IMG/VR virus record: IMGVR_UViG_3300000301_000085 | Strand: one strand, 5' to 3' | Origin: a virus | Taxonomy: Duplodnaviria; Heunggongvirae; Uroviricota; Caudoviricetes | Length of the DNA stretch: 19,785 nt | Shown here: in pieces, positions 1 through 19,785 of the stretch | Position numbering within the stretch: the first letter of the stretch is position 1 | How the letters are laid out: every line of letters begins with the position of its first letter | Translations under genes and position numbers: made by a program | The notes under the pieces: model-generated | What the model saw: only the letters and a program-made list of their open reading frames with translations | The model's database searches: none | Told to the model about the DNA's origin: nothing

Positions 1-298
1 TGAAAGTCTGGATCTGTTTGGCCGGTTCATCTGGTGTCCCACGTTTCATTGGCACAATGTCAGGTGCTGCTGGCTCGGTAATCAGGTCTGCGGTCAACTC
101 GCCACGATCACTGTATGCGGCAGACGGAGAAACATTTTTGCCCTCGACTGTTGATGCTCGCATTGAGGCACAAATCCTTTGCTGATCGATAAAAGGCAAC
201 TCCGCTACGGACACCCCGTTCTCGAACTGAACGCCGCACAACATTCCCGAATAACCGGAAAATTGCGGTTCTAATAAAACAATTTTTGCTGGTTTCAT
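1..298 (-). CDS. hypothetical protein, partial (N-terminal part; continues past window start); probably a virion/morphogenesis gene
   Basis: ATG at 298-296 on minus strand, open to the window edge (translation MKPAKIVLLEPQFSGYSGMLCGVQFENG...). Not in the ORF track because it has no in-window stop. Co-oriented, 45 nt downstream of the Ig-like gene. Confidence 0.35.
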   Translation of the reverse strand, partial: MKPAKIVLLEPQFSGYSGMLCGVQFENGVSVAELPFIDQQRICASMRASTVEGKNVSPSAAYSDRGELTADLITEPAAPDIVPMKRGTPDEPAKQIQTF

Positions 299-342
299 AA
301 CGCATTCTCTCTACATGGGCGGCTTTCGCCGCCCAATATTGA

Positions 343-1263
343 TTATTCCTGTGCAGCAGTGACTTCTACGGTCGCTGTCGCTTTGTGGCTACCATCTTGG
401 GTAGCAACCTCGATTGTGGCAGTACCAGCCGCAACGCCAGTTACAACACCTGTTTCGCTATCCACCGTTGCAAACTCGGTATTTTTGGATTCCCAAGTAA
501 CGGTTTTATTTGTTGCTCCTGCCGGCTCGACATTTGCGGTCAGCTGAACAGTTTTGTTTGCCTCAACGGTTGTGCTATTTGGGTCGATTTCGACGCCGGT
601 AACAGCCACAACAGGCGCAGTTACTTCCACCGTTGCAGTTGCCTTTTTGCTGCCATCTTGGGAAACGATCTCAATCGTCGCAGTGCCAACTTCTACACCA
701 GTAACGTTCCCGCTCTGGTCTACCGTTGCCTTATCTTCATTTTTGGAAGACCAGGTAACAGCCTTATTCGTCGCATTTGACGGCTGAACATTCGCTTTCA
801 GACTGACTGATTTCCCTTTCTCAACAGACGTTGATTCTGGCGTTACCGTTACGGATTGAACGGCTACCGGATTTACGGTGACTTCCACTGAAGCGGAAAG
901 CTGGGTTTCCTGATCAGTTGCAGTAATTTTTACTTTGCCTGGTGCTACGCCAGTTACTAATCCAGTGCCGTTAACGGTTGCAATTTGGTCATTTGCTGAC
1001 TTCCAGGTGAATGAACTGGCACTCTTACCCATACTAATACCTGCACTAAGTTGAACAGTTTTCCCAACCAAAACTGACGGTGAAGCCGGGGTTATGTTTA
1101 CGGATTGGGAGAGGGGAACCGCCTGCAAACAAGCAGATAGCTGACTTTGTTGCCGCTCAGTTAAAGGTTGATCGGAGATAGAATTGGTAAATCCGGCACG
1201 GCACATATGCCCCGTAAAATCCGAAAATGCCTCTTCCGTAATCTTCATCTTTTGTTCTGGCAT
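343..1263 (-). CDS. Ig-like (Big_2-type) triple-domain protein; putative head decoration/accessory virion protein
   Basis: Three ~80-aa repeats with the pattern VTW-SKN...ATVD..G.VTGV..GTATIEV..QDGS-KATATVEVT; AGGAG SD before ATG 1263; directly downstream of the putative capsid gene. Confidence 0.75.
   Translation of the reverse strand: MPEQKMKITEEAFSDFTGHMCRAGFTNSISDQPLTERQQSQLSACLQAVPLSQSVNITPASPSVLVGKTVQLSAGISMGKSASSFTWKSANDQIATVNGTGLVTGVAPGKVKITATDQETQLSASVEVTVNPVAVQSVTVTPESTSVEKGKSVSLKANVQPSNATNKAVTWSSKNEDKATVDQSGNVTGVEVGTATIEIVSQDGSKKATATVEVTAPVVAVTGVEIDPNSTTVEANKTVQLTANVEPAGATNKTVTWESKNTEFATVDSETGVVTGVAAGTATIEVATQDGSHKATATVEVTAAQE
346..1086. repeat. three tandem ~250-bp direct repeats (coding repeats for the Ig-like domains)
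   Basis: Protein-level triplication in ORF 343..1263 maps to about 346-591, 592-840 and 841-1086. Confidence 0.65.
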
Positions 1264-1273
1264 TTCTCGCTCC

Positions 1274-1303
1274 TACAAAAAGGGTGGGCGTATAGCCCAC
1301 CCT
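1274..1303 (-). terminator. intrinsic terminator/attenuator between capsid and decoration genes
   Basis: Plus-strand AGGGTGGGC-GTATA-GCCCACCCT (1281-1303) with A-tract 1275-1280, which is a U-tract after the stem on the minus transcript; followed by SD and ATG 1263. Confidence 0.55.
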
Positions 1304-1336
1304 TTAACATAGATAACTACCTATCTACCACACTGA

Positions 1337-2293
1337 TTAAATTTTTACATTGGTCAGTGCAGCGATAGCCTTATCGTGCTTATTCGCCAGAGAGCAGTAC
1401 CACTTCACACGGGTACGTACTGCGTCTTTGTTCTGTACAGTACCAATGTTTTCAACAACGATACCTGCGTTGTCGCCGCCATACAGACCAGTAACGCCGT
1501 TCTCTTCTGACAGATGCAGGCAGTAGATGCTTGCTTTGCCAGCATCGGTCGGGATGAAGTCGTTGATGATGAACGGAACGCCGTTATGACACAGCATCGG
1601 ACGACCGAAGTTCTCCATCATGATTTCAGACGGACCTACGTTTACTGTACGCAGCAGCGCACGGTAAGCACGCAGGTGCTCTGAACGCATCATGATGCAG
1701 TCAGCACCAAGATCTTTCACCGCATCGACCAGTTCGTCGAACATAGAGAAAGTCATAGATGCACCGGCGATATCGATCTTCTGATCTGCGTGCATCAGGC
1801 GTGGAATGCCGTCAAACGCCTTGTTGTTGGAGCTGGAGTCACCCAAAATCAGGTTGCGACGGACCGCACGAGCCAGACCTTTANNNNNNNNNNNNNNNNN
1901 NNNNNNNNNNNNNNNNNNNNNNNNNNNNNNNNNNNNNNNNNNNNNNNNNNNNNNNNNNNNNNNNNNNNNNNNNNNNNNNNNNNNNNNNNNNNNNNNNNNN
2001 NTGTCGGCCATAGTGGTCGCCAGGAATTTATCAACGTCTACGTCACCAGCCAGAATACGCAGTTTCGCAACGCATTCTTCGAAGGTTGCTGCACCTTCAG
2101 GGATGGTGTCGTTAACGTCGATGAAGGTAGCTTCACTCAGCGTTTTTTCACGGTTGTACAGATATGCCTTTGAATTAATTTTCATAAAAGGCAGGATGGC
2201 AAACAGGTCATCGCGATCGATGATAGTTTCGATCACACCCTGTTCAAGTTCGTTGTTAGACAGCTTTTCAGCTTCTTCACGCAGTAATGGCAT
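1337..2293 (-). CDS. putative major capsid protein
   Basis: 318-aa ORF (118 nt masked) in the canonical slot after portal and scaffold; size and position only, no motif proof. Confidence 0.6.
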   Translation of the reverse strand: MPLLREEAEKLSNNELEQGVIETIIDRDDLFAILPFMKINSKAYLYNREKTLSEATFIDVNDTIPEGAATFEECVAKLRILAGDVDVDKFLATTMADXXXXXXXXXXXXXXXXXXXXXXXXXXXXXXXXXXXXXXXXKGLARAVRRNLILGDSSSNNKAFDGIPRLMHADQKIDIAGASMTFSMFDELVDAVKDLGADCIMMRSEHLRAYRALLRTVNVGPSEIMMENFGRPMLCHNGVPFIINDFIPTDAGKASIYCLHLSEENGVTGLYGGDNAGIVVENIGTVQNKDAVRTRVKWYCSLANKHDKAIAALTNVKI

Positions 2294-2318
2294 CTATCAA
2301 TTCCCTTTGATTTAGATG

Positions 2319-3206
2319 TTACTTAAGTCCAATTTTCCCCAGACCGGAGGCCAACTTATCCATAGTCGACTTGTTCTTCGGTTGGGATATTGTGTAGGTC
2401 GATTTGGAATGTGAGCCTACACCCTGCTTGGCTTCGCTACGCATCAATGCGTCAGCTTCCGGATCTGCCCGCACAATGCGTTCAATCGCGGATTCAAACG
2501 GCAACGGCTTACCTTCACCGTCAACCAGAACAGCTCGTTCTTTGTGACCTGCCGGTTTGTCATAACCCACTACGCTACCGTCTTCACCCACTTCAAAATG
2601 AGAACCGTAGATCACGCGGGCTTTTGCCGGGGTCATCAGAACTTTGTCACGTAGGAAGAGAGAGTTACTGAAGGAAGCGCCCACGGTCATCTCGACTAAT
2701 TGAGATTTCAGTGATGCGTTTTCACTTTCCAGTGCTGCATAACGTTCGTCACGCTGTGCCAGCTCTGCCTGGTGTGCTTCGATCATCTGTTTTTTAACAG
2801 CATCGAACTCACCACGACGCTCCAGTTCAGCTTGCTCCGCCTCACGACGTGCGTTTTCTGCGGCCTGTTCAGCTTCTAAAAGCTGGCGAGCACGAGCCGG
2901 ATCGATATCACCGTACTGAGCAAGCTGATCGGCCAATGTGCGCTCTTTCTCTTTGCGCTTCATGTTCTCCTTCAGCAGTTCAGCACCAGCTTTCTTGGTT
3001 TTACGAAGTTCGGCCAGTAACTCTTCCTGAGTCATGCCAGCGTATTCGTCATCGCCCTTCGGCTGCTCTTTTTGTTCACCCTGTTTGTCAGGATCTTGTG
3101 TACTCTGCTCATTATCAGCAGCTACACCGCCAGCGCCTCCACGCTCATGCGCTTCAGCGACATCCATCAGACCACGACAGGCCAAAAGCATTTGCCACAG
3201 ATTCAT
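2319..3206 (-). CDS. putative scaffolding protein
   Basis: 295 aa, highly charged with long predicted coiled-coil (LAELRKTKKAGAELLKENMKRKEKERTLADQLAQ...AELERRGEFDAVKKQMIEAHQAELAQRDERYAALESENASLKSQ); AAAGGA SD before ATG 3206; lies between portal and capsid. Confidence 0.55.
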   Translation of the reverse strand: MNLWQMLLACRGLMDVAEAHERGGAGGVAADNEQSTQDPDKQGEQKEQPKGDDEYAGMTQEELLAELRKTKKAGAELLKENMKRKEKERTLADQLAQYGDIDPARARQLLEAEQAAENARREAEQAELERRGEFDAVKKQMIEAHQAELAQRDERYAALESENASLKSQLVEMTVGASFSNSLFLRDKVLMTPAKARVIYGSHFEVGEDGSVVGYDKPAGHKERAVLVDGEGKPLPFESAIERIVRADPEADALMRSEAKQGVGSHSKSTYTISQPKNKSTMDKLASGLGKIGLK

Positions 3207-3227
3207 AAAAATTCCTTTTGTTACTTA

Positions 3228-3596
3228 TCACTCGTTCTCTTGAGTAGATGAGTCCCCATTCCCTCGGGGTTGATCTTGCCCGCTTTCTTGGGCTGTACCA
3301 CGATCATAAGTAAGTACTGACTTATTTTCAAGGGTATTTAGATCATTTTTTGGAGGAAAATTCAAGAGATCTTTGTCAAATTCCTTTTTCATCGCCTCAG
3401 TAATGTTCGGGAAAATCTTCTCAATAAGCATTTCCATCTGGTGACGACGTACAGAGTCCGGTGCCTGAAGTAATGACAGTTTCTCGGCAACAGAAAATTC
3501 ATCAGTAAGGCCACGAATATCGAAACTTTCTGGATACGCAATTAAAGAGTGGTCTTCGTCCAGATCTACCCCCATCCATTTCGCAACCAGTAGCAT
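3228..3596 (-). CDS. hypothetical head-morphogenesis protein (5' end uncertain, may start inside masked segment 3637-3719)
   Basis: Open frame distinct from the portal frame; first unmasked ATG at 3596-3594, just after portal stop 3607; acidic C-terminus. Confidence 0.4.
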   Translation of the reverse strand: MLLVAKWMGVDLDEDHSLIAYPESFDIRGLTDEFSVAEKLSLLQAPDSVRRHQMEMLIEKIFPNITEAMKKEFDKDLLNFPPKNDLNTLENKSVLTYDRGTAQESGQDQPRGNGDSSTQENE

Positions 3597-3606
3597 GATT
3601 TGGCGT

Positions 3607-4884
3607 TCAGCCCTTTCCAGACGCTCTGCTTTTGTGNNNNNNNNNNNNNNNNNNNNNNNNNNNNNNNNNNNNNNNNNNNNNNNNNNNNNNNNNNNNNNNN
3701 NNNNNNNNNNNNNNNNNNNCAAGCAAGCTATTTACACGCTGGAAGTCATACATTTTTGCGGCACCAGATGAATTATCGATTCCCTGTGCGTTGTCCTGCT
3801 TCGTTCGCTCACCAGCTACACCAACTGAATGGTAGATTTCGTTAATCACCGTCTTAATCGTAGTGATGATCATCTGAGCTTGTTTCGGGTCTGGTGACAG
3901 ATAAAACGGCTGGTTTCCACCTTCAGAATCGTAGGTGAAGACTCGCTTTGTGCCCATTTCAAGCACTTTAGTGTGGTTTTCATCACCAGGTAAAAGCGAC
4001 TGTACCGGTATAGCCAACTGGCTAAATGTCTGATCCTGAATAATGGCATCAAGGTTTGACAGATAGTTTGCAACCGCACGATCAAGATAAGCGATATCAT
4101 CGATCAACGATGGGCTGAAATACGGTGATTCACTTTCTCCAATACAATCAACAGGAAACACAGGAACTACGCCGAGATTATGCTCACCGCTATCCTCTAA
4201 AATAACTTTTGCCTGACGGCGACCTGCTCCACCAGCGCCCTTCTTCACTTCCTCACGGAACAGATACCACTCGTTTTGTGTCCACAGACGATAACGTTGG
4301 TATTCCTGACCTGTAGAAGTAAAAGGATCTGCGTCATCACGAGCGACTTCCACAATTAACGCCCACAACATATTCCCGTCGTCGTCCCATGCCACATCAA
4401 GCATTTGCTGAGGTGAAATCCAGTAGGCGTAGGCGCGAGCATCTTTCTTTTTCTCGTCAGCTACTGACTCAACATCACCACTCATCGTGCTATCGACAAC
4501 AACCCATATGCGACCGTAAATAGACGACTGCAAATCAATAGCGGCCATAAATGAGTCAATAGAGGCATTCTGGCGAGTCGCACGTTTCCAGAAATTGCGG
4601 ATCTGCTCTGGTGCCTCTTCGATATTTCTATGAATGTCTTCTTTAAAGAGATATTTGTTGATGAGGTTTACCACCTCACGAGTGTGGTTGAAGCGATAAG
4701 CACGTTCAACTCGCTCCTTAAACTCCTGATCTCCCTCTTTAAAGTAACGAAAGATATTGTCTGTAAACCAACCACGCCCGCCAGCGTAAGTGCTGGCGAG
4801 GAAGTCCCAATGTTCTTTTTTCTTTTCGTATTCCGGGTGGCGTCGCGCCACCAGATCCTTAATTTGTTTGTCGTTCAATTCCAT
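3607..4884 (-). CDS. putative portal protein
   Basis: 425-aa ORF immediately downstream of terminase large subunit; TAAGGT SD before ATG 4884. Assignment by synteny and size. Confidence 0.6.
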   Translation of the reverse strand: MELNDKQIKDLVARRHPEYEKKKEHWDFLASTYAGGRGWFTDNIFRYFKEGDQEFKERVERAYRFNHTREVVNLINKYLFKEDIHRNIEEAPEQIRNFWKRATRQNASIDSFMAAIDLQSSIYGRIWVVVDSTMSGDVESVADEKKKDARAYAYWISPQQMLDVAWDDDGNMLWALIVEVARDDADPFTSTGQEYQRYRLWTQNEWYLFREEVKKGAGGAGRRQAKVILEDSGEHNLGVVPVFPVDCIGESESPYFSPSLIDDIAYLDRAVANYLSNLDAIIQDQTFSQLAIPVQSLLPGDENHTKVLEMGTKRVFTYDSEGGNQPFYLSPDPKQAQMIITTIKTVINEIYHSVGVAGERTKQDNAQGIDNSSGAAKMYDFQRVNSLLXXXXXXXXXXXXXXXXXXXXXXXXXXXXHKSRASGKG

Positions 4885-4910
4885 TTGAATAACCTTAGAT
4901 AATTACTTAC

Positions 4911-6167
4911 CTATCGTGAACCACCAAGAATAACACGGTTTTTGACTGGATACCTACGATGTACTGGATAGCCCAATGCGTCTGCACTATGCTCAATGCC
5001 ACCTGTCTTATCCATATCTCGTGTTCCAGGCTTGTAGATGACTTTTTCCAGTGAATCAATCAAATGCTTGCACTTCGGATCGATATACAGCCGGATATCT
5101 CCAGATGCGGTCATCAGCATTCGGTTAACAGCATTAACACGATCCGCAATTGGCGGGTGCTTTTTCGAATAATCGACACGTAAGAATCCCTTCTCTTTGA
5201 ATATGTCGACGTCAGACTCCCCGCGAGCATGTTGGCGATAAGCACCTGCCGGATCTGGAAATACCGTTATCTGTGATTTCCAGCGCCAGAAGCGTCTCTC
5301 AAGCTCATCACAAACCTCTGCCGTGTTAGAGGAAAAGAGCACCAATTCATCAATTGCCCATAGCTCACCATTTGGCTGAGGTTGCAAAATTACTGAAGAC
5401 ATCGGGTCAATGTTGAAGTCCTGCCCTACCCATATAGGCAACCGAGGGTTGAACTGAAGCGGTTTTACATGCACGTTACGATCGAACGGGTAGTAAACGC
5501 GCCCGGACATGTTCTCAAAGCTCGCCAGGTACTCCTGAGCGAACGATTTCGGGTCCATATCGTTCTTAGCAGCTTCAATTTCCGCCGTAGGTACAAACGG
5601 AGAATCGGCAGTTACAAACTGCCAGCTCTTCCACTGTCCCTTTCTTTGCAGCTCTACGTTCTGGCCTATAGTCCACAGTTTGTGAAATTCCGAGAAGCCT
5701 TTTGGCGTACCAATGATCAGTGCACCGCCGCGTGTCGATGAAAGAGTAGGTCGTAACACCTTGTACCAGGTGTCAGCCTTCATATCCTGAAATTCATCAA
5801 GCACTACAAAATGCAACGCTACGCCGCGCAGAGTGTCAGGCTTATCAGCACCTTTGAGGGCGATCTCCGAACCGTTCTTCAACACGATTGTCATCGTGGT
5901 GTCGTTCTTTTTCCTAACCCACTTACGAGGCAGAACTTCCTGTAGATCGTCCCACAAAATCTGGCGAGCCATCTGGTATGTAGGAGCGACATACCAGACC
6001 CTTTGCTTTTTTTCCTTTGCCGCCGCACGAATAATAGTGGAGATCGACAACCGGGATTTTCCCCAGCGTCGACCAGCACAAACAACTTTAAATCGATGCG
6101 GAGACTGGAAGACTTTCATCTGTCCAGAATGCAGTTGCACAAGACTGAGCGAGGACGGGATTGCCAT
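4911..6167 (-). CDS. terL: terminase large subunit
   Basis: Walker A VCAGRRWGKS, Walker B-like LHFVVLDEFQD, LIIGTPKG, C-terminal nuclease-like acidic motifs (VGQDFN, IEHSADALGY); start overlaps upstream stop (TAATG at 6165-6169). Confidence 0.9.
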   Translation of the reverse strand: MAIPSSLSLVQLHSGQMKVFQSPHRFKVVCAGRRWGKSRLSISTIIRAAAKEKKQRVWYVAPTYQMARQILWDDLQEVLPRKWVRKKNDTTMTIVLKNGSEIALKGADKPDTLRGVALHFVVLDEFQDMKADTWYKVLRPTLSSTRGGALIIGTPKGFSEFHKLWTIGQNVELQRKGQWKSWQFVTADSPFVPTAEIEAAKNDMDPKSFAQEYLASFENMSGRVYYPFDRNVHVKPLQFNPRLPIWVGQDFNIDPMSSVILQPQPNGELWAIDELVLFSSNTAEVCDELERRFWRWKSQITVFPDPAGAYRQHARGESDVDIFKEKGFLRVDYSKKHPPIADRVNAVNRMLMTASGDIRLYIDPKCKHLIDSLEKVIYKPGTRDMDKTGGIEHSADALGYPVHRRYPVKNRVILGGSR

Positions 6168-6799
6168 TATTCGTCCTCCCCTTCACTTCCATCATCTGTC
6201 GCATCAAATTCGCTTAGAGCTTCTTCTTCCAACGTCTCAAGCAATTCGTCATCGATGATTTCAGGCTCGTCGTCTTCCTGACGTAATTTCGCCACCTGGG
6301 AAGGCGTAAGCTCACCAAATACCAGGTTCGGAATTTCTTCCTCGTCATTTTCCGCATGATCCATGCCCAATGCTTTGGACGAAACTTCAAAGCATTTTGC
6401 AAGGGTATTACTGGCTCTCTGTAAGCTCTTGAGAGAATCCTCAATCGCCACTAAAGGCTTACCCTCACGTTTGGCCGTAGTGACTTCGACCATCACCATC
6501 TGCCCCAACGCATACGCCCAGCCGTCATAACGTGTACGACGTTCTTCTATCTTTTCCGCACGGGCTTTAGCGCGAAGCTCTGCGTCAGATTTAAGAGACT
6601 CACGAACCATCTTCCCAACAGAGTCCGCGCCTTTCTCTAATCCTCGCTTTTTGAAATGTCTGGAGAGTGTTTCACGACGAATGCCGTACTCTTCCTCCAG
6701 CTTTGAGAGTGTATATTCGCCTGACGTCCATTTGGCTTCAGCTTCGGCCCACTCCGCTGGTGTCAGGCGAGTTTTTACCTCGTCTTTTTCGACCGTCAT
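6167..6799 (-). CDS. terS: putative terminase small subunit
   Basis: 210 aa, N-terminal HTH-like segment (TLSKLEEEYGIRRETLSRHFKKRG), strongly acidic C-terminus, translationally coupled to terL. Confidence 0.6.
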   Translation of the reverse strand: MTVEKDEVKTRLTPAEWAEAEAKWTSGEYTLSKLEEEYGIRRETLSRHFKKRGLEKGADSVGKMVRESLKSDAELRAKARAEKIEERRTRYDGWAYALGQMVMVEVTTAKREGKPLVAIEDSLKSLQRASNTLAKCFEVSSKALGMDHAENDEEEIPNLVFGELTPSQVAKLRQEDDEPEIIDDELLETLEEEALSEFDATDDGSEGEDE

Positions 6800-6805
6800 A
6801 GATCC

Positions 6806-6838
6806 CTCTAAAACACACAGAGCGCGTCCATGCGCTCT
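6806..6838 (-). terminator. terminator-like hairpin plus U-tract in the leader just before the terS SD (possible attenuator)
   Basis: Plus-strand AGAGCGC-GTCCAT-GCGCTCT (6819-6838); the minus transcript reads hairpin then GUGUGUUUUAGAGGGAUCU-AUG. Confidence 0.45.
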
Positions 6839-6879
6839 AAAACAACTTGTTTACTGCATCTGCTAACCAACTTGTTTTC
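6839..6879. promoter_or_regulatory. two copies of the AACAAcTTGTT palindrome (operator-like) in the late-operon leader
   Basis: AAAACAACTTGTTTA at 6839-6853 and ACCAACTTGTTTTC at 6866-6879; same core as elements upstream of the small genes at 16.6-19.7 kb. Confidence 0.5.
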
Positions 6880-6994
6880 TGGGGTGTTTAATTAGGTCTG
6901 GCATGTCTTACGAAGCCTGCTTCCGTATATATTTAATAAGTTACTTATTATTTATATATACAGATGCAGGTCTTTAAATAAGCTCCCAGACCGA

Positions 6995-7261
6995 TTACAT
7001 CACCAGTAACTTCGCTTTGGCTCGACCTAAAGTGGTTAACCCAAGAGTCCGGCGGTGATAGCGATTGTCACTGCGTTGGCGCGTATGCCCTTTCTCCACC
7101 AGCCCCTTTTTTATCAGAGCGCGAATTGAGAACTGGATACTTTGCTTGGTTGTCTTGTACGGCAAAACTTCAAGCAATTCGTCCAGGTCAAGTAGATGAC
7201 CTCGCTCATAACCGAGATTGAGCGTTTTGATGATGTCCTTTTGTTTATCGGTTAACGTCAT
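6995..7261 (-). CDS. small winged-helix/HTH-like DNA-binding protein (candidate regulator)
   Basis: 88 aa, basic; AAGGA SD before ATG 7261; helix-like segment TTKQSIQFSIRALIKKGLV; sits between the cassette and the late leader. Confidence 0.5.
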   Translation of the reverse strand: MTLTDKQKDIIKTLNLGYERGHLLDLDELLEVLPYKTTKQSIQFSIRALIKKGLVEKGHTRQRSDNRYHRRTLGLTTLGRAKAKLLVM

Positions 7262-7361
7262 GGCAAATCCTTATGCCGGTAAAGCAATTTCTAACGGTTT
7301 ATCCAAAGGTTGTTTGTCGAATGCCAGCAGTGGCAGCGTGTCAGGCAGTCGACGGCCAAAG

Positions 7362-8316
7362 TCAGGGTTTCGGTACACACCATACAACGGANNNNNNNNN
7401 NNNNNNNNNNNNNNNNNNNNNNNNNNNNNNNNNNNNNNNNNNNNNNNNNNNNNNNNNNNNNNNNNNNNNNNNNNNNNNNNNNNTGTGAATGTCCTTGAGC
7501 AGCTTCACAATGCTGGCCTCGTCCACCAGACTGTCGGCAATGTCCTGAATCGTCGTGCCACGATTCCGCCCAGCTTTTGCCAGGGAACTGTTCTTATGGT
7601 AGTCCGCCACCAAATCGCGCAGCGCACGGCGACGACGAGACTCGCTCATAGCGAACAACTCTTTGACGATCGCCTCGTTATCACCCGGGTCGGAGCGGAA
7701 ATGGCGCTGGAACACACGCAGTGCACTTTCATAGCTCTTCGGTCGCTCAGGGCGGATGAACTTAAACCCTGCTTTCATGGCGAAGGGATTGTATTTGCTC
7801 ATCGAGGACTGGATCTCAATGATTGGCCGGTCATGCATCCTGCTAACCAGGTTAATCATTCGATAAGAGACGCCTACGCCACGATACTGAGTATCCACAA
7901 CTGAGCGACTGATCACCGCAAAGTTGTTATTCACGTACCGACCCCAGTANNNNNNNNNNNNNNNNNNNNNNNNNNNNNNNNNNNNNNNNNNNNNNNNNNN
8001 NNNNNNNNNNNNNNNNNNNNNNNNNNNNNNNNNNNNNNNNNNNNNNNNNNNNNNTTGGTTTCAACTTAGGAAACATGCGGTGGCGAGGTGCCAACAGTAG
8101 TTTCGGGTAAGCCATAACCACGACGCCCACCAGACGGTCATCAAGTTCGCAGCGATAGTAAGTTGGCGCGAAAGGTTTGCCGTCTGTTTTGTAGTGAAGC
8201 GACTTAAGAGCGTGCCAGTCCTCTACAGTCCCCTTTGTAACAGTCATTCGCTCCAGAAAGTCCAGATGACGCGGAAACTCTTCAGGGCGGTAGCGTTTAA
8301 TGATGATGTCCGTCAT
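7362..8316 (-). CDS. GNAT-fold acyltransferase-like protein with C-terminal extension (interrupted by masked segments 7950-8054 and 7392-7483; frame differs across the first)
   Basis: N-part LVGVVVMAYP (beta strand); C-part FAVISRSVVDTQYRGVGVSYRMINLV (R-G-x-G motif A-like) and NPFAMKAGFKFI (motif B-like); start ATGA-coupled to the upstream ATPase stop (8313-8316). Confidence 0.45.
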
Positions 8317-9064
8317 GAATGGACCTCATCATGAATACCATTGTGATATTCCACCTTCACGCGTTCTTTGTAGTGCTTGGTGATCTGCATATCAGGGCGC
8401 AGCGCGTTCTTCAGGTCTTCGTGAGTCGTCGCCACCATTACCGTCGCACCAACCTTTCGAGCGGCACGCTGGAGGTTAGACGCCACAACCTGAGCGGTTA
8501 CACGGTCGAGAACAGCGCCGAACTCGTCAGCAGCCCATACTTTAGCGCCTGACTCAATCAGTTTGGCAATCTTGAGACGATATTTCTGGCCGTCTGACAT
8601 TTCAGAAGGCTTGCGAACAAACAGATATGCATCGTTCAGACCAGCCATAGATANNNNNNNNNNNNNNNNNNNNNNNNNNNNNNNNNNNNNNNNNNNNNNN
8701 NNNNNNNNNNNNNNNNNNNNNNNNNNNNNNNNNNNNNNNNNNNNNNNNNCGCATCACTGGTCGTTTTGCCCAACTGATCGATGACGTTAACCTCATTATC
8801 GAAGGTAAAATCATCGATGGAGGCTACAGACAGCCCTTCATCCTTCATCTGTCGTTGCAACTCGCGCAGCACAACGGATTTGCCGGAACCGGATTGGCCG
8901 GTGATGTACACCACATCGCCCTGCTTCACTTCCAGCTCCAGATTGTCGTAAAGCGTCCACTCTTTTTCGTCCAGGCCAAGCCCGAACGACTCAGCGATTT
9001 CCAACGTGCGCGTGGTTTTATTTACGCGTGTCTGAAACGATACGTTGATGATGTATTTGCTCAT
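8313..9064 (-). CDS. ABC-type ATPase (nucleotide-binding-domain-like, ~250 aa; two ORF segments, frame changes at masked segment 8654-8749)
   Basis: Walker A YITGQSGSGKS; signature-like SDGQKYRLKIAKL; Walker B/D-loop VWAADEFGAVLD; H-loop MVATTHED; ATGA coupling to the ParB-like gene at 9061-9064. Confidence 0.7.
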
Positions 9065-9729
9065 GCAGCCATCTCCCCGGAAGAGATCTTCTCCGCATAT
9101 GCCACAAATGCGTCTACCCCGCTTTCTCCCGTCATTTCTTCCATATGGGCAAGCAAATCACCAACAACAATGGCAGAGCCAGCAGGGAGCGTTTTAAAGC
9201 CCAATACGTCGACAACACGTACTTCTTCCGCTGCAACTTCACGACTGATCTCGGTGTGTTCATCCTTCTGTCGTTTAGTTTCTTCGCCAAGATCGATAAC
9301 TAGCGAGTCGGTGTCCATTTCTTCTGTCATACTGCCAACGAGAACATTCAACTCACGCTCTTCAAAGCCGAAAACCTCGATATCGTCCAGAACAAGCGAC
9401 TCAAGCTCTTTCTGTAGCTTAATTGCATCGTAATCAATGCTGGCAAGTCGGTTATCTTCAAGGCGCTTCGCACGAACCTCGTCATCACTGAGATCATCGC
9501 GAACAATAACCGGTACGCGCTCAAGTCCAGCAAAAATTGCAGCCTCACGGCGGCCGTGGCCAGTAATAATTACGTCGTTCTTATCGACCGTAATTGGCTG
9601 GTCAAATCCGCGCTTTTTAATGGCTGCGGCCAGATCTCTGATCTGCTGTTCATCATGCTTTTTGGCATTCATCTCATAGGGAATAAGATCTGCCGGGTCG
9701 CGATATACGATTTCAAACTTTTTGGTCAT
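9061..9729 (-). CDS. ParB/Srx-like N-terminal-domain protein (paralog 2)
   Basis: ITGHGRREAA (GxxRxxA ParB box); ATG at 9729-9727 overlaps the upstream stop (TAATG). Confidence 0.75.
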   Translation of the reverse strand: MTKKFEIVYRDPADLIPYEMNAKKHDEQQIRDLAAAIKKRGFDQPITVDKNDVIITGHGRREAAIFAGLERVPVIVRDDLSDDEVRAKRLEDNRLASIDYDAIKLQKELESLVLDDIEVFGFEERELNVLVGSMTEEMDTDSLVIDLGEETKRQKDEHTEISREVAAEEVRVVDVLGFKTLPAGSAIVVGDLLAHMEEMTGESGVDAFVAYAEKISSGEMAA

Positions 9730-10409
9730 TACATACGCTCCTTGTAGTAGTCGACCAGCCACACCAGAGCCTCACCAGCGTTCTCCATTTCATTACCGGT
9801 GTTAATAGCCTGCTCTTTGATGATGTTTTTTATGGTTTCTGCAACACGATCTGACGCATCGAAAGTTACTTTGAAGCGCATGGTCTGATGTTCCGCACCC
9901 ACACGTTCGGTTTTCTCTCGTTTGTCGGTATCGACAGGCTCATCACTACCACGAGACAACGCCTCCAGTGCTTCAAGGTCGATTGCCGCCTCTTTTGCTA
10001 AAACCATCGAGATTTCGTCGTCATACGGAGCGATTTCAGACAGTTGATAGTCAAGTTCTGACTGAATTTCTTCAATGAAGCGTTGCAATGCGATTTGGTC
10101 GTCTTCACCGTATCGCTCGTTGTCCACCAGTGACATCTGTTTAGCTACGACATCGCTAATTTTGCCCACAGAAAGCACCGGAACCGTTGAAATTCCTTGC
10201 TCAATAGCAGCACGCCAGCGATGTTCACCGCCGAGGATTTCAAAAAATCCATCTTCAAGTTCACGAGCCAAAATTGGCTTAAAAAAGCCCAATTTTTCGA
10301 TAGAACCTTTCAGTTTTTCAAAATTCTGCGCACCAACCGAATTGGTGTTCCAGGTATTCGGGCGAAGGTTGGCAACATCAACCTGCAAAATCGTGATTTT
10401 TACATCCAT
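9729..10409 (-). CDS. ParB/Srx-like N-terminal-domain protein (paralog 1)
   Basis: ILGGEHRWRAA ParB box; ATG 10409 preferred over GTG 10427; first gene of the leftward operon. Confidence 0.75.
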   Translation of the reverse strand: MDVKITILQVDVANLRPNTWNTNSVGAQNFEKLKGSIEKLGFFKPILARELEDGFFEILGGEHRWRAAIEQGISTVPVLSVGKISDVVAKQMSLVDNERYGEDDQIALQRFIEEIQSELDYQLSEIAPYDDEISMVLAKEAAIDLEALEALSRGSDEPVDTDKREKTERVGAEHQTMRFKVTFDASDRVAETIKNIIKEQAINTGNEMENAGEALVWLVDYYKERM

Positions 10410-10491
10410 TTTATTGCTACAATCCACTAAGTAATCACTTACTTATTATAATAGCCAAATAACATACAAAAGGCACTAAGGAAAGAGGTTT
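10410..10491. promoter_or_regulatory. divergent promoter region with palindromic operator-like site
   Basis: TATAAT at 10447-10452, palindromic with its minus-strand counterpart; inverted repeat TAAGTAA-TCAC-TTACTTA at 10428-10445; AAGGAAAGAGG SD before ATG 10492. Confidence 0.5.
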
Positions 10492-12131
10492 ATGACTGTT
10501 CGGATTGTATCTAACGCAGTAAATGCGCTTATTTCTGGCGCAGATGACAAGGTAAAGCAACTGGTGCAGCAAATGTTGAGCTACGAAGTCGAGACTGGCG
10601 ACTGGAAGGGCACAAGCACGATGTTCAACTGGAGTAAAAACTCGTTCCCTGCTGGCTTTGCCAAGCCTGTAGCGGCGAACTTGAACAAGGCGGGCATCAA
10701 ATGTGTTCATATCCGCAAAGACAAAGCCCCGGCGCTTGGTAAACCAAATCCGGCGGTTAACCCATTCCCATACAATCCTGATTATGCATATCAGGATCAG
10801 ACTGTGGAAACACTGGTTCGAGAGGGAATGATGATTGCGCAGATCGCTACTGGTGGCGGGAAATCTAACGTTGCCTGCAAAGCAGCTGCACGTATCGGTC
10901 GAATGACATTATTTTTAACAACCCGCTCTGTTCTGATGTTTCAAATGGCCGAAAACTTCCAGAGATCCATCGACTACCGCGCCGAAAATGGCGAACCGTG
11001 GTTAAAAGACCAAAAGGTTGGAGTCATTGGCTCGGGTGAGTTCCAGGTATCACGACATATCAACGTCGCTACAGTTCAAACTCTGGCAAGTTTCCTTGAA
11101 GAACCACCACGCGATGCAACACCAGATAAAAAGAGCTACCACCTCAAACGTCGGGAGCTAGTGAAACGCTTCCTTTCAAGTGTGTCTCTGCTTATTCTGG
11201 AAGAAGCGCATGAGTCTTCAGGCTCTAATTTCTATGACATTGCCAGATTATGTGTGAACGCAGACTATCGTCTGGCGCTTACGGCCACGCCGTTCATGAA
11301 GGATTCTACAGAAGCCAACATGCGTCTGATGGCTGTGGCCGGTCGAATTGAAATTAAAGTCACAGAAAAGTACCTGATTGATCGAGGCATTCTGGCAAAA
11401 CCGTACTTCCTTTATCATAAAGTTGCTTACAAGCCAGACGAGGTCAGAATCAAGGCGGAACTTGCCAACAAACACCTTAATTTTAGAGTTGGTATGAGCA
11501 CCGCCTACCAAAAGGCTTATCAGTTGGGGATCGTGTATAATTTGGGACGTAACNNNNNNNNNNNNNNNNNNNNNNNNNNNNNNNNNNNNNNNNNNNNNNN
11601 NNNNNNNNNNNNNNNNNNNNNNNNNNNNNNNNNNAGGCCATAGTGCGCGAGGCATTGCTTTATAAGCAACATTCACTCAACTGCATGACTCTGGTTCGTC
11701 TTAAACGCCACGGGCAAATCCTGATGGAGATGATGAAGGAGTCAGGTCTTAAAGTTGATTTCATCTATGGGGAATCTAACCAGACGACAAGGCAAGCAAA
11801 GCTGAATAGTTTAGCGTCTGGTGAAATAGATGTTTTAATAGGCTCGACTATTCTGGATGTTGGTGTTGATGTGCCAAGCGTTGGTGCGGTCATTCTTGCT
11901 GGTGGTGGGAAAGCAGAAGTTGAAATGAGACAGCGTGTCGGTCGTGGCTTACGAGCCAAAAAAAATCAGGCAAACGTGTGTTTTATCACTGATTTCATTG
12001 ACATTAGCAACAAATACCTGTTGTCTCACTCTTATGAGCGAAAACACATCATCGACACCACACCTGGCTTTGCAGAAGGTGTATTGCCTATTGATGGAGC
12101 ATTCGATTTTGGAGTTCTGAAACGAGATTAG
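10492..12131 (+). CDS. superfamily-2 (DEAD/DEAH-like) helicase; two ORF segments across masked 11554-11634
   Basis: Motif I IATGGGKS; motif II LILEEAHES; motif III LALTATPF; C-terminal motif VI QRVGRGLR; ~110-aa N-terminal extension. Confidence 0.8.
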
Positions 12132-12133
12132 TT

Positions 12134-12412
12134 ATGAGTGAAAAGAAAACAACTTACTGTCAGGTAGCATTGTCTGATAAGGCCAATGACAAACTTGGAA
12201 AGTTTCAAGTGAAACTAAAAGAAAAAAATATCAAAATGTCTAAGGCTGAAGTCATAAATACCATTCTGGAACAATTGACAATGGCCGACTTTGACAAGGT
12301 TATATCTTCTGTCGGGGCTTCCGCTAAGACTCGTGAGAAAATCATGCGTATCTATGAGAACTCTAATATGACAAAGGAAGATCTCGAAACGCTATTAAGC
12401 AGATTAAAATAA
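12134..12412 (+). CDS. small protein, possible ribbon-helix-helix DNA binder
   Basis: 92 aa; starts 3 nt after helicase stop; N-terminal beta-strand then two helices (TTYCQVALSDKANDKLGKFQVKLKEKNIKMSKAEVINTILEQL). Confidence 0.45.
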   Translation: MSEKKTTYCQVALSDKANDKLGKFQVKLKEKNIKMSKAEVINTILEQLTMADFDKVISSVGASAKTREKIMRIYENSNMTKEDLETLLSRLK

Positions 12413-12438
12413 TCACGCTATCAATTAGGGAGACAAAG

Positions 12439-12873
12439 ATGAAGTCTCCCATACTGTTCACTTTCTGTTCTAAAACTAACATGAAATACTCGCTTCTCCC
12501 TCTACTAACGTTACCAGTGTTGATGCTTACCGCGTGCCAATCACGTCCAATATCAATCCATGACGCCAAACCAGCACCGCAGGCCAAAGTGTTCAAGTAT
12601 CAAAGCGCAGCGCCAGCTACGTTGGTGGTAATGAGAGACACAGGTTTTGTAGGAGCTGGATGTGATGCTTCCATTTTCATCAATGGCGAAACTGTCGCAA
12701 AACTGGCTACAGGCGAAAAAGCGACTTTTCATTTAAATGCCGGAGAANNNNNNNNNNNNNNNNNNNNNNNNNNNNNNNNNNNNNNNNNNNNNNNNNNNNN
12801 NNNNNNNNNNNNNNNNNNNNNNNNNNNNNNNNNNNNNNNNNNNCTCTTGAAGGTGCAGGTTTATGTGCTCTAA
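12439..12873 (+). CDS. putative lipoprotein (3' end uncertain, masked 12748-12843)
   Basis: GGGAGA SD; hydrophobic signal with lipobox-like LTAC then Cys (MKYSLLPLLTLPVLMLTAC); alternative start at 12481. Confidence 0.55.
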   Translation: MKSPILFTFCSKTNMKYSLLPLLTLPVLMLTACQSRPISIHDAKPAPQAKVFKYQSAAPATLVVMRDTGFVGAGCDASIFINGETVAKLATGEKATFHLNAGEXXXXXXXXXXXXXXXXXXXXXXXXXXXXXXXXLLKVQVYVL

Positions 12874-12909
12874 ACCCCGCTCGTCAAGAGCGAGAAACGA
12901 CTCTGAAGA

Positions 12910-13440
12910 ATGGAGACACAAAAGCGTTCAGGGTGTTCACCAGCAATTCTGGTGACATCGACATTCTGCCAACAACTCTGTGATGACATGACAACCAAAG
13001 ATATTACCTACGGTATCCAAGCTGAACTCTGGCCGCGAGATTACACTAACGTTGAAAAANNNNNNNNNNNNNNNNNNNNNNNNNNNNNNNNNNNNNNNNN
13101 NNNNNNNNNNNNNNNNNNNNNNNNNNNNNNNNNNNNNNNNNNNNNNNNNNNNNNNNNNNNACAAATTCCTGTAAGGGTCACTCTCGAAGATGGCCAGGCG
13201 TTTTGCATGTACGTTTATGGCCTCATGCCATCTCGTAACAAAGTTGACCTTTGCCCAGCCCCTTTTGACAAAGAAAATCGTATAAGGCTCCCACTTGAAC
13301 GCATTAGTACAATTGAATCAGGTGTGGTTGANNNNNNNNNNNNNNNNNNNNNNNNNNNNNNNNNNNNNNNNNNNNNNNNNNNNNNNNNNNNNNNNNNNNN
13401 NNNNNNNNNNNNNNNNNNNNNNNNNTCAAAGGTCGACTAA
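12910..13440 (+). CDS. hypothetical protein(s); two masked segments, continuity unproven
   Basis: Open frame through masks 13060-13160 and 13332-13425; no recognisable motif; weak SD. Confidence 0.3.
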   Translation: METQKRSGCSPAILVTSTFCQQLCDDMTTKDITYGIQAELWPRDYTNVEKXXXXXXXXXXXXXXXXXXXXXXXXXXXXXXXXXXQIPVRVTLEDGQAFCMYVYGLMPSRNKVDLCPAPFDKENRIRLPLERISTIESGVVXXXXXXXXXXXXXXXXXXXXXXXXXXXXXXXXSKVD

Positions 13441-13539
13441 CAGTTCACCCTGATTATGTCGATAATCGGCCATCACGCCGCGATTTTTTTGCAATTTGCA
13501 ACCAAGCCTACAAAGCAAACAAATCTATAAGGGTGTACA

Positions 13540-13668
13540 TGGCGGATGGCCGTGAAATTGAGGGGGTGTCAGCAGGCGCAGATGCTTGTCAGGTTACACT
13601 ACGTGTCGAGAACGGTAGAAAAATAGTTGTTTTGTTCGATTGGGTTGAACGAATTTTGCCTTTTTGAG
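13540..13668 (+). CDS. small hypothetical protein (42 aa)
   Basis: AAGGGTG SD; ATG 13540; stop 3 nt before the next start; below the ORF-track size cutoff. Confidence 0.3.
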
Positions 13669-13670
13669 TT

Positions 13671-13979
13671 ATGAAATCGATATTGTTACCACCATTATTT
13701 TTACTTTGCTCAGTTGCGGCAAATGCAATGGACTATAAGCCTGTCATTCAGTCGCTGATGAATGACGTGTGCTCAACGTCTCAGAATGTATCAGTTTGCA
13801 TGTATCAATTTTCGGCAGCCGTAAAAGCAGGAAAAGCGATAGGTGAGAGTGTGGAACTGTGTAAGAAAGTGGCAAATGAAGAACGGGCAATGTTGGATTG
13901 CGAATCTAGCGAGTCATCGGCACAGTTCGTTGATGCGCTATTTGACACCAATCGTAAGGCTGTAGAGTCTGTTCAATAA
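13671..13979 (+). CDS. small secreted (periplasmic) protein, four Cys in mature part
   Basis: Signal peptide MKSILLPPLFLLCSVAANA with AxA cleavage motif; followed by a terminator. Confidence 0.55.
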   Translation: MKSILLPPLFLLCSVAANAMDYKPVIQSLMNDVCSTSQNVSVCMYQFSAAVKAGKAIGESVELCKKVANEERAMLDCESSESSAQFVDALFDTNRKAVESVQ

Positions 13980-13991
13980 ATCTATAAGGTT

Positions 13992-14022
13992 AATAACCGG
14001 CTAAGTCCGGTTATTATTTTTC
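13992..14022 (+). terminator. intrinsic terminator
   Basis: AATAACCGG-CTAAGT-CCGGTTATT followed by ATTTTT. Confidence 0.65.
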
Positions 14023-14147
14023 ACATCACTTCTTTATATCTATAAATCAAATAACCTAAATATATATAAGGTCTAAAGCCGGAATCGATTATTTATTTAG
14101 GGAACACCTTCGACGATCTCGCTTTTATTTCTAGGACTTTCATCCCT

Positions 14148-14204
14148 GCAAAAAATTTAAAAAAAACACTTGCAATCTTTTTTCGCATATCGATAATTGA
14201 ACTC
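14148..14204 (+). promoter_or_regulatory. strong sigma70-type promoter with upstream A-tract
   Basis: -35 TTGCAA (14170-14175), 16-nt spacer, -10 GATAAT (14192-14197); A-tract AAAAAATTTAAAAAAAA upstream (UP-element-like). Confidence 0.6.
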
Positions 14205-14262
14205 GTCGAAAGCGAAGACACTAACGACAATAAATTTTAAATTTACATAAGGAAAAATTATC

Positions 14263-14913
14263 ATGGCTAACATTATCATTTCTAAAAAATCCATCGTTGA
14301 AGCTGCTTCCATTGTATCCGATGAACTGCGCGAAAAAGCAGATCTGGCAACTCAAACATATAACGAACATTATAAAAATGGTACGCACACTAAAGCAGAC
14401 AAAGCAAATATGCAAGCTGCGACCACTAAACTTGCTTACTTCATCAACAACGTTGTAAACGCTGTAGAAGACGAAAAATTATGCTCTGTTTTCTACTATG
14501 CGATTAAAGCAAGCAAACAAGCGCCAGAAGTATTTTTCCGTGATGCAATGACTAATAGTTATTCTCTGGAAAAACTGGTTTATCTGGTTAAATCCATTAA
14601 AGCTGGCAAATGTGTTTATTCCGTCGCTGATATGTCAGGATCTCGTGTATTCGCTTTAATCGATATGATTAACGACGAGATCGACACGTTCACCAATGGC
14701 GCTGTTTTCGATTTAATGAATGAAGCTAAAAAAGCGTGTGAAATTAAATTGGACGCTGGCTATACTCAAGCCAACCAGTTGATCAATCTTTGCGAACGTC
14801 TTGGACTTGTTGAAAAAGTCAAAGGAGCTGGGAGCGCGAAAGCTGGTACTCAGCAATATCGCTTCATTAAAAATGATTTCTACAATTATTTAGCTGATGC
14901 TTTCAAAGCGTAA
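14263..14913 (+). CDS. hypothetical protein (216 aa), predicted to be highly expressed
   Basis: TAAGGAA SD 8 nt before ATG; AT-rich but uses host-preferred codons (GCT, GAA, AAA, ATC, TTC, CGT/CGC); no recognisable catalytic motif. Confidence 0.7.
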   Translation: MANIIISKKSIVEAASIVSDELREKADLATQTYNEHYKNGTHTKADKANMQAATTKLAYFINNVVNAVEDEKLCSVFYYAIKASKQAPEVFFRDAMTNSYSLEKLVYLVKSIKAGKCVYSVADMSGSRVFALIDMINDEIDTFTNGAVFDLMNEAKKACEIKLDAGYTQANQLINLCERLGLVEKVKGAGSAKAGTQQYRFIKNDFYNYLADAFKA

Positions 14914-14925
14914 TTAATGGAATCA

Positions 14926-14944
14926 AGCGCCCACTATGGGCGCT
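14926..14944 (+). promoter_or_regulatory. intergenic hairpin (attenuator-like), no U-tract
   Basis: AGCGCCCA-CTA-TGGGCGCT directly after stop 14913 and before SD AAGGAG; a second copy (right arm TGGGCGCTTTTTT) emerges from the mask at 15520-15535. Confidence 0.4.
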
Positions 14945-14961
14945 TTAAAGGAGCTTTAAAG

Positions 14962-15165
14962 ATGGTCAGCTATGACAAGATCCGCGCGGAATATCGCGCA
15001 AAGTATCGCGCTTATAAACTGGAATTAATCGATGATTTGATCGCGCAACGCGACCAATTAAATTTTACGTTTTCTGATTTGCTTAACAGCAAGCGAGATT
15101 GCAAGCGCAAACGTGAATACTTACGTTTAAGCGCATTAATCGGAAAACTTCAAAATTCTATTTGA
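14962..15165 (+). CDS. small basic protein (67 aa)
   Basis: AAGGAG SD 9 nt before ATG 14962 (ORF-track start 14917 lacks an SD); K/R-rich, helical. Confidence 0.5.
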   Translation: MVSYDKIRAEYRAKYRAYKLELIDDLIAQRDQLNFTFSDLLNSKRDCKRKREYLRLSALIGKLQNSI

Positions 15166-15186
15166 TTTTTTTTAAGGAGCTTAATC

Positions 15187-15567
15187 ATGTTTGTTCTTAT
15201 CGCTGGCGTTAACGTCCATAATGAATATTATGTTAATCGCATCGCTGGGATAGCTGGTTACGCTGGGCGCTCAGTCGAGTTTATCGATGAAACAACGCGT
15301 AAAATTGATTTATTGAGCGACCAGGAGCGAAAAAAAGCAGACGTGAACGACGCTGATATATTTTTAATGTTAAAAGCGTTTGTAGAAATGGGATTTAAAA
15401 TCAGTTTACACAAATNNNNNNNNNNNNNNNNNNNNNNNNNNNNNNNNNNNNNNNNNNNNNNNNNNNNNNNNNNNNNNNNNNNNNNNNNNNNNNNNNNNNN
15501 NNNNNNNNNNNNNNNNNNNATGGGCGCTTTTTTCGTTTCCAATACTCCCACCATAACGCGCCAATGA
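15187..15567 (+). CDS. hypothetical protein (3' end uncertain, masked 15416-15519)
   Basis: TAAGGAG SD before ATG 15187; N-terminal 76 aa readable; the post-mask tail may be out of frame. Confidence 0.45.
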   Translation: MFVLIAGVNVHNEYYVNRIAGIAGYAGRSVEFIDETTRKIDLLSDQERKKADVNDADIFLMLKAFVEMGFKISLHKXXXXXXXXXXXXXXXXXXXXXXXXXXXXXXXXXXXMGAFFVSNTPTITRQ

Positions 15568-15584
15568 TGGCGCGTTTTTTATTG
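15555..15584 (+). terminator. intrinsic terminator
   Basis: AACGCGCCA-ATGA-TGGCGCGTT followed by TTTTTTATTG. Confidence 0.6.
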
Positions 15585-15829
15585 TCTTTAACTCACTCCA
15601 ACAACATAAAAATAAGCGCCCAAATAACGCCATAGACGCGCTTTTATATCCTTACCAGTACATACCCATTACTTAACACATTAACGCGCTTAAAACGCGT
15701 TATATTGCGCTATAACGTATGGCTAATCATTGGCTTTTATTCTTGCTATGTGATCCGTGTTTATTTGTCGGCGCGGATCGGCATTTTGTGTTGTTCTGTA
15801 TCCGCTCGCGTATTATGTGCGCGTGATTT

Positions 15830-15872
15830 TTCACATAATCACACCACTTAATCACGTATGTGATTACGCTAC
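15830..15872. promoter_or_regulatory. cluster of TAATCAC/GTGATTA half-sites (operator-like palindromes)
   Basis: GTGATTTTTCACATAATCACACCACTTAATCACGTATGTGATTACGC; TAATCAC-N4-GTGATTA inverted repeat. Confidence 0.35.
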
Positions 15873-15994
15873 GAAAGAAATCTGGATGTCTCAGGTGACG
15901 AAAGTCATCATAATTTTCCCCGCTCACCTGTCCGACAACCGCTGGTTGGATTCCACCAGCTTCCCGATGTTTTTTCTACATAAAGGCGAATGCA

Positions 15995-16108
15995 GCCGTT
16001 TCCCGAAAAAATCCTGGCCGTTTCCCGTCGGCTCATGAATACGTTCCTCGCCGTTTCTGAAAATTTCCCTGCGGCAGCTGGTGGCTATAGAGAAAGGGCC
16101 GTTTCTGG
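15995..16108. repeat. four direct copies of CCGTTTC(C/T) (iteron-like)
   Basis: Copies at 15995, 16018, 16051 and 16099, in noncoding DNA between convergent transcription units. Confidence 0.35.
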
Positions 16109-16111
16109 CCC
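16096..16111 (-). terminator. terminator-like hairpin after gene 16121..16603
   Basis: GGGCC-GTTTCT-GGCCC; the minus transcript continues UUUCUCUAUAG. Confidence 0.4.
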
Positions 16112-16120
16112 TATTCTCAG

Positions 16121-16603
16121 TTACACGCCATCAAGGATGTGGATGCGGTTGCTTGCGTATACATTCAGCATAAAGTTAGCGCAAAACAGTTTCCATGTGT
16201 CAACGCCAGCGGTATACGTAATGTTTTTGCATTTAATCGCATTGTTGGCGATCCGCATCCCCTGCGATACTGCTTCATCGTCGGAAAATTTGAACGACGA
16301 TTGAGTTTTAATCCAGACAGAAATCTGCGTAGCGAACTCAATCAGCTTGGACTGGCAGAATCGCCCGGAGCGCACCGGAAAGACGAACGTTCCGAACCCA
16401 GAATTTACCACATACGCTTTCTCAAATACCCGCGAGTAACGACGATTGCCAATGATGTCGCGTGCAATAATGCATTTTTCTTGTGCTGACAGTTCTACCG
16501 TCTCATTGTCGCGCCATGCACCAAGTACTCGTTTTTCAATGTCAGAGAACGTTACAGCGATATTGCCATGTGCGGGTGCGTTTACAGTAGCGATAAAATT
16601 CAT
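16121..16603 (-). CDS. hypothetical protein (160 aa)
   Basis: AAGGAA SD before ATG 16603; own promoter/operator element upstream. Confidence 0.6.
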   Translation of the reverse strand: MNFIATVNAPAHGNIAVTFSDIEKRVLGAWRDNETVELSAQEKCIIARDIIGNRRYSRVFEKAYVVNSGFGTFVFPVRSGRFCQSKLIEFATQISVWIKTQSSFKFSDDEAVSQGMRIANNAIKCKNITYTAGVDTWKLFCANFMLNVYASNRIHILDGV

Positions 16604-16675
16604 GATTAATTCCTTATCGTAAATAACAAATTGTTTTCTTGTTGGTGTTAATTATCGTTGTACGAATAAGGCGTC
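16604..16675 (-). promoter_or_regulatory. cassette promoter plus AACAAaTTGTT palindrome (element E1)
   Basis: Minus strand TTGACG...GATAAT then AAAACAATTTGTTAT then SD; about 35 nt near-identical to E2 and E5. Confidence 0.5.
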
Positions 16676-16780
16676 AAAGTGGAAAGTTGCGGTAGCCGGA
16701 CGGGAACAGGTGGGTTTGTCGGTTGCCTGGAGGTAAGAGGTTGGTGTTTTTAGCCTGCGGGAAACAGGATGGTCATTTAA

Positions 16781-16800
16781 GGCCACCAGCATTGGTGGCC
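16781..16800 (-). terminator. conserved GC-rich hairpin 8 nt after the stop (terminator-like, weak U-tract)
   Basis: GGCCACCA-GCAT-TGGTGGCC. Confidence 0.4.
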
Positions 16801-16807
16801 TTAATCT

Positions 16808-17089
16808 TTAGTGGAGCAGACCGATGTCGATGGTATCCCCTGAATCATCCACACGGATCATCAGCATGGCAAAGGCGTTTAGTGGATAGCTTGCGTGCCA
16901 TTCAGGGAAGCGGTCATCTCGCATGAAGTCGGCAATGTCGTAAACGCATCCCTCAAAGTGGAAGAATCGCGTGCTTACCTGCTCGTCATAATCCACATGA
17001 TCCATTTCTTGCTGTTCTGTTTCCGGCAAGTCCAGCCATGATTCAAGAAATACATTTTGTGCTTTAGGGGTAATGGTGAAATCAGTCAT
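16808..17089 (-). CDS. small strongly acidic protein (94 aa)
   Basis: GAGGA SD 7 nt before ATG 17089; about 20 D/E against 5 K/R (DLPETEQQEMDHVDYDEQ, RVDDSGDTIDIG). Confidence 0.55.
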   Translation of the reverse strand: MTDFTITPKAQNVFLESWLDLPETEQQEMDHVDYDEQVSTRFFHFEGCVYDIADFMRDDRFPEWHASYPLNAFAMLMIRVDDSGDTIDIGLLH

Positions 17090-17098
17090 GAGCATATC

Positions 17099-17165
17099 CT
17101 CACTGCGTAAACATGTTGTTTTCTTGTTGGTGTAATTATCGCAGTGTAGATAAAGCATAAAAGAA
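17099..17165 (-). promoter_or_regulatory. cassette promoter plus AACAtgTTGTT palindrome (element E2)
   Basis: Minus strand GATAAT then AAAACAACATGTTT then SD; flanked by inverted repeat CACTGCG/CGCAGTG. Confidence 0.5.
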
Positions 17166-17251
17166 GTTAATACAGGCTGAATACACAAGAAAGGTTCTGG
17201 AAGTTGATAGCAAGGTTTCAAACTAACCTTCGGTTATTAAAAGTCATTTAA

Positions 17252-17272
17252 GACCACCAATGCTGGTGGCCT
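17252..17272 (-). terminator. conserved GC-rich hairpin (inverted-orientation copy of the one at 16781)
   Basis: GACCACCA-ATGC-TGGTGGCC, 11 nt after stop 17283. Confidence 0.4.
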
Positions 17273-17282
17273 TAATAATTAT

Positions 17283-17426
17283 CGCCCGATTACGCTAAGG
17301 ATCTTTTCCTCAACTGATTTGTTGTTGCGACTAAACTGCCTTGCGTATCTGATGACAGAAGAGGCGTTTCGCTTTCTGACCATCTCGGCTCTCTCCTTCA
17401 GGCGTTTCTTGAAATCGCCCATATTT
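17283..17426 (-). CDS. tiny basic protein (47 aa)
   Basis: ATG 17426 lies 2 nt after the upstream stop (TAAATATG); MGDFKKRLKERAEMVRKRNASSVIRYARQFSRNNKSVEEKILSVIGR; below the ORF-track cutoff. Confidence 0.3.
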
Positions 17427-17799
17427 ACCACCAGGCGCAGAAGGTCAGTCTATTATTGTGAAAGTCGTGGTTCTTAATCAGATCTTCCACAAGCTCTTTC
17501 AACTCCCCCACATCATGCCAGTAACCTTCATCGTACTCCTGACTGCCGAAGAAAAAACCTTCCCGGGTAGGCAAGTACTCTTCGCAATTACTTTCGTTTA
17601 TGTGCATCAAATGAGCCTTCAGAAAACAAATGTCATTCATCGTTAATTCTAAAAGCTCACAATTTTCGACTTCACCTACGTTGCGCTCCATCCACCCAAC
17701 GAGCGCATTGAACTTACGGAAGTAAGCAACCTGCTTTCTGGATGCCTCGTTATTCAGATCGTTTTTAGGCTGTGTCTCGATATAGATATCAAGTCCCAT
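17425..17799 (-). CDS. small acidic protein (124 aa)
   Basis: AAGGAAACC SD before ATG 17799; E/D-rich. Confidence 0.55.
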   Translation of the reverse strand: MGLDIYIETQPKNDLNNEASRKQVAYFRKFNALVGWMERNVGEVENCELLELTMNDICFLKAHLMHINESNCEEYLPTREGFFFGSQEYDEGYWHDVGELKELVEDLIKNHDFHNNRLTFCAWW

Positions 17800-17849
17800 G
17801 ATGGTTTCCTTATTAAGTTGCTTCAGTGAAATCATTTTCACAAATCAGA

Positions 17850-17876
17850 TAAGGCAGAAAACAAATTGTTATCGGG
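17850..17876 (-). promoter_or_regulatory. AACAAaTTGTT palindrome upstream of gene 17425..17799
   Basis: Plus-strand AGAAAACAAATTGTTATCGG. Confidence 0.4.
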
Positions 17877-17884
17877 CATAAGAA

Positions 17885-17907
17885 AATGGCGCGGTTTACG
17901 CGCCATT
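17885..17907 (-). terminator. intrinsic terminator after gene 17917..18312
   Basis: AATGGCGCG-GTTTA-CGCGCCATT; the minus transcript continues UUUCUUAUG. Confidence 0.55.
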
Positions 17908-17916
17908 CAAAGAGGA

Positions 17917-18312
17917 TTAAGCGAATACGCTTTCAGGGATTAAGGTGTCAGCAGGAATGCCAGAGGTAATGCGCAGGCCGTACTGACCAATCCAGGTAGT
18001 GTTGGTATTCAGGCTGGAGGCGAATACGGTGTTAACCATATTCATCATGGTTTCAAACACCTCTTCATCAACCTGGCGGAAGTAGTTCTCGATTTTCAGC
18101 AGCAGCGGGTCAGTTGCATCGAAAATAGACTGGTATTGAGTCGCGTACTCGCCGCCGGAGGCATCACCTTTACGCACGATCGTACTGGCCTGGACTTCGG
18201 CACCAGTTTCGGTGTTGTACGTAACAACGGTGATTTTTGCCACATTCTTACCTTCGGCGGTTTCAGAGGCATAGTAAACATCAACTGTCAGTTTTTCGCG
18301 TTTAACGGTCAT
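17917..18312 (-). CDS. hypothetical protein (131 aa)
   Basis: GGAGAG SD before ATG 18312 (MTVKREKLTVDVYY...); own promoter; no palindrome element. Confidence 0.6.
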   Translation of the reverse strand: MTVKREKLTVDVYYASETAEGKNVAKITVVTYNTETGAEVQASTIVRKGDASGGEYATQYQSIFDATDPLLLKIENYFRQVDEEVFETMMNMVNTVFASSLNTNTTWIGQYGLRITSGIPADTLIPESVFA

Positions 18313-18345
18313 TTCACTCTCCGTAGTGTTTTGGTTATTTTTATA

Positions 18346-18374
18346 TTCTATGATCGTAAGTATGTACTTACAAT
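18346..18374 (-). promoter_or_regulatory. sigma70-type promoter for gene 17917..18312
   Basis: Minus strand -35 TTGTAA, 16-17-nt spacer, -10 TAGAAT. Confidence 0.5.
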
Positions 18375-18403
18375 ACAAAAAAGCCCCGTAAGGATGGCGG
18401 GGC
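18374..18403 (-). terminator. canonical intrinsic terminator after gene 18439..18750
   Basis: Minus strand GCCCCGCC-ATCCTTA-CGGGGC followed by TTTTTTG. Confidence 0.7.
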
Positions 18404-18438
18404 TGTCGTACGGTCGACTAATTACCACTTGCACATTA

Positions 18439-18750
18439 TCAGGCTATTGCCATCACTGATGCTCTCTGAATCTCTTGCTGGGCCACGCGGTTAACTTCCA
18501 TCAAAGCCAGTTCGAGCTGATGTTCCGGCCACATTCTTTGAAATGCCACCCAGCCTTTTCCACGCTGGCGACGAACATTCATTACATAACGAGTAAAGGT
18601 GTTTTTATCGAAAGACACCGCTGTTTCACGGAACAGACGAATAGAGGTTCCATTGGCAACGATGTCCAGCAAAGTTAATTGAGCAACCAGCGCAGGCTTC
18701 TCTTTTCTCTTCTGGTCTTTGTCCAGACCAAGAACCAATGATTTTTTCAT
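18439..18750 (-). CDS. small basic protein (104 aa), possible nucleic-acid binder
   Basis: GGAG SD before ATG 18750 (MKKSLVLGLDKDQKRKEK...); K/R-rich. Confidence 0.55.
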   Translation of the reverse strand: MKKSLVLGLDKDQKRKEKPALVAQLTLLDIVANGTSIRLFRETAVSFDKNTFTRYVMNVRRQRGKGWVAFQRMWPEHQLELALMEVNRVAQQEIQRASVMAIA

Positions 18751-18830
18751 CACAACTCCGTAAACAACTTGTTTTCTCAATGGCGTAAATAATACCAGTA
18801 AGAAAACGGCTACAAAGCATATTGATCAGG
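18751..18830 (-). promoter_or_regulatory. cassette promoter plus perfect AAACAAcTTGTTT palindrome (element E3)
   Basis: Minus strand TTTGTAGCCGTTTTCTTACTGG-TATTAT then AAAACAAGTTGTTT then SD; about 85% identical to E4 over ~60 nt. Confidence 0.5.
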
Positions 18831-18877
18831 TGCATGAGCGATATGCAGGTTCTTCCCTGCGGCTACAGATTAAGTTA

Positions 18878-18894
18878 AGCCAGCAATGCTGGCT
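18878..18894 (-). terminator. conserved hairpin after gene 18905..19234
   Basis: AGCCAGCA-A-TGCTGGCT, followed on the plus strand by TTGATTGTGATTACGC. Confidence 0.4.
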
Positions 18895-18904
18895 TTGATT
18901 GTGA

Positions 18905-19234
18905 TTACGCGAATACCTCAAGAAACTCCTGAACGTCCCAATGCTGGACGAGGTGAAGATAGACCTTAGAAATCACGTCATTTTCGCTATCGCATGTGAA
19001 GTAGTACTTCTGGCTGCGGTTGTATGTGTCCACACAAAATTCGCTCATATCCATAAAGTCAGCATCTTCACCCATGTCGCAAATCATCAAAGCAGGTGCG
19101 TCATCACGAGTCATCAGCTCAAGCACCCACCGCGAATTGATCAGAGTGGAAGACCAACCTTCTAACTCATAAAACTGATCAAACTCTTTTTGAGTTAATT
19201 TCTTGATTTGGTTGATGTCGATATTTGCAAACAT
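18905..19234 (-). CDS. small acidic protein (109 aa)
   Basis: AAGGA SD 7 nt before ATG 19234 (MFANIDINQIKK...); D/E-rich (MICDMGEDADFMDMSEF). Confidence 0.55.
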   Translation of the reverse strand: MFANIDINQIKKLTQKEFDQFYELEGWSSTLINSRWVLELMTRDDAPALMICDMGEDADFMDMSEFCVDTYNRSQKYYFTCDSENDVISKVYLHLVQHWDVQEFLEVFA

Positions 19235-19310
19235 AAAGCAATCCTTAAACAACTTGTTTTCTGAATTGCGTAAACAATACCAGTAAGAAAACGGCCACAA
19301 AGTATATCGT
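19235..19310 (-). promoter_or_regulatory. cassette promoter plus AAACAAcTTGTTT palindrome (element E4)
   Basis: Minus strand TTTGTGGCCGTTTTCTTACTGG-TATTGT then AAAACAAGTTGTTT overlapping the SD. Confidence 0.5.
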
Positions 19311-19349
19311 TACGGTGCTGCGCTGCCCCGGAGGTTAATAGCGACAAAA

Positions 19350-19366
19350 GCCACCGTGCTGGTGGC
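19350..19366 (-). terminator. conserved GC-rich hairpin after gene 19374..19670
   Basis: GCCACC-GTGCT-GGTGGC, 8 nt after the stop. Confidence 0.4.
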
Positions 19367-19373
19367 CTCACTC

Positions 19374-19670
19374 TTAATCTTCGTCGTCCGGGAACTCGCT
19401 GTGTACCGCGCCCACCAGCTCCCGCTTTTCATCTTCACTCAGCAGGTGCCAGATATNNNNNNNNNNNNNNNNNNNNNNNNNNNNNNNNNNNNNNNNNNNN
19501 NNNNNNNNNNNNNNNNNNNNNNNNNNNNNNNNNNNNNNNNNNNNNNNNNNNNNNNNTTCTGCCGGGACGAACGACCACAACTTGCGGTACAACTCCGGCC
19601 CCACTGCATCCAGACACTCAGCCAGGGAATCCACGCCCCACACCTCAACCGTCACAGGCATCTTAATCAT
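19374..19670 (-). CDS. small acidic protein (about 98 aa, middle masked 19457-19556)
   Basis: GAGGA SD before ATG 19670; acidic C-terminus EFPDDED. Confidence 0.5.
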   Translation of the reverse strand: MIKMPVTVEVWGVDSLAECLDAVGPELYRKLWSFVPAEXXXXXXXXXXXXXXXXXXXXXXXXXXXXXXXXXXIWHLLSEDEKRELVGAVHSEFPDDED

Positions 19671-19750
19671 CTCTTCATCCTCACTTCGTTTCTATAACGT
19701 CTAAATATGTTGTTTACTTGTTGGTGTTATTATCGAAATAAGACAAAGGC
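19671..19750 (-). promoter_or_regulatory. cassette promoter plus AAtAtgTTGTT palindrome variant (element E5)
   Basis: Plus-strand AAATATGTTGTTTACTTGTTGGTGTTATTATCG, near-identical to E1 and E2. Confidence 0.45.
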
Positions 19751-19785
19751 GAAAAAGGATTTTATGTCGGGAAAGCCAGGCTTGG

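Follow-up and report, generated by a model that had tools for sequence, protein, structure and literature searches.

The window is the whole stretch of viral DNA analyzed here (19,785 nt, from an IMG/VR virus record). It carries Ig-like, capsid, DUF6651, portal, TerL, DNA-binding, 296-aa protein and ABC ATPase genes, two ParB-like genes, a helicase gene and small genes, an order and content shared with pTHO-010-2, a plasmid of E. coli THO-010 (NZ_AP022542.1). Eleven N-runs of 81–118 nt each interrupt the window (Table 1), and the 12 unmasked segments between and beside them amount to 18,715 nt.

Table 1 Restored genes and N-runs in the window (true bases are those found at each site in NZ_AP022542.1).
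Feature	Position	Strand	Product or gene affected	N count for true bases	Excess (nt)	Excess mod 3	Frame	Relatives or reference CDS
Capsid gene	1337..2293	-	291 aa restored, no stops					
N-run	1884..2001		capsid gene	118 nt for 37	81	0	kept, 27 spurious codons	
Portal gene	3228..4884	-	524 aa restored, no stops					RefSeq CDS in L004 3635-5209, 'phage portal protein'
N-run	3637..3719		portal gene	83 nt for 1 (A)	82	1	shifts	1 nt in 10/10
296-aa protein gene	7271..8316	-	two N-runs; restored, no stops					RefSeq CDS in L004 7596-8486
N-run	7392..7483		296-aa gene	92 nt for 16	76	1	shifts	16 nt in 13/13
N-run	7950..8054		296-aa gene	105 nt for 26	79	1	shifts	26 nt in 14/14
ABC-type ATPase gene	8313..9064	-	221 aa restored, no stops					RefSeq CDS in L004 8483-9148
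N-run	8654..8749		ABC ATPase gene	96 nt for 10 (ACAACCCAAG)	86	2	shifts	10 nt in 15/15
DEAD/DEAH-box (superfamily 2) helicase gene	10492..12131	+	519 aa restored, no stops					RefSeq CDS in L004 10576-12135
N-run	11554..11634		helicase gene	81 nt for 1 (G)	80	2	shifts	1 nt in 16/16
N-run	12748..12843		154-aa gene 12439-12983 (+)	96 nt for 16	80	2	shifts	
N-run	13060..13160		174-aa gene 12988-13667 (+)	101 nt for 23	78		in frame	
N-run	13332..13425		174-aa gene 12988-13667 (+)	94 nt for 17	77	2	shifts	
N-run	15416..15519		hides stop codon of 76-aa ORF starting 15187	104 nt for 17	87			
N-run	19457..19556		ORF 19374-19670 (-)	100 nt for 22	78		in frame, 26 spurious codons	

As its nucleotide sequence shows, the window comes from an SSU5-type E. 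coli phage-plasmid and is virtually identical to pTHO-010-2. The SSU5-type group includes Salmonella phage SSU5 and the Escherichia phages Cyrano, CMS-2020a and PhiR41_1 (PMC7969092), and the window was collinear at the nucleotide level with genomes of this group over the structural, ParB (partition) and helicase module, at 79–99.5% identity to the named phages; identity was 79–82% against SSU5 and Klebsiella relatives, and 96–100% against E. coli members. All 12 unmasked segments matched NZ_AP022542.1, 10 of them exactly; the other two differed by one SNP and two homopolymer bases, three differing bases altogether. The counterpart region in pTHO-010-2 (positions 61488–80386) is free of N-runs, unlike the window, and is shorter by 884 nt. 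Likewise, alignments with the best complete E. coli plasmids covered approximately 18.9 kb against the 19.8-kb query, a deficit equal to the summed excess of the N-runs over the bases found at their sites.

We then compared the length of each N-run with the spacing of its flanks in relatives. At all 11 sites, the flanks were nearly contiguous in finished relatives, with 1–37 nt between them versus 81–118 Ns in the window, and this spacing was identical in every relative that had both flanks (4–16 relatives per site, with no exception). The N count exceeded the true bases by 76–87 nt (mean 80.4, sd 3.5), and N length was correlated with true length (r = 0.94). The hidden bases, including those at both 1-nt sites, were invariant or nearly so among 10–16 relatives, and the window's own hidden bases are presumably the same.

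Frame behavior was examined by comparing the frame set by the start of each gene with that set by its stop. Dividing the span by 3 leaves a remainder for the portal, the 296-aa protein, the ABC ATPase and the helicase gene, and the two halves of each of these genes lie in different frames; the capsid gene and ORF 19374-19670, in contrast, have spans divisible by 3 and keep their frame. These observations bear out what had been noticed in a sequence-only reading of the window, which reported frame switches across 3637-3719, 7950-8054, 8654-8749 and 11554-11634, noted that three of these four masks (83, 105, 96 and 81 nt) have lengths divisible by 3, and found the capsid gene and ORF 19374-19670 in frame across their masks. 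All four sites it named do shift; however, its list was incomplete, as seven of the 11 N-runs do so (also 7392-7483, 12748-12843 and 13332-13425), and the 296-aa gene, which it called GNAT-like, contains a second N-run (7392-7483) that it overlooked. Furthermore, 3637-3719 is not a junction between the portal gene and a next gene, as had been proposed, but lies inside the portal gene (codon 389 of 524), which appears in the window as two ORFs (3607-4884 and 3228-3722); the supposed next gene, 3228-3636, is therefore the portal C-terminus.

The excess modulo 3 correctly predicted the frame behavior at 11 of 11 N-runs. Lengths unrelated to codon phase would be expected to give 7.3 frame-shifting N-runs; since the observed seven match this chance rate, the frame switches carry no biological signal. 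An excess divisible by 3 leaves the gene looking in frame but gives it 26–29 spurious codons.

The frame switches are almost certainly artefactual, produced by placeholder N-runs whose length exceeds that of the sequence they represent, with each gene being a single uninterrupted ORF. Each N-run of 81–118 nt would replace 1–37 real bases and so add approximately 80 positions (76–87) to the window; an excess not divisible by 3 would make whatever lies downstream within the gene appear in another frame. Substituting the true bases for the Ns yielded ORFs of 524, 296, 221, 519 and 291 aa, none with an internal stop and all equal in length to the annotated CDSs in pTHO-010-2, PhiR41_1 and Cyrano and to gene calls in five further assemblies, and a protein look-up returned five intact contigs without Ns. 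The sequence-only reading had left two explanations standing, N-runs that do not preserve true length and genuine frameshifts or split genes, and had proposed that unmasked sequence giving single continuous frames would indicate a masking artefact. The essentially identical public record gave such frames, and its spacing supports the former explanation; the provisional merging of the gene halves in that reading was thus right.

Profile matches of the restored portal protein and helicase also support uninterrupted genes. The phrog_145 portal profile matched residues 4–504 of the portal protein in one stretch across the N-run position (E 6e-141), phrog_886 matched residues 1–295 of the 296-aa protein, and Pfam ABC_tran matched the ABC ATPase (E 6e-13). 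The helicase N-run is located at codon 355, with the DEAD/ResIII domain (residues 99–270) on one side and Helicase_C (364–462; both Pfam) on the other. For the 296-aa protein, Pfam Acetyltransf_10 scored below cut-off (E 0.037), and a search by sequence returned no relative in the PDB; the GNAT-like label is, on this evidence, weakly supported at best.

Alternatively, the source genome may be truly frameshifted or split, with pseudogenes of the portal, 296-aa protein, ABC ATPase and helicase concealed under the Ns. In its present form the window does show a change of frame across the N-runs, the bases beneath them are not readable, and some PHROGs families match only the N-terminal (1–250) or C-terminal (292–524) part of the portal, so that split annotations may exist. 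However, no extra indel is needed, because the N-run excess over true spacing accounts for the frame offsets fully, and the readable flanks agree with those of a record whose genes are intact. A comparison with intact homologues, covering the readable sequence and not the bases under the Ns, revealed no indel or stop codon. Every annotated or gene-called relative has single CDSs, and SSU5-type phage-plasmids, in which the portal, 296-aa protein, ABC ATPase and helicase genes are each annotated as one CDS, show neither gaps nor split genes at the N-run sites; no relative, whether among 16 loci or among the annotated records, was in a split state. It is implausible that the portal, the helicase and three more genes were all inactivated together within 19 kb free of other mutations, and we consider true splitting very unlikely.

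Recoding is a further way in which gene halves in different frames could be joined. Recoding and split genes do occur in phages, as in the −1 frameshift of the lambda-type tail chaperone G/GT, and genuine cases have a slippery site and an overlap in readable sequence that are conserved in relatives. The window resembles such a case in that one protein is encoded by neighboring ORF parts whose frames differ, and this apparent frame change is the one observation in favor of programmed ribosomal frameshifting or other recoding here. Unlike the lambda-type case, each gene is one continuous single-frame ORF in all relatives of the window, which leaves recoding no break to bridge; finding these ORFs uninterrupted in identical sequence already refutes this explanation, whose probability is vanishingly small.

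The near-constant excess would also be expected if the N-runs were length-true and a fixed-size repeated element of approximately 80 nt had inserted at all 11 sites, each mask then spanning the insertion plus 1–37 adjacent bases. We searched public contigs for flanks with the corresponding spacing at four sites and found none at any of them. For the helicase, flanks 70–95 nt apart occurred in zero contigs in IMG/VR, JGI metagenomes and GTDB genomes, whereas flanks 1 nt apart were recovered from six IMG/VR contigs, positive controls indicating that the spacing search worked; insert-sized spacing at the portal, 296-aa protein and ABC ATPase sites was likewise absent from IMG/VR. In addition, the mask would have to overrun each insert by an arbitrary 1–37 nt, 10 of the 11 inserts would lie in coding sequence, with seven breaking the frame and the portal and helicase among the genes hit, and the remaining sequence is identical to that of insert-free plasmids. 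Insertion under length-true masks is extremely improbable; the candidate insert, a repeated, very small mobile element or an intervening sequence that removes itself, residing even in the portal and helicase genes of an SSU5-type phage-plasmid that is ordinary in other respects, is assigned an equally minute probability.

As for how placeholder N-runs arose, they probably mark gaps in a draft scaffold whose sizes were estimated, or come from a masking step that did not preserve length. Scaffold gaps (INSDC assembly_gap, Ns of estimated or unknown length) similarly join blocks that lie almost side by side in finished genomes, with an N count that is not the true length, and the short blocks between gaps in the window (171, 216, 466 and 599 nt) are reminiscent of a fragmented draft; however, a uniform overestimate of approximately 80 nt is not known to be a property of such gaps.

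The uniformity of the excess is systematic, which counts against the artefact reading. Masking triggered by content was rejected, as no relative fetched has these hidden bases masked, and randomly drawn N lengths were rejected given the correlation between N length and true length. One conjecture is that SNP bubbles in a de Bruijn graph gave rise to the N-runs, each N length then being the gap + 2(k−1) with k = 41. The mean excess fits these numbers, and all true gaps are under 41 nt; nevertheless, the data do not support a simple origin of this kind, as the excess varies and the hidden bases hardly do among relatives.

The importance of these findings lies in annotation only. Coordinates and gene models in the window must not take the N-runs as length-true, and pTHO-010-2, which is unmasked, should serve as the template for modeling every gene that crosses an N-run. 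Where an ORF enters or leaves an N-run, as in 3228-3722, 11643-12131 and 15187-15567, its boundary is artefactual, and split helicases, recoding or other biology should not be inferred from the frame switches.

The SNP that separates the window from pTHO-010-2 lies at window position 1864, and the homopolymer differences at 14166 and 15361. At the latter two positions the window, unlike pTHO-010-2, has the family-consensus state. A 43-mer carrying the window's A-run variant had no match in GTDB genomes or JGI metagenomes, and was found in two IMG/VR contigs, both only approximately 98% identical.

Sequence comparison identified the unmasked DNA of the window as that of an SSU5-type phage-plasmid, a group described previously (PMC7969092). 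The top match was plasmid pTHO-010-2 of E. coli THO-010 (NZ_AP022542.1), to which 10 of the 12 unmasked segments are exactly identical; the other two differ from it by one SNP (position 1864) and by one base in each of two homopolymers (14166 and 15361). Escherichia phages CMS-2020a, Cyrano and PhiR41_1 are 96–99.5% identical to the window, Salmonella phage SSU5 and Klebsiella relatives about 80%, and a related plasmid is present in 260 of 5,426 complete E. coli genomes.

We read the true lengths of the 11 N-runs (81–118 nt each) from the spacing of the window's 12 segments in pTHO-010-2. The same spacings were repeated in all other fetched relatives with both flanks (phage records, NCBI assemblies, ENA metagenome assemblies and IMG/VR; 4–16 loci per site, no exceptions). 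The true gaps are all 37 nt or shorter, and the excess, N length minus true length, is nearly constant at 80 nt and systematic across all 11 N-runs (mean 80.4, s.d. 3.5, range 76–87). The summed excess is 884 nt, leaving 18,901 of 19,785 nt, which equals the 18,899-nt pTHO-010-2 span plus two homopolymer bases.

N-runs and the four named genes whose frames switch across them (window positions; for genes, length is the span as given)
Feature	Position	Strand	Length (nt)	True length (nt)	Excess (nt)	Remark
N-run	1884-2001		118	37	81	
N-run	3637-3719		83	1	82	
N-run	7392-7483		92	16	76	
N-run	7950-8054		105	26	79	
N-run	8654-8749		96	10	86	
N-run	11554-11634		81	1	80	
N-run	12748-12843		96	16	80	
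N-run	13060-13160		101	23	78	
N-run	13332-13425		94	17	77	
N-run	15416-15519		104	17	87	
N-run	19457-19556		100	22	78	
Portal gene	3228-4884	-	1657			not multiple of 3
296-aa gene	7271-8316	-	1046			not multiple of 3
ABC ATPase gene	8313-9064	-	752			not multiple of 3
Helicase gene	10492-12131	+	1640			not multiple of 3

N length tracks true length closely (r = 0.94), so the N-runs are not random in size, nor of one fixed size. The short blocks between them (171, 216, 466 and 599 nt) look like those of a fragmented scaffold whose gap sizes were estimated; the excess fits 2(k−1) with k = 41 numerically, which we give as conjecture only. Content-triggered masking was rejected because all relatives show the hidden bases unmasked, and no polymorphism of these bases was seen among the relatives, which leaves a strain-bubble origin without support from this comparison.

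The frame switches are an artefact of N-runs whose length is not preserved, not a real feature, and the genes crossing them are intact single ORFs; this conclusion does not depend on how the N-runs arose. The observation made in the sequence-only reading is correct: in the portal, 296-aa, ABC ATPase and helicase genes the start and stop codons set different frames, three of the named N-runs (105, 96 and 81 nt) are multiples of 3, and the capsid gene (1337-2293, 957 nt) and ORF 19374-19670 (297 nt) stay in frame. Excess modulo 3 is 1, 1, 2 and 2 at the four switching sites, and 0 at the capsid and ORF 19374 sites. The list of four in the sequence-only reading was incomplete, as the frame also shifts at 7392-7483, 12748-12843 and 13332-13425 (excess modulo 3 non-zero), giving shifts at 7 of 11 N-runs against 7.3 expected from random lengths.

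We consider it very improbable that the Ns hide real lesions or insertions in the source. A gapped pattern with the helicase flanks 70–95 nt apart had no match in IMG/VR, JGI metagenomes or GTDB genomes, and corresponding patterns for the three other sites (portal, 296-aa and ABC) had none in IMG/VR; as positive controls, the gapped helicase pattern finds the window itself, and its 1-nt version finds six IMG/VR contigs.

Putting pTHO-010-2 bases in place of each N-run restored uninterrupted ORFs, the single continuous frames anticipated for a masking artefact: portal (524 aa), 296-aa protein, ABC ATPase (221 aa), helicase (519 aa) and capsid (291 aa). These lengths equal the annotated CDSs of pTHO-010-2, PhiR41_1 and Cyrano, and gene calling on five additional contigs gave the same lengths. 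The helicase N-run falls at codon 355, flanked by DEAD/ResIII (residues 99-270) and Helicase_C (364-462), consistent with its earlier placement between motifs III and IV. The PHROG portal profile covers portal residues 4-504 in one stretch, which makes window 3228-3636 the C-terminus of the portal; the N-run 3637-3719, previously placed at a portal/next-gene junction, lies at codon 389 inside the portal. Two PHROGs families cover only parts of the portal (phrog_12458, residues 1-250; phrog_20858, 292-524), so this portal seems to be annotated as two genes in some phage records.

The sole window-specific substitution, C at 1864, 20 nt from an N-run edge, replaces F with V in the capsid protein; neither pTHO-010-2 nor any of the six other relatives examined carries C there, and the substitution could be an error near a contig end. 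In pTHO-010-2 an A-run and a T-run (positions 13935 and 15129 of its locus L004) are each one base shorter than in the window and in 6/7 and 7/7 other relatives, respectively. Because of the T-run difference, the 76-aa ORF that starts at window 15187 is truncated to 59 aa in the RefSeq CDS. Both are probably homopolymer errors or mutations in the pTHO-010-2 record, not in the window.

The genes of the soluble ABC-type ATPase and of the 296-aa protein that follows it share 4 nt (8313-8316) and adjoin two ParB-like genes. In Cyrano the 296-aa protein is annotated 'ABC-type ATPase fused to a predicted acetyltransferase domain', so the pair may represent a fused family in two-gene form; the similarity of the 296-aa protein to GNAT is only sub-threshold (Pfam Acetyltransf_10, E 0.037). 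The restored 154-aa protein (12439-12983, plus strand), whose homologue is labelled 'hypothetical' in RefSeq, starts with a lipoprotein-type signal (…LLTLPVLMLTAC…) read by eye.

Four small minus-strand genes that are unrelated to one another (160, 93, 103 and 109 aa) each have directly 5' of them a conserved 60–77-nt module (67–87% identical), at 16617-16679, 17102-17163, 18755-18833 and 19240-19318, with an inverted partial copy at 17856-17885. The module carries promoter-like hexamers and a palindrome, AACAA-N-TTGTT, just ahead of the ribosome-binding site, and looks like a common promoter and operator for the small-gene set. Downstream of small minus-strand genes sits a GC-rich hairpin repeat, GTCATTTAAGGCCACCAGCATTGGTGGCCTTAA (16772-16810 and 17243-17281, 82% identical), which resembles a terminator. 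One such small-gene cassette (16806-17242) is missing from CMS-2020a, PhiR41_1 and an IMG/VR contig (L016).

Follow-up and report, generated by a model that had tools for sequence, protein, structure and literature searches.

The 19,785-nt window analysed here is part of an SSU5/pHCM2-type phage-plasmid according to sequence comparison. Phages CMS-2020a and Cyrano share 99.6% identity with it across 1.6 kb (window 5800-7390), and Salmonella phage SSU5 and Klebsiella phage-plasmids are about 78-80% identical to it. The Cyrano record is oriented antisense to the window, and position 1 of both the Cyrano and the SSU5 records corresponds to window position 6933. The window contains 11 masked runs of N and its minus strand encodes terS (6167-6799), terL, structural genes, and a group of small genes at 16-19.8 kb. 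Phage-plasmids of the SSU5/pHCM2 type occur very commonly in clinical Escherichia, Klebsiella, Enterobacter, and Salmonella, and ~800 plasmid records share core genes. We have found no description in the literature of how lysogeny and lytic growth are controlled in these elements, nor any paper tying SSU5- or pHCM2-type elements to an operator, a palindrome, or a regulon.

On its coding strand, the terS leader consists of an inverted repeat, a weak -10-like element, copy 1 and copy 2 of a palindrome, a hairpin, a tail, the SD GAGGGA, and the ATG, in this order, and we have compared it across 31 aligned relatives. The large inverted repeat (6915-6972; arms GCCTGCTTCCGTATATAT and ATATATACAGATGCAGGT, with TAAGTTACTTA at the centre) separates the terS promoter from the operon that precedes it. 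It is found again where the par operon ends (Cyrano 31157-31213), a single arm recurs after the methylase gene, and it is probably an operon-end or insulator element. As an operon-end element, it argues that terS needs its own, weak promoter. In this promoter TAATTA (6889-6894, minus strand) occupies the place where the other promoters of the same class (class B, see below) have TGnGATAAT. The element is poorly conserved in the relatives, in which it reads TAATTA, TTTTAA, GATTTA, or GATAAA; it never has A2/T6 at the canonical register and position 6 of the hexamer is without the canonical T. This suggests, from the sequence, a weak or factor-dependent late promoter. Because a proper -10 is missing, terS transcription may also originate elsewhere, or depend on an activator for which the palindromes could themselves serve as sites.

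Copy 1 of the palindrome (AAACAAGTTGGTT; 6865-6877, minus strand) is always imperfect, with TTGGTT or TTAGTT, and this deviation is conserved between lineages. Copy 2 (AAACAAGTTGTTT; 6840-6852, minus strand), whose centre is 25 bp downstream of that of copy 1, is a perfect 13-bp palindrome that is invariant in 31/31 relatives and ends 1-2 nt before the hairpin. In the pJN2-26 group copy 1 has gone via an exact 25-bp deletion, and the distant Klebsiella plasmid pKqq_SB1124_3 (pKqq) also has one copy only. Since it is the perfect copy that the one-copy lineages keep, copy 2 beside the hairpin is the conserved unit. The RNA of copy 1 can pair with that of copy 2 in two-copy leaders; this pairing is absent in the one-copy lineages and for that reason was not treated as conserved.

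A first-pass annotation of this DNA had described a palindrome shared by the terS leader and the small-gene promoters, and it is present in both, with small corrections to its coordinates. Its symmetric core is 13 bp long (AAACAAnTTGTTT) and contains AACAAnTTGTT, positions +/-7 being non-complementary. There are five exact copies of AACAAnTTGTT in the window (6841-6851, 16625-16635, 17860-17870, 18763-18773, and 19248-19258), when 0.06 are expected, and two more with one mismatch (6866-6876, ACCAACTTGTT, and 17110-17120). None of 200 shuffles reached five exact copies, and none reached the seven with up to one mismatch, for which 1.49 are expected. The copy number is therefore far above chance, as had been proposed. 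Eight copies had been counted at that time; the five exact and two one-mismatch copies stand, and the remaining one, placed at 19706, is a degenerate copy with two mismatches (AAACAACATATTT; 19703-19715, minus strand). Motif enrichment on a complete genome, the check that had been suggested, gave a concordant result in Cyrano (108 kb), with 12 exact copies against about 0.3 expected and about 18 copies with up to one mismatch in the 13-mer. Furthermore, in a de novo count AACAA-N1-TTGTT ranked first among all the 5+N+5 palindromes in the window and three relatives, with 5 copies in the window, 4 in PhiR41_1, 7 in Klebsiella pJN2-26, and 12 in pKqq.

All 12 exact copies of Cyrano are intergenic and lie 18-42 nt 5' of a start codon. 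The genes behind them are terS, parA, a DnaB-like helicase gene, CYRAN_58, nrdB, a tciA-like gene, CYRAN_87, CYRAN_101 (with two copies), CYRAN_106, CYRAN_108, and CYRAN_111, and the site was also found before cobT. The late operon for packaging, structure, and lysis extends over 28 kb in this genome and has palindrome copies in its leader only. The site is kept at orthologous promoters in Escherichia, Klebsiella, Salmonella-type, and Yersinia relatives with DNA identities of 78% or less, and both half-sites are conserved to the base, the central base being free. A scan of viral contigs with the extended motif returned SSU5-like contigs for the most part, and offered no independent family in which to look for co-variation.

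The anatomy of the promoters was analysed in a set of 50 distinct sites from five loci, including 24 that we call class B and 15 that we call class A. Class B sites read TGnGATAAT, a spacer, (C/A)AAGAA, the palindrome AACAAnTTGTT, TA, the SD, and the ATG. In the window, all on the minus strand, they comprise the exact copies at 16624-16636 (27 nt 5' of the ATG of a 160-aa gene, with GATAAT at -26), 18762-18774 (TGgTATTAT at -26, the SD beginning 4 nt past the palindrome), and 19247-19259 (TGgTATTGT at -26), the one-mismatch copy at 17109-17121 (TGcGATAAT at -25), and the degenerate copy mentioned above, which lies behind cGATAAT. A -10-like hexamer (A2/T6) begins 25-26 bp before the palindrome centre in 19/24 distinct class B sites, and 13 of those 19 carry the TGn extension of an extended -10. 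The distance from the palindrome to the ATG is variable, so the motif is coupled to the promoter and not to the ribosome site. If the transcript starts ~7 nt past the -10-like hexamer, the class B palindrome would cover about +7 to +20, with its centre at ~+13, and from just past the start a bound protein would act as a repressor or roadblock.

In class A the order is a hairpin, GCCTTA, the palindrome AACAAnTTGTT, TTCTGCCTTTTCTTATCTG, and GATAAT, so that the palindrome would sit at about -38 of the next promoter when the start is again placed from the hexamers. The exact copy at 17859-17871 (minus strand) belongs to this class; it is found 5' of the next promoter and 13 nt past the hairpin AATGGCGCG-TAAAC-CGCGCCATT, which has a T-rich tail. 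Several class A copies follow convincing terminators of this kind (here AATGGCGCG-TAAAC-CGCGCCATT-TTCTTAT before 17865) and, lying after a terminator and before a -10, they are outside the mRNAs. When a class A and a class B copy occur as a pair their centres are exactly 51 bp apart, which holds for 5/5 pairs (two in pJN2-26 and one each in pKqq, Cyrano, and pMT1).

Four observations speak for a symmetric protein that recognises the site as duplex DNA. The dyad is exact around a free centre, its symmetry is kept in two unrelated flank contexts, the class A copies are untranscribed, and in the imperfect copies only one of the two sides is altered (TTGGTT, ATGTT, TTATT, AATAA), with no compensated variant palindromes found among the collected sites. 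The absence of compensatory variants and the one-sided deviations also led us to reject the palindrome as an RNA hairpin. We have discarded as well a late activator site of the P1 Lpa type (a repeat at -22), because the palindrome comes as near as 18 nt to the ATG and cannot then be upstream of the start point. The block is loosely T3-promoter-like, and a phage RNA polymerase promoter was discarded because no RNA polymerase-sized gene is annotated.

The position of the class B sites, all on the sense strand within the 5'UTR, between promoter and SD, would allow them a role at the RNA level, and is also what would be expected if the motif were read in RNA (carrying AAACAAnUUGUUU) by the FljA-family protein that the window encodes on the plus strand (about 12988-13440), which would repress translation and destabilise the messages as Salmonella FljA does on fliC mRNA. 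This homologue of FljA matches PF03614 over its full length (E = 1e-80), it is modelled as a tandem Hfq/Sm fold (pLDDT 83.5; Hfq matches of 1.0-1.5 A over 57 residues), and its gene is present in 835 related plasmids and expressed in the Cyrano lysogen (CYRAN_114, log2 7-8 in most conditions; PMC9928086). The Salmonella fliC 5'UTR has CAAGTTGT just 5' of its SD. However, this match is weak by the site matrix, scoring 1.5 bits where true sites score at least 6.6, with a shuffle p of about 0.07, and the fliC leader is thus without a significant match, which together with the tandem Hfq fold of the protein made us abandon the FljA/fliC link. Moreover, the class A copies are outside transcripts, a linear RNA site does not need a strict dyad, a symmetry that points to duplex DNA, and hairpin-type compensatory changes are absent. 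The FljA-like protein goes down to 43% identity in pKqq, where the motif is unchanged, and its gene has no palindrome copy at its own promoter. An RNA-level regulon of this type seems to us improbable.

PeSL cassettes of T4-type phages are mobile promoter/stem-loop modules, and the palindrome could likewise be part of a mobile promoter cassette spread by recombination, with no dedicated binder and with symmetry as a by-product or a recombination aid. As with PeSL cassettes, there are repeated terminator-promoter modules around small variable ORFs, which many of the copies flank. The flanks are conserved too (GCC TTTTCTTATCTG..GATAAT..CAAGAA), recombination between copies is evident from the exact 25-bp deletion at the terS pair, and some pKqq promoters retain only the AAGAAAACAA half. 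Unlike PeSL cassettes, the site is strictly symmetric, has a fixed register, and is also kept at conserved core promoters (parA, helicase, nrdB, and terS) with otherwise different flanks. It is precisely the half-sites that are conserved to the base with the centre free, the palindrome persists in both of the unrelated flank contexts, and 6/7 Cyrano occurrences of AAGAAAACAA come with the full palindrome, so we hold the cassette explanation to be very unlikely.

Besides the palindrome, the other conserved element of the terS leader is the hairpin (6818-6839, minus strand; TAGAGCGCATGGACGCGCTCTG), which has a 6-8 bp stem (in the form that a consensus scan finds terminator-like there are 8 pairs, 5 being G-C) and a 6-nt loop, AUGGAC, of the ANGGAN type. 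It is followed by TGTGTTTTAG, with the U-rich tail UGUGUUUUAG at 6808-6817, and by the ribosome-binding site GAGGGA and the ATG start (6797-6799), which together occupy 6797-6808 on the same strand. The first-pass annotation had pointed to a terminator-like hairpin before terS, and the hairpin is in fact a real, conserved RNA structure. Across 22 distinct sequences 87.5% of the pair cells are standard, both partners have changed in two of the pairs (A-U replacing G-C in two lineages), and in pKqq the entire stem has been replaced (GGCGUC/GAUGCC) with pairing retained. The covariation score was reached by 0/500 shuffles, and sliding the partners lowers pairing to 62% or less. Furthermore, single changes in the stem yield U.G or G.U on the sense strand only, which indicates that the structure is selected in the terS mRNA. 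Rfam covariance models run on 6700-7050 gave two sub-threshold miRNA chance matches only.

The terminator part of that description fared less well. The tail (UGUGUGUUUUAG) is conserved in the main clade (UGnGUGUUUUAG, TGnGTGTTTTAG), with an interrupted U tract (UGUGUGUUUU); pKqq keeps the hairpin and its GGA loop and has GAGUGGUAGUAG as its tail. The GC-rich stem-loop of an intrinsic terminator is thus found, but an uninterrupted U tract conserved with the hairpin is not, and since the U tail is lost in pKqq termination cannot be a function conserved in the whole family, although the hairpin may terminate part of the transcripts in the main clade. The hairpin and its U tail had also been read as an attenuator of the late operon that would need read-through, in which case a small protein of the window would act as the antiterminator and the palindromes as its loading or recognition sites. 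The terminator-like scan result, the main-clade tail TGnGTGTTTTAG, the two palindrome copies directly before the hairpin, and a terS promoter without a good -10, as in a factor-dependent late operon, all agree with this idea, and the general plan is that of lambda tR' with Q, in which a GC-rich hairpin and its U-rich tail separate the first late gene from the promoter. Unlike in tR', the U tract has an interruption and pKqq has lost it, no protein among those scanned was recognised as Q-like or otherwise antiterminator-like, and the palindromes are not confined to the late promoter but lie on many promoters without a downstream hairpin. As for the small protein, the 88-aa product adjoining terS (CYRAN_123) has no recognisable fold match and its transcript is about background in LB (7.8, when the background of the lysogen transcriptome is 9.8) and modestly higher elsewhere (log2 of 6.6 or less in other conditions; PMC9928086, S1 table). 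We consider an attenuator unlikely and not the best reading of the hairpin, whose invariant feature is the GGA of the loop.

This GGA is invariant in 31 sequences, in which the loop is AUGGAC, AAGGAU, or AAGGAA, or CAGGAAG in pKqq. The SD GAGGGA provides a second GGA, 21 nt past the loop GGA, which is within the accepted range of bridging distances for CsrA. CsrA recognises an ANGGAN hexaloop or a CsrB-type CAGGA(U/A/C)G, and the glgC leader is designed with a hairpin site just 5' of an SD that carries a second GGA (PMC7652899). To judge from loop, stem, and spacing, the hairpin looks more like a CsrA-type translation-control element than a terminator, and most likely it recruits host CsrA or otherwise tunes the translation or stability of the terS mRNA. 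The GGA loop thus suggests a testable link between host physiology, through CsrA, and virion production.

Going back to the palindrome, we think that AAACAAnTTGTTT is probably the operator of one sequence-specific, presumably dimeric, regulator encoded by the phage-plasmid itself and acting on a plasmid-wide set of promoters. One dimeric regulator coordinating the small-gene cassettes and the late operon had already been suggested; the shared site agrees with it and it is the most economical reading, but its scope should be widened to the whole plasmid, as the sites at parA, helicase, and nrdB indicate. Candidates for this regulator were ranked by context, conservation, and expression in the lysogen. 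According to the Cyrano lysogen transcriptome, terS, CYRAN_101, CYRAN_106, and CYRAN_108 are silent, the parA operon (CYRAN_28/29/30) is expressed at 50/89/55, the 92-aa protein CYRAN_117 at 114, and the UmuD-like protein CYRAN_98 at 148, and the ParB_N proteins CYRAN_119/120 are at about background (PMC9928086). Most of the genes behind the palindrome are silent in the lysogen, and the parA operon, which has a good -35 and -10, shows the moderate expression that negative autoregulation would be expected to give.

The par operon is the only palindrome-bearing operon with a recognisable maintenance or regulatory role. At the parA promoter (TTTACA-17-TAGGCT) a single palindrome would be located at about +10 to +22 from the predicted start, and it is invariant in 11 diverse loci with unrelated upstream DNA, with one mismatch in pKqq. 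CYRAN_28 is a 222-aa ParA without an HTH, with ParA/MipZ/CbiA matches, and the next gene, CYRAN_29, which is located outside the window, begins with a start codon that overlaps the parA stop; type Ib partition loci are characterised by this arrangement, in which a small Walker ParA that lacks an N-terminal HTH precedes a small gene coupled to it. The gene order is the same in pKqq, and CYRAN_29 is present in 797 plasmids. It encodes a protein of 119 aa with a basic, disordered arm at its N-terminus, the segment IKSRTMS(L/I/M)EDE, and a helix starting with FTRSDVIRAAI, a pattern that fits an RHH (strand IKSRTMSLEDE, helices 48-60 and 70-84). The arm and the predicted strand and helix segments are invariant with an overall identity down to 49%, and this invariance matches that of the operator. 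CYRAN_29 had no match in PDB, Pfam, or Foldseek, and its AlphaFold monomer model is poor (pLDDT 64). Its gene order and sequence pattern suggest a ParG/omega-like adaptor-repressor, and CYRAN_29 is our best, though still tentative, candidate for the protein that binds the palindrome. Several small proteins without assigned function also carry the site in their own promoters, so that autoregulation does not single out CYRAN_29.

The other candidates are less convincing. The first-pass annotation had put forward four proteins of the window, and we would retain none of them as the regulator: the small winged-helix protein at 6995-7261 is the one that is about background in LB with a modest rise elsewhere; the RHH-like 92-aa protein (12134-12412) is expressed, but is disfavoured because its predicted strand residues differ in pKqq (TYCQVAL vs VNCHLKL, with 38% identity) while the motif does not; and the basic 47-aa protein (17283-17426) and the one encoded at 18439-18750 are products of variable cassette genes. 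PDB sequence searches of the 88-aa, 92-aa, and ParA-partner proteins were uninformative for all three, as were Pfam, PHROGs, AlphaFold, and Foldseek on some of them. A KorB/ParB-like role was dropped for the two ParB_N proteins of the window (about 9061-10427), since expression at background makes them unlikely lysogenic repressors. A host transcription factor common to Enterobacterales could be imagined from the identical motif in elements of Escherichia, Klebsiella, Salmonella, Enterobacter, and Yersinia, and from Yersinia pMT1, where the sites persist in the apparent absence of CYRAN_29 (a weak test, because this plasmid is evolutionarily young). However, we know of no well-known enterobacterial operator consensus that the palindrome matches, and the 40-fold enrichment is confined to this element, which points to a self-encoded factor, so that we give the host factor hardly any credence.

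If the palindrome is the operator of a self-encoded regulator, a protein bound at +7 to +20 would block open-complex formation, promoter escape, or elongation, and at promoters that also have the upstream copy there may be cooperation between two bound dimers, one on either side. The late-operon version of this operator module would be the terS leader, and the same factor would restrain entry into the late operon together with the replication, nucleotide-metabolism, and small-gene promoters. The hairpin would add a second, RNA-level layer, by recruiting host CsrA or by tuning the translation or stability of the terS mRNA. The weakest step in this scheme is that CYRAN_29 would both partition and repress, as ParG, omega, and KorB proteins do. 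A more speculative extension, which we consider rather unlikely, is that the ParA partner doubles as the global repressor, the ~18 dispersed AAACAAnTTGTTT operators being also scattered centromere-like sites; over-replication after induction would then titrate the ParA partner, and the replication, nucleotide-metabolism, and late packaging promoters would be released together. If this were true, lysis would be switched in a copy-number-coupled manner, and host CsrA would serve as a physiological checkpoint on terS translation. In any case, a defined operator with a fixed promoter geometry predicts a regulon and gives a handle for finding the master regulator, operator mutations offer a simple route to uncoupling late-gene expression, and the palindrome makes the lysis-lysogeny circuitry of a common clinical phage-plasmid family directly testable.

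Finally, both layers can be compared with known systems. Like the CsrA leaders of the glgC type, the terS leader combines an ANGGAN hairpin just 5' of the SD with another GGA, 21 nt from the first and within the SD itself, and its loop GGA is invariant even where the stem has been replaced. It differs from them in belonging to a phage late operon and in being a predicted site, and its stem, with 6-8 pairs, is longer, more GC-rich, and more stable than in typical high-affinity CsrA sites such as the SELEX hairpins. With respect to the palindrome, P1 C1, RK2 KorA/KorB, and pSM19035 omega are global repressors with dispersed operators, that of KorB being a 13-bp palindrome in 12 copies. The sequence found here is unrelated to these operators and belongs by sequence to none of their families, and it lies mostly just past the start and not over or upstream of the -35. 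In addition, the ParB_N proteins encoded here are silent in the lysogen, and type Ib centromeres normally have repeat arrays, unlike the single palindrome without an array found at parA. On the other hand, as in the P1 C1, KorB, and omega systems, a short site is present in many copies across a 100-kb element, at promoters for replication, maintenance, and phage functions; as in KorB, it is a 13-bp palindrome, and, as for KorB and omega, its regulator may be linked to partition.

Besides the operator AACAAnTTGTT, the window contains a second palindrome family, TAAGT-N(1-4)-ACTTA, with four copies (3311-3324, 6937-6947, 10428-10441 and 18357-18370) against 0.09 expected, and palindromes of this type are also present in the relatives PhiR41_1, pJN2-26 and pKqq. 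One copy lies beside two TATAAT boxes in the 64-bp divergent promoter region that separates the ParB_N operon from the uvsW operon, and another forms the centre of a large inverted repeat. The family is probably the operator of a regulator other than the one acting at AACAAnTTGTT.

The ParB_N operon is located directly 5' of terS on the minus strand (7273-10427) and codes for two proteins with ParB_N domains, an ABC-type ATPase and a fused ATPase-acetyltransferase; its last gene is that of an 88-aa protein. Because expression of the operon is at or near background in the lysogen of the close relative Cyrano grown in LB, it looks like a lytic-phase module and not the partition system of the plasmid. 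Between this operon and the terS promoter lies the large inverted repeat itself, which is near-perfect (GCCTGCTTCCGTATATAT ... ATATATACGGAAGCAGGC; 6915-6972, centre ~6942). The par operon ends with a further copy (Cyrano, L002 31157-31213), a single arm recurs 3' of a methylase gene (L003 28085-28099), and the GenBank start points of both the SSU5 and the Cyrano records fall within the repeat (6933 in the window). The repeat may serve as a terminator or insulator where operons end, may be a centromere, or may have to do with the genome ends. Other DNA that may have a centromeric role is found upstream of parA, the first gene of the par operon, where some lineages have runs of TTTTCAG/TTTTTCGA repeats (rows L263 and L281 of the A5 alignment) and several have, ~150 nt 5' of the gene in the same alignment, a TTGTACGG-N7-CCGTACAA palindrome in otherwise mosaic surroundings; it is possible that these are alternative centromere or iteron elements.

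The small-gene region contains a different perfect palindrome, GTGAAA-ATGA-TTTCAC (17826-17841, minus strand), which fills the class B position, downstream of the -10 box, at the promoter that has only the upstream, class A operator copy (17865). The palindrome overlaps the codon annotated as the start of the CYRAN_108 homologue; this start lacks an SD and is possibly a misannotation. Between small genes there are also two copies of a 28-nt GC-rich hairpin, TTAAGGCCACCAGCATTGGTGGCCTTAA, in opposite orientation (16777-16804, plus; 17248-17275, minus), one of them with a single change.

In one Klebsiella phage-plasmid lineage an exact 25-bp deletion has merged both operator copies of the terS leader into one (L005 ~21050-21080; rows L171, L180, L196 and L198 of alignment A3), which is evidence that these copies recombine. 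In Yersinia pestis pMT1 (L298, 1-30104) the terS leader, the paired A and B operators and the gene for the FljA-like protein are all retained, and this 30-kb stretch has four one-mismatch operator copies versus two exact ones; no Yersinia record was among the 797 plasmids with homologues of CYRAN_29, the small ParA partner.

The FljA-like gene (~12988-13440, plus strand; CYRAN_114 in Cyrano) encodes a protein with full-length PF03614 ('repressor of phase-1 flagellin'). It is partly masked in the window, whose 11 N runs (e.g. 7392-7483, 13060-13160 and 13332-13425) interrupt several genes, so that ORF lists are unreliable there. It is a core gene of the SSU5-like phage-plasmids, carried by 835 plasmid records, and is expressed in the lysogen. 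Our literature search found no paper presenting FljA as a tandem Hfq-like protein; the structural model of the FljA-like protein (pLDDT 83.5) consists of two tandem Hfq/Sm domains, matching Hfq at ~1.3 Å.

Follow-up and report, generated by a model that had tools for sequence, protein, structure and literature searches.

A five-gene cassette next to the terminase genes

The window, that is, the whole stretch of 19,785 nucleotides of viral DNA analyzed here, holds a real and intact five-gene phage cassette, encoded on the minus strand, the members of which are designated A to E. Genes A (9729-10409; phrog_723, identified by translation and by Pfam, phrog and phmmer matches) and B (9061-9729; phrog_930) encode orphan ParB/Srx-fold proteins of 226 and 222 aa, respectively. 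They are followed by gene C (8313-9064), which according to its profile match and the source plasmid encodes a soluble ABC ATPase with a true length of 221 aa, and by gene D (7271-8316), which encodes a GNAT-fold protein with a true length of 296 aa. Gene E (6995-7261; phrog_900), encoding a putative winged-helix DNA-binding protein of 88 aa with weak matches to the Sta1/Lrs14 HTH, starts 9 nt past gene D and is syntenic in every relative examined; it is the fifth member of the block. An earlier note, made from the sequence alone, had described A to D as co-directional genes linked by overlapping stop and start codons, and these overlaps (TAATG at 9731-9727, ATGA at 9064-9061 and at 8316-8313) are indeed present on the minus strand and are identical to the junctions in the RefSeq annotation of a 100%-identical plasmid. 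All the motifs quoted in that note were found as well, namely ILGGEHRWRAA in A, ITGHGRREAA in B, GQSGSGKS, SDGQ, WAADEF and TTHE in C, and RGVGVS and FAMKAGFKF in D.

Outside its runs of N, the window is a 100% match to the Escherichia coli phage-plasmid pTHO-010-2 (SSU5-like; NZ_AP022542.1), a low-copy, non-mobilisable IncFIB element. The N runs do not preserve length but exceed the bases they hide: in gene D, 92 N at 7392-7483 and 105 N at 7950-8054 stand for 16 and 26 nt of NZ_AP022542.1, respectively, and in gene C, 96 N at 8654-8749 stand for 10 nt. These wrong lengths cause false frameshifts in the genes of the window; thus, the TGA at 7362 arises from the masking, and gene D really stops with the TAA at 7271. 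The earlier note had asked for unmasked sequence to confirm that the ATPase and GNAT genes are not disrupted; in the source plasmid, both are intact.

On one side, the cassette is separated by a 195-nt intergenic region (6800-6994) from the gene for a 210-aa DNA-binding protein (phrog_867; 6167-6799, minus strand), which is probably the small terminase subunit and the stop codon of which overlaps the start of the gene for the 418-aa large terminase subunit, TerL (4911-6167, minus strand); the portal, scaffold and major capsid protein genes lie beyond, as previously described. On the other side, an 82-nt divergent control region (10410-10491) separates gene A from the gene for a UvsW-like DEAD/DEAH helicase (10492-12131, plus strand), which is the conserved left neighbor of the cassette throughout the lineage. 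In the source, the helicase gene is a single gene encoding 519 aa; the mask at 11554-11634 makes it look split in the window.

The cassette had also been said to head the virion morphogenesis operon. Its adjacency to terS-terL stands, but a shared operon is doubtful given the structure of the 195-nt gap, which contains an AT-rich palindrome of approximately 55 bp (6916-6970), a terminator-like hairpin (6839-6818) and the sequence AAACAAGTTGTTT twice (6840 and 6865), within a promoter/operator-like element that is present in two copies before terS and recurs ahead of other leftward genes. The assignment of the cassette as the first genes of the terS-terL operon is thus unproven and probably wrong. 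Within the same gap (window-equivalent position 6933) lie the ends of the GenBank records of phages Cyrano and SSU5. On the cassette strand, the divergent control region has a perfect TATAAT as well as an inverted repeat, AAGTAA..TTACTT; no copy of the 13-mer found before terS was detected in this region.

Two paralogous ParB/Srx-fold proteins

The assignment to the ParB/Srx superfamily is based on a match to Pfam PF02195 above the gathering score, the fold, the GxxRxxA phosphate-binding motif and the (E/D)N box. Protein A matches ParB_N above the cutoff (3.2e-13) and phrog_723 (1e-78), contains the P-motif GGEHRWRAA and the DNE box (VDNER), and in a phmmer alignment to Spo0J (1vz0) is covered over residues 7-154, that is, beyond the N-terminal domain, the alignment being weak in the central region of Spo0J. 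Protein B, which is paralogous to A over the N-terminal 116 aa (33% identity), contains the corresponding GHGRREAA motif and LEDNR box; residues G57, H58, G59, R60, A63, D92 and N93 are invariant across 39 homologues. Domains of the kind found at the N terminus of B are fused to phage DNA methyltransferases, and the top structural match of protein B is annotated as “ParB domain protein nuclease”.

Genes C and D encode a split ABC-GNAT protein

In protein C, the Walker A (GQSGSGKS), signature (MSDGQ), Walker B (VWAADEF, with the DE dyad) and H-loop (TTHE) motifs are all intact, and the Pfam ABC_tran model is matched with 50.4 bits against a cutoff of 25; the protein amounts to a minimal nucleotide-binding domain of the transporter type and has no coiled coil. 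Protein D has an N-terminal GNAT fold (approximately residues 1-165), nearest to those of protein and small-molecule acetyltransferases, and a conserved helical/beta C-terminal extension that closes with an NPDxGR...LPLxAFDxQ motif. The acyl-CoA pyrophosphate-binding motif of GNATs (R/Q-x-x-G-x-G/A after strand beta-4) is present in D as YRGVGVS, with R119 and G122 invariant in 64 homologues. No Pfam Acetyltransf_* model matches D at E <= 0.01; among its fused homologues, some do match (P0201, Acetyltransf_10; P0229, Acetyltransf_1), as does the L098 paralogue.

A search with the profile of D retrieved many proteins of 450-500 aa in which the match is located in the C-terminal half, and ABC_tran was recognized N-terminal to that match in all 10 long hits scanned (465-1260 aa). 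Conversely, C aligns to positions 2-214 of the fusion profile (E 6.9e-88) and D to positions 211-463 (E 4.6e-33). This is a “Rosetta-stone” arrangement with more than 2000 relatives: C is homologous to the N-terminal half, and D to the C-terminal half, of single ABC-GNAT proteins. Judged by these alignments, C and D are the split form of a large, uncharacterised viral ABC-GNAT fusion family of the COG2401 type. The ATPase motifs of C are invariant in the fused family, and so are R320 and G323, the equivalents of the conserved residues of D; because these motifs persist in both split and fused forms, ATPase activity and acyl-CoA use are probably retained in both.

With the COG2401-type (MK0520-like) ABC ATPase-acetyltransferase fusions, C and D align end to end, sharing an N-terminal motif before Walker A, the LSDGQ signature, an HY(K/R) motif and the acyl-CoA motif RxVVxPxYRGxG, and the source databases already name homologues of D [quoted passage not shown]. 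Unlike in these fusions, the two parts are here encoded by translationally coupled genes, between which small ORFs are often inserted in relatives of the cassette, and D has a longer, lineage-specific C-terminal extension. Membership in this family names the cassette rather than explaining it.

Distribution and gene neighborhoods

The combination of genes and its position ahead of the terminase genes, considered unusual in the earlier note, turned out to be widespread: the pair of ATPase and acyltransferase-like domains is encoded beside terminase genes in hundreds of contigs of bacterial and archaeal viruses, hundreds of viral contigs of unrelated lineages share the order ParB, ABC-GNAT, terminase, and the cassette itself was found in 772 plasmid records. 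No published description of the module was found. Synteny of the cassette is retained at 40-44% identity among virulent phages, integrated prophages and phage-plasmids; the block is a core, terminase-adjacent feature of a lineage of ~110-kb siphoviruses and is syntenic across classes of Proteobacteria. Prophage regions located in chromosomes carry the cassette, including one within a 3.27-Mb contig, as do Nickievirus (nickie), RHEph10 and Xanthomonas phage JGB6, all of which were isolated as free viruses.

Neighboring genes were counted in the best-scoring 80 loci per scan, using crude ORF calling and in-house HMMs. TerL is encoded immediately upstream of the fusion, often overlapping it, in 40 of the 80 best-scoring, mostly archaeal-type viral loci, and nine of the ten TerL proteins sampled from this position matched Pfam Terminase_6N. 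A ParB gene is nearly absent from this set (1 of the 80 best-scoring loci), which indicates that ParB is not universally required. In a second clade, TerL is located downstream in 49 of 71 loci, at a median distance of 709 nt, and in 36 of 65 loci the gene directly upstream encodes a B-like ParB, usually with an overlap of 22 or 4 nt; Pfam ParB_N was recognized in only 18 of 64 upstream neighbors, and the GxxRxxA-like motif is retained in only 24 of the 36 B-like ParBs. The order ParB, ABC-GNAT was also found in the unrelated cultured phages 315.4, Jace, AnClar and LE3, and in AnClar, HNH and “tRNA-methyltransferase” genes adjoin the ABC-GNAT gene as well.

Two homologues (P0204 and P0177) are fused to DNA polymerase B and others adjoin polymerases; one homologue (P0166) carries an intein inside the ATPase. 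The neighboring genes include those for aspartate decarboxylase (PanD) and a CoA-transferase-III-like protein (5 each), ASCH-domain proteins (7), a C5 methyltransferase and a formyltransferase, which, as far as such linkage can be read, suggests acyl-donor synthesis and base chemistry. In the Mu-like phage phiE255, the ABC-GNAT gene follows the tail-fibre genes, far from the packaging genes; in Mu, mom lies after the tail-fibre genes. In many viral contigs, the ABC-GNAT gene is located at the contig end.

Relationship to known systems

Mom of phage Mu is a GNAT-like DNA adenine modifier that has neither an ATPase nor a ParB partner. Kinship of D with Mom was considered and rejected, given that the identity is 12% and that nine generic GNATs score higher. 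TmcA/NAT10 proteins, in which a P-loop ATPase is fused to a GNAT, produce N4-acetylcytidine from acetyl-CoA and ATP, acting on an RNA base, and may provide the closest mechanistic analogy, to be taken only as such. The likeness lies in the combination of P-loop NTPase and GNAT and in the ASCH-domain neighbors found here, which come from an N4-acylcytosine-removing family (PMC6972931). In contrast to C, the ATPase of TmcA is of the helicase type, not the ABC type, and no homology closer than the superfamily level was detected.

Proteins A and B resemble the orphan ParB activators of phage 5mYOX thymine dioxygenases and the ParB-methyltransferase fusions, which are likewise short ParB/Srx-fold proteins without an adjacent ParA. 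[quoted passage not shown] Unlike in those systems, the ParB proteins here come as two paralogues, and their putative partner is neither a dioxygenase nor a methyltransferase but an ABC ATPase with a GNAT.

The ParB/Srx fold is also common to ParABS and to Dnd/Dpd systems, in the latter of which the ParB-fold protein accompanies DNA-modification enzymes. The cassette, however, lacks ParA, DndA/C/D/E, a TGT-type DpdA and a coiled-coil SMC-like ABC protein. PADLOC returned no Dnd or Dpd match for A, B or D and only marginal P-loop matches for C (DndF, E 0.0023), and no Dnd/Dpd partner genes were detected in the neighborhood in the window, so the analogy with Dnd/Dpd drawn in the earlier note finds no support in the sequences.

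Possible functions of the cassette

The comparative evidence points to the class of explanations anticipated earlier, namely a DNA-modification module or a packaging accessory; the virion-delivered, Dar-like role also raised there is unsupported. The reading that we favor, at something short of an even chance, is that the cassette encodes a late-expressed, ATP-dependent, acyl-CoA-using acyltransferase acting on phage DNA, with the ParBs as DNA-loading or activating partners. This reading draws on the homology of C and D to the fusion proteins and their invariant motifs, on the linkage to TerL, DNA polymerase B and the B-like ParB, on the acyl-donor and ASCH neighbors, on the position of the gene in phiE255 and on the conserved synteny of the cassette across virulent phages, prophages and phage-plasmids. 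The module, encoded beside the terminase genes, would be made late; its ABC domains, dimerised on ATP, would clamp or remodel the double-stranded DNA of the phage. The GNAT domain would then take the acyl group of a CoA thioester and attach it, before packaging or in its course, to an exocyclic base amine or some other acceptor bound to the DNA. The donor in SSU5-like phages would be acetyl-CoA or another host acyl-CoA, and in phages with aspartate decarboxylase and a CoA-transferase-like gene, it would probably be beta-alanyl-CoA. A and B, probably as a heteromer, would act as nucleotide-dependent loading or activating partners, a role that mirrors the ParB-methyltransferase fusions and the ParB-dependent thymine dioxygenases, and gene E would provide sequence-specific DNA binding or regulation.

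A bolder version of this reading, itself unlikely to hold in full, is that the ABC-GNAT pair writes a modification not known from any virus, ATP-dependent N-acylation of a base in phage DNA, with ParB loaders and ASCH-domain readers or erasers; N4-acyl-deoxycytidine would be the most economical guess at the product. SSU5-like phages would then add an acetyl group and phages with PanD and the CoA-transferase-like gene a beta-alanyl group, and the frequently neighboring ASCH-domain proteins would read or erase the mark. ASCH proteins include N4-acylcytosine amidohydrolases and ac4C erasers (PMC6972931; bioRxiv 10.64898/2026.02.27.708502); phage ParB-like proteins have been found to switch on a DNA-modifying enzyme, specifically on dsDNA (PMC13229309); and ParB-methyltransferase fusions are common in phages, a bacterial ParB-acetyltransferase fusion also being known (PMC12704722). 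No report of modified DNA in SSU5-like phages was found. Against DNA acylation, the acceptor could be a protein, a polyamine, a tRNA or a metabolite, since D resembles Mom no more closely than it does protein or small-molecule GNATs. Furthermore, modification genes are usually patchy in distribution, and a strictly conserved core position next to the terminase is more often that of an assembly or packaging factor. If DNA acylation is correct, it would represent a new chemical class of phage DNA hypermodification and give a function to a gene family with members in hundreds of viral contigs and hundreds of phage-plasmids of clinical Enterobacteriaceae.

A serious rival to DNA acylation, albeit one that we consider somewhat improbable, is a packaging accessory, whereby A to E would form a nucleoprotein complex at or near pac/cos that helps the terminase to recognize, cut or thread the genome. 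The ParBs would clamp or cleave DNA at specific sites, the ABC dimer would likewise clamp DNA, and the GNAT would acylate the terminase, the portal, a head protein or counter-ion polyamines, or only sense CoA as a regulator. HNH proteins that assist terminases offer an analogy, and an HNH and a ParB gene adjoin ABC-GNAT in AnClar. The frequent, often overlapping adjacency to TerL and the invariant place of the block by the terminase in the siphovirus lineage are consistent with such a role, as are the palindrome-rich region abutting the cassette, where the SSU5 and Cyrano records end, the location of ABC-GNAT genes at contig ends and the nuclease annotation of the top structural match of B. 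A packaging role, however, leaves unexplained the DNA polymerase B fusions and the placement in replication modules, as well as the PanD, CoA-transferase-like, ASCH, methyltransferase and formyltransferase neighbors; a separate terS-like gene is already there, and in phiE255 the gene is remote from the packaging genes.

Host takeover or anti-defence appears distinctly unlikely. The target of acylation by ABC-GNAT would be a host RNA or protein, for example a defence effector, a nucleoid protein or, as with TmcA, a tRNA, and the ParBs would be NTP-consuming or nuclease effectors. The nearest fold relatives of D, the resemblance of C to ABC-F/transporter-type nucleotide-binding domains that bind ribosomes, the ASCH neighbors, known as erasers of tRNA ac4C, and the “tRNA-methyltransferase” gene in AnClar are all compatible with this possibility, and a role in conflicts has been proposed for the ParB-fold proteins of mobile elements (PMC10853773; PMC12704722). 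However, anti-defence genes are usually variable accessories, whereas the present block belongs to the core and keeps its synteny from one class of Proteobacteria to another; PADLOC gave no meaningful match, and the linkage to TerL and DNA polymerase B points to viral DNA.

It is highly improbable that A and B bind a centromere and so segregate the SSU5-like plasmid prophage, C taking the place of the usual motor. The database labels of both proteins (“ParB-like partition protein”), the low-copy, non-mobilisable nature of the IncFIB phage-plasmid and the extent of the alignment of A to Spo0J fit this function. Yet the block invariably accompanies the terminase rather than the replicon, and it occurs in chromosomal prophages and free phages. 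There is no ParA in the cassette, the ATPase being of the ABC type, and A and B each score 43 bits with TIGR00180, far under the cutoff of 58.45. In both proteins, Pfam recognized ParB_N and no HTH, the structural model of B contains no confident HTH, and no LG[KR]GL-type ParA-binding motif is visible in either sequence. The earlier view that this is not a classical ParAB pair is thus borne out, and the profile and structure searches proposed along with it indicate that the proteins are not ordinary partition or transporter components.

The last reading, that of an ordinary ABC transporter component carried as a moron, as the database name “ABC transporter ATP-binding subunit” would have it, has next to no chance and is refuted as far as sequence can refute it: Pfam ABC_tran and many NCBIfam transporter ATPase models do match C (E 1e-10 to 1e-17), but every NCBIfam score is far below its curated cutoff (at best 61.9 bits against 195), no permease, binding-protein or other membrane-protein gene was detected in or beside the cassette and no transmembrane partner in any locus examined, the name “ATP-binding subunit” is wrong for D, which has a GNAT fold and no ATPase domain, and C corresponds specifically to the N-terminal half of the viral ABC-GNAT family.

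Identity of the element and integrity of the cassette genes

The unmasked bases of the window are 100% identical to the Escherichia coli plasmid pTHO-010-2 (NZ_AP022542.1; 113 kb, IncFIB, non-mobilisable), and the stretch from 7200 to 10500 is matched at 99.1% by Escherichia phage Cyrano and at 81-99% by other SSU5-like phage-plasmids. A megablast search detected the cassette in 772 plasmid records, including those from Klebsiella (307), Escherichia (218), Enterobacter (91), Yersinia (62) and Salmonella (49). The window is interrupted by eleven N runs of 81-118 bases each (1884-2001, 3637-3719, 7392-7483, 7950-8054, 8654-8749, 11554-11634, 12748-12843, 13060-13160, 13332-13425, 15416-15519 and 19457-19556). 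In the four runs compared with the identical plasmid, 92, 105, 96 and 81 masked bases correspond to 16, 26, 10 and 1 nt of the source, respectively; in the cassette region the masks are inflated placeholders that do not preserve length. Because they add length and shift frames, open reading frames that cross a mask (portal, capsid, helicase and the cassette genes C and D) look broken but need not be.

The cassette consists of four minus-strand genes, the ParB-like A and B, the ABC ATPase C and the GNAT-like D, which overlap at each junction as described in the earlier note (TAATG at 9731-9727, ATGA at 9064-9061 and ATGA at 8316-8313); every motif quoted there was also found in the proteins. 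The N runs exceed the bases they hide; this gives C and D an apparent frameshift in the window and explains why the end of D had been placed at 7362. The actual stop corresponds to window position 7271 in the source. The concern that the ATPase and GNAT genes might be disrupted, or broken at the masks, proved unfounded, as both are whole in the identical plasmid, where A, B, C and D encode 226, 222, 221 and 296 aa. Nine nucleotides after D starts E (7261-6995, minus strand), a small HTH gene of 88 aa that belongs to phrog_900 and has weak winged-helix matches. Farther downstream, the previously described series of a phrog_867 DNA-binding protein (probable TerS), TerL, portal, scaffold and capsid was recovered.

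A and B are ParB/Srx-fold proteins: ParB_N is above the Pfam cutoff in both, they are paralogous across the first 116 residues (33% identity), and each retains a GxxRxxA and an (E/D)N motif. The N-terminal domain of B is of the type fused to phage DNA methyltransferases (phrog_498, 1.7e-31; PADLOC MTase_II, 2.9e-17). C consists of a minimal ABC nucleotide-binding domain that retains every catalytic motif, and it scores well under every transporter cutoff. Predicted structures cover D and B.

C and D are the split form of a widespread ABC-GNAT family

A profile search with D retrieved 979 proteins, many of them 450-500 aa long and matched to D by their C-terminal half. In all ten long hits scanned against Pfam (465-1260 aa), an ABC domain precedes the D match, and the unusual N-terminal motif of C is common to the long D-matching proteins. 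In collinear order, C aligns with the N-terminal half of this fusion family (E 6.9e-88) and D with the C-terminal half (E 4.6e-33); the two genes therefore represent a split form of one ATPase-acyltransferase enzyme. The fused ABC-GNAT family, named in the source databases "ABC-type ATPase with predicted acetyltransferase domain" (COG2401/MK0520 type), comprises more than 2000 relatives, including sequences from Bathyarchaeia, Nitrososphaeria, Methanocella and Firmicutes prophages. The ABC-GNAT core is present in at least 900 uncultivated viral contigs of two sampled clades and is also carried by archaeal proviruses. Among the relatives, one (P0166) contains a LAGLIDADG intein within the ATPase domain, two (P0204 and P0177) have a family B DNA polymerase fused N-terminally to ABC-GNAT, and another (P0154) has a TFIIB-repeat-like C-terminal tail.

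Cultured-phage homologues of D are restricted to siphoviruses of about 105-120 kb, namely SSU5-like, Rhizobium RHEph10-like, Pseudomonas nickie-like, Stenotrophomonas and Xanthomonas JGB6 phages. All loci examined share the order divergent helicase, ParB, ParB, ABC, variable small ORFs and D, followed by a small HTH gene, a gap, a terS-like gene, TerL and portal; in the SSU5 lineage this order persists where identity has dropped to 40-44%, and the loci include two prophage regions situated in chromosomes. The junction of the ABC and GNAT genes, which overlap directly in the element studied here, is an insertion hotspot in relatives (L002 1235-1489, SSU5_128; L004 8961-9999; L005 5646-5981; L006 6390-6892), and the inserts include small hypothetical ORFs, Phage_gp49_66, a RyR-domain protein and DUF2829.

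Neighborhoods of ABC-GNAT genes in other viruses

Neighbor counts were obtained with crude ORF calling and in-house profiles for the top-scoring 80 loci per scan. The fused archaeal-type set has 362 relatives in the viral contig collection, and in 40 of the best 80 loci TerL is the immediate same-strand upstream gene, with gaps of -19 to 189 nt; Terminase_6N was matched in Pfam by nine of ten sampled proteins. Several of these 80 loci encode a tail protein upstream instead of TerL, and a single one has a ParB gene.

The clade of shorter ABC-GNAT proteins, represented by members from Leptospira phage LE3, Gordonia phages Jace (gp86) and AnClar (gp2) and Burkholderia phage phiE255 (gp29), occurs in at least 564 viral contigs, 71 loci of which were analysed. 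The flank was long enough to assess ParB in 65 loci: 36 of these have a same-strand ParB gene immediately before ABC-GNAT, in most cases with an overlap of 22 or 4 nt, and 43 have ParB within three genes. A same-strand TerL gene follows ABC-GNAT in 49 of the 71 loci, at a median distance of 709 nt. Direct Pfam scanning recognises ParB_N in 18 of 64 upstream neighbors, the higher count of 36 coming from the in-house profiles; a profile made of these 36 proteins aligns to the gene-B family in hhalign with 99.96% probability (E 5e-39). A GxxRxxA-like motif is kept by 24 of the 36 gene-B-like ParB neighbors (L097-L176), L098 for example having AGNHTVMA, so some partners may have lost nucleotide binding; this parallels a report that NTP-site mutations leave a 5mYOX-associated ParB functional.

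This arrangement is also seen in cultured phages, with the orders ParB, ABC-GNAT, small ORFs and TerL (LE3); ParB, HNH, ABC-GNAT, methyltransferase and terminase (AnClar); and ParB, ABC, an unassigned gene, ASCH, another unassigned gene and TerL (Streptococcus prophage 315.4). Jace exemplifies a conserved sub-module in which ParB and ABC-GNAT are followed by aspartate decarboxylase and a truncated CoA-transferase-III-like gene (L092, Jace gp85-gp88; L098, which has a second ABC-GNAT paralogue; L100, L102 and L109). Among 150 genes between ABC-GNAT and TerL, the most common are ASCH (7), small terminase families (6), aspartate decarboxylase (5) and CoA-transferase III (5). In the Mu-like phage phiE255 (L095, gp29-gp30), ABC-GNAT comes directly behind the tail-fibre genes, the position of mom in Mu, and it shares an overlap with a putative formyltransferase gene. 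Elsewhere, ABC-GNAT precedes amidoligase and GGACT genes and TerL in a Heliorestis prophage, and in a 98-kb phage contig it is flanked by RecJ on one side and DNA polymerase III alpha on the other.

Of the 80 loci in the first scan (L011-L090), 27 have an ABC-GNAT match that stops no more than 400 nt short of the locus end, and in the second clade (L097-L176) many ABC-GNAT genes start 500-900 nt from the contig start, leaving space for one ParB gene. This bias is compatible with location of the module at a physical genome end and could also reflect provirus trimming.

Proposed function

The common denominator of the ABC-GNAT contexts is viral DNA, newly replicated or near packaging, and both enzymatic halves, ABC and GNAT, are conserved. 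ParB folds are often fused to methyltransferases in phages, and one bacterial ParB-acetyltransferase fusion has been described (PMC12704722); a phage ParB-like protein has been demonstrated to activate its cognate DNA dioxygenase on dsDNA (PMC13229309). ASCH proteins act as amidohydrolases on N4-acylcytosine and as erasers of tRNA ac4C (PMC6972931; bioRxiv 10.64898/2026.02.27.708502). Together with the putative acyl-donor genes, these observations lead us to favour, tentatively, a role of the cassette as a ParB-assisted, ATP-dependent acyltransferase that would act on phage DNA. In a subset of phages, the products of the aspartate decarboxylase and CoA-transferase-like genes would plausibly make a beta-alanyl-CoA donor, as the composition of the sub-module suggests; we infer this step rather than assert it, given CoA-transferase matches close to threshold and the possibility that the sub-module reflects a PanZ-like regulatory relationship between GNAT and PanD.

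The main rival explanation, rather unlikely in our estimate, is that the cassette forms a terminase accessory complex, which explains the strict core-gene status and terminase adjacency better than DNA acylation does but leaves the polymerase fusions and donor-synthesis neighbors without an explanation. Action on a host protein or RNA appears improbable. The transporter and partition-system labels found in databases are misnomers. Transport is excluded by the missing permease gene, by scores far under the equivalog cutoffs and by the nature of D, which is no ATPase. Plasmid partition is ruled out, in agreement with the earlier note, by the lack of ParA, by scores under the TIGR00180 cutoff, and because integrated prophages as well as phages isolated as free viruses carry the cassette. 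For Dnd/Dpd/BREX-like defence components, the PADLOC hits were limited to marginal P-loop matches, and a specific relationship of D to Mom was not found.

A full-text literature search returned no paper on the cassette, on COG2401, or on DNA modification in phages of the SSU5 or nickie type. In kind, the module is comparable to ParB-assisted phage DNA-modification modules and GNAT-type modifiers. The split and fused forms (a "Rosetta stone" relationship), the coupling to terminase and ParB, the polymerase fusions and the donor and ASCH neighbors turn a block of hypothetical proteins into a testable claim, and the ABC-GNAT assignment corrects routine genome annotation. If the acylation proposal is true, ATP-dependent acylation of DNA with loaders of the ParB fold would be a new chemistry; if the packaging role is, the module would define a new class of terminase accessories common to bacterial and archaeal tailed viruses. 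The findings also add to the emerging picture of ParB-fold proteins acting outside chromosome segregation.

The region preceding terS and other features of the window

A gap of 195 nt lies between E and terS. Within it are an AT-rich near-perfect palindrome of roughly 55 bp (6916-6970), a hairpin resembling a terminator, and the palindromic 13-mer AAACAAGTTGTTT, present twice. In GenBank, the linear records of phage Cyrano and of phage SSU5 stop at the equivalent of window position 6933, inside the 55-bp palindrome, which could serve in regulation, mark a genome end or be the point where packaging starts. With up to two mismatches, the 13-mer occurs at nine sites (6840, 6865, 13620, 16624, 17109, 17859, 18762, 19247 and 19703), yielding 16 strand-matches against 1.04 expected, a number reached in none of 200 shuffles. 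On the minus strand, most sites are within a longer conserved element, GATAATTA-ACACCAACAAGA-AAACAAnnTGTTT, located 12-30 nt upstream of leftward start codons; judged from the sequence, these look like a family of phage promoter/operator elements.

A promoter and terminator scan of the window gave consensus matches at or below chance level, so the operon structure rests on the repeated motif instead of sigma-70 consensus matches. As two copies of the 13-mer precede terS and none lies upstream of A, the terminase operon probably has its own promoter. Given this and the 195-nt gap, the cassette, which the earlier note had placed at the head of the morphogenesis operon, is probably a separate unit just upstream of the terminase operon.

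No RNA genes were found by tRNA and Rfam scans of the window. Its GC content is 0.33-0.38 at about 12000-15500, compared with 0.43-0.49 in the cassette and structural genes, which suggests that this stretch among the rightward genes beyond the helicase is a horizontally acquired or accessory segment.

Follow-up and report, generated by a model that had tools for sequence, protein, structure and literature searches.

Two probable exported accessory proteins flank a FljA-family gene in the variable island of an SSU5-type phage-plasmid

The DNA described here, a stretch of 19,785 nucleotides that we call the window, comes from a phage-plasmid of the SSU5/pHCM2 type. It is 99.1% identical to Escherichia phage CMS-2020a, and its gene order is syntenic with that of SSU5, Cyrano, pHCM2 and pMT1. 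Phage-plasmids of the SSU5/pHCM2/pMT1 type are common in E. coli, Klebsiella, Salmonella Typhi, Enterobacter and Y. pestis. The window carries 11 runs of N, in which the length of the underlying sequence is not preserved. The genes of interest follow one another in the order helicase, p92, lipoprotein, FljA-like gene and p102, with a terminator at the end. The island's first gene, p92 (12134-12412, + strand; 92 aa, phrog_1466), lies directly 3′ of the helicase. The terminator (13991-14021, + strand) is of the intrinsic type, with a 10-bp stem followed by a run of T (z = -4.1), and closes the island's transcription unit. Beyond it lies a conserved gene encoding 216 aa, p216, which together with the conserved helicase upstream bounds the island.

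The lipoprotein gene occupies the + strand from 12439 or 12481 to 12983 and is split by an N run (12748-12843, without strand). These 96 N stand for about 18 nt in a 99%-identical relative and shift the frame, which is why a stop appears at 12871-12873. The end at 12873 that the sequence-only reading gave to this ORF is thus an artefact; translation goes on, in a different frame of the window, up to the true stop at 12981-12983. Of the two candidate starts, the ATG at 12439 has a good Shine-Dalgarno sequence (AGGGAGA) and gives a protein of 154 aa, and the Met equivalent to 12481, giving 140 aa, is the start in most homologues. The export signal ends in the lipobox LTAC, as had been noticed from the sequence, and the motif is real and conserved. 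The description of it as LTAC followed by Cys was garbled, however: the Cys of LTAC itself (codon 12535-12537) is the +1 residue, the predicted site of lipidation, and Gln follows. This residue is Cys33 from the first start and Cys19 from the second, and from either one the protein satisfies a rule of the PROSITE PS51257 type: a positive N-terminal region, an uncharged hydrophobic region, and the lipobox [LIVMFWSTAG]2-[LIVMFYSTAGCQ]-[AGS]-C with the Cys at 15-35. The same rule is satisfied by 185 of 199 full-length members of the family, in which position +2 is never Asp. Two Cys are conserved in the mature part of the family.

The reading from sequence had also presented the lipoprotein and the secreted protein downstream of it as a pair. 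Between them, however, lies a gene of the FljA family (12988-13667, + strand; PF03614, phrog_1444), broken in the window by N runs at 13060-13160 and 13332-13425 and encoding 175 aa in an unmasked relative. Its product matches PF03614 (Flag1_repress) over the entire model (positions 1-170 of 170; E 1.6e-84; 282.4 bits against a cut-off of 24) and shares about 35% identity with a "phase-1 flagellin repressor" encoded on a plasmid. It has the full-length PF03614 match in common with Salmonella FljA but, unlike Salmonella fljA, adjoins neither a flagellin gene nor hin. Within the SSU5-type phage-plasmids the gene is near-core, and as a marker it is found in 835 PLSDB plasmids, of which 345 are from Klebsiella and 62 from Y. 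pestis.

The second exported protein, p102 (13671-13979, + strand; 102 aa, phrog_9536), bears out what was first said of it. A signal peptide with an AxA site had been proposed, and the N-terminus indeed consists of MK, a hydrophobic core and A-N-A, that is, small residues at -3 and -1. Cleavage of this signal peptide, MKSILLPPLFLLCSVAANA, probably takes place after residue 19 (coding 13671-13727). The four Cys claimed for the mature part are also there: C34, C43 and C64 are invariant, and C77 is nearly so. A crude heuristic for Sec signals is passed by all seven full-length homologues, and the pattern is kept while the sequence drifts. Homologues of p102 are found only in these phage-plasmids, always with the start 3 nt 3′ of the stop of the FljA-like gene. 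This spacing suggests that p102 is translationally coupled to the FljA-like gene. A structure model of the mature part is consistent with an amphipathic helical protein of 83 aa; its structural matches are to generic helical bundles only.

The calls of export for both proteins were made from sequence rules and from conservation across homologues. Might they be signal-like N-termini that arose by chance on non-exported ORFs, or on ORFs that are no genes at all? PGAP starts p102 at Met20 in several records, whereby the signal peptide is lost, and the phrog_9536 profile likewise begins at residue 20, with residues 20-102 of p102 matching profile positions 1-83 of 83 (E 5.8e-55). Two variants of p102, however, have Lys at residue 20, which rules out an internal Met start and leaves the upstream ATG as the sole option. 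Against a chance origin also stand the conservation in kind of both signals, in homologues down to 26-64% identity, and the conserved Cys of both mature parts. Moreover, among the 373 candidate starts in six frames of the whole window, only the ORFs of p102 and the lipoprotein pass the Sec heuristic, and the only lipobox matches are those from 12439 and 12481. We regard chance signals as very improbable. That both proteins are directed to the envelope, as had been proposed, thus agrees with the conservation of their signals and with their being the sole ORFs of the window to pass, and it is highly likely that they are exported accessory proteins.

The two genes do not form an obligate pair; each is an add-on in its own right, on either side of the FljA-like gene. 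In SSU5, pMT1 and one Enterobacter plasmid, the lipoprotein occurs without the 102-aa gene, which speaks against a unit. In SSU5 and pMT1 the same terminator hairpin follows directly 3′ of the FljA-like stop codon, and the presence or absence of p102 amounts to a precise indel linked to the FljA-like gene. Nor is the lipoprotein slot constant. In Cyrano, it is occupied by a different putative lipoprotein, and no phrog_890 member (the family of the window's lipoprotein) is present. From the Klebsiella phage-plasmids the lipoprotein is not absent: the slot is inverted there, and its minus-strand gene of 145 aa is a member of phrog_890 (E 1e-41, 26-32% identity).

The variability extends to the entire stretch from p92 to p102, which is a hypervariable, moron-type accessory island. 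Among the phage-plasmids, the helicase is 91-99% and p216 83-100% identical, as against lower values in the island (p92, 52-99%; lipoprotein, 26-86%; FljA-like protein, 58-97%; p102, 66-74%). The island therefore evolves far faster than its flanks. In Cyrano, a close relative of the element in the window, the island has been shown to be transcribed in lysogens. There the normalised counts are 46 for the helicase, 114 for p92, 28.6 for the lipoprotein of the slot and 18 for the FljA-like gene, as against about 7-10 for structural genes (PMC9928086 S1 Table). The p92 orthologue, CYRAN_117, is at about 12 times background, and the gap between island and structural genes is wider in culture medium and in macrophages (PMC9928086).

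Another possibility is that the FljA-like gene is the core of a module, an RNA-binding repressor of which the lipoprotein and p102 would be either partners, for example in shutting down or remodelling flagella or some other surface structure, or regulatory targets. The gene is a strong member of PF03614, lipoproteins with as little as 54% identity still come in the order lipoprotein, FljA-like, p102, and p102 occurs nowhere but directly 3′ of the FljA-like gene with its conserved 3-nt spacing. The fljBA operon has, upstream of fljA, a gene for the replacement surface antigen. On the other hand, Klebsiella and Y. pestis hosts are non-motile, and the plasmids of these very hosts carry the gene in the numbers given above, which makes flagellin improbable as its general target. 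The lipoprotein family is widespread without a FljA-like neighbor, and its gene is inverted in Klebsiella. The SSU5, pMT1 and Enterobacter phage-plasmids lack p102, none of them being among the p102 matches. A module of this kind is accordingly judged unlikely.

More can be learned from the family of the lipoprotein. The protein matches phrog_890 over nearly the full profile (positions 6-136 of 136; E 8.3e-51), and distant relatives and the inverted Klebsiella gene match the family too. phrog_890 is a large, already catalogued, uncharacterised family: it has 1,400 representatives at E≤1e-3, which stand for about 1,400 clusters at 50% identity, and it ranges from Enterobacteria to Pseudomonas, Vibrio and Ralstonia, being common in environmental prophages of the last three. 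Beyond the PHROG, affinities are faint. DUF2846 (PF11008), itself an uncharacterised family of putative bacterial lipoproteins, matches the lipoprotein with 15.6-19.1 bits, below the gathering threshold of 34.3; the matches are weak but consistent, recurring in 12 of 52 family members (best E 1.9e-5) in the central "RD..G..G.GC...ING" region. The lipoprotein is at best a distant relative of DUF2846 by sequence. The one solved protein once placed under DUF2846, Bd1399, has been reassigned to DUF4360 (PMC10792529). NCBIfam has no match for the lipoprotein or p102, PDB sequence searches with the profiles of both families gave nothing significant, and literature searches found no functional study of phrog_890 or phrog_9536. 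The structure prediction of the lipoprotein (pLDDT 48) is too poor for use; its mature part appears beta-rich in that model.

The neighborhoods of phrog_890, read from the contigs that encode distant homologues, are more telling. Most members lie in lambda-like prophages, wedged between the tail genes K and I-J, or else just 3′ of cI. It adjoins the host-range genes I and J in at least nine lambda-like (pro)phages; carriers of the order K-[phrog_890]-I-J include Pseudomonas prophages, mEp390, an N15-like plasmid of Klebsiella and vB_Pae_CF127a. In Vibrio phage H20 it lies directly downstream of cI, and in another element beside HicAB and LPS-modifying genes. Imm_superinfect and HEPN_AbiU2 genes are among its neighbors elsewhere, and one member is placed among metabolic genes. 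The hypervariability of the island, its transcription in Cyrano lysogens, the location of the family next to I/J or cI and its defence-type neighbors together favor, by context, an accessory role expressed in the lysogen, one that could extend to phage exclusion. Among the defence models of PADLOC-DB 2.0 (E≤0.1), there was no match for the lipoprotein, the FljA-like protein, p102 or p216.

The position in lambda-like phages can also be read as a sign of a role in the lytic cycle, at the tail tip: the lipoprotein would be produced along with the late tail genes and act during lysis or after it. It could guard progeny from loss on debris or, in the manner of an effector-immunity pair, neutralise the NlpC/P60 (C40) peptidase of an incoming gpK. 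A precedent for such inhibition is the action of T4 Spackle on gp5. K (JAB + NlpC/P60) and I enclose the gene in lambda-like phages, all three reading the same way and separated by short spacers, which implies co-transcription with the tail genes, and every checked phage with phrog_890 has a tail tip of the lambda K-I-J type. The gene in the window, however, is about 23 kb from the tail genes and in a unit transcribed in the lysogen, and in Vibrio phage H20 the gene follows cI. Identity in K is 93-100% across phage-plasmids in which the lipoprotein has an identity of 26-86% or is missing, so the two do not co-vary. In five lambda-like prophages, the identity of the lipoprotein was compared with that of K, I and the C-terminus of J, a comparison that is underpowered (rho 0.1-0.3, n = 10 pairs); the correlation with K (rho 0.27) is not significant. 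Co-variation with K, as would befit an immunity-like function, or with the C-terminus of J has no support. We give a tail-tip role in the lytic cycle little credence.

The sequence-only reading had suggested superinfection exclusion of the Cor, Llp or SieA type. Kinship to Cor and SieA can be set aside: the PHROG matches are to phrog_890 and phrog_9536 only, and neither protein has transmembrane helices as the inner-membrane protein SieA of P22 does, there being no hydrophobic segment in the lipoprotein or p102 besides the cleavable signal. Function is another matter, and a role of the two genes in blocking other phages is plausible. A tie between the lipoprotein and this phage's J or fibre was considered and rejected for the phage-plasmid lineage. 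In seven phage-plasmids, the presence and allele of the lipoprotein track neither J nor the tip of the side fibre. J is 99.4-100% identical among Cyrano, which has no phrog_890, CMS-2020a, which has it, and pE16EC0562-7, which has a 60% allele, and Cyrano and pE16EC0562-7 have a common type of side-fibre tip. With J near-identical where phrog_890 is absent or divergent, no tie between the lipoprotein and the receptor-binding proteins of its own phage is seen in these elements.

The same lack of linkage favors an alternative in which the benefit goes to the bacterial carrier: the lipoprotein, and perhaps p102, may change envelope properties such as how the cell withstands serum, complement or stress, or how it adheres, as in virulence conversion. 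Elements of the SSU5 type reside in pathogens, namely S. Typhi (pHCM2) and Y. pestis (pMT1). Lambda Bor/Iss and plasmid TraT alter the envelope in this way; of these, Bor and TraT are lipoproteins of the outer membrane with a size similar to that of the window's lipoprotein. In Cyrano, the slot genes and the FljA-like gene are expressed more highly in cell-culture medium and in macrophages than in LB (PMC9928086). Yet the lipoprotein has no kinship to characterised virulence lipoproteins, Pfam and NCBIfam giving just the weak DUF2846 match, and serum resistance would be irrelevant to the environmental Pseudomonas, Vibrio and Ralstonia in whose prophages the family is common. The recurrent siting by host-range genes and defence morons fits conflict between phages better. 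On balance, conversion of host fitness or virulence seems rather unlikely, although it deserves to be kept in mind.

We prefer, with reserve, the view that both proteins are envelope-conversion factors expressed by the prophage. The lipoprotein would be lipidated and sorted by Lol to the outer membrane, where a Pro-rich stretch of about 20 residues would tether its beta-rich, disulfide-bonded domain. By binding to or masking an outer-membrane component, it could make incoming phages fail to adsorb or inject; the same masking might also spare progeny from loss on debris. It would then act like Cor, to which it has no sequence kinship, or like Llp, of which it is probably no relative. This exclusion by envelope masking is a serious candidate, to which we assign somewhat less than an even chance. 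p102, small, helical and with two disulfides, would be released to the periplasm in amounts proportional to the FljA-like protein if translation is coupled. It may represent an independent cassette, possibly a periplasmic inhibitor of a function of the incoming phage or of the envelope.

A wider proposal is more tentative. The phrog_890 gene may have moved, in SSU5-type phage-plasmids, into the fast-evolving island expressed in lysogens and been joined there by the lineage-specific p102. phrog_890 would then be a new, structurally distinct analogue of Cor/Llp and, with p102 and the FljA-like gene, would constitute an unrecognised envelope-conversion cassette of these elements; we consider this possible but doubtful. 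As they stand, the two are ordinary, catalogued, exported hypothetical proteins, and the value of the analysis lies in the corrected gene map and in a hypothesis founded on context. Were exclusion true, a widespread new class would be added to the few characterised receptor-masking lipoproteins, and it would help to explain the phage resistance of clinical carriers, a matter of relevance to phage therapy. The recurrent K-[lipoprotein]-I-J layout offers a simple genomic handle for finding such genes.

Among the closest known systems is Cor (phi80/N15/HK022/mEp167), an outer-membrane lipoprotein that inactivates FhuA. Like Cor, the lipoprotein is a small, prophage-encoded accessory protein with a classical lipobox, for which receptor masking is proposed, and its phrog_890 relatives in lambda-like phages have their genes beside host-range genes. 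Unlike Cor, it has a mature part of about 120 aa rather than about 55, belongs to a different PHROG and, in the window, is encoded away from the tail genes; we know of no link between it and FhuA. An alignment by hhalign of the family profile with the Cor of SSU5 covers 23 residues of the signal peptide only, at a probability of 58%. SSU5 itself already has a canonical Cor beside its fibre genes (SSU5_025, phrog_1119), at map position 27.2 kb and downstream of them; its phrog_890 gene, downstream of the helicase, is at 97.4 kb, so that the two are at different loci.

Llp of phage T5 is likewise a lipoprotein that blocks FhuA; its gene lies beside that of the receptor-binding protein pb5. Llp serves both exclusion and the protection of progeny, a dual role that phrog_890 may share, and it is an early gene of a virulent phage. 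phrog_890 resembles it in being an exported lipoprotein whose gene, in many lambda-like phages, adjoins the receptor-binding genes of the tail tip. The gene in the window, by contrast, is in an island transcribed in lysogens, and its allele shows no correspondence with J or the fibre.

Other parallels concern location. HK97 gp15 is an inner-membrane exclusion protein, and lambda rexAB lies downstream of cI. P. aeruginosa P-FimU is a moron of the tail cluster, a pilin mimic with a surface-based anti-phage function (PMC12952977). With gp15, P-FimU and rexAB, phrog_890 has in common that they are small accessory genes among tail genes or after the repressor, expressed by the prophage and acting at the envelope, the last presumably so for phrog_890; it differs from gp15 and P-FimU in protein family and in cellular location. 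For p102, a comparable protein is T4 Spackle (gp61.3), which is small and helical and acts in the periplasm as an inhibitor of the superinfecting phage's tail lysozyme. Both are of phage origin and about 100 aa long, with a cleavable signal and a small, all-helical, disulfide-containing mature domain, predicted in the case of p102.

The window is an SSU5/pHCM2-type phage-plasmid, since megablast matches positions 10400-14300 to Escherichia phage CMS-2020a (CP053388.1; 99.1% identity), with further matches to the phage-plasmids Cyrano and PhiR41_1 and to Salmonella phage SSU5. The sequence is interrupted by 11 runs of N, each of 81-118 nt (1884-2001, 3637-3719, 7392-7483, 7950-8054, 8654-8749, 11554-11634, 12748-12843, 13060-13160, 13332-13425, 15416-15519 and 19457-19556). 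The four runs that were compared, by alignment with an unmasked relative (L001), do not preserve length and stand for 1-23 nt of real sequence each: 81 N at 11554-11634 replace 1 nt, 96 N at 12748-12843 about 18 nt, 101 N at 13060-13160 23 nt, and 94 N at 13332-13425 17 nt. Because of this distortion, any window ORF spanning a run is mis-framed and genes are split, as with the 519-aa helicase, which is divided into ORFs 10492-11643 and 11643-12131. The real genes were read from L001 and database proteins, not from window frames.

The local order is then a DEAD/DEAH helicase (10492-12131), directly followed by a 92-aa gene (p92, phrog_1466; 12134-12412), the lipoprotein gene (12439 or 12481 to 12983), a 175-aa gene (12988-13667), the gene of a secreted 102-aa protein (p102; 13671-13979), a strong terminator hairpin (13991-14016), an AT-rich spacer of about 250 bp (14017-14262) and a conserved 216-aa gene (p216) starting at 14263. 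The two exported ORFs had been taken to be neighbors. The 175-aa gene fills the gap between them, and it went unseen because two N runs hid it. Its product matches Pfam Flag1_repress (FljA; PF03614) over the whole model (E 1.6e-84) and phrog_1444 (E 1.7e-100); it also has a weak Hfq-like match (E 7e-4). On both of its strands, ahead of p216, the spacer shows several sigma-70-like sites; its identity to the SSU5/pMT1 spacer is about 69%. Between p92 and the lipoprotein gene, SSU5, pHCM2 and pMT1 have a terminator-like hairpin that the window's clade lacks.

From 12439 the ORF reads MKSPILFTFCSKTNMKYSLLPLLTLPVLMLTAC followed by QSRP. The sequence-only reading had a lipoprotein signal ending in LTAC and then Cys; the lipobox L-T-A-C is indeed present and conserved, but the Cys (+1) is that of LTAC itself, and Gln comes next (+2). 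A PROSITE PS51257-type rule matches from both 12439 and 12481, the only matches among 373 candidate starts (at least 60 codons downstream, six frames, window). It also matches 185 of 199 full-length relatives, and none of the 199 has Asp at +2. The Met equivalent to 12481 is the start in homologues outside the E. coli clade; within that clade a strong Shine-Dalgarno sequence precedes 12439 and none precedes 12481. The end at 12873 proved to be an artefact of the N run 12748-12843: the true stop is TGA 12981-12983, giving a product of 154 or 140 aa. Among 52 sampled members of the wider family, the mature cysteines C75 and C116 (12439 numbering) show little or no variation, as does an R-D motif, a pattern that fits an oxidised, exported domain. 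The structure model is unreliable (pLDDT 48).

The p102 ORF begins MKSILLPPLFLLCSVAANA followed by MDYKP. Across seven full-length homologues (64-98% identity), residues 1-19 drift while MK, the hydrophobic core and [AS]-x-A are kept, and the mature N-terminus is near-invariant from residue 21 on; of the four cysteines, C34, C43 and C64 never vary and C77 hardly does. The signal peptide with an AxA-type site and four mature cysteines thus holds as first described. Both PGAP and the PHROG profile place the start at Met20, which we rejected: position 20 is Lys in two variants, and the ATG is always exactly 3 nt past the upstream stop codon, so it is the long form that is real. A crude Sec heuristic passed p102 and the lipoprotein alone among the 373 window starts. 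The targeting signals of both proteins are real, beyond chance. The p102 model (pLDDT 71) has helices at 23-34, 40-66, 69-72, 77-81 and 83-99, and structure comparison returned generic helical bundles only.

The two proteins do not form an obligate pair, because SSU5, pMT1 and one Enterobacter phage-plasmid inspected carry the lipoprotein without p102, and p102 identity (66-74%) does not track lipoprotein identity (26-81%). Among PLSDB plasmids, p102 is found in 259, nearly all of about 105-115 kb, non-mobilizable and IncFIB (108 from E. coli, 103 from Klebsiella and 40 from Salmonella, including pHCM2), and the lipoprotein in 419; only two phage records have p102. In every context inspected, p102 directly follows the FljA-like gene. 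Comparison with SSU5 and pMT1 shows it to be a precise indel of about 312 bp between the FljA-like stop and ATCTATAAGG plus the terminator hairpin. A motif, AAATCTATAAGG, occurs twice (13521-13532 and 13978-13989; 0.01 expected by chance), once within the FljA-like gene and once at the exact indel junction just before the terminator, with a related copy near 14055-14070; the spacer of SSU5 and pMT1 (L002 5925-6040) again contains a variant, AAATATATAAGGGT. The motif could be a regulatory or a recombination site. The FljA-like gene, present in 835 PLSDB plasmids (345 Klebsiella, 62 Y. pestis), is near-core in SSU5-type phage-plasmids. Klebsiella and Y. pestis are non-motile hosts, so flagellin mRNA is probably not its target, or at any rate not the sole one.

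Amino-acid identities across seven phage-plasmids set the island (p92 to p102) against its flanks: helicase 91-99% and p216 83-100%, versus p92 52-99%, lipoprotein 26-86%, FljA-like 58-97% and p102 66-74%. The slot of the lipoprotein is filled in Klebsiella pPMK1-B by a phrog_890 member in inverted orientation, 26-32% identical (E 1.2e-41), and in Cyrano by unrelated genes, one of them for a 266-aa 'putative membrane lipoprotein'. The genes of the lipoprotein and p102 are accessory and independent of each other, and they share their fast-evolving island with an FljA-family regulator. Both were already catalogued (SSU5_122 'lipoprotein', phrog_890; phrog_9536), and a Y. pestis pMT1 'putative lipoprotein' is cited in the mEp390 annotation.

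The island is probably lysogen-expressed. In Cyrano lysogens grown in LB, RNA-seq normalised counts were 46 for the helicase, 114 for p92, 28.6 for the slot lipoprotein and 18 for the FljA-like gene, with p216 at about 6 and structural genes at about 7-10 (PMC9928086 S1 Table). Both the slot lipoprotein (CYRAN_115) and FljA-like genes reached log2 FPKM 7-9.4 in culture medium and macrophages, versus 3-5 for the structural genes shown (PMC9928086). The Cyrano p92 orthologue, at ~12x background in lysogens, is among the more strongly expressed phage-plasmid genes. Synteny with Cyrano, whose helicase is 99% identical, makes it probable that the island of the window, too, is transcribed from the plasmid-prophage state.

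When 1.84 billion cluster representatives were searched with a profile of the lipoprotein, 1,400 relatives came up at E<=1e-3 (660 at E<=1e-10), almost all of about 140 aa. All those tested were assigned to phrog_890, and 12 of 52 members had sub-threshold DUF2846 matches; Pfam, NCBIfam, PADLOC and PDB gave no characterised function for any member. Outside the SSU5 group, the contexts are those where exclusion genes and morons expressed from prophages are classically found. The gene lies between gpK (JAB + NlpC/P60) and I (phrog_32) plus J in six distinct Pseudomonas/metagenomic lambda-like prophages, coliphage mEp390, a 54-kb N15-like Klebsiella plasmid and P. aeruginosa phage vB_Pae_CF127a. 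In some of these, further morons occupy the slot too, namely HEPN_AbiU2, Imm_superinfect (PF14373) and Bro-N genes. In HK639 it lies between the tape-measure gene and M, beside a YafO-family toxin gene. In Vibrio phage H20 (L039 4314-5414) it is in the immunity operon, since it follows the cI repressor by 16 nt on the same strand. One metagenomic element has it after an S24 repressor, GT8 and Wzy_C genes and HicAB, and one member lies among metabolic genes. The K-I junction is a recurrent insertion slot (lambda-like prophages and phages L012-L019, L022, L023, L026 and L038), with phrog_890 almost always just upstream of I; in Pseudomonas the defence-type morons are present as well, and HTH regulators count among them.

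Could the lipoprotein serve just to mask this phage's own receptor? Four phage-plasmids, a small sample, showed no strict co-variation with J or the side-fibre tip. Cyrano, with J as reference and its own tip type, lacks phrog_890; CMS-2020a has it, with J 99.5% identical over its length and without a difference in the last 350 aa, and a tip of SSU5 type (93% to SSU5); pE16EC0562-7 has a 60% allele, J 99.4% identical over the last 350 aa and a Cyrano-type tip; pHCM2 has an 80% allele and a third tip type. Nor did lipoprotein identity correlate with that of K, I or the J C-terminus among five lambda-like prophages (rho 0.1-0.3, n = 10 pairs). A role confined to such masking appears unlikely. 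The CMS-2020a receptor-binding proteins (L028 10315-15042 and 15139-19863, outside the window) are mosaic, the tip being unrelated to that of Cyrano, and the J-like tail protein of pPMK1-B (L030 6506-18676) is annotated as a single 4,056 aa, ~3x its E. coli/Salmonella counterparts.

In sum, the lipoprotein and p102 are very probably exported accessory proteins, for which envelope conversion is the best reading. Phage exclusion is the most likely benefit of the lipoprotein, a mechanism that we put forward tentatively, as somewhat short of an even chance. A bona fide Cor (phrog_1119) follows the fibre genes in SSU5, where an N15 gp22/gp23-like pair of outer-membrane and membrane proteins accompanies it (L025 26356-27463); both the pair and Cor are absent from the E. 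coli relatives CMS-2020a and Cyrano. An hhalign comparison of the lipoprotein family with Cor aligned the signal peptide alone. Although the lipoprotein was not found to belong to the Cor or Llp families, its proposed mode of action would be similar to theirs.

Follow-up and report, generated by a model that had tools for sequence, protein, structure and literature searches.

We identify a 216-amino-acid protein, encoded within a 19,785-nt window that is part of an E. coli SSU5-like phage-plasmid, as a candidate lytic-cycle DNA-binding protein that is tightly gated, expressed in a burst, most likely early, and acts probably at an array of sequence boxes just upstream of its own gene. We hold this as our leading reading, tentatively and short of even confidence. 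The gene (PHROG 1513) is a real, uncharacterised core gene that is conserved in phage-plasmids of the SSU5/pHCM2/pMT1 type, and its reading frame and length are as the initial annotation gave them (Table 1). Orthologues include SSU5_120, CYRAN_113 of phage Cyrano and YPMT1.34 of Yersinia pestis plasmid pMT1; the last assignment is proved by published quantitative PCR primers, which map to NC_003134.1 35386-35585. The family comprises 102 clusters at 90% identity, almost all of them full-length at 216 amino acids, and the gene occurs in 815 plasmid and 12 phage records, with only 23 representatives among the 1.84 billion proteins of a representative set. Its surroundings are conserved as well: two ParB_N genes and an ABC-like gene are followed by a helicase gene and then by the 216-amino-acid gene, an order that holds in relatives at 31-42% identity, with the adjacent helicase universal in the synteny comparison. 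The apparent division of this helicase into two frames (10492-11643 and 11643-12131) is an artefact, as N-runs of 81-104 N replace just 1-23 nt. The gene lies outside the structural operon and on the opposite strand, and the plasmid RepA and ParA genes are located elsewhere in the genome.

Table 1 Features of the 216-amino-acid gene locus (positions within the window)
Feature	Position	Strand	Remarks
FljA-family gene (Pfam Flag1_repress)	13146-13667, start approximate	+	PF03614, E 4.6e-31
R box AAATCTATAAGGG	13521-13533	+	Inside 3' part of FljA-family coding sequence; exact 13-mer
R box AAATCTATAAGGT	13978-13990	+	Overlaps stop of ORF 13671-13979, extends into terminator stem
Intrinsic terminator of upstream unit	13991-14016	+	10-bp stem, U5 tail; -12.6 kcal/mol, z -4.3
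Degenerate R box ATATCTATAAATC	14036-14048	+	Repeat family D1/D3
Promoter-proximal R box ATATATATAAGGT	14060-14072	+	TATAAGG core invariant in six clades
B box ATTATTTATTTAGGGAACACCTTCGA	14088-14113	+	Core AGGGAAC; relatives aligned; unique in 108-kb Cyrano genome
C box TTTTATTTCTAGGACTTT	14123-14140	+	Core TCTARGAC; unique in Cyrano genome
A-tracts (UP-element-like)	14150-14155, 14159-14166	+	Immediately 5' of -35; kept in 8 relatives
Sigma-70-type promoter TTGCAA-16-GATAAT	14170-14197	+	-35 at 14170-14175, -10 at 14192-14197
5' leader (start site inferred)	14204-14262	+	Unstructured; C/A-rich conserved segment
Shine-Dalgarno sequence TAAGGA	14248-14253	+	9 nt 5' of ATG
216-amino-acid gene (PHROG 1513)	14263-14913	+	ATG start; ORF confirmed
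Hairpin AAGCGCCCA-cta-TGGGCGCTT	14925-14945	+	-15.1 kcal/mol, no U-tract; then Shine-Dalgarno sequence of gene 2
Small gene 2	14962-15165	+	67 aa, basic pI 9.7, PHROG 6145
Small gene 3	15187-~15417	+	76 aa, PHROG 1585, orthologue of YPMT1.34A
Second GCGCCCA/TGGGCGC hairpin + U6 (operon terminator)	15416-15533	+	-15.5 kcal/mol
Tandem second intrinsic terminator AACGCGCCA-atga-TGGCGCGTT + U6	15555-15582	+	-14.8 kcal/mol, z -3.9

The gene appears equipped for high output, with a promoter and A-tract, an unstructured leader, a good Shine-Dalgarno sequence and host-preferred codons. The promoter had been described as near-consensus; its hexamers, 16-nt spacer and A-tract are present and conserved, but it fits the consensus at only 9 of 12 positions. 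Because matches of this grade occur in the AT-rich stretch at chance frequency (10 found compared with 9.1 ± 3.2 expected), the credibility of the promoter comes instead from conservation: 8 relatives share, without change, GATAAT, the TTG of the -35 element, the spacer length of 16 nt and the A-tract, and a further relative (L017) carries TTGAAA-16-TATTAT at the homologous position. The leader has no predicted structure (-4.5 kcal/mol, z -0.27), and the proposed Shine-Dalgarno sequence is found within it. The low local GC content that had been noted is borne out (38.4%, compared with 46-52% in the capsid and terminase genes), and profiling of 28 window ORFs gave the gene the lowest GC3 (0.346) and the third-highest codon adaptation index (CAI; 0.452, compared with 0.62 for the major capsid protein and 0.23-0.30 for the neighbours, using weights after Sharp & Li 1987). 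The gene is AT-richer than its own genome in every lineage, for example 41% compared with 54% GC in locus L005; such AT-richness relative to the genome is a common trait of genes that are toxic or under xenogeneic silencing. Its codon bias lies 3.9-5.8 s.d. above synonymous resampling from the codon usage of the phage itself, and its CAI is close to those of the tail tube and scaffold proteins. CYRAN_113 has a CAI of 0.40 and ranks 10th among 116 Cyrano genes, and SSU5, Klebsiella and distant orthologues rank first to fifth among 9-20 local genes. Outside the E. coli clade the bias is modest. Of the host-optimal codons initially described, the bias stands; the adaptation is moderate and depends on the clade. 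We saw no LexA box in the promoter. A sigma-28 reading of TCGATAA was rejected, as there is no TAAA at -35 and TTG is conserved there, and a candidate cis-antisense promoter on the minus strand (14286->14257) lacks conservation among relatives.

The 216-amino-acid gene heads a small, self-contained operon. The terminator that precedes the promoter is predicted to insulate the operon from upstream transcription, and the hairpin that follows the gene can be read as a partial terminator or an mRNA-stabilising stem. Cyrano has just two copies of the GCGCCCA/TGGGCGC hairpin in its genome, and both belong to this operon. The initial annotation had the hairpins separating two small downstream genes; instead they bracket them, the first standing after the 216-amino-acid gene and the second after gene 3, with no hairpin between genes 2 and 3. 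The extent previously given for gene 3 (15187-15567) arose from an N-run (15416-15519) in which 104 N stand for just 17 nt of real sequence. Half of the gene 3 stop codon lies within this run, which also hides the 5' arm of the second hairpin and leaves its 3' arm and U6 tail visible at 15520-15533; the sequence beneath was read from CMS-2020a. Gene 2 is present in SSU5 and is not annotated at the corresponding position of pMT1 or Cyrano. Its 'CorA/MIT transporter' label is implausible for a 67-amino-acid soluble basic protein and is an annotation artefact.

Upstream of the promoter lies a single-copy array of R, B and C boxes that sequence comparison shows to be common to the family. The boxes are asymmetric (R consensus AAATMTATAAGGK; B, ..AGGGAAC..; C, ..TCTARGAC..). 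A distance of 34 nt leads from the TATAAGG core to the start of AGGGAAC, and one of 31 nt from AGGGAAC to the start of TCTARGAC; these spacings are fixed across clades, unlike the spacer sequences, which are not conserved. The repeats of the array as a whole are not tandem and are spaced 22-457 nt apart. The exact 13-mer R is found in 1-3 copies per locus, on the strand of the gene and upstream of it, in 11 loci, and is absent from the other 100 kb of Cyrano; the copy within the FljA-family coding sequence is encoded by the rare codons ATA-AGG and recurs at the equivalent position in Cyrano and PhiR41_1. R, B and C stay in fixed register in relatives with as little as about 33% protein identity, and the most distant homologues (20-24% identity) have B- or B/C-like boxes only. 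One clade, P0122, has 16-bp tandem repeats in place of the R boxes. Three other readings of the boxes were rejected. That the R box, which resembles T7 or T4-late motifs of the TATA type, is a genome-wide phage promoter does not fit, as TATAAGG occurs six times in 108 kb, with three of these clustered here. Promoters of the sigma-E type have a 16-nt spacer, compared with 22-23 nt between the GGAAC and TCTAA elements of B and C. An operator shared with the master repressor region is not indicated, as there is no R-, B- or C-like site near CYRAN_45 or CYRAN_98.

Expression data from relatives place the gene close to the detection floor in Cyrano lysogens and show that silencing of the orthologue in Y. 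pestis depends on Hfq. In E. coli LF82(Cyrano), CYRAN_113 has log2(FPKM+5) values of 2.3-3.9 in four of five conditions, for a floor of 2.32, and reaches about 5.6 after 6 h in macrophages (PMC9928086, S1 table). The initial annotation had regarded silence as counting against its interpretation; the silence found is that of the lysogenic state only, as expected of a lytic gene. The timing that it had proposed, straight after infection, derives from the host-type promoter and is unproven. In a Y. pestis delta-hfq mutant, YPMT1.34 was upregulated 118-fold on arrays and 38.9-fold by quantitative PCR, and YPMT1.34A 75-fold, in an array experiment run without a complemented strain, such that a second-site change in pMT1 is possible (PMC2704395). 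Hardly any other pMT1 gene changed (YPMT1.54 increased 5-fold and YPMT1.69 2-fold; PMC2704395), from which it follows that the protein is no master activator, at least in the degenerate pMT1. The mutant is viable despite overexpressing the mRNA, and grows slowly.

Searches for an RNA partner of the lock were negative. No Rfam family in the region reached its gathering score, the best being Hrs1 (32 bits compared with 56.4), over the terminators. A phage-encoded small RNA was rejected, as the Cyrano genome contains no complement of at least 12 nt to the leader; the best leader duplex there, at 81071, resembles two similar start regions. Pairing of the leader with a 3'-end RNA made of R box and terminator was also rejected: the duplex reaches -10.7 kcal/mol, short of the mean of -14.8 for shuffled sequences. 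The FljA-family gene 5' of the operon is a candidate repressor of it. Such a gene lies immediately upstream in most loci; in the window N-runs (13060-13160 and 13332-13425) interrupt its frame in ORF lists, and its C-terminal 44 amino acids (13533-13667) match the C terminus of CYRAN_114. The Cyrano orthologue is expressed in all lysogen conditions sampled (PMC9928086). The C-terminal domain of the Cyrano protein has an Hfq/LSM match below the Pfam threshold (Hfq, E 5.5e-4), and a similar sub-threshold match (E 8.8e-3) is found in its positional analogue in L005. No FljA-like ORF was found beside the array in L006 or L014, and none by BLAST in L005.

Structure prediction, one of the checks initially proposed, gave a confident two-domain AlphaFold model (AF2; pLDDT 90.6, pTM 0.81) with a helical N-terminal domain (8-114), a winged-helix C-terminal domain (126-201) and a terminal helix. 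The secondary structure assigned to the model by DSSP (H126-137, E142-144, H145-158, H168-179, E183-185, E198-201; that is, H-E-H-H-E-E) follows the H1-S1-H2-H3(recognition)-S2-wing-S3 topology, with pLDDT above 90 in that region. The predicted recognition helix and wing are net positive, the wing is rich in glycine and lysine, T168, Q169 and G181 are invariant, and Q172 is at least 90% conserved; in P0122 the helix reads TQTGK, compared with TQxxQ in other clades. The N-terminal domain is lysine-rich and built on a long alpha-hairpin that, judging from the model, probably drives oligomerisation. The whole protein has a pI of 7.6 and the winged-helix half is acidic (pI 5.0), which recalls some winged helices that bind proteins. 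In structure searches the C-terminal domain matches many winged-helix proteins at the domain level and no full-length relative was found; the top Foldseek matches are the helical-lid-plus-winged-helix parts of Orc1/Cdc6 (TM 0.25-0.31). Neither the protein nor 18 family members matched Pfam or NCBIfam beyond chance-level hits to DUF2250, FtsK_gamma and ANAPC2 (E ≥ 0.02); by sequence the protein belongs to none of the curated winged helix-turn-helix families (MarR, ArsR, PadR, Rep_3 and others), and searches with PDB profiles and PADLOC gave no match. The model points to a fold of the winged-helix nucleic-acid-binding type, from which we infer that the protein may bind DNA; the T-Q-x-x-Q recognition helix, the basic wing and the boxes that accompany the gene are indirect evidence for binding of nucleic acid.

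The operon is geared to an expression burst by its conserved sigma-70 promoter, A-tract, leader, Shine-Dalgarno sequence and codons, and is locked off during plasmid carriage, by a lock that in Y. pestis depends on Hfq; it is this combination of high-output signals and lock that we read as a tightly gated lytic-cycle DNA binder. The likeliest specific target would be the single-copy array just 5' of the gene, where binding would assemble the protein and DNA into a complex at one unique site, either an autoregulated switch region or a lytic origin. The apparent abundance of the protein suggests that it also coats or bends DNA beyond the few array sites. The analysis establishes the gene and its conservation, the fold, the cis-array, the silence in lysogens, the Hfq-dependent silencing of the orthologue and the signals in codons and translation; early timing, DNA binding, the array as target and the function of the complex are the parts of this reading that we infer. 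In its favour, the clade that lacks R boxes also has the altered recognition helix. Against array binding, the boxes might just as well act as operator for the adjacent FljA-family gene or for a host factor, and a protein needed at five sites needs no high codon adaptation; the acidity of the winged-helix half speaks against DNA binding itself. A particular form of gate, in which Hfq, possibly together with the Sm-like FljA-family protein, imposes a post-transcriptional lock and the winged-helix protein on R-B-C fires lytic replication or commitment, is distinctly doubtful.

Other explanations account for part of the same evidence. That the protein is an abundant early effector of host takeover or anti-defence, its winged helix docking on a host protein or on non-specific host DNA and the boxes serving only to keep a harmful gene off, is somewhat unlikely, even though very tight silencing with a dynamic range of about 100-fold, strong translation signals, AT-richness in every lineage, an acidic winged-helix half and confinement to one phage-plasmid group would all suit it. 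The initial annotation had likened the protein to such effectors, a likeness that the database searches do not support: the protein resembles neither Ocr, ArdA, ArdB/KlcA or Gam nor any other known family of takeover or anti-restriction proteins, and with a pI of 7.6 the protein is no acidic DNA mimic. Its T-Q-x-x-Q recognition helix and glycine/lysine wing look like those of a DNA reader, and the viability of the slow-growing Y. pestis mutant also tells against this explanation. It is unlikely that the array and SD-like motifs are instead the target of the FljA-family (Sm/Hfq-like) repressor acting with host Hfq, leaving the 216-amino-acid protein in an accessory role to T4-like machinery for replication and recombination (the UvsW-type helicase and ParB-nuclease-like proteins encoded around the gene). 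The position of the FljA-family gene, its expression in lysogens while the 216-amino-acid gene is silent, the R box within its coding sequence, its Hfq-like matches, the de-repression seen without Hfq and the universal helicase synteny fit this proposal. It is weakened by the loci in which no FljA-like ORF was found, by Hfq matches that fall under the Pfam threshold and by the lack of a physical link between the protein and the helicase; the RNA binding of Salmonella FljA, on which it draws, is background from the literature.

A winged-helix fold, silence in lysogens and a tightly regulated promoter of its own would also befit a transcription factor of the lytic switch, or an antirepressor, by which the rest of the lytic programme is activated. 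We consider this very unlikely, as the 118-fold de-repression left nearly all other pMT1 phage genes unchanged, the boxes occur nowhere else in the Cyrano genome, meaning that there is no regulon, and codon optimisation is rare among regulators (CAI of 0.22 for the FljA-like gene). That the gene serves plasmid maintenance, is a moron or a defence gene, or encodes part of the virion is highly improbable. The accessory-looking AT-rich region near ParB-like genes and a CAI resembling that of the tail tube and scaffold proteins would accord with these readings, but the gene is silent in the plasmid state and absent from a published moron list (at least 5-fold above background), RepA and ParA are encoded elsewhere, PADLOC finds no defence match, and a virion part is unlikely for a winged-helix protein whose gene lies outside, and opposite in strand to, the structural operon.

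Among the closest known systems are the winged-helix DNA-binding domains of the ArsR/SmtB, MarR and PadR regulators, RTP and TubR. The resemblance to Orc1/Cdc6 covers the lid and winged helix only; the protein has no AAA+ or P-loop domain. As with the iteron Rep initiators (RepA, pi), a winged-helix gene adjoins direct repeats, behind which come an AT-rich stretch and a promoter; however, the protein has one winged helix, not two, and no Pfam Rep match, the repeats are dispersed, and the gene is silent in lysogens of an element with a separate RepA. Being off in the lysogen recalls P1 repL; the analogies with Orc1/Cdc6, iteron Rep and the P1 lytic replicon (RepL) are general knowledge. Early proteins of the Ocr/ArdA type have in common with the 216-amino-acid protein a host-type promoter, strong signals for translation, biased codons and an off state that lasts until lytic growth, whereas they differ in fold, show no homology and, as DNA mimics, have a pI of roughly 4. 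In Salmonella FljA-fliC, P1 c4-ant and rac RalR/RalA, a gene of the element is held off after transcription. The FljA-family gene next door to a silenced gene recalls the first of these, and the need for Hfq in silencing YPMT1.34 recalls the Hfq/sRNA-gated prophage genes P1 c4-ant and RalR/RalA; in contrast to these systems, no small RNA or antisense partner was found for the 216-amino-acid gene.

SSU5-like phage-plasmids, which include pMT1 of Y. pestis, are frequent among clinical Klebsiella, E. coli, Enterobacter and Salmonella. Among their family-specific core genes, the 216-amino-acid gene is one of few whose regulatory signature is clear: off in carriage, de-repressible by about 100-fold, and preceded by a unique cis-array kept down to about 33% protein identity. 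Should the protein turn out to be just an ordinary autoregulated DNA binder, little more is gained than an annotation of PHROG 1513. Were the Hfq-dependent lytic gate true, it would account for the 100-fold YPMT1.34 signal in Y. pestis delta-hfq, and the status of the host RNA chaperone would be wired directly into the decision between plasmid and phage. The YPMT1.34 signal of the hfq mutant, long unexplained, now has a fold and a genomic context, and the gene offers a concrete handle on the plasmid/phage switch of SSU5-like elements.

On its minus strand the window encodes major capsid, scaffold, portal and large terminase proteins, two ParB_N-nuclease-like and ABC-ATPase-like genes, and on its plus strand a UvsW-type helicase, an FljA-family gene and the operon headed by the 216-aa gene. 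Positions 13900-15700 share 97% identity with Escherichia phage CMS-2020a, 83-95% with PhiR41_1, Cyrano (pLF82) and SSU5, and ~78-85% with several Klebsiella phage-plasmids; E. coli plasmid NZ_AP022542.1 encodes a 100% identical copy of the 216-aa protein. Gene content and identities to known relatives identify the window as an SSU5-like phage-plasmid of E. coli. Its N-runs stand in for just 1-23 nt of real sequence each (five comparable runs, against the 97%-identical relative), so they do not preserve length; they shift frames, create false ORFs and break the helicase, FljA-family and ABC-like genes. The ParB_N/ABC block next to the helicase is kept in every relative examined (L005, L006, L017, L019 and L020) and is silent in Cyrano lysogens.

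Features of the window around the 216-aa gene (window positions unless stated)
Feature	Position	Details
ParB_N/ABC block (-)	7362-10427	two tandem ParB_N-nuclease-like and two small ABC/AAA-ATPase-like genes, divergent from helicase
UvsW-type helicase (+)	10492-12131	two listed ORFs
FljA-family (Flag1_repress) gene (+)	~13146-13667	Cyrano L013:780-1301 (-)
R boxes, AAATMTATAAGGK	13521, 13978, near 14036 (degenerate), 14060	one to four direct copies across relatives
Upstream terminator	13991-14016	
B box	14088-14113	core AGGGAAC; begins 34 nt after last TATAAGG
C box	14123-14140	core TCTARGAC; begins 31 nt after AGGGAAC
A-tracts	14150-14166	in AT-rich stretch 3' of C box
Promoter TTGCAA-16-GATAAT	14170-14197	follows A-tracts
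SD TAAGGA	14248-14253	
216-aa gene (+)	14263-14913	PHROG 1513
Hairpin AAGCGCCCA-cta-TGGGCGCTT	14925-14945	after 216-aa gene; -15.1 kcal/mol, without U-tract
Gene 2	14962-15165	67 aa; pI 9.7; PHROG 6145
Gene 3	15187-~15417	76 aa; PHROG 1585
Second hairpin copy		after gene 3; U6 tail; 5' arm hidden by N-run
Further terminator	15555-15582	beyond second hairpin copy
Noncoding region	15568-16120	~550 nt, between convergent transcription units
Direct repeats CACATAATCAC and CACTTAATCAC, then inverted GTGATTA	15832-15866	
PHROG 2473 gene (-)	17917-18378	CAI 0.459
N-runs (11, each 81-118 nt)	1884-2001, 3637-3719, 7392-7483, 7950-8054, 8654-8749, 11554-11634, 12748-12843, 13060-13160, 13332-13425, 15416-15519, 19457-19556	

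The reading frame, promoter hexamers, preceding A-tract and strong SD proposed by the initial annotation are all present in the sequence. The description of the promoter as near-consensus was too generous, as just 9 of 12 consensus positions match, and a scan of the AT-rich stretch found promoter-like matches at chance frequency (10 observed versus 9.1 ± 3.2 expected). The putative promoter owes its credibility to phylogenetic conservation: the -10 hexamer, the -35 TTG, the spacer of 16 nt, the SD and the A-tract do not vary among 8 relatives, in contrast to flanking bases, and more distant relatives have similar hexamers at the homologous position (for example, TTGAAA-16-TATTAT in L017). The predicted leader is without structure around the SD, and a terminator insulates the transcription unit on its upstream side.

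The proposed combination of host-optimal codons and lower GC holds in the window, but the codon bias weakens in other clades. At 38.4% GC, the gene also has a GC3 of 0.346, below that of every other ORF tested. Low GC is a family trait (41% versus 54% in L005; 33.5% versus 41% in L017). Its CAI of 0.452 (Sharp–Li E. coli weights) ranks third of 28 window ORFs, compared with 0.62 for the major capsid protein and 0.23-0.30 for neighbours. When synonymous codons were resampled from the usage of other Cyrano genes, CAI was 0.34 ± 0.03 (all genes; z = 3.9) or 0.30 ± 0.025 (low-GC3 genes; z = 5.8). The gene uses AAA 22 times and AAG never, GAA 12 times versus GAG once, TTC 9 times versus TTT once and GCT for 16 of 29 alanines, and has no GTG, ATA or rare arginine codons (AGA, AGG, CGA, CGG). 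Genome-wide, the Cyrano orthologue ranks 10th of 116 genes, beside tail tube, gp32-like SSB and scaffold genes; among 9-20 local genes its rank is first to fifth in SSU5, in Klebsiella and in more distant relatives. The PHROG 2473 gene reaches the level of the 216-aa gene, and CYRAN_107 has the second highest CAI in Cyrano (0.527). These results establish that promoter and translation signals are of host type and geared to high output.

Expression values for Cyrano, which E. coli LF82 carries as an SSU5-like phage-plasmid, come from a published re-analysis (S1 table of PMC9928086; log2(FPKM+5), floor 2.32). The orthologue CYRAN_113 (97% identical) stood, in replicates 1 and 2, at 2.78 and 2.32 in overnight LB, 3.4 and 3.9 after 1 h in macrophages and 5.67 and 5.49 after 6 h; values in medium at 1 h and 6 h spanned 2.8-3.2 over both replicates. 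In the same dataset the FljA-family CYRAN_114 is at 7-8 and the helicase at 5-8, and the authors' list of lysogen-expressed morons does not include CYRAN_113 (PMC9928086). Near the floor in four of the five conditions and missing from that list, the gene is off in the plasmid state, like structural genes. Beyond the stretch that the window covers, published RNA-seq places the Cyrano CYRAN_43 region (L011:40268-40822, 'hypothetical protein') ~720-fold above prophage background in LF82 lysogens; its product may be a noncoding regulatory RNA and not a protein.

Y. pestis plasmid pMT1 retains the whole block. On Δhfq arrays comparing mutant with wild type, the complemented strain being left out, Geng et al. 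(2009) found YPMT1.34 up 118-fold and YPMT1.34A up 75-fold (39-fold and 37-fold by qPCR), which they termed 'difficult to explain' (PMC2704395). The published qPCR primers map to CO92 pMT1 35386-35585 and 36062-36218, inside the counterparts there of the 216-aa gene (an orthologue at 83.8% identity) and of gene 3 (also an orthologue). Just two further pMT1 genes rose, 5-fold and 2-fold (PMC2704395), so the effect is not general prophage induction. Silence of the operon in carriage thus depends on Hfq in one host, Y. pestis. We found no RNA partner for the operon in Rfam or among leader complements in the Cyrano genome. The carried-state locks P1 c4-ant, RalR/RalA and FljA-fliC follow a similar regulatory logic. 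YPMT1.34 (L022:35314-35964, UniProt O68752) is also listed in a host-pathogen interaction database, and has been modelled, as an interactor of human beta-2-microglobulin (PMC12225977), probably without biological meaning because it is a silenced phage gene.

The array of short conserved R, B and C boxes upstream of the 216-aa gene is a new finding. The same modules occur in the same order 5' of the gene in relatives whose proteins are as little as ~33% identical (L005, L006 and L017; 42% for L019), with spacer lengths kept and spacer sequences not. The exact R 13-mer occurs one to three times per locus in 11 loci, always upstream of the gene and on its strand, and is absent from the other 100 kb of Cyrano; the B and C boxes are each unique in the Cyrano genome. 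Such a single-copy, strongly conserved noncoding module fits any of three roles: origin, centromere-like site or dedicated operator region. Among the homologues furthest removed, two that were examined in context (P0122 and P0127, 249 aa) each have ~1.5 kb of gene-free DNA upstream, with an AT-rich stretch before the gene; this DNA contains B/C-like boxes and a 5.4 × 16-bp tandem array for P0122 (locus L014), and B-like GGGAAC boxes and two direct repeats of 13 nt for P0127 (locus L021).

The protein family is tiny and specific. The protein has no match in Pfam, NCBIfam, PADLOC or PDB sequences; its sole database match is PHROG 1513, of unassigned function. At 90% identity the family falls into 102 clusters, almost all of 216 aa and on contigs of 100-113 kb; an exhaustive profile search found 23 representatives among 1.84 billion proteins, and 815 plasmid records carry it (Klebsiella 346, Escherichia 217, Enterobacter 91, Yersinia 62, Salmonella 49). 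AlphaFold2 (20-sequence alignment; pLDDT 90.6, pTM 0.81) confidently predicts an N-terminal domain in which a long alpha-hairpin (helices 8-38 and 44-69) precedes three helices (71-114), then a C-terminal domain (residues 126-201) with winged-helix topology and a terminal helix beyond. By predicted fold the C-terminal domain is a winged helix, though outside every curated family, and neither PDB nor BFVD has a structural relative of the architecture as a whole. In homologues down to 21% identity, D164, T168, Q169 and G181 are among the invariant residues, with conservation of 90% or more at Q172. The T-Q-x-x-Q motif sits at the start of the predicted recognition helix, and TQTGK replaces it in the one clade without R boxes (P0122). 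The helix-wing segment is net basic (whole protein pI 7.6, C-terminal half pI 5.0).

Of the two small downstream genes originally proposed, gene 2 is real, but '15187-15567' is a read-through of an N-run, the true gene 3 being shorter. Their separating hairpins were misplaced; the copies follow the 216-aa gene and gene 3. The hairpin sequence occurs twice in 108 kb of Cyrano, both times within this operon, and the window has 6 copies of TGGGCGCT versus 0.47 expected. Between the copies SSU5 has gene 2, pMT1 has gene 3 and the window has both; Cyrano has a 76-aa gene at the gene 3 position. This variation suggests that cassettes have been inserted between duplicates of the terminator stem. In SSU5 and in PHROG 6145, gene 2 is annotated as 'MIT family metal ion transporter CorA', which is implausible for so small a protein and looks like a propagated annotation error. 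Rfam Hrs1 ('Hfq-regulated sRNA 1') matches the minus strand weakly over the two terminators (15518-15583; 32 bits versus a gathering score of 56.4). The noncoding region beyond contains several hairpins; in relatives the corresponding stretch is 600-750 nt long and likewise noncoding.

We propose that the operon would be freed at the onset of lytic growth and that the 216-aa protein would bind DNA, most plausibly the R/B/C array, because the T-Q-x-x-Q helix co-occurs with invariant TATAAGG. The complex could then form a switch region or lytic origin; the likely abundance of the protein would imply a role beyond occupying five sites. One main rival is the initial annotation's abundant early host-takeover or anti-restriction effector, which high output would also fit; the protein lacks the defining features of Ocr/ArdA mimics, as it does those of iteron Rep proteins and Orc1/Cdc6. 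As a master activator it is disfavoured, as de-repression in Y. pestis left other phage genes almost unaltered.

The other main rival assigns the array to the FljA-family neighbour, in whose coding sequence one R copy lies, encoded by the rare pair ATA-AGG. In its favour, the neighbour's C-terminal domain has sub-threshold Pfam matches to Hfq (E = 5.5e-4) and LSM (E = 0.018), and in L005 the protein encoded at the equivalent place (6009-6524, 171 aa), although it looks unrelated, likewise has a sub-threshold Hfq match (E = 8.8e-3). The FljA family may consist of Sm-like domains, a notable prospect because the neighbouring operon is Hfq-dependent; a link to the Hfq phenotype is intriguing but unproven.

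The 216-aa product is an orphan winged-helix protein whose gate and cis-array are unusual, and nothing yet shows an unprecedented mechanism. The gene family is medically widespread, and the current data make its role directly testable.

Follow-up and report, generated by a model that had tools for sequence, protein, structure and literature searches.

The gene-free gap at positions 15520-16120 of the window, by which we mean the whole stretch of 19,785 nucleotides analysed, is most likely a DNA control region, insulated by terminators and conserved among phage-plasmids of the SSU5/pHCM2/pMT1 type. Its functional core would be the segment 15973-16084, an array in which a direct repeat of about 16 bp occurs three times in full and once in half, always in one orientation, and for which a sister array of six copies exists about 4 kb away, just beyond the end of the window. 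From sequence comparison, we put the probability that a protein-binding array acting at the DNA level is the right class of explanation at roughly two in three. Within that class we favour a protein-binding iteron site that would serve another DNA transaction, be it the control of phage-mode replication or pairing and segregation.

The window belongs to an SSU5-like phage-plasmid of E. coli. The group takes in Y. pestis pMT1 and S. Typhi pHCM2 and disseminates resistance genes. Its members are frequent in clinical Enterobacteriaceae; the gap is present, with its synteny held, in 770 plasmids (PLSDB records) and in 12 phages, over six genera. To our knowledge, the switch from plasmid to phage replication and the segregation of SSU5-like phage-plasmids are essentially unstudied, and we know of no lytic origin assigned to an SSU5-type element. 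None of the papers that we found mentions the region or its repeats. An insulated, conserved pair of iteron arrays provides a concrete cis-acting target.

Element-wide scans used the full genome of 113 kb. The gap was compared over a dereplicated set of 49 relatives and over a diverse set of ten relatives (clades), the most distant relative found being L091. The first two repeats, r1 and r2, served as the search pattern for 71 loci, so that their conservation in those loci is partly ascertained; the loci free of this ascertainment are ten plasmid and phage loci found by BLAST, together with L091 and L092.

Organization of the gap

The gap covers about 600 bp between convergent genes, and its features are collected in Table 1. 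The run of N that precedes it corresponds in relatives to the TAA stop codon of the upstream small gene and the left arm of the first terminator hairpin, AGCGCCCA.

Table 1. Features in and beside the gap (window coordinates)
Feature	Positions	Strand	Remarks
N run	15416-15519		104 N; 16-17 nt in close relatives
T1, right arm TGGGCGCT and T-run	15521-15533	+	Stem nearly invariant in 49 dereplicated relatives
T2, AACGCGCCA-loop-TGGCGCGTT and T6	15555-15582	+	Stem almost invariant
T3 hairpin, AAGCGC...GCGCTT	15614-15647		Pairing read directly from the sequence
Conserved 15-mer GTACATACCCATTAC	15658-15672		
Repeats of a short (A/T)-tract and CGCG	15676-15722		Period about 10 bp; the ACGCG hairpins of the initial annotation
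Two GATC sites	15752-15779		24 bp apart; number not above chance
Promoter-like TTGTGT-19-bp spacer-TATTAT	15786-15816	+	Consensus match (TTGnnn-19-TATnAT)
Mosaic (allelic) segment	15817-15971		25-44% identity between clades; at least three alleles
Chi, GCTGGTGG	15953-15960	-	Outward-facing, left of the repeats
Conserved block TTTCTACATAAAGGC	15973-15987		Adjoins the repeats
Iteron r1, CGGGAAACGGC on the - strand	15995-16004	-	
Iteron r2	16017-16026	-	22 bp from r1
Iteron r3, CAGAAACGGC	16050-16059	-	33-34 bp from r2; CAGGAACGGC in Klebsiella clades
Half-iteron TTTCCCTGCGG	16064-16074	-	CCGCAGGGAAA on the - strand; in phase, about 65 bp from r1
Chi, GCTGGTGG	16077-16084	+	Outward-facing, right of the repeats
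Intrinsic terminator AGGGCC-AGAAAC-GGCCCT and TTTCTCT	16088-16112	-	Serves gene 16121-16603

Conserved terminators stand on both sides, three in tandem on the + strand at the left and one on the - strand at the right, and a terminator scan returned nine sites against 2.3 expected. T1, T2 and the right-hand hairpin have the marks of intrinsic terminators among the 49 relatives: the stems are kept, the loops flip (ACTA alternating with ATAG in T1; variable or inverted in T2) and one compensatory change occurs, the right-hand stem covarying between GGGCC/GGCCC and GGGGC/GCCCC. T3 may terminate in both directions, since an A-run precedes and a T-run follows it; at this position other clades carry a different hairpin, AAACGCG...CGCGTTT. 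The hairpins and oppositely facing terminators described in the initial annotation are present. To their right, the local palindrome at 15682-15702 is specific to the present clade, and the repeats around it have as counterparts AGCGCGTTTT-type units in other clades and nine 8-bp TTTAGCNN units in L091. A BLAST search of the gap against the rest of the genome found no longer paralogy, the T1 hairpin being the sole repeated part. A - strand terminator lies directly upstream of each of the two arrays, and the gap would be a cis-acting DNA module shielded by its flanking terminators from outside transcription.

Coding potential and RNA content

The region had been described as lacking a convincing open reading frame, and the relatives bear this out. 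Among open reading frames of at least 25 aa in the six frames of ten diverse gaps, none is kept in position, frame and sequence, and pHCM2 has lost 17 nt from the sole recurrent frame; on these two observations we rejected a protein-coding gap.

A gene for a non-coding RNA could take two forms. One is a + strand RNA that starts from the promoter-like element (15786-15816), has a 5' part particular to the clade and targets the 160-aa gene in an antisense or immunity role; the other is a purine-rich - strand RNA whose GGA-type repeats titrate CsrA or another RNA-binding protein. We consider either improbable. The promoter-like element is conserved and the 161-nt leader folds well in the present clade (z = -5.1), but in nine other clades the z-scores run only from -2.7 to +0.3, and consensus folding (alifold; sliding windows on both strands) gave weak energies, with no covariation in the gap to back a structure. 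A structured RNA was rejected on these grounds, and no + strand terminator lies downstream to end a transcript. GGA occurs 9-16 times per gap on the - strand compared with 3-6 times on the + strand, an excess for which base composition accounts (p = 0.02-0.46), and the CsrA-type sponge falls with it. No Rfam 15 family matched the gap at its gathering score; the best sub-threshold match, Hrs1 (32 bits against a gathering score of 56.4), falls on the T1/T2 hairpins. The spacing of the repeats in multiples of about 11 bp likewise suggests a function in DNA, not RNA. Judged from these comparisons, the gap encodes neither protein nor structured RNA.

The iteron array and its sister

On the - strand the direct-repeat unit is YNSRGRAACGGCCAGR, and the repeats in the gap read GRAACGGCCAG. 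Their starts fall at 0, 22, 55 and about 65 bp, and the copies therefore share one helix face. The initial annotation had listed four CCGTTTC(C/T) repeats. All are present, at 15996, 16018, 16051 and 16099, and they are the sole four copies in the window (1.1 expected); three belong to iterons, and the fourth forms the terminator loop behind gene 16121-16603, where the core is lost in three clades and in L091. In L091 the counterpart of the half-iteron is a full iteron, GCCGTTTCCCTGCGG.

The repeat cores are 89-96% conserved and the whole block is 73-80% identical, compared with 32-67% at the four-fold sites of the flanking genes and 25-44% in the mosaic segment. In the r1 core ten of 13 columns are invariant across ten diverse clades. 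Only about 10-16 bp are conserved per 22-bp unit, and the spacing between copies persists although the spacer sequence changes.

A matrix built from r1-r3 only found one other cluster in the 113-kb genome. The sister array lies directly behind a - strand terminator, with spacings of 22, 22, 21-22, 31-32 and 22 bp between its copies; five matrix matches fall in it, scoring 12-20 bits, on the same strand and spaced 22, 22, 31 and 22 bp. In SSU5 the r1-r3 matrix likewise gives a second cluster. Both arrays, on one strand, are found in 12 of the 12 loci that are sufficiently long, separated by 3.1-4.0 kb in 11 of them and by 5.2 kb in L091, where both arrays are retained and the remainder of the gap has been replaced. 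Of 70 spacings, 32 equal 22 bp and most others 31-34, 43-44, 53 or 66 bp. The suggestion that the repeats are iteron-like is strengthened by the invariance of the cores across clades, the spacings in multiples of about 11 bp and the existence of the sister array.

These data also bear on the simplest alternative, that the gap is a mere spacer with terminators in which the repeats and Chi octamers were inherited without function. All members are kin, so shared sequence is expected, and Chi is frequent throughout the element. Nevertheless, we think this quite unlikely, given a repeat block far more conserved than the four-fold sites of the flanking genes, its survival where other gap sequence was replaced, its constant spacing over changing spacer sequence and its paralogue elsewhere in the genome.

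The promoter-like element and the mosaic segment

All 49 of the 49 dereplicated gaps keep the -10 of the promoter-like element, as TAT(T/C/G)AT or TATAGT. This element is a consensus match only, and its 19-bp spacer exceeds the optimum.

The mosaic segment follows. Here, in the present clade, lie the TAATCAC/GTGATTA repeats as initially described, at 15836 and 15849 (+) and 15860 (-), together with an inverted repeat (15812-15819/15832-15839) and a 7-4-7 palindrome (15849-15866). TAATCAC occurs seven times in the window against 2.3 expected, three of the copies lying in the gap, and seven copies were reached in two of 200 shuffles. The three copies with the palindrome are found in only 15 of the 49 dereplicated gaps; 24 have one copy and six have none. 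TAATCAC-N4-GTGATTA is unique within the 113-kb genome, and no longer consensus surrounds the genome's 19 TAATCAC sites. We therefore rejected TAATCAC as a genome-wide repressor operator.

The initial annotation had tied these half-sites into a single hub with two distant partners, and neither link survives. The palindrome at 10428-10445 is a different one, with arms AAGTAA/TTACTT around TCAC. The 11-mer TGTGATTACGC does have a second copy, at 18900-18910 and not at 18897-18907 as given; this copy shares bases with the stop codon of ORF 18905-19300 on the - strand. When one mismatch was tolerated, two or more matches arose in 11 of 200 shuffles. Chance seems to account for the supposed partners at 18900 and 10432, and the half-sites of the gap belong to a clade-specific mosaic.

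The repeats might instead be an operator or roadblock array for a regulator, acting on the promoter-like element at 15786-15816 or on read-through past the - strand terminator; the gap would then be a regulatory boundary between convergent units, modelled on P2-type repressors with their direct repeats 22 bp apart. The promoter-like -10 present in every gap would fit, as would the allelic leader behind it, which is typical of immunity-type modules, the spacings of two and three helical turns, which resemble those of P2-family operators, and a gene for an FljA-type regulator within the upstream operon. However, the repeats lie 180-270 bp downstream of a putative promoter recognized from its consensus and 19-bp spacer, there is no conserved promoter inside or beside them, and nothing comparable to this promoter lies near the sister array. 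This makes an operator role unlikely.

Chi octamers and packaging

Chi is strongly over-represented, with nine copies in the window against 0.31 expected and 29 in the genome against five. The left-hand Chi beside the array lies 42-89 bp left of r1 in 45 of the 49 dereplicated gaps, at three positions corresponding to three alleles, and the right-hand Chi 80-83 bp right of r1 in 39; SSU5 has no right-hand Chi. The orientation of the bracketing pair is never reversed in this set. The enrichment suggests that the element relies on RecBCD-proof linear intermediates, which, if true, would be relevant to its transfer and engineering. Two broader interpretations were discarded. Genome-wide, Chi polarity changes near repA, away from the gap, as seen in SSU5, so that a genome-scale polarity switch at the gap does not hold. 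The + strand Chi cluster right of the gap occurs in pTHO-010-2 and is absent from SSU5, and the idea that it signals a headful end was therefore dropped.

A packaging site had been among the options raised initially. It would be a pac or cos site in the gap, with the small terminase on the phased repeats and the GATC pair giving Dam control as in P1 pac; we regard it as highly unlikely, nothing having been found that locates it here. A pac of the P1 type would comprise clusters of Dam-methylatable hexamers on both sides of an IHF site, close to the terminase genes. The phased repeats and GATC-containing GTGATC motifs faintly recall P1 pac and SPP1 pac, and a correctly oriented Chi stands 200 bp right of the GATC pair. 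Yet only two GATC sites are present, at chance level; the one at 15752 is retained in seven of ten diverse relatives, and the sites are missing in three clades. The gap contains no IHF consensus, terS and terL are 9 kb away beyond an oppositely oriented operon, and the sister array has no such context. Moreover, the Chi pair is wrongly oriented for protecting ends made between its members, and the + strand cluster on the right is not conserved in SSU5.

Segregation or replication

The arrays could be centromere-like or pairing sites for segregation, comparable to the dispersed centromeres of N15, bound either by a small centromere-binding protein belonging to the element's ParA system of type Ib or by one of the element's two ParB_N proteins. 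We judge this unlikely. Type Ib and type II centromeres typically are arrays of phased short direct repeats that lack both an unwinding element and DnaA boxes. Among the element's products are a ParA-type ATPase of 222 aa and its partner of 117 aa, whose par operon has no obvious repeats beside it, and two ParB_N proteins encoded within the window (9061-10427). Both arrays are also shielded from transcription. In type Ib systems, autoregulation usually works through repeats resembling the centromere. Here, however, the par operon (ParA-type gene at 36558-37226 of the record) is about 40 kb distant and its promoter has no copy of the repeat, the matrix giving no match near 36-37.5 kb of the record. 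A 16-bp unit with a 22-bp period is also closer to a Rep-type iteron than to the contiguous 4-11-bp repeats of centromeres. In the Cyrano lysogen the genes surrounding the gap are expressed (PMC9928086), which would suit a segregation function.

As regards replication, one-orientation direct repeats with a period of about 22 bp, as expected of an iteron origin, are present in the gap, with spacings of 22, 33 and about 10 bp. No AT-rich unwinding element adjoins them: the GC content there is 0.47-0.53, and the minimum in the gap, 0.37, is about 250 bp from the repeats. The gap contains one relaxed, chance-level match to a DnaA box (15827), inside the clade-specific segment, and the cumulative GC skew reaches neither a maximum nor a minimum at the gap. 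A replication origin had been proposed initially, and the proposal fails for the plasmid mode. The plasmid origin, situated at repA some 37 kb from the gap, is an oriR of the P1 type containing TTATCCAC DnaA boxes, GATC heptamers and 19-bp iterons; the RepA iterons, AWCCACTRTAGAGAG, lie at 112.8-113.3 kb and 1.15-1.64 kb of the record and are unrelated to the repeats of the gap. We could thus rule out the gap as the plasmid origin or as a RepA (IncFIB/P1-type) control locus. The iteron-like character of the repeats stands, and the gap may hold a second, phage-mode origin or control site.

Phage-mode replication control is our tentative choice for the specific role of the arrays, by analogy with known bipartite systems. 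A sequence-specific protein of the element would bind both arrays cooperatively, and together they would form a second replication-control element, an origin/enhancer pair like P4 ori/crr or SPP1 oriL/oriR. The promoter-like element and the allele-specific leader, here with its TAATCAC palindromes, may link this activity to a regulator particular to the clade. T4-like replication genes are present in the element, namely those for a gp32-like SSB, UvsW-like and DnaB-like helicases, a primase and Pol III alpha.

The nearest candidate binder is a conserved 216-aa protein (14263-14913), two genes from the gap, with a coiled coil and a winged-helix-like C-terminal domain. Its model has a pLDDT of 87; the Foldseek matches are weak (E 0.03-0.4), all to winged-helix domains, including those of Orc1/Cdc6 and RTP. 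The 160-aa neighbour gave no fold match, and a PDB sequence search with the 160-aa and 216-aa proteins gave none. The most specific proposal, which we offer as speculative and consider rather unlikely, is a previously unrecognized second iteron system, two Chi-guarded, insulated arrays about 4 kb apart with a novel coiled-coil and winged-helix binder, acting as a phage-mode origin or switch. If true, a whole family of phage-plasmids, Yersinia pestis pMT1 and Salmonella Typhi pHCM2 among them, would possess a bipartite element like P4 ori/crr.

Comparison with known systems

Chi hotspots are frequent in the phage-plasmid P1, and those of the present element are likewise exact octamers, strongly over-represented. 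Unlike general hotspots, two of them face outward around a 125-bp repeat block, an arrangement whose meaning we infer only. The operators of P2-family C repressors resemble the gap array in having direct repeats 22 or 33-34 bp apart, but P2-type operators flank the -10 of a promoter and the gap array holds no conserved promoter.

With the type Ib and type II centromeres (R1 parC, pB171 parC1/parC2) and with N15, the arrays share phased short repeats and a distribution over two sites. N15 is a precedent for scattered centromere sites in a phage-plasmid, and the present element has a small ParA and a small partner. In contrast to type Ib/II centromeres, the arrays stand away from the par operon and its promoter, and their units are longer and separated by spacers.

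A 22-bp period is a hallmark of Rep-type iterons. Like those of P1 incC/incA, F, RK2, R6K and the Vibrio chrII 12-mers, the repeats are in one orientation with this period and an occasional 33 or 44 bp, and they form multiple arrays that are protected from transcription. The units in the gap differ in keeping only 10-16 bp, shorter than classic iterons, and beside the gap array lie neither an unwinding element nor a DnaA box, an IHF site or a recognizable rep gene.

Both P4 and SPP1 have bipartite origin/enhancer pairs. In P4, ori and crr are 4.5 kb apart and carry octamer repeats for the alpha protein, and oriL and oriR of SPP1 carry G38P boxes. No alpha-like or G38P-like initiator was found in the present element, and the sequence and spacing of its repeats differ. 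What it has in common with P4 and SPP1 is two clusters of one short repeat, a few kilobases apart, one of them without an obvious origin signature.

Setting and conservation of the gap

The window is part of an E. coli SSU5-like phage-plasmid. Over 15520-16125 it matches plasmid pTHO-010-2 (NZ_AP022542.1, IncFIB, 113 kb; hereafter the record) at 100% identity and phages Cyrano, PhiR41_1 and CMS-2020a at 96-98%. To the left of the gene-free gap a short + strand operon (UvsW-like helicase, FljA-like regulator, 216-aa protein, small ORFs) ends near 15420; to the right is a long run of small - strand genes, the first encoding a 160-aa protein. This synteny is retained in 770 PLSDB plasmids and 12 phage records (66-78% identity), with hosts in Escherichia, Klebsiella, Enterobacter, Salmonella (pHCM2, SSU5), Yersinia pestis (pMT1), Citrobacter and Cronobacter. 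The 104-N run at the left edge exceeds the 16-17 nt (TAAAATCGAGCGCCCACT) found there in close relatives, which comprise a stop codon and one arm, the left, of terminator T1. The UvsW-like DEAD/DEAH helicase, a single 1560-nt gene in relatives, is split in the window, which may reflect a frameshift or deletion. Outside the window, the record carries the chromosomal gene pair metG-apbC (mrp) as plasmid cargo; Cyrano's apbC homologue is annotated as a septum site-determining protein.

We collected 92 relative loci and dereplicated their gaps to 49, with a diverse set (n = 10) pairwise 56-89% identical. A pattern covering r1 and r2 retrieved 71 loci (L014-L084), within which conservation of these two repeats is biased; loci found by BLAST (L001-L013) or through protein (L091, L092) are free of this bias. 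Conserved elements are three tandem + strand terminators (T1-T3; stems retained, loops flipping), the 15-mer GTACATACCCATTAC, short repeats of T-tract/CGCG type, a promoter-like element (TTGnnn-19-TATnAT) with its -10 retained in 49/49 gaps, the ordered series TTTCTACATAAAGGC, r1, r2, r3, TTTCCCTGCGG, and the terminator of the 160-aa gene. Among relatives T3 is swapped for a different hairpin at the identical position. The T1 hairpin has a second copy directly 3' of the 216-aa gene.

A mosaic segment with at least three alleles separates the promoter-like element from the repeat block. Pairwise identity is 73-80% in the repeat block, 32-67% at four-fold degenerate sites of the flanking genes and 25-44% in the mosaic segment. 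The gap is a real, conserved non-coding module, and we think it improbable that it has no function.

Nor is it a gene for a protein or a structured RNA. None of the gap's ORFs of at least 25 aa keeps its place, frame and sequence among relatives, and consensus folding of both strands is weak within the gap. Rfam gave zero matches at the gathering score, the only match being to Hrs1 (32 bits) on the T1/T2 hairpins. A putative leader folds significantly in the window's clade only, and action of the gap at the RNA level is improbable. The GGA richness of the - strand was discarded as a signal, being explained by base composition.

Coordinates of features (window positions unless another sequence is named)
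Feature	Position	Strand
Gap	15520-16120	
N run	15416-15519	
T1 right arm	15521..15533	+
Mosaic segment	15817-15971	
TAATCAC cluster	15836-15866	
CCGTTTCY copies	15996-16106	
r1; r2; r3	15995..16004; 16017..16026; 16050..16059	-
160-aa ORF, first gene right of gap	16121-16603	-
216-aa protein (phrog_1513)	14263-14913	
T1 hairpin, second copy (AGCGCCCActaTGGGCGCT)	14925-14943	
Split helicase ORFs	10492-11643; 11643-12131	
Divergent promoter	10428-10452	
terS/terL	4911-6799	
Second TGTGATTACGC	18900-18910	
AAACAA-NN-TTGTTT	6840, 16624, 17109, 17859, 18762, 19247	
Chi octamers	4229, 7096, 11898, 15953, 16077, 16783, 17262, 19358, 19412	
Left; right Chi of repeat block	15953-15960; 16077-16084	
Sister-array region	19590-19785 onward; NZ_AP022542.1 80269-81818; L086:30269-31818	
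Sister array	NZ_AP022542.1 80655-80774	-
Best non-self matrix matches	NZ_AP022542.1 80669-80766	-
TTACTTATTATATA	NZ_AP022542.1 35351-35364	
metG-apbC	NZ_AP022542.1 82736-86027	
oriR at repA	NZ_AP022542.1 112.7 kb to 1.6 kb	
Tandem 8-bp units and GATC sites	L091:6730-6850	

An iteron-like array and its sister

On the - strand the repeat unit reads YNSRGRAACGGCCAGR; its G-R-A-A-C-G-G core is invariant, and copies start at 0, 22, 55 and ~65 bp. TTTCCCTGCGG is a half copy; a full unit (GCCGTTTCCCTGCGG) occupies the matching place in L091, the most distant relative found. The initial annotation had listed four CCGTTTCY repeats. These four are the only copies in the window, but the fourth is a terminator loop whose core is not retained in L020, L037, L053 and L091, and it was therefore left out of the repeat count.

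Scanning the 113-kb genome with a matrix built from r1-r3 alone gives 18 matches of at least 10 bits, of which the best non-self ones form one cluster on the same strand, spaced by 22, 22, 31 and 22 bp, in a sister array of six copies ~190 bp past the window end. SSU5 has the same two clusters, and both arrays lie on one strand in 12/12 loci spanning both sites, 3.1-5.2 kb apart (5.2 kb in L091 only). Among 70 repeat spacings 32 are 22 bp, and most others are 31-34, 43-44, 53 or 66 bp. In the sister array spacer sequence varies between clades and spacing is constant. A - strand terminator directly precedes each array. L091, with a 160-aa protein just 51% identical, retains two repeats, with a spacing of 34 bp, and has its sister array ~5 kb off; the middle of its gap is substituted by other sequence, in which an 8-bp unit (TTTAGCNN on the + strand of the window) is repeated nine times in tandem ahead of three GATC sites that fall in a 30-nt span.

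The sister array lies in 1.55 kb of unannotated, family-conserved sequence. On the - strand, a terminator and ~800 nt of sequence very low in G (A 41%, C 30%, G 14%, T 16%) lie upstream of the array. This G-poor sequence starts with an operator-like site and carries four GCCATTACYC motifs at intervals of ~100 nt.

The iteron-like character first proposed for the direct repeats is borne out by their helical-turn spacings, invariant cores and sister array. Spacing by whole helical turns, cores that stay invariant as spacers vary, and shielding from transcription all point to a protein-binding DNA site, and we give a probability of about 0.65 to the gap repeats being a DNA-level protein-binding array. 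Readings at the RNA level, as a packaging site or without function are less likely. We found no paper that mentions these repeats.

Other motifs of the gap

The hairpins and terminator-like sites reported earlier are present and enriched (nine against 2.3 expected), as is the TAATCAC cluster, which holds three of seven copies. The cluster is confined to the mosaic-segment allele of the window's clade: three copies and the palindrome occur in 15/49 gaps, one copy in 24/49 and zero in 6/49. The wider network drawn from it does not hold. The TAATCAC-N4-GTGATTA palindrome is single-copy in the 113-kb genome, and no consensus beyond the motif itself unites the remaining TAATCAC sites; the second TGTGATTACGC overlaps a stop codon and is a near-chance match; and the palindrome at 10428-10445 reads AAGTAA-TCAC-TTACTT, a different site. 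The divergent promoter there, between the ParB_N and helicase operons, has palindrome AAGTAATCACTTACTT overlapping TTACTTATTATAAT; a near-identical match, TTACTTATTATATA, is found in a second intergenic region of the element, and the two may be a shared phage promoter motif.

The Chi octamer GCTGGTGG occurs nine times in the window against 0.31 expected, and genome-wide 29 times in pTHO-010-2 (5.1 ± 2.3 expected) and 31 times in SSU5 (NC_018843.1; 8.0 ± 2.4 expected). Two outward-facing copies, CCACCAGC and GCTGGTGG, flank the repeat block so that, given the known polarity of Chi, RecBCD approaching from left or right would encounter an active Chi shortly before reaching the repeats. The left copy is found in 45/49 gaps, where it occupies one of three positions according to the mosaic-segment allele; the right is found in 39/49, and the opposite orientation in none. 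This bracket is suggestive only, because genome-scale Chi polarity shows no switch at the gap and SSU5, in which strand preference switches near repA, lacks the right-hand copy. Several Chi copies lie inside terminator hairpin arms (GGCCACCAnnnnTGGTGGCC), where a loop flip transfers Chi to the other strand.

Possible roles and binding partners

As a plasmid origin the gap was rejected: the P1-type oriR sits at repA, where DnaA boxes, AGATCC heptamers, an incA-like array and iterons (AWCCACTRTAGAGAG) spaced by 21 bp bear no relation to the repeats of the gap. In the gap itself an unwinding element, an IHF site, a GC-skew extremum and any meaningful DnaA-box match are absent. Packaging, also proposed at the outset, is very unlikely to take place here, since terS/terL lie 9 kb away behind an oppositely oriented operon.

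The putative protein-binding array might, tentatively, be a phage-mode replication-control element in the form of a bipartite origin or enhancer. The element encodes its own T4-like replication proteins, and we know of no lytic origin for it.

The 216-aa protein is a candidate binder of the repeats. It is conserved across, and restricted to, this SSU5-like family. Its model (pLDDT 87) predicts a long helical hairpin and a C-terminal helix-turn-helix with a beta wing; Foldseek matches are weak (E 0.03-0.4) and all to winged-helix domains (MukE/F, Orc1/Cdc6, RTP, PadR). The adjacent 160-aa protein, also a candidate, is confidently modelled with a fold matching nothing known. Further candidates are a type Ib ParA with its 117-aa partner and two ParB_N proteins; that the repeats are a centromere or pairing site is a less likely reading. 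Still less probable is an operator or roadblock array. What looks like a shared operator or 5'-leader element, the palindrome AAACAA-NN-TTGTTT (six sites in the window, giving nine strand matches against 0.07 expected), mostly lies just 5' of - strand gene starts, that of terS included, and has no copy in the gap.

What gives the module its value is the insulated iteron array, along with the sister array, rather than the TAATCAC palindromes; the kind of element is already known.

Follow-up and report, generated by a model that had tools for sequence, protein, structure and literature searches.

Results

An array of small-gene cassettes

The window, the whole 19,785-nt stretch analysed here (IMG/VR record IMGVR_UViG_3300000301_000085), belongs on sequence grounds to an SSU5-like temperate phage-plasmid. 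Positions 16121–19670 carry eight minus-strand open reading frames (ORFs) in seven transcription units, and this stretch is 100% identical to E. coli pTHO-010-2 and 99% identical to phage Cyrano. Made up of small lineage-specific genes, the array forms the variable (hyperplastic) part of an SSU5-type phage-plasmid in which accessory genes lie, and it continues beyond the window end, with three further small genes in pTHO-010-2, 1.5 kb on. Each unit comprises a predicted sigma-70-type promoter, an SD site (read directly ahead of all eight ORFs), one or two genes and a terminator hairpin. The original prediction of separate units in a phage genome, each small orphan gene with its own promoter, SD and terminator, is thus supported, and most of what it described is real; its ORF number and hairpins needed correction. 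In place of seven ORFs we found eight, including E3b, whose ATG comes four bases past the E3 stop, so that E3 and E3b are read as one unit.

Computed isoelectric points divide the products into five acidic proteins (E2, pI 4.1; E6, 4.2; E7, 4.4; E4, 4.5; E3, 4.7), where the original prediction named four as strongly acidic, and three basic proteins (E1, 9.2; E5, 10.5; E3b, 11.3). They are real proteins under purifying selection, with dN/dS of about 0.03–0.5 across the array: 0.03 for E3b, 0.06–0.12 for E5, 0.07–0.14 for E2, about 0.10 for E3, 0.10–0.19 for E7, 0.12–0.20 for E1 and 0.18–0.48 for E4. Homology searches mark them as lineage-restricted orphans without a known domain; Pfam, PADLOC, NCBIfam and PDB sequences gave no match, nor did any known family of anti-defence or defence proteins. 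Structure prediction, proposed as a check, gave a confident AlphaFold model of E1 (pLDDT 88), which matched no fold among solved and viral structures, and an unusable one of E2 (pLDDT 55).

All cassette features lie on the minus strand. E1 (16121–16603, 160 aa; PHROG 1641, function unknown) occurs in each of the 33 related loci that extend this far, and only 21 relatives were found among 1.84 billion cluster representatives. Its intrinsic terminator (16089–16112) reads GGGCC-N6-GGCCC followed by a T-rich run, and its promoter (16622–16677) combines a TTGACG −35 box, a GATAAT −10 box and the palindrome GAAAACAATTTGTTA at 16622–16638. E2 (16808–17089, 93 aa, net charge −15), with homologues in SSU5-like elements only, is followed by a hairpin (TTAAGGCCACCAATGCTGGTGGCCTTAA, 16777–16804) that forms one arm of the direct repeat bounding its cassette; the second arm is the hairpin after E3b (17248–17275). 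The E2 promoter (17107–17161) has an extended −10 element, TGcGATAAT, and the palindrome GAAAACAACATGTTT at 17107–17123.

E3b (17279–17422, 47 aa) and E3 (17425–17799, 124 aa; PHROG 7971) are preceded by a promoter of a second type (17834–17873), in which the palindrome GATAACAATTTGTTTTC (17857–17873) lies over the −35 region and is followed by TGTGAAAAT. This promoter immediately adjoins the intrinsic terminator of E4 (17878–17907), and the same hairpin–palindrome–promoter composite was found again in relatives. E4 (17917–18312, 131 aa; PHROG 2473) is the fastest-diverging cassette, with amino-acid identity of 30–62% in divergent relatives and 92–100% in close E. coli relatives; its promoter (18345–18373, TTGTAA-17-TAGAAT) is the sole cassette promoter without the palindrome.

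E5 (18439–18750, 103 aa), kept in nearly all relatives, is followed by an intrinsic terminator (18376–18405, a stem and then a T-run). It is preceded by one copy of a 77-nt repeat (18757–18833) with the consensus palindrome at 18762–18776, and the second copy (19242–19318, palindrome at 19247–19261) lies ahead of E6 (18905–19234, 109 aa), which has its hairpin at 18877–18895. E7 (19374–19670) is interrupted in the window by a masked run of 100 Ns and is 72 aa long in pTHO-010-2; its terminator (19343–19369) reads GGCCACC-N5-GGTGGC then TTTTG, and its promoter (19701–19735) carries GATAAT and a degenerate palindrome, GTAAACAACATATTT.

Hairpins end all seven units, beginning 3–33 nt past the stop codon, more often than the five of seven predicted. 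The predicted conservation is limited to E2 and E3b, which have a near-identical 28-nt hairpin (96% complementary between copies); the E6 and E7 hairpins are partly similar to it, and the E1, E4 and E5 terminators are unrelated. Promoters also recur, at 87% identity over 77 nt for E5/E6, 90% over 21 nt for E1/E2 (about 80% over 55 nt in the equivalent Cyrano cross-match), 73% over 64 nt for E2/E7 in pTHO-010-2, and 91% over 34 nt between the pTHO-010-2 E7 and Cyrano E2 promoters. Promoter subfamilies therefore exist as predicted, although the E-numbers of the two proposed groups could not be mapped onto these pairs. A strict sigma-70 scan recovered the E4 promoter alone among cassette promoters; the remaining ones are predicted from a conserved −10 box and alignment across relatives.

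A palindrome shared by cassette and core-gene promoters

The likeness among promoters arises because six of the seven bear a common palindrome, GAAAACAA-N-TTGTTT, beside a GATAAT −10 box. The element spans 15–17 bp. At some promoters it closely follows the −10 box (about +6 to +20), and at others it overlies the −35 region. Its shared core, GAAAACAANTTGTTT, matches the window 14 times, at 8 sites, where 0.48 matches are expected; none of 200 shuffles reached 14. The 113-kb pTHO-010-2 genome contains 19 motif sites, of which 18 are intergenic and almost every one points the same way as the gene downstream, 11–57 nt ahead of its start; the invariant T of a GATAAT-like −10 box sits 12 nt upstream of the sites.

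Other genes preceded by the motif are dnaB, nrdB, cobT and the one that lies upstream of the large terminase. In the window, outside the array, two copies 25 bp apart (6838–6879, minus strand) lie upstream of this last gene, which encodes a 210-aa 'DNA-binding protein'. At some promoters, paired sites have centres exactly 51 bp apart with the −10 box between them. The motif is kept at orthologous promoters of SSU5, pJN2-26, PhiR41_1, Cyrano and a distant Klebsiella element; flanking DNA in these relatives falls to 66–80% identity, and the motif is unchanged, including in the Salmonella and Klebsiella relatives. At the E1 promoter, the −10 box and palindrome are invariant in nine diverse relatives, and the central base varies freely. 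Among exact motif matches sampled from IMG/VR, 66 of 79 were SSU5-like. The immunity region has no copy, and its palindromes differ.

Whole cassettes vary among relatives

Across 37 related loci, the E2 (471 bp), E3+E3b (685 bp), E6 (485 bp) and E7 cassettes are independently present or absent. E2 is missing in nine loci, E3+E3b in the SSU5 and Klebsiella relatives, E6 in SSU5-type relatives and E7 in Cyrano. All cassette junctions lie within repeated hairpins or promoters and have 13–75 nt of shared repeat, including 33–34 nt at the E2 junction (L001 17806 | 18244) and 62–75 nt at that of E6. Because selection removes gene-breaking insertions and deletions, junctions between genes are expected anyway, and it is the shared repeat at each that constitutes the real argument. 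Several of the 37 loci probably inherited one same event.

The repetition of promoters and hairpins leads us to propose that whole cassettes are lost, gained and exchanged by homologous recombination between these repeats. As originally suggested, regulatory modules have clearly been duplicated and shuffled ahead of unrelated coding sequences: the insertions and deletions among the 37 loci are bounded by the repeats.

Expression of array orthologues in a Cyrano lysogen

A phage moron, by the Hendrix/Juhala definition, has its own promoter and terminator and is expressed from the prophage. In RNA-seq of Cyrano, which covers lysogen cultures only, the array orthologues CYRAN_105–108 and CYRAN_110 were near background (PMC9928086, main text and S1 Table). 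CYRAN_109, the 47-aa E3b, stood about 6-fold above the prophage background and alone passed the authors' moron cut-off (PMC9928086). The predicted moron status therefore holds for E3b by that cut-off, and most array genes, being near background, are not morons.

Discussion

The explanation that we consider probable is that of an accessory region whose cassettes belong to a palindrome regulon and turn over at repeats. Sharing of the palindrome between six of seven cassette promoters and those of replication, nucleotide-metabolism and packaging-region genes indicates one regulon, and the cassettes look co-regulated rather than autonomous, as they had been described. The palindrome would be the operator of this genome-wide regulon, bound by a putative dimeric DNA-binding regulator that may hold cassette genes off in the plasmid-prophage state and then release them together. 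Such a regulator would be distinct from the immunity repressor, since the immunity region has other palindromes in place of the motif. Given the position and regulation of the genes, the likeliest role of the products is to act on the host, in lytic growth or in establishment. The original interpretation is thus upheld for separate units and module shuffling, and not for autonomy or, in most cases, moron status.

We find it rather doubtful that the cassettes are instead independent early or moron genes whose products, DNA mimics for example, counter defences or take over the host. The promoter and terminator of each unit, the five acidic proteins, the moron score of E3b and the rapid evolution of E4, whose near-consensus sigma-70 promoter lacks the palindrome, would fit such genes. 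So would a DUF1380-annotated gene just past the window end, as the DUF1380 gene of pO157 adjoins an anti-restriction gene (PMC11125564). Six of seven promoters, however, share their palindrome with core lytic genes and so are not independent, most orthologues are silent in the Cyrano lysogen, and the searches connect the proteins to no known defence or anti-defence family. The E1 model fits no known fold, and that of E2 is unusable.

Two further accounts concern the palindrome itself. It seems unlikely that, rather than an operator, it is a promoter/leader element (a −35 surrogate plus an A/C-rich leader enhancing translation) or the site of a conserved enterobacterial host protein, repeated only because one successful promoter was copied. 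In favour of this, the motif does not differ between E. coli, Salmonella and Klebsiella hosts, TTGTTT could act as a TTG-type −35 box in second-type promoters, and leaders of the distant Klebsiella element contain lone GAAAACAA half-sites. Yet both halves are conserved and the central base alone varies, as is typical of dimer binding; paired sites are fixed at 51 bp; and in IMG/VR the motif is essentially restricted to SSU5-like contigs. We know of no E. coli regulator with this consensus.

Salmonella FljA reportedly binds the fliC leader, and an FljA-family gene (12910–13440) is encoded about 3 kb from the array. The palindrome might by analogy act in RNA, as an mRNA 5′ end beside the SD bound by this protein, but we judge this quite improbable. 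Only where the palindrome lies downstream of the −10 box would it be an mRNA 5′ end, which limits the idea to those promoters; second-type promoters place it upstream and would leave it untranscribed. In pTHO-010-2 the protein matches PF03614 over its full length (E = 1.5e-84) and shows a weak Hfq-like match at its C terminus (E = 6.8e-4); it occurs in about 835 SSU5-like plasmid records. The Salmonella fliC leader also contains CAAGTTGT, just upstream of its SD. The fliC site nevertheless scores −4.1 on the motif matrix versus 17–33 for true sites, a level that 8.7% of random 80-nt windows also reach. The FljA-like protein also falls to 36% identity while the motif stays the same, and the RNA hairpin would probably be a weak A-U stem.

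Comparison with known systems

The likeness to Salmonella FljA and its fliC leader consists in the FljA-family gene in the window and a motif placed, like the fliC dyad, just upstream of the SD; unlike that system, the sequence resemblance is not significant and binding here is putative. As with phage morons, single genes bracketed by promoter and terminator are inserted between conserved blocks, but most array genes are near background in the Cyrano lysogen, and they have a control site in common with lytic genes.

P1 C1 with its scattered operators and RK2 KorB/KorA are dispersed-operator regulons of plasmid prophages and plasmids. In these, as at our locus, one short conserved site recurs at many promoters around an extrachromosomal replicon and overlaps the −35 region or transcription start, implying central control of separate operons. 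The array palindrome is unrelated in sequence to C1 or KorB operators and its binder is putative; C1 operators are asymmetric, in contrast to the symmetric 15–17-bp site here.

The mosaic that recombination between repeats would yield among relatives resembles the shuffling of PeSL (promoter-early stem-loop) regulatory cassettes in T4-type phages (Arbiol et al. 2010, PMC2839356; Comeau et al. 2014, PMC4122927). In both, repeated sigma-70-type promoters and stem-loop terminators flank small orphan genes in a hyperplastic region, and repeated regulatory sequences bound insertions, deletions and replacements between related genomes. The comparison is one of sequence, with promoter and terminator activity in the array predicted. 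PeSLs belong to a virulent T4-like myovirus and are interleaved, whereas the array resides in a temperate siphovirus phage-plasmid, usually spaces hairpin and promoter by 30–150 nt, and has promoters with an additional palindrome, which is in use at core genes too.

Setting and anatomy of the array

We found the array region to be 100% identical to the E. coli plasmid pTHO-010-2 (NZ_AP022542, 113 kb, IncFIB repA). Its identity to Escherichia phage Cyrano, the SSU5-like phage-plasmid carried by strain LF82, is 99%, and part of it occurs in ~725 plasmid records (Klebsiella, Escherichia, Enterobacter, Yersinia and Salmonella). On one side it is flanked by a plus-strand block holding a UvsW-like helicase, a FljA-family gene and a 216-aa hypothetical gene (14263-14913, +), and on the other by metG. 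The array extends beyond the window end, where pTHO-010-2 has a 1.5-kb stretch without an annotated gene followed by three further small genes, one matching DUF5983 and one annotated DUF1380.

The original prediction described seven small minus-strand ORFs, four of them encoding acidic proteins. We count eight such ORFs in seven units: E1 (16121-16603), E2 (16808-17089), the two-gene unit of E3 (17425-17799) and E3b (17279-17422), E4 (17917-18312), E5 (18439-18750), E6 (18905-19234) and E7 (19374-19670). Acidic proteins remain the majority, at five against three basic ones, and the predicted Shine-Dalgarno sequence is seen for all eight ORFs. Hairpins, previously placed after five ORFs and described as conserved, end all seven units, 3-33 nt past the stop; although those of E2 and E3b are near-identical and those of E6 and E7 similar, the remaining hairpins are unrelated intrinsic terminators. 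Promoter similarity held up, with E5 and E6 sharing 87% identity over 77 nt and E1, E2 and E7 having a common block of 21-64 nt. Judged at the sequence level only, each unit has its own promoter and terminator, as morons do. Rfam and tRNA scans gave no match at gathering thresholds.

Comparing the eight ORFs with orthologues in SSU5, Klebsiella and other relatives gave dN/dS values of 0.03-0.20, rising to 0.48 in fast-evolving E4. This purifying selection rules out spurious ORFs and shows that all eight are real genes. The anatomy originally described is real and not a product of chance.

The window is interrupted by eleven masked N-runs of 81-118 bases each, one within E7. This 100-N run (19457-19556) stands for only 22 nt of pTHO-010-2; if masking keeps length, the E7 of the window carries an in-frame 78-nt insertion and encodes 98 aa versus 72 aa. 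Beyond the window end, a sequence of ~0.9 kb that is strongly A/C-rich on the gene strand (related sequence L001, 21170-22130, -) has no annotated gene and no Rfam match. Internal 28-nt repeats recur in it at a spacing of 90-113 bp, with a possible promoter (TTGACG-17-TTATAC) upstream and a terminator-like hairpin closing the sequence. Its conservation in SSU5 is 66%, and a 44-nt piece is similar to the E1-E2 spacer (around window 16708-16751). Iteron-like direct repeats, (G/C)(A/G)G(A/G)AA(A/C)GG(C/T), for example GGGAAACGGC, occupy window 15993-16107 (-), and a second cluster lies outside the window (L001 20987-21106; pTHO-010-2 80664-80783). These two same-strand clusters flank E1-E7 and hold 10 of the 13 genome copies, often spaced by 22 bp. 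The repeats, which are kept in SSU5 and Cyrano, may represent an origin, a partition site or some other array bound by protein.

A palindromic promoter core recurs across the genome

Six of the seven array promoters have a common core, the palindrome GAAAACAA-N-TTGTTT, which is present at E1, E2, E3, E5 and E6 and as a degenerate copy at E7. Eight sites occur in the window (14 strand-matches versus 0.48 expected). Across the whole pTHO-010-2 genome we identified 19 sites with ≤2 mismatches, 18 of them intergenic and nearly all in the orientation of the downstream gene, 11-57 nt ahead of its start codon. More than half (11 of 19) lie outside the array and its extension, at other promoters that include those of core genes. 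Apart from the array genes, dnaB, an AAA ATPase gene, cobT, nrdB and a TerB gene are each preceded by the palindrome, and two copies each precede the gene upstream of the large terminase and the DUF1380-annotated gene. Within the window, the two copies before the terminase-proximal gene, which encodes a 210-aa 'DNA-binding protein', lie 25 bp apart (6838-6879), and another (13618-13632, +) lies within the 3' end of the FljA-like gene, 38 nt ahead of the next plus-strand ORF. This sharing of one palindrome between six array promoters and promoters genome-wide, core genes included, speaks against the autonomous regulation originally proposed.

Aligning the sites revealed an invariant T 12 bases upstream of the palindrome. 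This T is the last base of a GATAAT-like -10 box, which frequently has a TG extension; the palindrome therefore sits at roughly +6 to +20. In a second layout the palindrome covers the -35 region and is followed by TGnGATAAT or TGTGAAAAT. Some promoters combine both layouts, with palindrome centres exactly 51 bp apart. In SSU5, Klebsiella pJN2-26, PhiR41_1 and Cyrano the orthologous promoters keep the motif, as does a distant Klebsiella element with only 60-90% identity in its core proteins. When nine diverse E1 promoters are aligned, the -10 box and the two half-sites show no change and only the central base varies, as is typical of sites bound by dimers. In IMG/VR, sequences that match the motif exactly come overwhelmingly from SSU5-like contigs. 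None of the papers searched contains the motif string, and no description of SSU5-like phage-plasmid regulation was found among them.

Many terminator hairpins of pTHO-010-2 have AAGGC...GCCTT ends, such as AAGGCGTCC-N-GGACGCCTT at 3220, 4358 and 7955; in relatives, hairpins of this type are often joined directly to the palindrome.

Cassette turnover at repeated elements

We retrieved 32 further SSU5-like loci via the FljA-like gene and combined them with five annotated relatives in a presence/absence matrix of 37 loci. E1 is never missing and E4 and E5 only rarely, those two having very divergent alleles. By contrast, E2, E3+E3b, E6 and E7 are gained and lost independently, and loci with E2 and E3, with E2 only and with E3 only were all seen. 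Locus L023 is 99% identical to pTHO-010-2 over E1-E3, 58-75% over E4-E5 and again 96-99% over E6-E7.

All cassette junctions (E2, E3+E3b, E6 and E7) fall in a hairpin or promoter repeat. The E2 cassette (471 bp) is bounded by two near-identical hairpins with 33-34 nt common at the junction, the E6 cassette (485 bp) by two 77-nt promoter repeats with 62-75 nt in common, the E3+E3b cassette (685 bp) by two motif-bearing promoters with 13-28 nt in common, and the E7 cassette by two palindrome copies. These junctions bear out the originally suggested shuffling of regulatory modules. Because a single event was probably passed on to several loci, we count a handful of independent events rather than dozens.

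In three IMG/VR contigs (L032, L033 and L035), E4-E7 were not found downstream of E2; L033 and L035 end soon after E2. In L032, the slot downstream of E2 holds an IS200/IS605-type transposase, a 638-aa SMC/SbcC-like ATPase, an SbcD-like phosphoesterase and a RuvC-like protein.

Array expression in lysogens

Published RNA-seq of LF82 lysogen cultures in LB, culture medium and macrophages (PMC9928086, S1 Table) covers the Cyrano orthologues of the array genes. CYRAN_105-108 and CYRAN_110 (orthologues of E2-E6) are near prophage background, CYRAN_111 (E1) is modestly over it, and CYRAN_109 (the 47-aa E3b) is the only array orthologue past the authors' moron cut-off, at ~6-fold (PMC9928086). The moron-type label, which implies expression from a repressed prophage, is at odds with most of these values. 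Low lysogen expression agrees with lytic or establishment genes being kept silent while the element is a plasmid, and not with morons. We conclude that the cassettes are probably co-regulated, recombinationally mobile parts of the phage-plasmid's hyperplastic region rather than autonomous units or morons.

In the same data, CYRAN_109 (E3b) reads are ~10-fold over those of CYRAN_108 (E3), directly upstream in the E3+E3b unit. This excess could come from an internal promoter or from a stable 3' fragment shielded by the strong hairpin.

Candidate binders of the palindrome

The immunity repressor can be ruled out as the binder. The stretch that separates the XRE-type repressor from a 70-aa divergent ORF (pTHO-010-2 17148-17400, in sequence L003) is a putative immunity control region; it has no copy of the motif and instead contains GGTAAG-N2-CTTACC palindromes as probable immunity operators. 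In addition, the repressor differs among members of the group (57-100% identity), while the motif stays unchanged. With the immunity region free of the motif and its repressor this variable, the motif is not an immunity operator and is probably a second-tier control site. Further candidate binders are the two ParB-N proteins, the 216-aa hypothetical protein (14263-14913), E5 and the product of the gene ahead of the large terminase.

The FljA-like protein is a weak candidate for the binder. Its gene, of the FljA family ('repressor of phase-1 flagellin', PF03614), lies at window 12910-13440 (+), partly masked, and a full-length unmasked copy lies at pTHO-010-2 73911-74435 (sequence L004, 23911-24435); PF03614 matches the two at E 4.6e-31 and E 1.5e-84, respectively, and the C-terminus of the pTHO-010-2 protein weakly matches Hfq-like sequences. 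Its target may be host flagellin mRNA or genes of the element. The gene is found in about 835 SSU5-like plasmid records; because it occurs in essentially all such plasmids, a co-occurrence test is uninformative. The protein is among the least conserved of the group, down to 33-36% identity, and is 36% identical in a distant element with an unchanged motif. Salmonella FljA acts on the fliC leader, and the fliC leaders of Salmonella and Citrobacter have CAAGTTGT in common with the motif, beside the Shine-Dalgarno site. Scored with a matrix built from 51 true sites, the fliC site reaches -4.1, a value equalled by 8.7% of random windows, whereas true sites score 17-33. We rejected this resemblance as not significant.

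Array proteins

Pfam, PHROGs and PADLOC searches with ten array proteins gave only PHROG families of unknown function, the one exception being DUF5983 on a gene outside the window. The proteins of the E1-E7 array itself thus lack any match to Pfam, NCBIfam-type or PADLOC families, in line with the original statement that no family could be named. A PDB sequence search with E2 and E3 returned no match. E1, E2 and E5 have homologues in SSU5-like elements only, and a profile search with E1 recovered 21 relatives among 1.84 billion cluster representatives, none informative. The AlphaFold model of E1 is confident (pLDDT 88, pTM 0.77) and has no fold match in PDB or BFVD; that of E2 (pLDDT 55) was set aside as unusable. 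Alternative cassettes in the same slots of other phage-plasmids have no Pfam domain, so guilt by association gave nothing.

Sequence searches and the E1 model found no homology to a characterised anti-defence family (Ocr, ArdA and others in Pfam/DefenseFinder), and a published DefenseFinder screen of the SSU5 group lists Rad only. An anti-defence role is no more than a reasonable guess from context. As a compact, co-regulated orphan set under purifying selection, the cassettes are reasonable candidates for host-takeover and anti-defence screens.

A possible regulon and comparison with known systems

As a tentative proposal, which we rate as possible rather than probable, GAAAACAA-N-TTGTTT would mark a new regulon throughout the SSU5 group, in which a conserved element-encoded regulator other than the immunity repressor switches replication, packaging-region and accessory genes together. 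Copies of the operator-promoter and terminator would double as recombination sites, and the array would serve as a platform into which new host-directed genes are plugged for expression; a number of their products, E1 for example, might be novel anti-defence proteins with novel folds.

Clinical E. coli, Klebsiella, Salmonella, Shigella and Yersinia commonly harbour SSU5-like phage-plasmids, which carry resistance genes; if the regulon reading is true, clinical Enterobacteriaceae plasmids in their hundreds share the regulon, relatives of Yersinia pestis pMT1 among them. One conserved site at 19 promoters offers a direct experimental handle on a putative second-tier lytic or establishment switch, and the cassette architecture accounts for the turnover of the array region. 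Of the new findings, the palindrome that recurs across the genome and the cassette junctions bounded by repeats are the most useful.

The P1 C1 operators and RK2 KorB sites are dispersed control sites. The palindrome recalls them in being many copies of one conserved site overlapping promoters, although those systems have known binding proteins. The promoter-early stem-loop (PeSL) cassettes of T4-type phages (PMC2839356; PMC4122927) offer a second comparison, drawn here purely from sequence, with predicted promoter and terminator elements. The array matches their defining behaviour, with indels bounded by repeats, and its regulatory elements too lie upstream of orphan genes in a hyperplastic region: its cassettes are variably present in 37 loci and its proteins are lineage-restricted. 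Both promoters and hairpins are repeated, and a hairpin abuts a promoter at the junction of the E4 terminator and E3 promoter and at several relatives' sites, whereas elsewhere in the array the two are separated. Its promoters also differ in bearing an extra palindrome, and its host element is a temperate phage-plasmid. The array would extend PeSL-type shuffling, known from virulent T4-like phages, to a temperate plasmid prophage.

Follow-up and report, generated by a model that had tools for sequence, protein, structure and literature searches.

Chi-containing hairpins among the accessory-gene cassettes of an SSU5-like phage-plasmid

Short structured repeats next to genes have been described in several mobile and chromosomal settings. 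Morons of lambdoid phages, a concept of Juhala and Hendrix, are units composed of a promoter, a gene and a terminator. DNA uptake sequences (USS in Haemophilus, DUS in Neisseria) are arranged in inverted pairs, which make up transcription terminators. The closest analogue of the locus considered here is the promoter-early stem-loop (PeSL) cassette of T4-type phages (Arbiol et al. 2010, PMC2839356; Comeau et al. 2014, PMC4122927). Some phages are rich in Chi (GCTGGTGG), the E. coli recombination hotspot, among them P1 with 50 sites and the lambdoid phage LLS with 23 (Zheng et al. 2025, PMC12315714; Bobay et al. 2013, PMC3784561). The words hairpin, terminator and intergenic are absent from these last two papers.

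The window, by which we mean the whole 19,785-nucleotide stretch of viral DNA that was analysed, comes from an SSU5-like phage-plasmid. By sequence comparison, positions 16000-19440 are 100% identical to the E. coli plasmid pTHO-010-2, phage Cyrano/pLF82 has 99% identity to the window, and 724 PLSDB plasmids match it. The phage encodes a T4-like recombination set (UvsW, UvsY, a gp32-like SSB, a RecA/UvsX-like protein and an SbcCD-like nuclease). The array under study consists of small minus-strand genes that all point in one direction. Each cassette has its own sigma70-like promoter, and the layout runs from a sigma70-type promoter through a AGAAAACAANTTGTT element, an RBS and a small ORF to a hairpin. 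Gene g1 (16121..16603, minus strand; 160 aa; PHROG 1641, function not known) is a conserved anchor at the array end and was used to gather 77 related loci; these are phylogenetically non-independent, and counts across them therefore exceed the true number of independent events. The hairpin block occurs at 515 places in 238 E. coli genomes, all on SSU5-like plasmids and none (0 of 515) on chromosomes.

The reading that we favour, with a probability of roughly 60%, is that the hairpins are stem-loops acting as weak terminators or 3' stabilisers, whose sequence also provides Chi sites and short homologies for recombination. As part of this reading, the units of the array would be independently transcribed, moron-like accessory-gene cassettes, with the hairpins as their 3'-end stem-loops.

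Structure and placement of the hairpins

The first-pass annotation reported four hairpins, and their coordinates are confirmed; all are stable and non-random. Hairpin A (16777..16804, minus strand) reads TTAAGGCCACCA-AUGC-UGGUGGCCUUAA on the coding strand, lies 3 nt past the g2 stop codon (16808-16810) and folds as coding-strand RNA into a perfect 12-bp stem with a loop of 4 (-20.1 kcal/mol, z -4.9). Hairpin B (17248..17275, minus strand), 3 nt past the g3 stop (17279-17281), has the same arms and flanks with the loop inverted (coding-strand z -3.8). Hairpin C (18877..18895, minus strand; AAGCCAGC-AUU-GCUGGCUU) lies 9 nt past the g7 stop, with an 8-bp stem and a loop of 3 (-13.2 kcal/mol on the coding strand). 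Hairpin D (19350..19366, minus strand), 7 nt past the g8 stop, has the coding-strand sequence GCCACC-AGCAC-GGUGGC then UUUUGU; its stem is 6-7 bp and its loop 5 (coding-strand fold -18.3 kcal/mol with flanking pairs counted). The pattern CCASCANNNNTGSTGG, with at most one mismatch, has 5 matches against 0.11 expected, and its two exact matches are hairpins A and B. The next promoter lies some 100 nt downstream of each hairpin. Selection on the structure is seen among the related loci: paired cells make up 87.9% versus 83.5 +/- 0.8 in shuffles (0/500 as high), 5/12 stem pairs show double changes, and the outer stem covaries.

Several details of the initial description need revision. The gap from stop codon to hairpin, put at 8-12 nt, measures 7, 7, 9 and 7 nt to the core, and 3 nt for A and B when the extended stems are counted. 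The 20-mers of A and B, described as exact reverse complements, agree at 19/20 positions: the one difference, an A in B for a G in A, gives a G.U pair on minus-strand RNA only, and the plus strand has an A.C mismatch there (hairpin B folds at -17.4 kcal/mol on the minus strand versus -13.1 on the plus strand). The two are not elements in opposite orientation. They sit in a 39-nt direct repeat (16772..16810 and 17243..17281, 82% identical) whose flanks run the same way, and the inversion is confined to the 4-nt loop, GCAT in one and ATGC in the other. Nor do the four form one family: A, B and D share Chi arms, whereas C (GCCAGC/GCTGGC) belongs to a separate terminator-like subfamily without Chi, seen in 34 related loci.

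The coding strand was also said to lack a clean U-tract. This stands for A and B, which are followed by UUAAAUGA, and for C, followed by UUAACUUA, but not for D, whose tail (GGUGGC-UUUUGU) is the most terminator-like of the four. Efficient intrinsic termination at A and B is doubtful because U occupies just 3 of the 8 positions that follow the GC-rich stem. Neighbouring minus-strand genes end in hairpins without Chi. A terminator-like one follows g1 (16095..16112; AGGGCC-AGAAAC-GGCCCU then UUCUCUAU), one of a classical intrinsic terminator family follows g5 (17885..17907; AAUGGCGCG-UAAAC-CGCGCCAUU then UUCUUAU), and a classical intrinsic terminator follows g6 (18382..18404; AGCCCCG...CGGGGCU then UUUUUU).

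Chi in the stems and its conservation in relatives

What escaped the first-pass annotation is that the conserved arm, together with 2-3 loop bases, spells Chi, so that the stem pairs the octamer with its complement and what looked like two orientations is an inverted loop, which puts Chi on the other strand. In A, B and D the last 2-3 Chi bases are unpaired in the loop. Chi lies at 16783-16790 on the minus strand in A, at 17262-17269 on the plus strand in B and at 19358-19365 on the plus strand in D; hairpin C has no Chi (GCTGGCTT). Further copies occur downstream of g1 (15953..15960, minus strand; non-coding, conserved family-wide, in a weak 5-bp stem, GCTGGTGGAATCCAACCAGC), beyond the g1 terminator hairpin (16077..16084, plus strand; non-coding, 10 nt past that hairpin) and in g8 (19412..19419, minus strand), the sole coding Chi of the array. 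Array Chi sites are thus non-coding in 5 of 6 cases.

The window contains 9 Chi where 0.31 are expected (0/200 shuffles reached 9), and Chi is its top-ranked octamer. In Cyrano it ranks third, with 25 copies against 2.3-9.2 expected; the excess is compositional in part, since a fifth-order Markov model already predicts 9.2. All six non-coding Chi in 40 kb of pTHO-010-2 fall within the 3.8-kb array, and over the 77 loci Chi density peaks around the array at 0.8-1.8 per kb versus 0.1-0.3 elsewhere.

It is possible, though we consider it unlikely, that the hairpins are plain intrinsic terminators or attenuators, and that an ancestral GCTGGTGG-containing terminator was copied along with the cassettes, its Chi functionless and kept by descent and stem constraint. 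The position after stop codons, the covariation, the G.U bias and the U-tract on D all fit such an origin, and pairing alone constrains 6/8 Chi bases. Moreover, some lineages keep the hairpin and lose Chi: at site A it is gone in about a dozen loci, via CCATCAGC or GCCGGTGG variants. Chi is also absent from 68/87 distinct hairpins with stems of at least 7 bp, including most other array terminators, and no single site requires it. Counter to this, a complete Chi is present in 41/48 distinct CCACC-loop-GGTGG hairpins from the 77 loci, where about 3% would be expected. The Chi-completing bases are unpaired, yet they are kept in loops of 3-9 and on both strands as other loop bases vary. Hairpins with Chi on the coding strand have loop columns 16-18 (GCT) fixed and 13-15 variable, and those with Chi on the other strand show the mirror pattern, with AGC fixed and the remaining loop bases variable. 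The further non-hairpin, non-coding Chi cluster in the same 3.5 kb and the rank of Chi as the window's top octamer likewise argue against terminators alone.

The converse proposal is that only the DNA matters: the palindrome would carry Chi and permit strand flipping, or act as a recombination or replication-slippage hotspot, with transcript structure irrelevant. Conserved Chi, hairpin-internal junctions and the weak U-tracts of A and B agree with it, as do the inverted loops. Exact inversions within identical flanks, each moving Chi to the other strand, are seen for ATGC/GCAT, CTGC/GCAG (L010 versus L031) and AGCA/TGCT (L045 versus L076). We nevertheless find this proposal improbable. In stems with one non-Watson-Crick pair, that pair is a coding-strand G.U 14 times and an A.C twice. 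Placement is constant, 3-12 nt past the stops of at least 8 unrelated genes. In one relative (L013) a compensatory path from CCACCA/TGGTGG through CCATCA/TGGTGG (U.G) to CCATCA/TGATGG preserved the hairpin after Chi had been destroyed. Finally, Chi works without its complement; in the first 50 kb of P1, 1/27 Chi lies in a hairpin, and that one is intragenic.

Very unlikely, in our view, is a role in RNA processing or stability in place of termination (as sites for RNase III or RNase E, or as 3' exonuclease barriers), or one as Rho- or factor-assisted termination sites. Stable stems with poor U-tracts on A-C would suit such roles, and the read-through polycistronic transcript that the RNase-site and exonuclease-barrier variants presume is plausible for genes that are all co-directional. 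Each cassette has its own promoter, however, D and the adjoining non-Chi hairpins are canonical terminators, the sequence does not distinguish such elements from leaky termination, and Chi is left unexplained.

Cassette junctions and mosaic breakpoints

The proposal that the hairpins are recombination boundaries delimiting exchangeable cassettes gains support from relatives. The g2 cassette (16806..17243, minus strand; 438 bp between hairpins A and B) comprises a promoter block and an ORF at 16808-17089 (PHROG 1845, function not known). Exactly this segment is missing in PhiR41_1, CMS-2020a and at least 16 IMG/VR loci, where the junction falls within the hairpin repeat. Solo hairpin sites consist of A's left flank and B's right flank, and the 39-nt repeat pair is, from this sequence pattern, the apparent homology for gain or loss of the cassette. 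When gene-content breakpoints in relatives were compared with the hairpins, gain and loss junctions fell inside them. At orthologues of site A, a single downstream sequence follows the ends of at least 8 different upstream genes, the joints lying in the hairpin, and Buttiauxella retains a g2 homologue with its hairpin next to a different downstream neighbour. Breakpoint clusters are intergenic in 13 of 14 cases.

A second class of mosaic breakpoint, overlooked initially, is formed by the promoter and 5'UTR blocks, where junctions are as common as at the hairpins. The g1 block (16625..16679, minus strand) has a -35 TTGACG and a -10 GATAAT/ATAATT followed by AGAAAACAATTTGTT, and it has paralogues at 17108-17171, 18757-18833, 19242-19318 and 19702-19765. 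The promoter blocks are without Chi. Junctions in the hairpins would be expected from short homology alone, with Chi activity not needed, and exchange need not involve RecBCD, because the phage has a T4-like recombination set itself. Phages that are Rec+ are usually Chi-poor (PMC12315714).

Cassette-like layout, hairpins at the borders and palindromic arms might recall site-specific recombinase targets, folded in the manner of integron attC, or protein-bound operators of palindromic sequence, but this is highly improbable for hairpins of 17-28 nt without attC R/L boxes or extrahelical bases, with no adjacent integrase (the sole annotated one in Cyrano is >50 kb away), with variable junction positions that include promoter blocks and, in the case of a fixed dsDNA operator, with loop lengths of 3-9 and a covarying outer stem.

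Possible roles and likeness to known systems

If the hairpins are indeed weak terminators or stabilisers that double as Chi sites and homologies, three roles may be combined in them. In mRNA, the stem-loop may end or attenuate transcription or shield the 3' end, which is plausible given the post-stop position, the coding-strand G.U bias and the covariation. Hairpin D would come close to a canonical intrinsic terminator; the other three, with poor U-tracts, are probably leaky. In DNA, every Chi hairpin would be a Chi site at which host RecBCD may act. Together with the adjacent non-coding Chi, the hairpins form a dense two-orientation Chi island, which would halt RecBCD degradation and have RecA loaded in the array region, and Chi may have a causal part in cassette exchange. 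Third, the near-identical 16-28 bp hairpin cores could serve as short homologies for cassette deletion, insertion and swapping between related plasmids, as could the promoter blocks. Because the stem is palindromic, loop inversion shifts the full Chi to the opposite strand and leaves the hairpin unharmed. Such inversions may arise by replication template switching, for which there is precedent (PMC8794818), or by recombination between the arms.

Imperfect palindromes after genes are shared with integron attC sites, which bound mobile cassettes, and with REP/BIME elements, of which REP stabilise upstream mRNA. In contrast to attC, the array has neither attC architecture nor an adjacent integrase, and its cassettes bring their own promoters; REP elements are chromosomal, unlike the hairpin block in the 238 E. 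coli genomes. Like morons, the cassettes are autonomous accessory-gene units with their own promoter and terminator, inserted between other genes. Morons are usually single insertions, whereas here a tandem array shares recombinogenic, Chi-containing boundaries. As with USS and DUS, a short strand-specific signal for a DNA-processing machine lies in non-coding DNA, paired with its complement so that it doubles as a 3' stem-loop. The machine there serves uptake and here would be RecBCD; each hairpin here has one full copy, with 5-6 of 8 bases in the other arm; and the carrier is a plasmid-phage rather than a chromosome.

With P1 and LLS the element shares an enteric RecBCD host and clustered Chi sites, GCTGGTGG being strongly over-represented and among the commonest octamers. 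In LLS, Chi has one orientation near the genome end; here the accessory array that carries it is internal, both orientations occur, and the sites are mostly non-coding and hairpin-embedded; the SSU5-like element also has its own recombination proteins.

The PeSL cassettes differ in that they belong to T4-type myoviruses and not to a temperate siphovirus-like phage-plasmid, have polyG/polyC stems instead of host Chi, and form one compact motif of about 100 bp, whereas here some 100 nt separate hairpin and promoter. A strand-specific signal is switched here by the loop inversions. PeSL features include mini-circles and terminator activity; the present array is known from its sequence. Both systems nonetheless combine an intergenic terminator stem-loop with a strong sigma70-like promoter around small ORFan genes in hyperplastic regions, and the element here encodes T4-like recombination proteins. 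In PeSL, an ORF that is flanked in one phage has as its counterpart in the other a single chimeric motif, which matches exactly the case of g2 and the solo hairpin.

Chi octamers within a family of intergenic hairpins

The main new point to emerge is that hairpins of the small-gene array are Chi sites. The window is part of an SSU5-like phage-plasmid: positions 16000-19440 are 100% identical to the E. coli plasmid pTHO-010-2 (NZ_AP022542.1) and 99% identical to Escherichia phage Cyrano/pLF82 (E. coli LF82 plasmid NC_011917.1). The region is present in 241 of 5,426 complete E. coli genomes (~4%), plasmid-borne every time, and matches to the array occur in 724 PLSDB plasmids, whose hosts are Klebsiella, Escherichia, Enterobacter, Yersinia, Salmonella and Citrobacter. 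From ~16100 to the window end all genes are minus-strand and small (47-160 aa), making up the array g1-g8; outside it, the window encodes terminase, portal, capsid and ParB proteins and a UvsW-like helicase. A Pfam search with seven array proteins returned no match and their PHROGs matches were all of unknown function, so gene identity gives no functional clue.

The four hairpins reported by the first-pass annotation are all present. Folded as minus-strand RNA, which is the coding strand of the array, hairpin A (16777-16804) has a perfect 12-bp stem (-20.1 kcal/mol), B (17248-17275) a 12-bp stem (-17.4 kcal/mol), C (18877-18895) an 8-bp stem (-13.2 kcal/mol) and D (19350-19366) a stem of 6-7 bp (-18.3 kcal/mol with flanking pairs), with z-scores of -2.8 to -4.9. 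The shared-arm family is non-random, with five matches at one mismatch or fewer against 0.11 expected, the exact matches being A and B. These two had been read as a single element in both orientations and as exact reverse complements. Neither description stands: they form a 39-nt direct repeat with same-oriented flanks (GTCATTTAAG...CTTAAT) in which only the 4-nt loop is inverted, and their 20-mers are reverse complements at 19 of 20 positions. At the one deviating position the minus-strand RNA forms a G.U pair (-17.4 kcal/mol for the fold), where the plus strand has an A.C mismatch (-13.1 kcal/mol).

The arm TGGTGG together with the neighbouring loop bases GC spells 5'-GCTGGTGG-3', the Chi hotspot of enteric RecBCD (PMC12315714, PMC5041463). 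Exact octamers lie in hairpins A (16783-16790, minus strand), B (17262-17269, plus) and D (19358-19365, plus), and C is without one (GCTGGCTT). The hosts, E. coli, Klebsiella, Salmonella, Yersinia, Enterobacter and Citrobacter, use this octamer as Chi. The 3' flank of the Chi in A (CCTTAAAT) has A at nucleotides 5-7, which is favourable by the criteria of Taylor et al. 2016 (PMC5041463), and that of the Chi in D (CCTCACTC) is less favourable.

Over-representation and conservation of Chi go beyond what composition would give. There are nine sites in the window against 0.31 expected, a count reached in none of 200 shuffles, and Chi ties as its commonest octamer. Across the whole Cyrano genome it ranks third with 25 copies, against expectations of 2.3 (order-0/1 models) and 9.2 (order-5 model), and is outnumbered only by two octamers that both belong to a promoter-proximal motif. 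Six of the nine window sites fall in the ~3.9-kb array, five of them non-coding, and across 40 kb of pTHO-010-2 all six non-coding Chi sites lie in the array. With the g1 homologue as anchor, 77 related IMG/VR loci show a Chi density of 0.8-1.8 per kb between -3 and +1 kb of g1 and of 0.1-0.3 per kb elsewhere. This family-wide island (15600-19456 in the window) has Chi in both orientations. A single orientation as in phage LLS, relative to the packaging end near terS (~6800-6900), is absent, with four plus and four minus sites in 7000-19785.

Several further observations concern the element and its surroundings. In Cyrano the strand bias of Chi varies by region, with seven of eight sites plus in 2.7-37 kb and six of six minus in 47-68.1 kb, around repA. 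Cyrano encodes a T4-like set of UvsW, UvsY, gp32-like SSB, RecA/UvsX-like protein, SbcCD-like nuclease and RuvC, and it is Chi-rich despite this recombination/replication set of its own, which is unusual given the reported rule that Rec+ phages are Chi-poor. Just 3' of g1, a conserved pair of Chi sites lies 124 nt apart (15953 minus, 16077 plus). The ~550-bp non-coding stretch 15570-16120, between convergent transcription units, contains both of these Chi sites and several hairpins (15751-15823, 15849-15866), and is subject to an indel among relatives with breakpoints at 15816-15820 and 15972. The offset between the window and pTHO-010-2 is 679 across the array and, judged by Chi positions farther upstream, 1003 and 1324 there; the final bases of the window differ as well. 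The window therefore derives from a relative with indels elsewhere and not from pTHO-010-2 itself. Just past the window end, directly upstream of the array, that plasmid has ~1.5 kb (20269-21818) without an annotated gene, which starts with another non-coding Chi (20453, plus strand). Eleven masked runs of N (81-118 nt each, 1,070 N in total) lie at 1884-2001, 3637-3719, 7392-7483, 7950-8054, 8654-8749, 11554-11634, 12748-12843, 13060-13160, 13332-13425, 15416-15519 and 19457-19556; one interrupts g8 and none touches hairpins A-D.

Hairpin structure and Chi are both conserved among relatives. When every CCACC-(3-12 nt)-GGTGG hairpin in the 77 loci was collected without regard to Chi, a complete octamer was found in 41 of 48 distinct sequences and 113 of 121 occurrences; the required AGC or GCT would stand beside the arms by chance at a rate of ~3%. 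Variants that retain Chi differ in loop length (3-9 nt), outer stem and strand. Where the A site has Chi on the coding strand, a variable loop is followed by invariant GC(T) (AATGCT, CATGCT, GATGCT, ACTGCT, CTTGCT, AGTTAACGCT), and where Chi is on the other strand the pattern is mirrored, with AGC invariant and the rest variable (AGCATT, AGCAGT, AGCGTT, AGCATC), as predicted if Chi, and not just the hairpin, is under constraint. Chi is lost in about a dozen loci (CCATCAGC and GCCGGTGG variants). In a control, the first 50 kb of P1, one of 27 Chi sites lies in a hairpin, and that one within ssb; phage P1 thus seldom has Chi in hairpins, and the arrangement is specific to the SSU5-like family. 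On generality, an IMG/VR scan for GCCACCAGC-N(1-5)-GGTGGC is uninformative, the matches listed being mostly chance occurrences in GC-rich coding DNA, with, among them, one recurrent, apparently coding site on contigs of ~47-50% GC.

Other hairpins in the relatives resemble these in part. An array hairpin AACCTGG-CCA-CCAGGTT, found ~5 kb upstream of g1 in L012 (5209-5225) and 11 other loci, includes CCACCAGG, one mismatch away from the Chi complement, and several Chi-less TTAAGGCCAC-loop-GTGGCCTTAA hairpins directly precede a AACAATTTGTT motif. This suggests that both Chi-less types are related terminator lineages in which Chi was lost or never gained. On an apparently different viral contig (IMGVR_UViG_2558860214_000003; 48.9 kb, 56% GC), the perfect palindrome GGCCACCAGCTGGTGGCC at 7875-7890 has full Chi octamers on both strands, overlapping via AGCT.

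Transcription units and conservation of the stem

The Chi-bearing hairpins sit at the 3' ends of autonomous cassettes. Upstream of g1, g2, g6, g7 and g8 lies a conserved block of ~60-75 nt that comprises a sigma70-like -35 (TTGACG, TTGTAG or similar) and -10 (GATAAT or TATTAT), the motif AGAAAACAANTTGTT, an AAGGA/GAGGA ribosome-binding site and the ATG, so each gene is a promoter-ORF-hairpin unit. The window has 13 copies of the motif (0.43 expected), at 6837-6880, 16621-16639, 17110-17124, 17856-17874, 18759-18777 and 19248-19262 and also at 12144 and 13617. It includes the palindrome AACAA-N-TTGTT and is placed between the -10 and the ribosome-binding site of cassette genes, and it also lies ahead of the small terminase gene. 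No octamer in Cyrano is commoner than its AGAAAACA (29 copies) and GAAAACAA (28 copies). A genome-wide role as operator or 5'UTR element in the SSU5-like phage-plasmid family is probable.

Hairpins A, B, C and D follow the stop codons of g2, g3, g7 and g8, respectively, by 3-9 nt, with the next -35 ~100 nt further on, and in relatives the same post-stop placement is seen after at least eight different genes. This position, just past a stop and ahead of the next promoter, is that of an intrinsic terminator. The spacing of 8-12 nt first proposed needs correction, the measured distances being 7-9 nt to the cores and 3 nt to the extended stems of A and B. All four also have the form of a terminator stem-loop on the transcribed strand (a GC-rich stem of ~5-14 bp with a loop of 3-8 nt), the stems of A and B being GC-rich in 8 of 12 bp and the loops of A-D measuring 3-5 nt. 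The first-pass annotation saw no clean U-tract on the coding strand, which holds for A, B and C and fails for D, where UUUUGU comes next. Within the 8 nt 3' of the stem, U accounts for five in D (UUUUGUCG), four in C (UUAACUUA) and three after the GC-rich stems of A and B (UUAAAUGA); relatives of D have CUUUUG or CUUUUU at this position. Other array genes have canonical terminators without the shared arms (17885-17907, 18382-18404, 16095-16112).

The stem itself is conserved. When 31 distinct 30-mers are aligned without gaps, pairing over the 12-pair helix reaches 87.9%, compared to 83.5 +/- 0.8 in shuffles (0 of 500 reached the observed value), and two-sided changes at five pairs amount to 17 cells where 7.5 +/- 2.1 are expected (again 0 of 500); controls in which the helix was slid gave 24-53% pairing. 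The outer stems covary as TTAAGG/CCTTAA, GAGAG/CTCTC, AAGAG/CTCTT and AGGG/CCCT. One lineage preserves a two-step path from CCACCA/TGGTGG through CCATCA/TGGTGG (U.G on the coding strand, ~9 loci) to CCATCA/TGATGG (three loci), at the end of which the hairpin is kept and Chi destroyed. Among distinct sequences whose stem has exactly one non-Watson-Crick pair, this is a coding-strand G.U in 14 and A.C in 2, although several of the 14 are trivial, at the base of D-type stems, and without these the comparison is ~8 versus 2. Together, pairing, covariation and G.U bias in these alignments speak for a role at the RNA level, on the coding strand, and the hairpins are plausibly terminator or stabiliser stem-loops.

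Searches for known RNA families add little. A scan of 15500-19785 with Rfam 15 gave no relevant match; the only hit near a hairpin, to the SAM-SAH family at 16779-16818, is at chance level (18.4 bits with E 0.9, the gathering score being 40). A minus-strand match to the Hrs1 sRNA at 15518-15583, sub-threshold at 32 bits where the gathering score is 56.4, overlaps a plus-strand terminator at 15555-15576, and probably the terminator hairpin alone was matched.

Cassette junctions and loop inversion

Hairpins coincide with gene-content junctions. The suggestion that they delimit exchangeable cassettes is borne out to the extent that junctions in relatives fall within them. The cassette 16806-17243, which is g2 with its promoter, is missing from PhiR41_1, CMS-2020a and at least 16 IMG/VR loci. 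The alignments of these g2-less relatives overlap by the hairpin repeat, and the lone hairpin that remains has the left flank of A and the right flank of B. At the A site, sequence 3' of the hairpin is constant (CTTAAATGACCATCC..., the g1 promoter region), and 5' of it are the ends of at least eight different genes, with stops 3-12 nt ahead of the stem (...CTCCACTAA, ...GCGATAA, ...CATTGA, ...CAGTTGA, ...GCAATGA, ...AGCATGA, ...AAGTAA and ...GCATTAA). In Buttiauxella the g2 homologue retains its Chi hairpin and the downstream sequence switches at the 3' arm itself; in Yersinia and Kluyvera the upstream neighbour of the g2 homologue is another terminator. Breakpoints taken from the ends of high-identity alignments among relatives cluster at hairpins (16761-16805 and 17243) and at promoter/5'UTR blocks (17089-17168, 17845-17847, 18360 and 19232-19266), with a sole cluster inside a gene (18009). 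Both conserved cassette ends therefore serve as exchange points. Of the readings first offered, that of recombination boundaries is supported, and the interpretation as a whole partly so.

The loops of these hairpins also flip. Close relatives with identical flanks have exactly reverse-complementary loops in three settings: the A and B sites of the window (ATGC versus GCAT), the g3-to-g1 context of L010 versus L031 (9800-9827; CTGC versus GCAG) and a D-like site in L045 versus L076 (~8183-8218; AGCA versus TGCT). An origin by point mutation would take three or four substitutions in each, and every one of these inversions shifts a complete Chi to the opposite strand. The difference between the C loop in the window (AAT) and in Cyrano (ATT) was not counted, as a single substitution could suffice. 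Micro-inversion at perfect palindromes seems to be a recurring process. Hairpin loop inversion via template switching during replication is documented for RNA hairpins (PMC8794818); alternatively, the loops may be inverted by recombination between the inverted arms. From the inversions, rates of template switching or of inversion between the arms could be estimated for plasmid populations, and the flipping of Chi between strands is a natural experiment on whether its orientation is selected. Along the array, neighbouring Chi pairs counted over distinct patterns number 62 for -+, 45 for +-, 31 for -- and 18 for ++, so that adjacent sites alternate more often than not, in counts that are phylogenetically non-independent.

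Three roles may be combined in the hairpins. The stem-loops would terminate or attenuate transcription or stabilise the 3' end, a prediction that is strong for D and weak for A-C. The Chi sites would modulate RecBCD of the host and thereby make an island that is protected and recombinogenic in both directions. Finally, the near-identical hairpin cores could supply short homology for cassette exchange, through host RecBCD-RecA or through the element's own UvsW, UvsY, gp32-like SSB, RecA/UvsX-like protein and SbcCD-like nuclease. Counter to exchange driven by Chi, promoter blocks without Chi are junctions as often as hairpins are, and Rec+ phages are usually Chi-poor (PMC12315714).

Taken jointly, the Chi-hairpin may be a dual-use, strand-switchable module, with blocks of the array bracketed by outward-facing Chi; we put the probability of this reading at about one in four. 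Loop inversion would flip the strand-specific Chi and leave RNA function unharmed. Read in locus orientation, the Chi sites run -,+ on either side of g2, of the D-to-A block and of the interval after g1. RecBCD would trim a broken or linear fragment only to the cassette boundary and RecA would be loaded there, much as in a natural version of the Chi-flanked linear DNA used for gene replacement. If so, cassettes would be exchanged preferentially among co-resident SSU5-like plasmids and phages, and the array would be shielded from degradation. SSU5-like phage-plasmids are common, and for host adaptation it is the variable part of their gene content that counts. Boundaries made of terminator stem-loops and Chi would offer a testable mechanism for shuffling accessory genes while keeping them intact, and would join transcription termination, RecBCD-Chi control and phage mosaicism, which are usually separate subjects.

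Parallels in known systems

The closest functional analogue of the Chi-hairpin cassettes is the PeSL of T4-type phages, in which a stem-loop terminator and an early promoter flank ORFans, junctions fall in the motif and even in the loop, and a gene flanked by the motif in one phage is represented in the other by one chimeric motif (PMC2839356). The array likewise has intergenic stem-loops and sigma70-like promoters flanking small ORFan genes, and the indel and replacement junctions between its relatives fall in these motifs. The array element works like PeSL and is not a member of that family: it belongs to an SSU5-like phage-plasmid rather than a T4-type phage, its stem is based on Chi rather than on polyG/polyC, and the spacing between hairpin and promoter differs.

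REP/BIME elements are imperfect palindromes of 35-40 nt with hundreds of chromosomal copies, whereas the hairpin block was found in 515 places, all plasmid, and on no E. coli chromosome, a distribution that excludes REP-like elements as well as generic E. coli terminators. Attachment-site and operator readings are rejected on anatomy: unlike integron attC (an imperfect palindrome of 57-141 nt with R''/L''-L'/R' boxes and extrahelical bases, accompanied by intI and Pc), the array hairpins are perfect and 17-28 nt long, each cassette has its own promoter, and the array neither contains nor adjoins an annotated integrase gene.

P1 and LLS are known examples of Chi-rich phages (PMC12315714), and the words hairpin, terminator and intergenic are absent from two papers on them (PMC12315714, PMC3784561). 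A literature search, of incomplete coverage that leaves novelty unproven, returned nothing joining SSU5 with Chi, or GCTGGTGG with terminator, hairpin and phage together. The nearest conceptual parallel is the uptake sequence (USS/DUS), which as an inverted pair forms a terminator. If the proposed role of the Chi-hairpins is correct, they would be a second case, after uptake sequences, of a DNA-processing signal inside terminator hairpins, and the PeSL idea would reach beyond T4-type phages.

Follow-up and report, generated by a model that had tools for sequence, protein, structure and literature searches.

Ugi, p56, T7 Gp2, AcrIIA4 and AcrF2 are small alpha/beta inhibitors that occupy nucleic-acid sites, and among the small mimics Ugi, p56 and AcrIIA4 are likewise compact alpha/beta proteins. 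A different kind of phage accessory gene is the moron, an autonomous promoter-ORF-terminator cassette of temperate phages; classical morons are expressed in the lysogen. Mimicry of DNA by ArdA has been described by a geometric criterion, namely helical carboxylate ribbons that superimpose on the DNA phosphates (PMC2731889), and ArdA has homologs in the sArdA proteins (PMC12548430). The folds of known mimics are unrelated, and Ocr, the gp0.3 protein of phage T7, remains active after losing much of its charge (PMC3439906). In the EVADES catalogue, DNA mimics make up 11 of 268 characterised anti-defence proteins (10.1101/2025.06.06.658234). DefenseFinder detects almost no known anti-defence genes in elements of the SSU5 group (10.1101/2025.09.12.675607), so that an anti-defence role has no assigned gene in these elements.

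The window analysed here, meaning the whole stretch of DNA under study, comprises 19,785 nucleotides of the IMG/VR virus record IMGVR_UViG_3300000301_000085. Its positions 15600-19450 are 100% identical to the E. coli plasmid pTHO-010-2 (113 kb, IncFIB, non-mobilizable), and Escherichia phage Cyrano, an SSU5-like phage-plasmid of strain LF82, matches at 98.7% identity over 95% of the query, the match stopping at window position 19262. Weaker matches were obtained to Salmonella phage SSU5 and to relatives from Klebsiella, Enterobacter and Yersinia. On these matches the window is assigned to an SSU5/pHCM2-type phage-plasmid of E. coli. Its left part carries genes for capsid, portal, terminase, a ParB-like protein and a helicase, and from about 16.1 kb to the right end it contains a row of small genes on the minus strand. 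Masked bases number 1,070 and fall into 11 N-runs (1884-2001, 3637-3719, 7392-7483, 7950-8054, 8654-8749, 11554-11634, 12748-12843, 13060-13160, 13332-13425, 15416-15519 and 19457-19556). Past the right end of the window, in pTHO-010-2 21541-34978, small genes go on together with genes for a DUF1380 protein, metG, apbC, an S24 LexA-like peptidase that is strongly macrophage-induced in Cyrano, a Pol III theta homolog, ead/Ea22-like proteins, DUF4942 and TerB; this is a long accessory region in which phage and plasmid character are mixed.

Within the row of small genes, the gene for a 93-aa acidic protein occupies positions 16808..17089 on the minus strand. It starts with an ATG at 17089, is preceded by a GAGGA Shine-Dalgarno sequence at 17097-17101 and consists of 93 codons plus stop (282 nt). 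The ORF is a genuine, constrained gene, because pairwise dN/dS values against the orthologs of SSU5, pMT1 and Klebsiella are 0.07-0.15 (dS 0.18-1.6) and the 282-nt frame is kept exactly in SSU5, Yersinia pestis pMT1 and a Klebsiella phage-plasmid. The sequence-only reading of this DNA had pointed to the strong acidity of the product, and this holds: the 93 residues include 20 Asp/Glu against 5 Lys/Arg (net charge -15, pI 4.11), and both acidic peptides that it quoted, DLPETEQQEMDHVDYDEQ and RVDDSGDTIDIG, are found in the protein. No other of the 49 proteins annotated in the matching 36-kb region is as acidic.

The PHROG 1845 HMM matched the protein over its full length (E 7.8e-59; residues 1-93 on profile positions 1-93 of 93). 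Orthologs are SSU5_115 in SSU5 and CYRAN_110 in Cyrano, along with genes of Y. pestis pMT1 and of Klebsiella phage-plasmids, and homologs of at least 68% identity occur in SSU5-like elements only. A profile search of 1.84 billion cluster representatives returned 74 at E <= 1e-3, mostly of 85-105 aa, and the family consensus reads MxIxTNxxxRxxxxWxDLTxxExxEFDY...FFRYxGxxYDxxxFMR...WxG...AFSGxLI...GDxVxVG. When tblastn was run on PLSDB, the family was detected in 629 plasmids, essentially all SSU5-like; of these plasmids, 607 are non-mobilizable. Among 5,426 complete E. coli genomes, 113 have the E. coli allele, plasmid-borne every time. Cultured phages with a family member are virulent or large phages of Edwardsiella, Vibrio, Pseudomonas, Marinobacter and Rhodococcus, in which the gene always lies within a run of small hypothetical genes. 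An Erwinia phage member is represented in BFVD, and IMG/VR holds 173 relatives. The PHROG 1845 family, as sampled by these searches, appears to be phage-only. Of 51 IMG/VR contigs of at least 30 kb, 15 have the family gene in the outermost 5% at either end, where 10% would be expected (binomial P ~1e-4). This position fits a terminal early or accessory region, and assembly breaks in variable DNA could contribute to it. Across 80 IMG/VR loci the recurrent neighbours are DUF932, a DUF2201 metallopeptidase/VWA protein, Kyano_Gp96, an AAA-like protein and many small unknown ORFs; no established anti-defence gene was found among them.

Database annotation adds little to this picture. Pfam (E <= 0.1) and NCBIfam scans of eight array proteins, including the 93-aa protein, gave no match, the PHROGs scan of the same eight returned solely families of unknown function, and none of them matched a PADLOC-DB defence-system model. 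Single-sequence and profile searches of the PDB with the 93-, 124- and 109-aa proteins of the array yielded nothing significant; a cytochrome b5 domain (E 0.077), LRR repeats and a multicystatin (no passing stretch) were discarded as matches at chance level. Longer members of the 93-aa family carry a DUF6839 fragment as their sole extra domain, which is uninformative. A literature search by accession and PHROG number retrieved just an incidental mention of the accession of the pMT1 ortholog, under another hypothetical protein and without functional annotation. Many RefSeq/GenBank records name the orthologs "ABC transporter"; this label was rejected for a soluble protein of 93 aa in which neither a transporter nor an ATPase domain is detectable, and it has evidently spread between records as an annotation error.

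An AlphaFold model of the 93-aa protein built from an alignment of close orthologs only reached a pLDDT of 73, and an AF2 model with a 59-sequence family alignment reached a pLDDT of 91.7 and a pTM of 0.76. Predicted strands span residues 6-14, 40-45, 48-51, 66-69, 75-80 and 86-92, with two short predicted helices at 23-28 and 34-37, and the protein is modelled as single-domain, compact and beta-rich. A Foldseek search of BFVD returned two matches only, both of them family members (TM 0.82), and these independently modelled relatives corroborate the predicted fold; the PDB fold search with the model gave no match. Conserved residues of the family are mainly aromatic or hydrophobic, to which an acidic set is added, and the alignment contains no enzyme-like motif. 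Across the 59 members, acidic residues are retained in 52-97% of sequences at eight or more positions: D20 (92%), E25 (68%), E28 (88%), D30 (86%), D33-E36 (52-72%), D54 (86%) and D85 (97%), at a mean column identity of 16%. Extreme charge is not a conserved feature of the family, since net charge spans 0 to -0.19 per residue (median -0.076): some members are nearly uncharged (net 0 to -2), the member from Pseudomonas phage UAntarctica has a net charge of -4 over 106 aa, and that from Rhodococcus phage NiceHouse has -8. What the alignment indicates as conserved is a local acidic ridge, not an extreme total charge.

From the acidic composition, DNA mimicry had been proposed for the 93-aa protein and perhaps for the other acidic ORFs, with carboxylates that imitate the phosphate backbone; such a protein would fill the DNA-binding groove of restriction proteins or of other defence proteins that bind DNA, and phage-plasmid DNA would thereby be protected on entry. 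An Asp/Glu excess is necessary yet unspecific for this class, and the 93-aa protein has such an excess. Some known small mimics (Ugi, p56 and AcrIIA4) are equally compact alpha/beta proteins. The acidic segment at residues 20-39 is conserved, as are D54 and D85, and the family is confined to phages, where it is encountered in early-type regions; in SSU5-group elements no known antirestriction gene was found. The proportion of 20 acidic to 5 basic residues in 93 aa is also of the same order as in Ocr, with 34 to 6 in 116 aa (PMC3439906). High acidity is, however, frequent in unrelated small phage ORFs, and acidic composition is thus an unspecific criterion: about 3 of 22 small ORFs in early regions of phage UAntarctica and 3 of 10 in those of phage NiceHouse have a net charge of -0.118 per residue or lower. 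Several family members are nearly uncharged, including that of UAntarctica at -4, the gene evolves slowly, and few known anti-defence proteins are mimics (11 of 268), which gives a low base rate. Sequence, profile and fold comparisons, moreover, found no match to known mimic or antirestriction families (Ocr, ArdA, ArdB/KlcA, Gam, Ugi and others). All these comparisons came out neutral to mildly negative for the proposal. Absence of homology and variable charge do not refute mimicry, because known mimics differ in fold and Ocr tolerates loss of charge. Mimicry fits the charge and the ridge; nothing beyond composition suggests that the 93-aa protein imitates DNA, and we regard this explanation as improbable. 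A broader claim would make the protein the founder of a new-fold family of nucleic-acid mimics or broad anti-defence inhibitors, with the acidic helix-loop-helix at residues 20-39 as the DNA-like surface and with a span from the phage-plasmids of E. coli, Salmonella, Klebsiella and Y. pestis to virulent phages of Pseudomonas, Vibrio, Edwardsiella, Erwinia and Rhodococcus; this strikes us as very doubtful.

Three further ORFs of the array had been described as similarly acidic, and their net charges of -12 (17425-17799), -13 (18905-19234) and about -10 (19374-19670) bear this out. In net charge per residue the four acidic ORFs rank 1, 2, 3 and 7 of the 49 annotated CDS of the 36-kb region, with a hypergeometric probability of 1.7e-4 for this post-hoc grouping. 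The same array encodes basic proteins of 160 aa (pI 9.2), 50 aa (pI 11.3) and 103 aa (pI 10.5). The gene for the 124-aa acidic protein (phrog_7971; 17425..17799, minus strand; 23 acidic and 11 basic residues) belongs to a widespread, mostly metagenomic and unannotated family, for which no Pfam or PDB relative was found. Its members share invariant G2, D4, F27, N31, G81 and F84 and the motifs MGLD(I)YF, FRKxN and LPTxEGFFFGSxEYDExY, and their net charge per residue varies from -0.008 to -0.148; with such invariant Gly/Asp/Asn/Phe motifs, a defined site for binding or catalysis seems likelier than charge mimicry. The 109-aa acidic protein (phrog_7645; 18905..19234, minus strand; 21 acidic, 8 basic) is represented by 10 clusters only, all at least 74% identical, and appears to be an orphan limited to E. 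coli-type SSU5-like elements. The fourth acidic-protein gene (phrog_6757; 19374..19670, minus strand) has 98 codons, 34 of them hidden by the N-run at 19457-19556, and 15 acidic and 5 basic residues are counted among the 64 visible ones. Its orthologs in pTHO-010-2 and SSU5 are 71-72 aa long, that of pTHO-010-2 having 71 aa and a net charge of -10. The product ends in an acidic C-terminal tail, ...SEFPDDED (19374-19394), which seems loosely similar to the acidic C-terminal tip of bacterial SSB (DDDIPF).

HMMs of the 93-aa and 124-aa families, run against all ORFs of the window and of related loci, matched their own genes only, so neither family has a paralog among the array ORFs, and by sequence comparison the four acidic ORFs appear to represent four unrelated families. 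This is what would be seen if acidity were incidental, that is, if these were ordinary small soluble phage proteins of unrelated function whose charge has no mechanistic role. The regional proteome is itself acidic (median about -0.03 per residue, with the ParB-like and terS-like proteins near -0.10), and net charge varies widely within both larger families. Yet particular acidic columns of the 93-aa family are 86-97% conserved where mean column identity is just 16%, and the SSU5 clade has lost basic residues of the family consensus at R13 (now V), R44 (now H) and K46 (now E), so that these sites carry a neutral or acidic side chain. This shift suggests that greater negative charge has been selected. 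We give incidental acidity a small probability.

The cassettes of the array share a layout of conserved upstream block with palindrome, Shine-Dalgarno sequence, ORF and hairpin. In the 93-aa gene the conserved upstream block (17097..17140, minus strand) comprises a GATAAT box preceded by TGC (17135-17140, minus strand), the palindrome GAAAACAACATGTTTAC (17107-17123, minus strand) and the Shine-Dalgarno sequence. The palindromic element GAAAACAAnnTGTTT, with the core AACAAnnTTGTT, stands ahead of almost every cassette gene at 15-35 nt before the start codon (about 55 nt in the 124-aa gene), and in several cassettes a GATAAT box lies directly upstream of it. It also occurs twice before the terS-like gene (6838-6879), at the head of the terminase/portal/capsid packaging operon. 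Sites are located at 6838-6879, 16622-16638, 17107-17123, 17857-17873, 18760-18776, 19245-19261 and 19701-19717; the motif has 15 matches against 1.3 expected, a number that none of 200 shuffles reached. A phage regulator probably binds the palindrome and in this way couples the cassette genes to the packaging operon. A sigma-70 consensus scan found no promoter for the 93-aa cassette, and a standard sigma-70 promoter at its GATAAT box was rejected, as the best -35-like hexamers are spaced at 14-15 nt and the scan makes no call there. The upstream block is best described as a putative promoter, operator or both. The one cassette promoter called by the scan belongs to the 131-aa gene (18373-18345, TTGTAA-17-TAGAAT). 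That gene (17917-18312, minus strand) has no palindrome in its upstream region, is flanked by strong hairpins and may be regulated differently from its neighbours.

Cassettes terminate in GC-rich hairpins. Right after the stop codon of the 93-aa gene lies a terminator-like hairpin, TTAAGGCCACCA..TGGTGGCCTTAA (16777..16804, minus strand), of which a copy at 17248-17275 ends the next cassette. That cassette contains the 124-aa gene and a small basic ORF of 47-50 aa (17279..17431, minus strand; pI 11.3; Cyrano ortholog CYRAN_109), which overlaps the stop of the 124-aa gene. The segment holding the two genes (17279-17841) is missing at the same position in the SSU5, pMT1 and INF334 Klebsiella loci, and a homolog of the 124-aa gene is found in other Klebsiella SSU5-like elements. 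Because hairpin-bearing repeats of 39 nt (16772-16810 and 17243-17281) bracket this cassette, which is absent there in three relatives, the arrangement suggests that cassettes move via recombination at terminator repeats.

Expression of the 93-aa gene can be read from its Cyrano ortholog. In LF82 RNA-seq data re-analysed for Cyrano, CYRAN_110 has 6.7 normalised counts in LB lysogens against a local median of 9.8, and in macrophages it is about 8-fold up (log2 5.7-6.1) along with CYRAN_105-108 and CYRAN_111, while CYRAN_119-122, the ParB-like and ABC-ATPase genes, stay low (PMC9928086 Table S1). The gene behaves like a repressed gene freed under stress, with the limit that induction in macrophages is not a lytic time course. 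Since CYRAN_110 is at the floor in LB lysogens, below the local background, the 93-aa gene is not a lysogen-expressed moron, and the classical moron model was discarded (PMC9928086 Table S1). The basic ORF CYRAN_109 reaches 58 FPKM in LB lysogens, about 6-fold over background, and the gene just upstream is at the floor (PMC9928086); such a difference implies that there is an internal promoter, or else that the RNA is a stable processing product or a small RNA.

The conserved core of the array consists of the 93-aa gene and its downstream neighbour, the gene for the 160-aa basic protein (phrog_1641; 16121..16603, minus strand; pI 9.2), whose adjacency is kept in SSU5, pMT1 and Klebsiella phage-plasmids as other cassettes come and go. 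The 93-aa protein might accordingly serve the phage-plasmid itself, as a replication, regulation or assembly/packaging factor, perhaps together with the 160-aa neighbour. Such a role would fit a gene that is found almost throughout the SSU5 group and is under strong purifying selection there, and the upstream palindrome is common to the 93-aa gene and the terS/terminase operon. However, distant phages have a member of the 93-aa family without the accompanying 160-aa family, and the gene lies among non-essential-looking small genes near genome ends. It is, moreover, intact in pMT1, a plasmid that is not known to produce phage. We consider a role internal to the phage-plasmid unlikely on balance, though a serious competitor.

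The reading that we tentatively prefer, at somewhat less than even confidence, is that the 93-aa protein acts at induction or infection and blocks a protein of the host or of a rival element by means of its conserved acidic ridge. We infer this blocking role from the size, charge, distribution and timing of the protein. Judging by its ortholog, the gene is silent during maintenance of the plasmid-prophage and switched on with its neighbours under stress; the product would then act stoichiometrically, early after infection or induction, by binding its target. The ridge formed by D20, E25, E28, D30, D33-E36, D54 and D85 would dock onto a basic surface of that target, possibly one that binds nucleic acid, and strict DNA mimicry would be one sub-case of this mechanism. 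Consistent with a blocking role are the constrained gene, its phage-only spread, its place in runs of small genes, the lack of an enzyme-like motif, the conserved acidic set, the compact and confident model, the induction of the ortholog and the near-absence of known anti-defence genes from SSU5-group elements. Arguing against it, the near-universal presence and slow evolution of this SSU5 core gene are explained by a housekeeping function in the phage no less well than by an anti-defence arms race, and the recurrent neighbours (DUF932, DUF2201/VWA and AAA-like proteins) include no established anti-defence gene.

SSU5/pHCM2-type phage-plasmids are frequent in clinical Enterobacteriaceae. The 93-aa allele is carried by about 2% of complete E. 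coli genomes, and relatives also occur in Y. pestis pMT1 and in plasmids of Salmonella and Klebsiella. The protein is a reasonable candidate for how SSU5-type elements establish in new hosts. Should it turn out to inhibit a host protein of defence or DNA handling, it would represent a new structural class and offer a testable handle on the host range of phage-plasmids. At present it is one among many uncharacterised small acidic phage proteins, and a "DNA mimic" label derived from composition should not be propagated.

Compared with described systems, what is new at this locus is an uncharacterised family with a predicted fold that has no solved relative, and what is familiar is a small acidic accessory protein in a phage gene cassette. 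The closest relation is to PHROG 1845, of which the protein is a full-length member and which has neither a Pfam entry nor a solved structure. The array resembles morons in that every small gene comes with a conserved upstream block and a terminal hairpin of its own and in that cassettes are gained and lost between relatives, but it differs from them in expression, since LB lysogens show only background levels of CYRAN_110, the Cyrano counterpart of the 93-aa gene (PMC9928086). Like Ocr, the 93-aa protein is small, phage-encoded and strongly acidic with few basic residues (34 acidic against 6 basic in Ocr, 20 against 5 here; PMC3439906), and both are encoded amid early-type accessory genes. 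With ArdA/sArdA and ArdB/KlcA it would share the character of an acidic mobile-element protein expressed on entry; unlike them, it has no Pfam match (E <= 0.1) and no PDB profile or fold match, and membership in the ArdA/sArdA group was rejected in the absence of homology. Its likeness to Ugi, p56, T7 Gp2, AcrIIA4 and AcrF2 lies in a size of about 60-120 aa, in acidity and in a stoichiometric mode of action, which for the 93-aa protein is presumed, and it extends to the predicted structure, a single compact domain in which an antiparallel sheet is combined with short helices.
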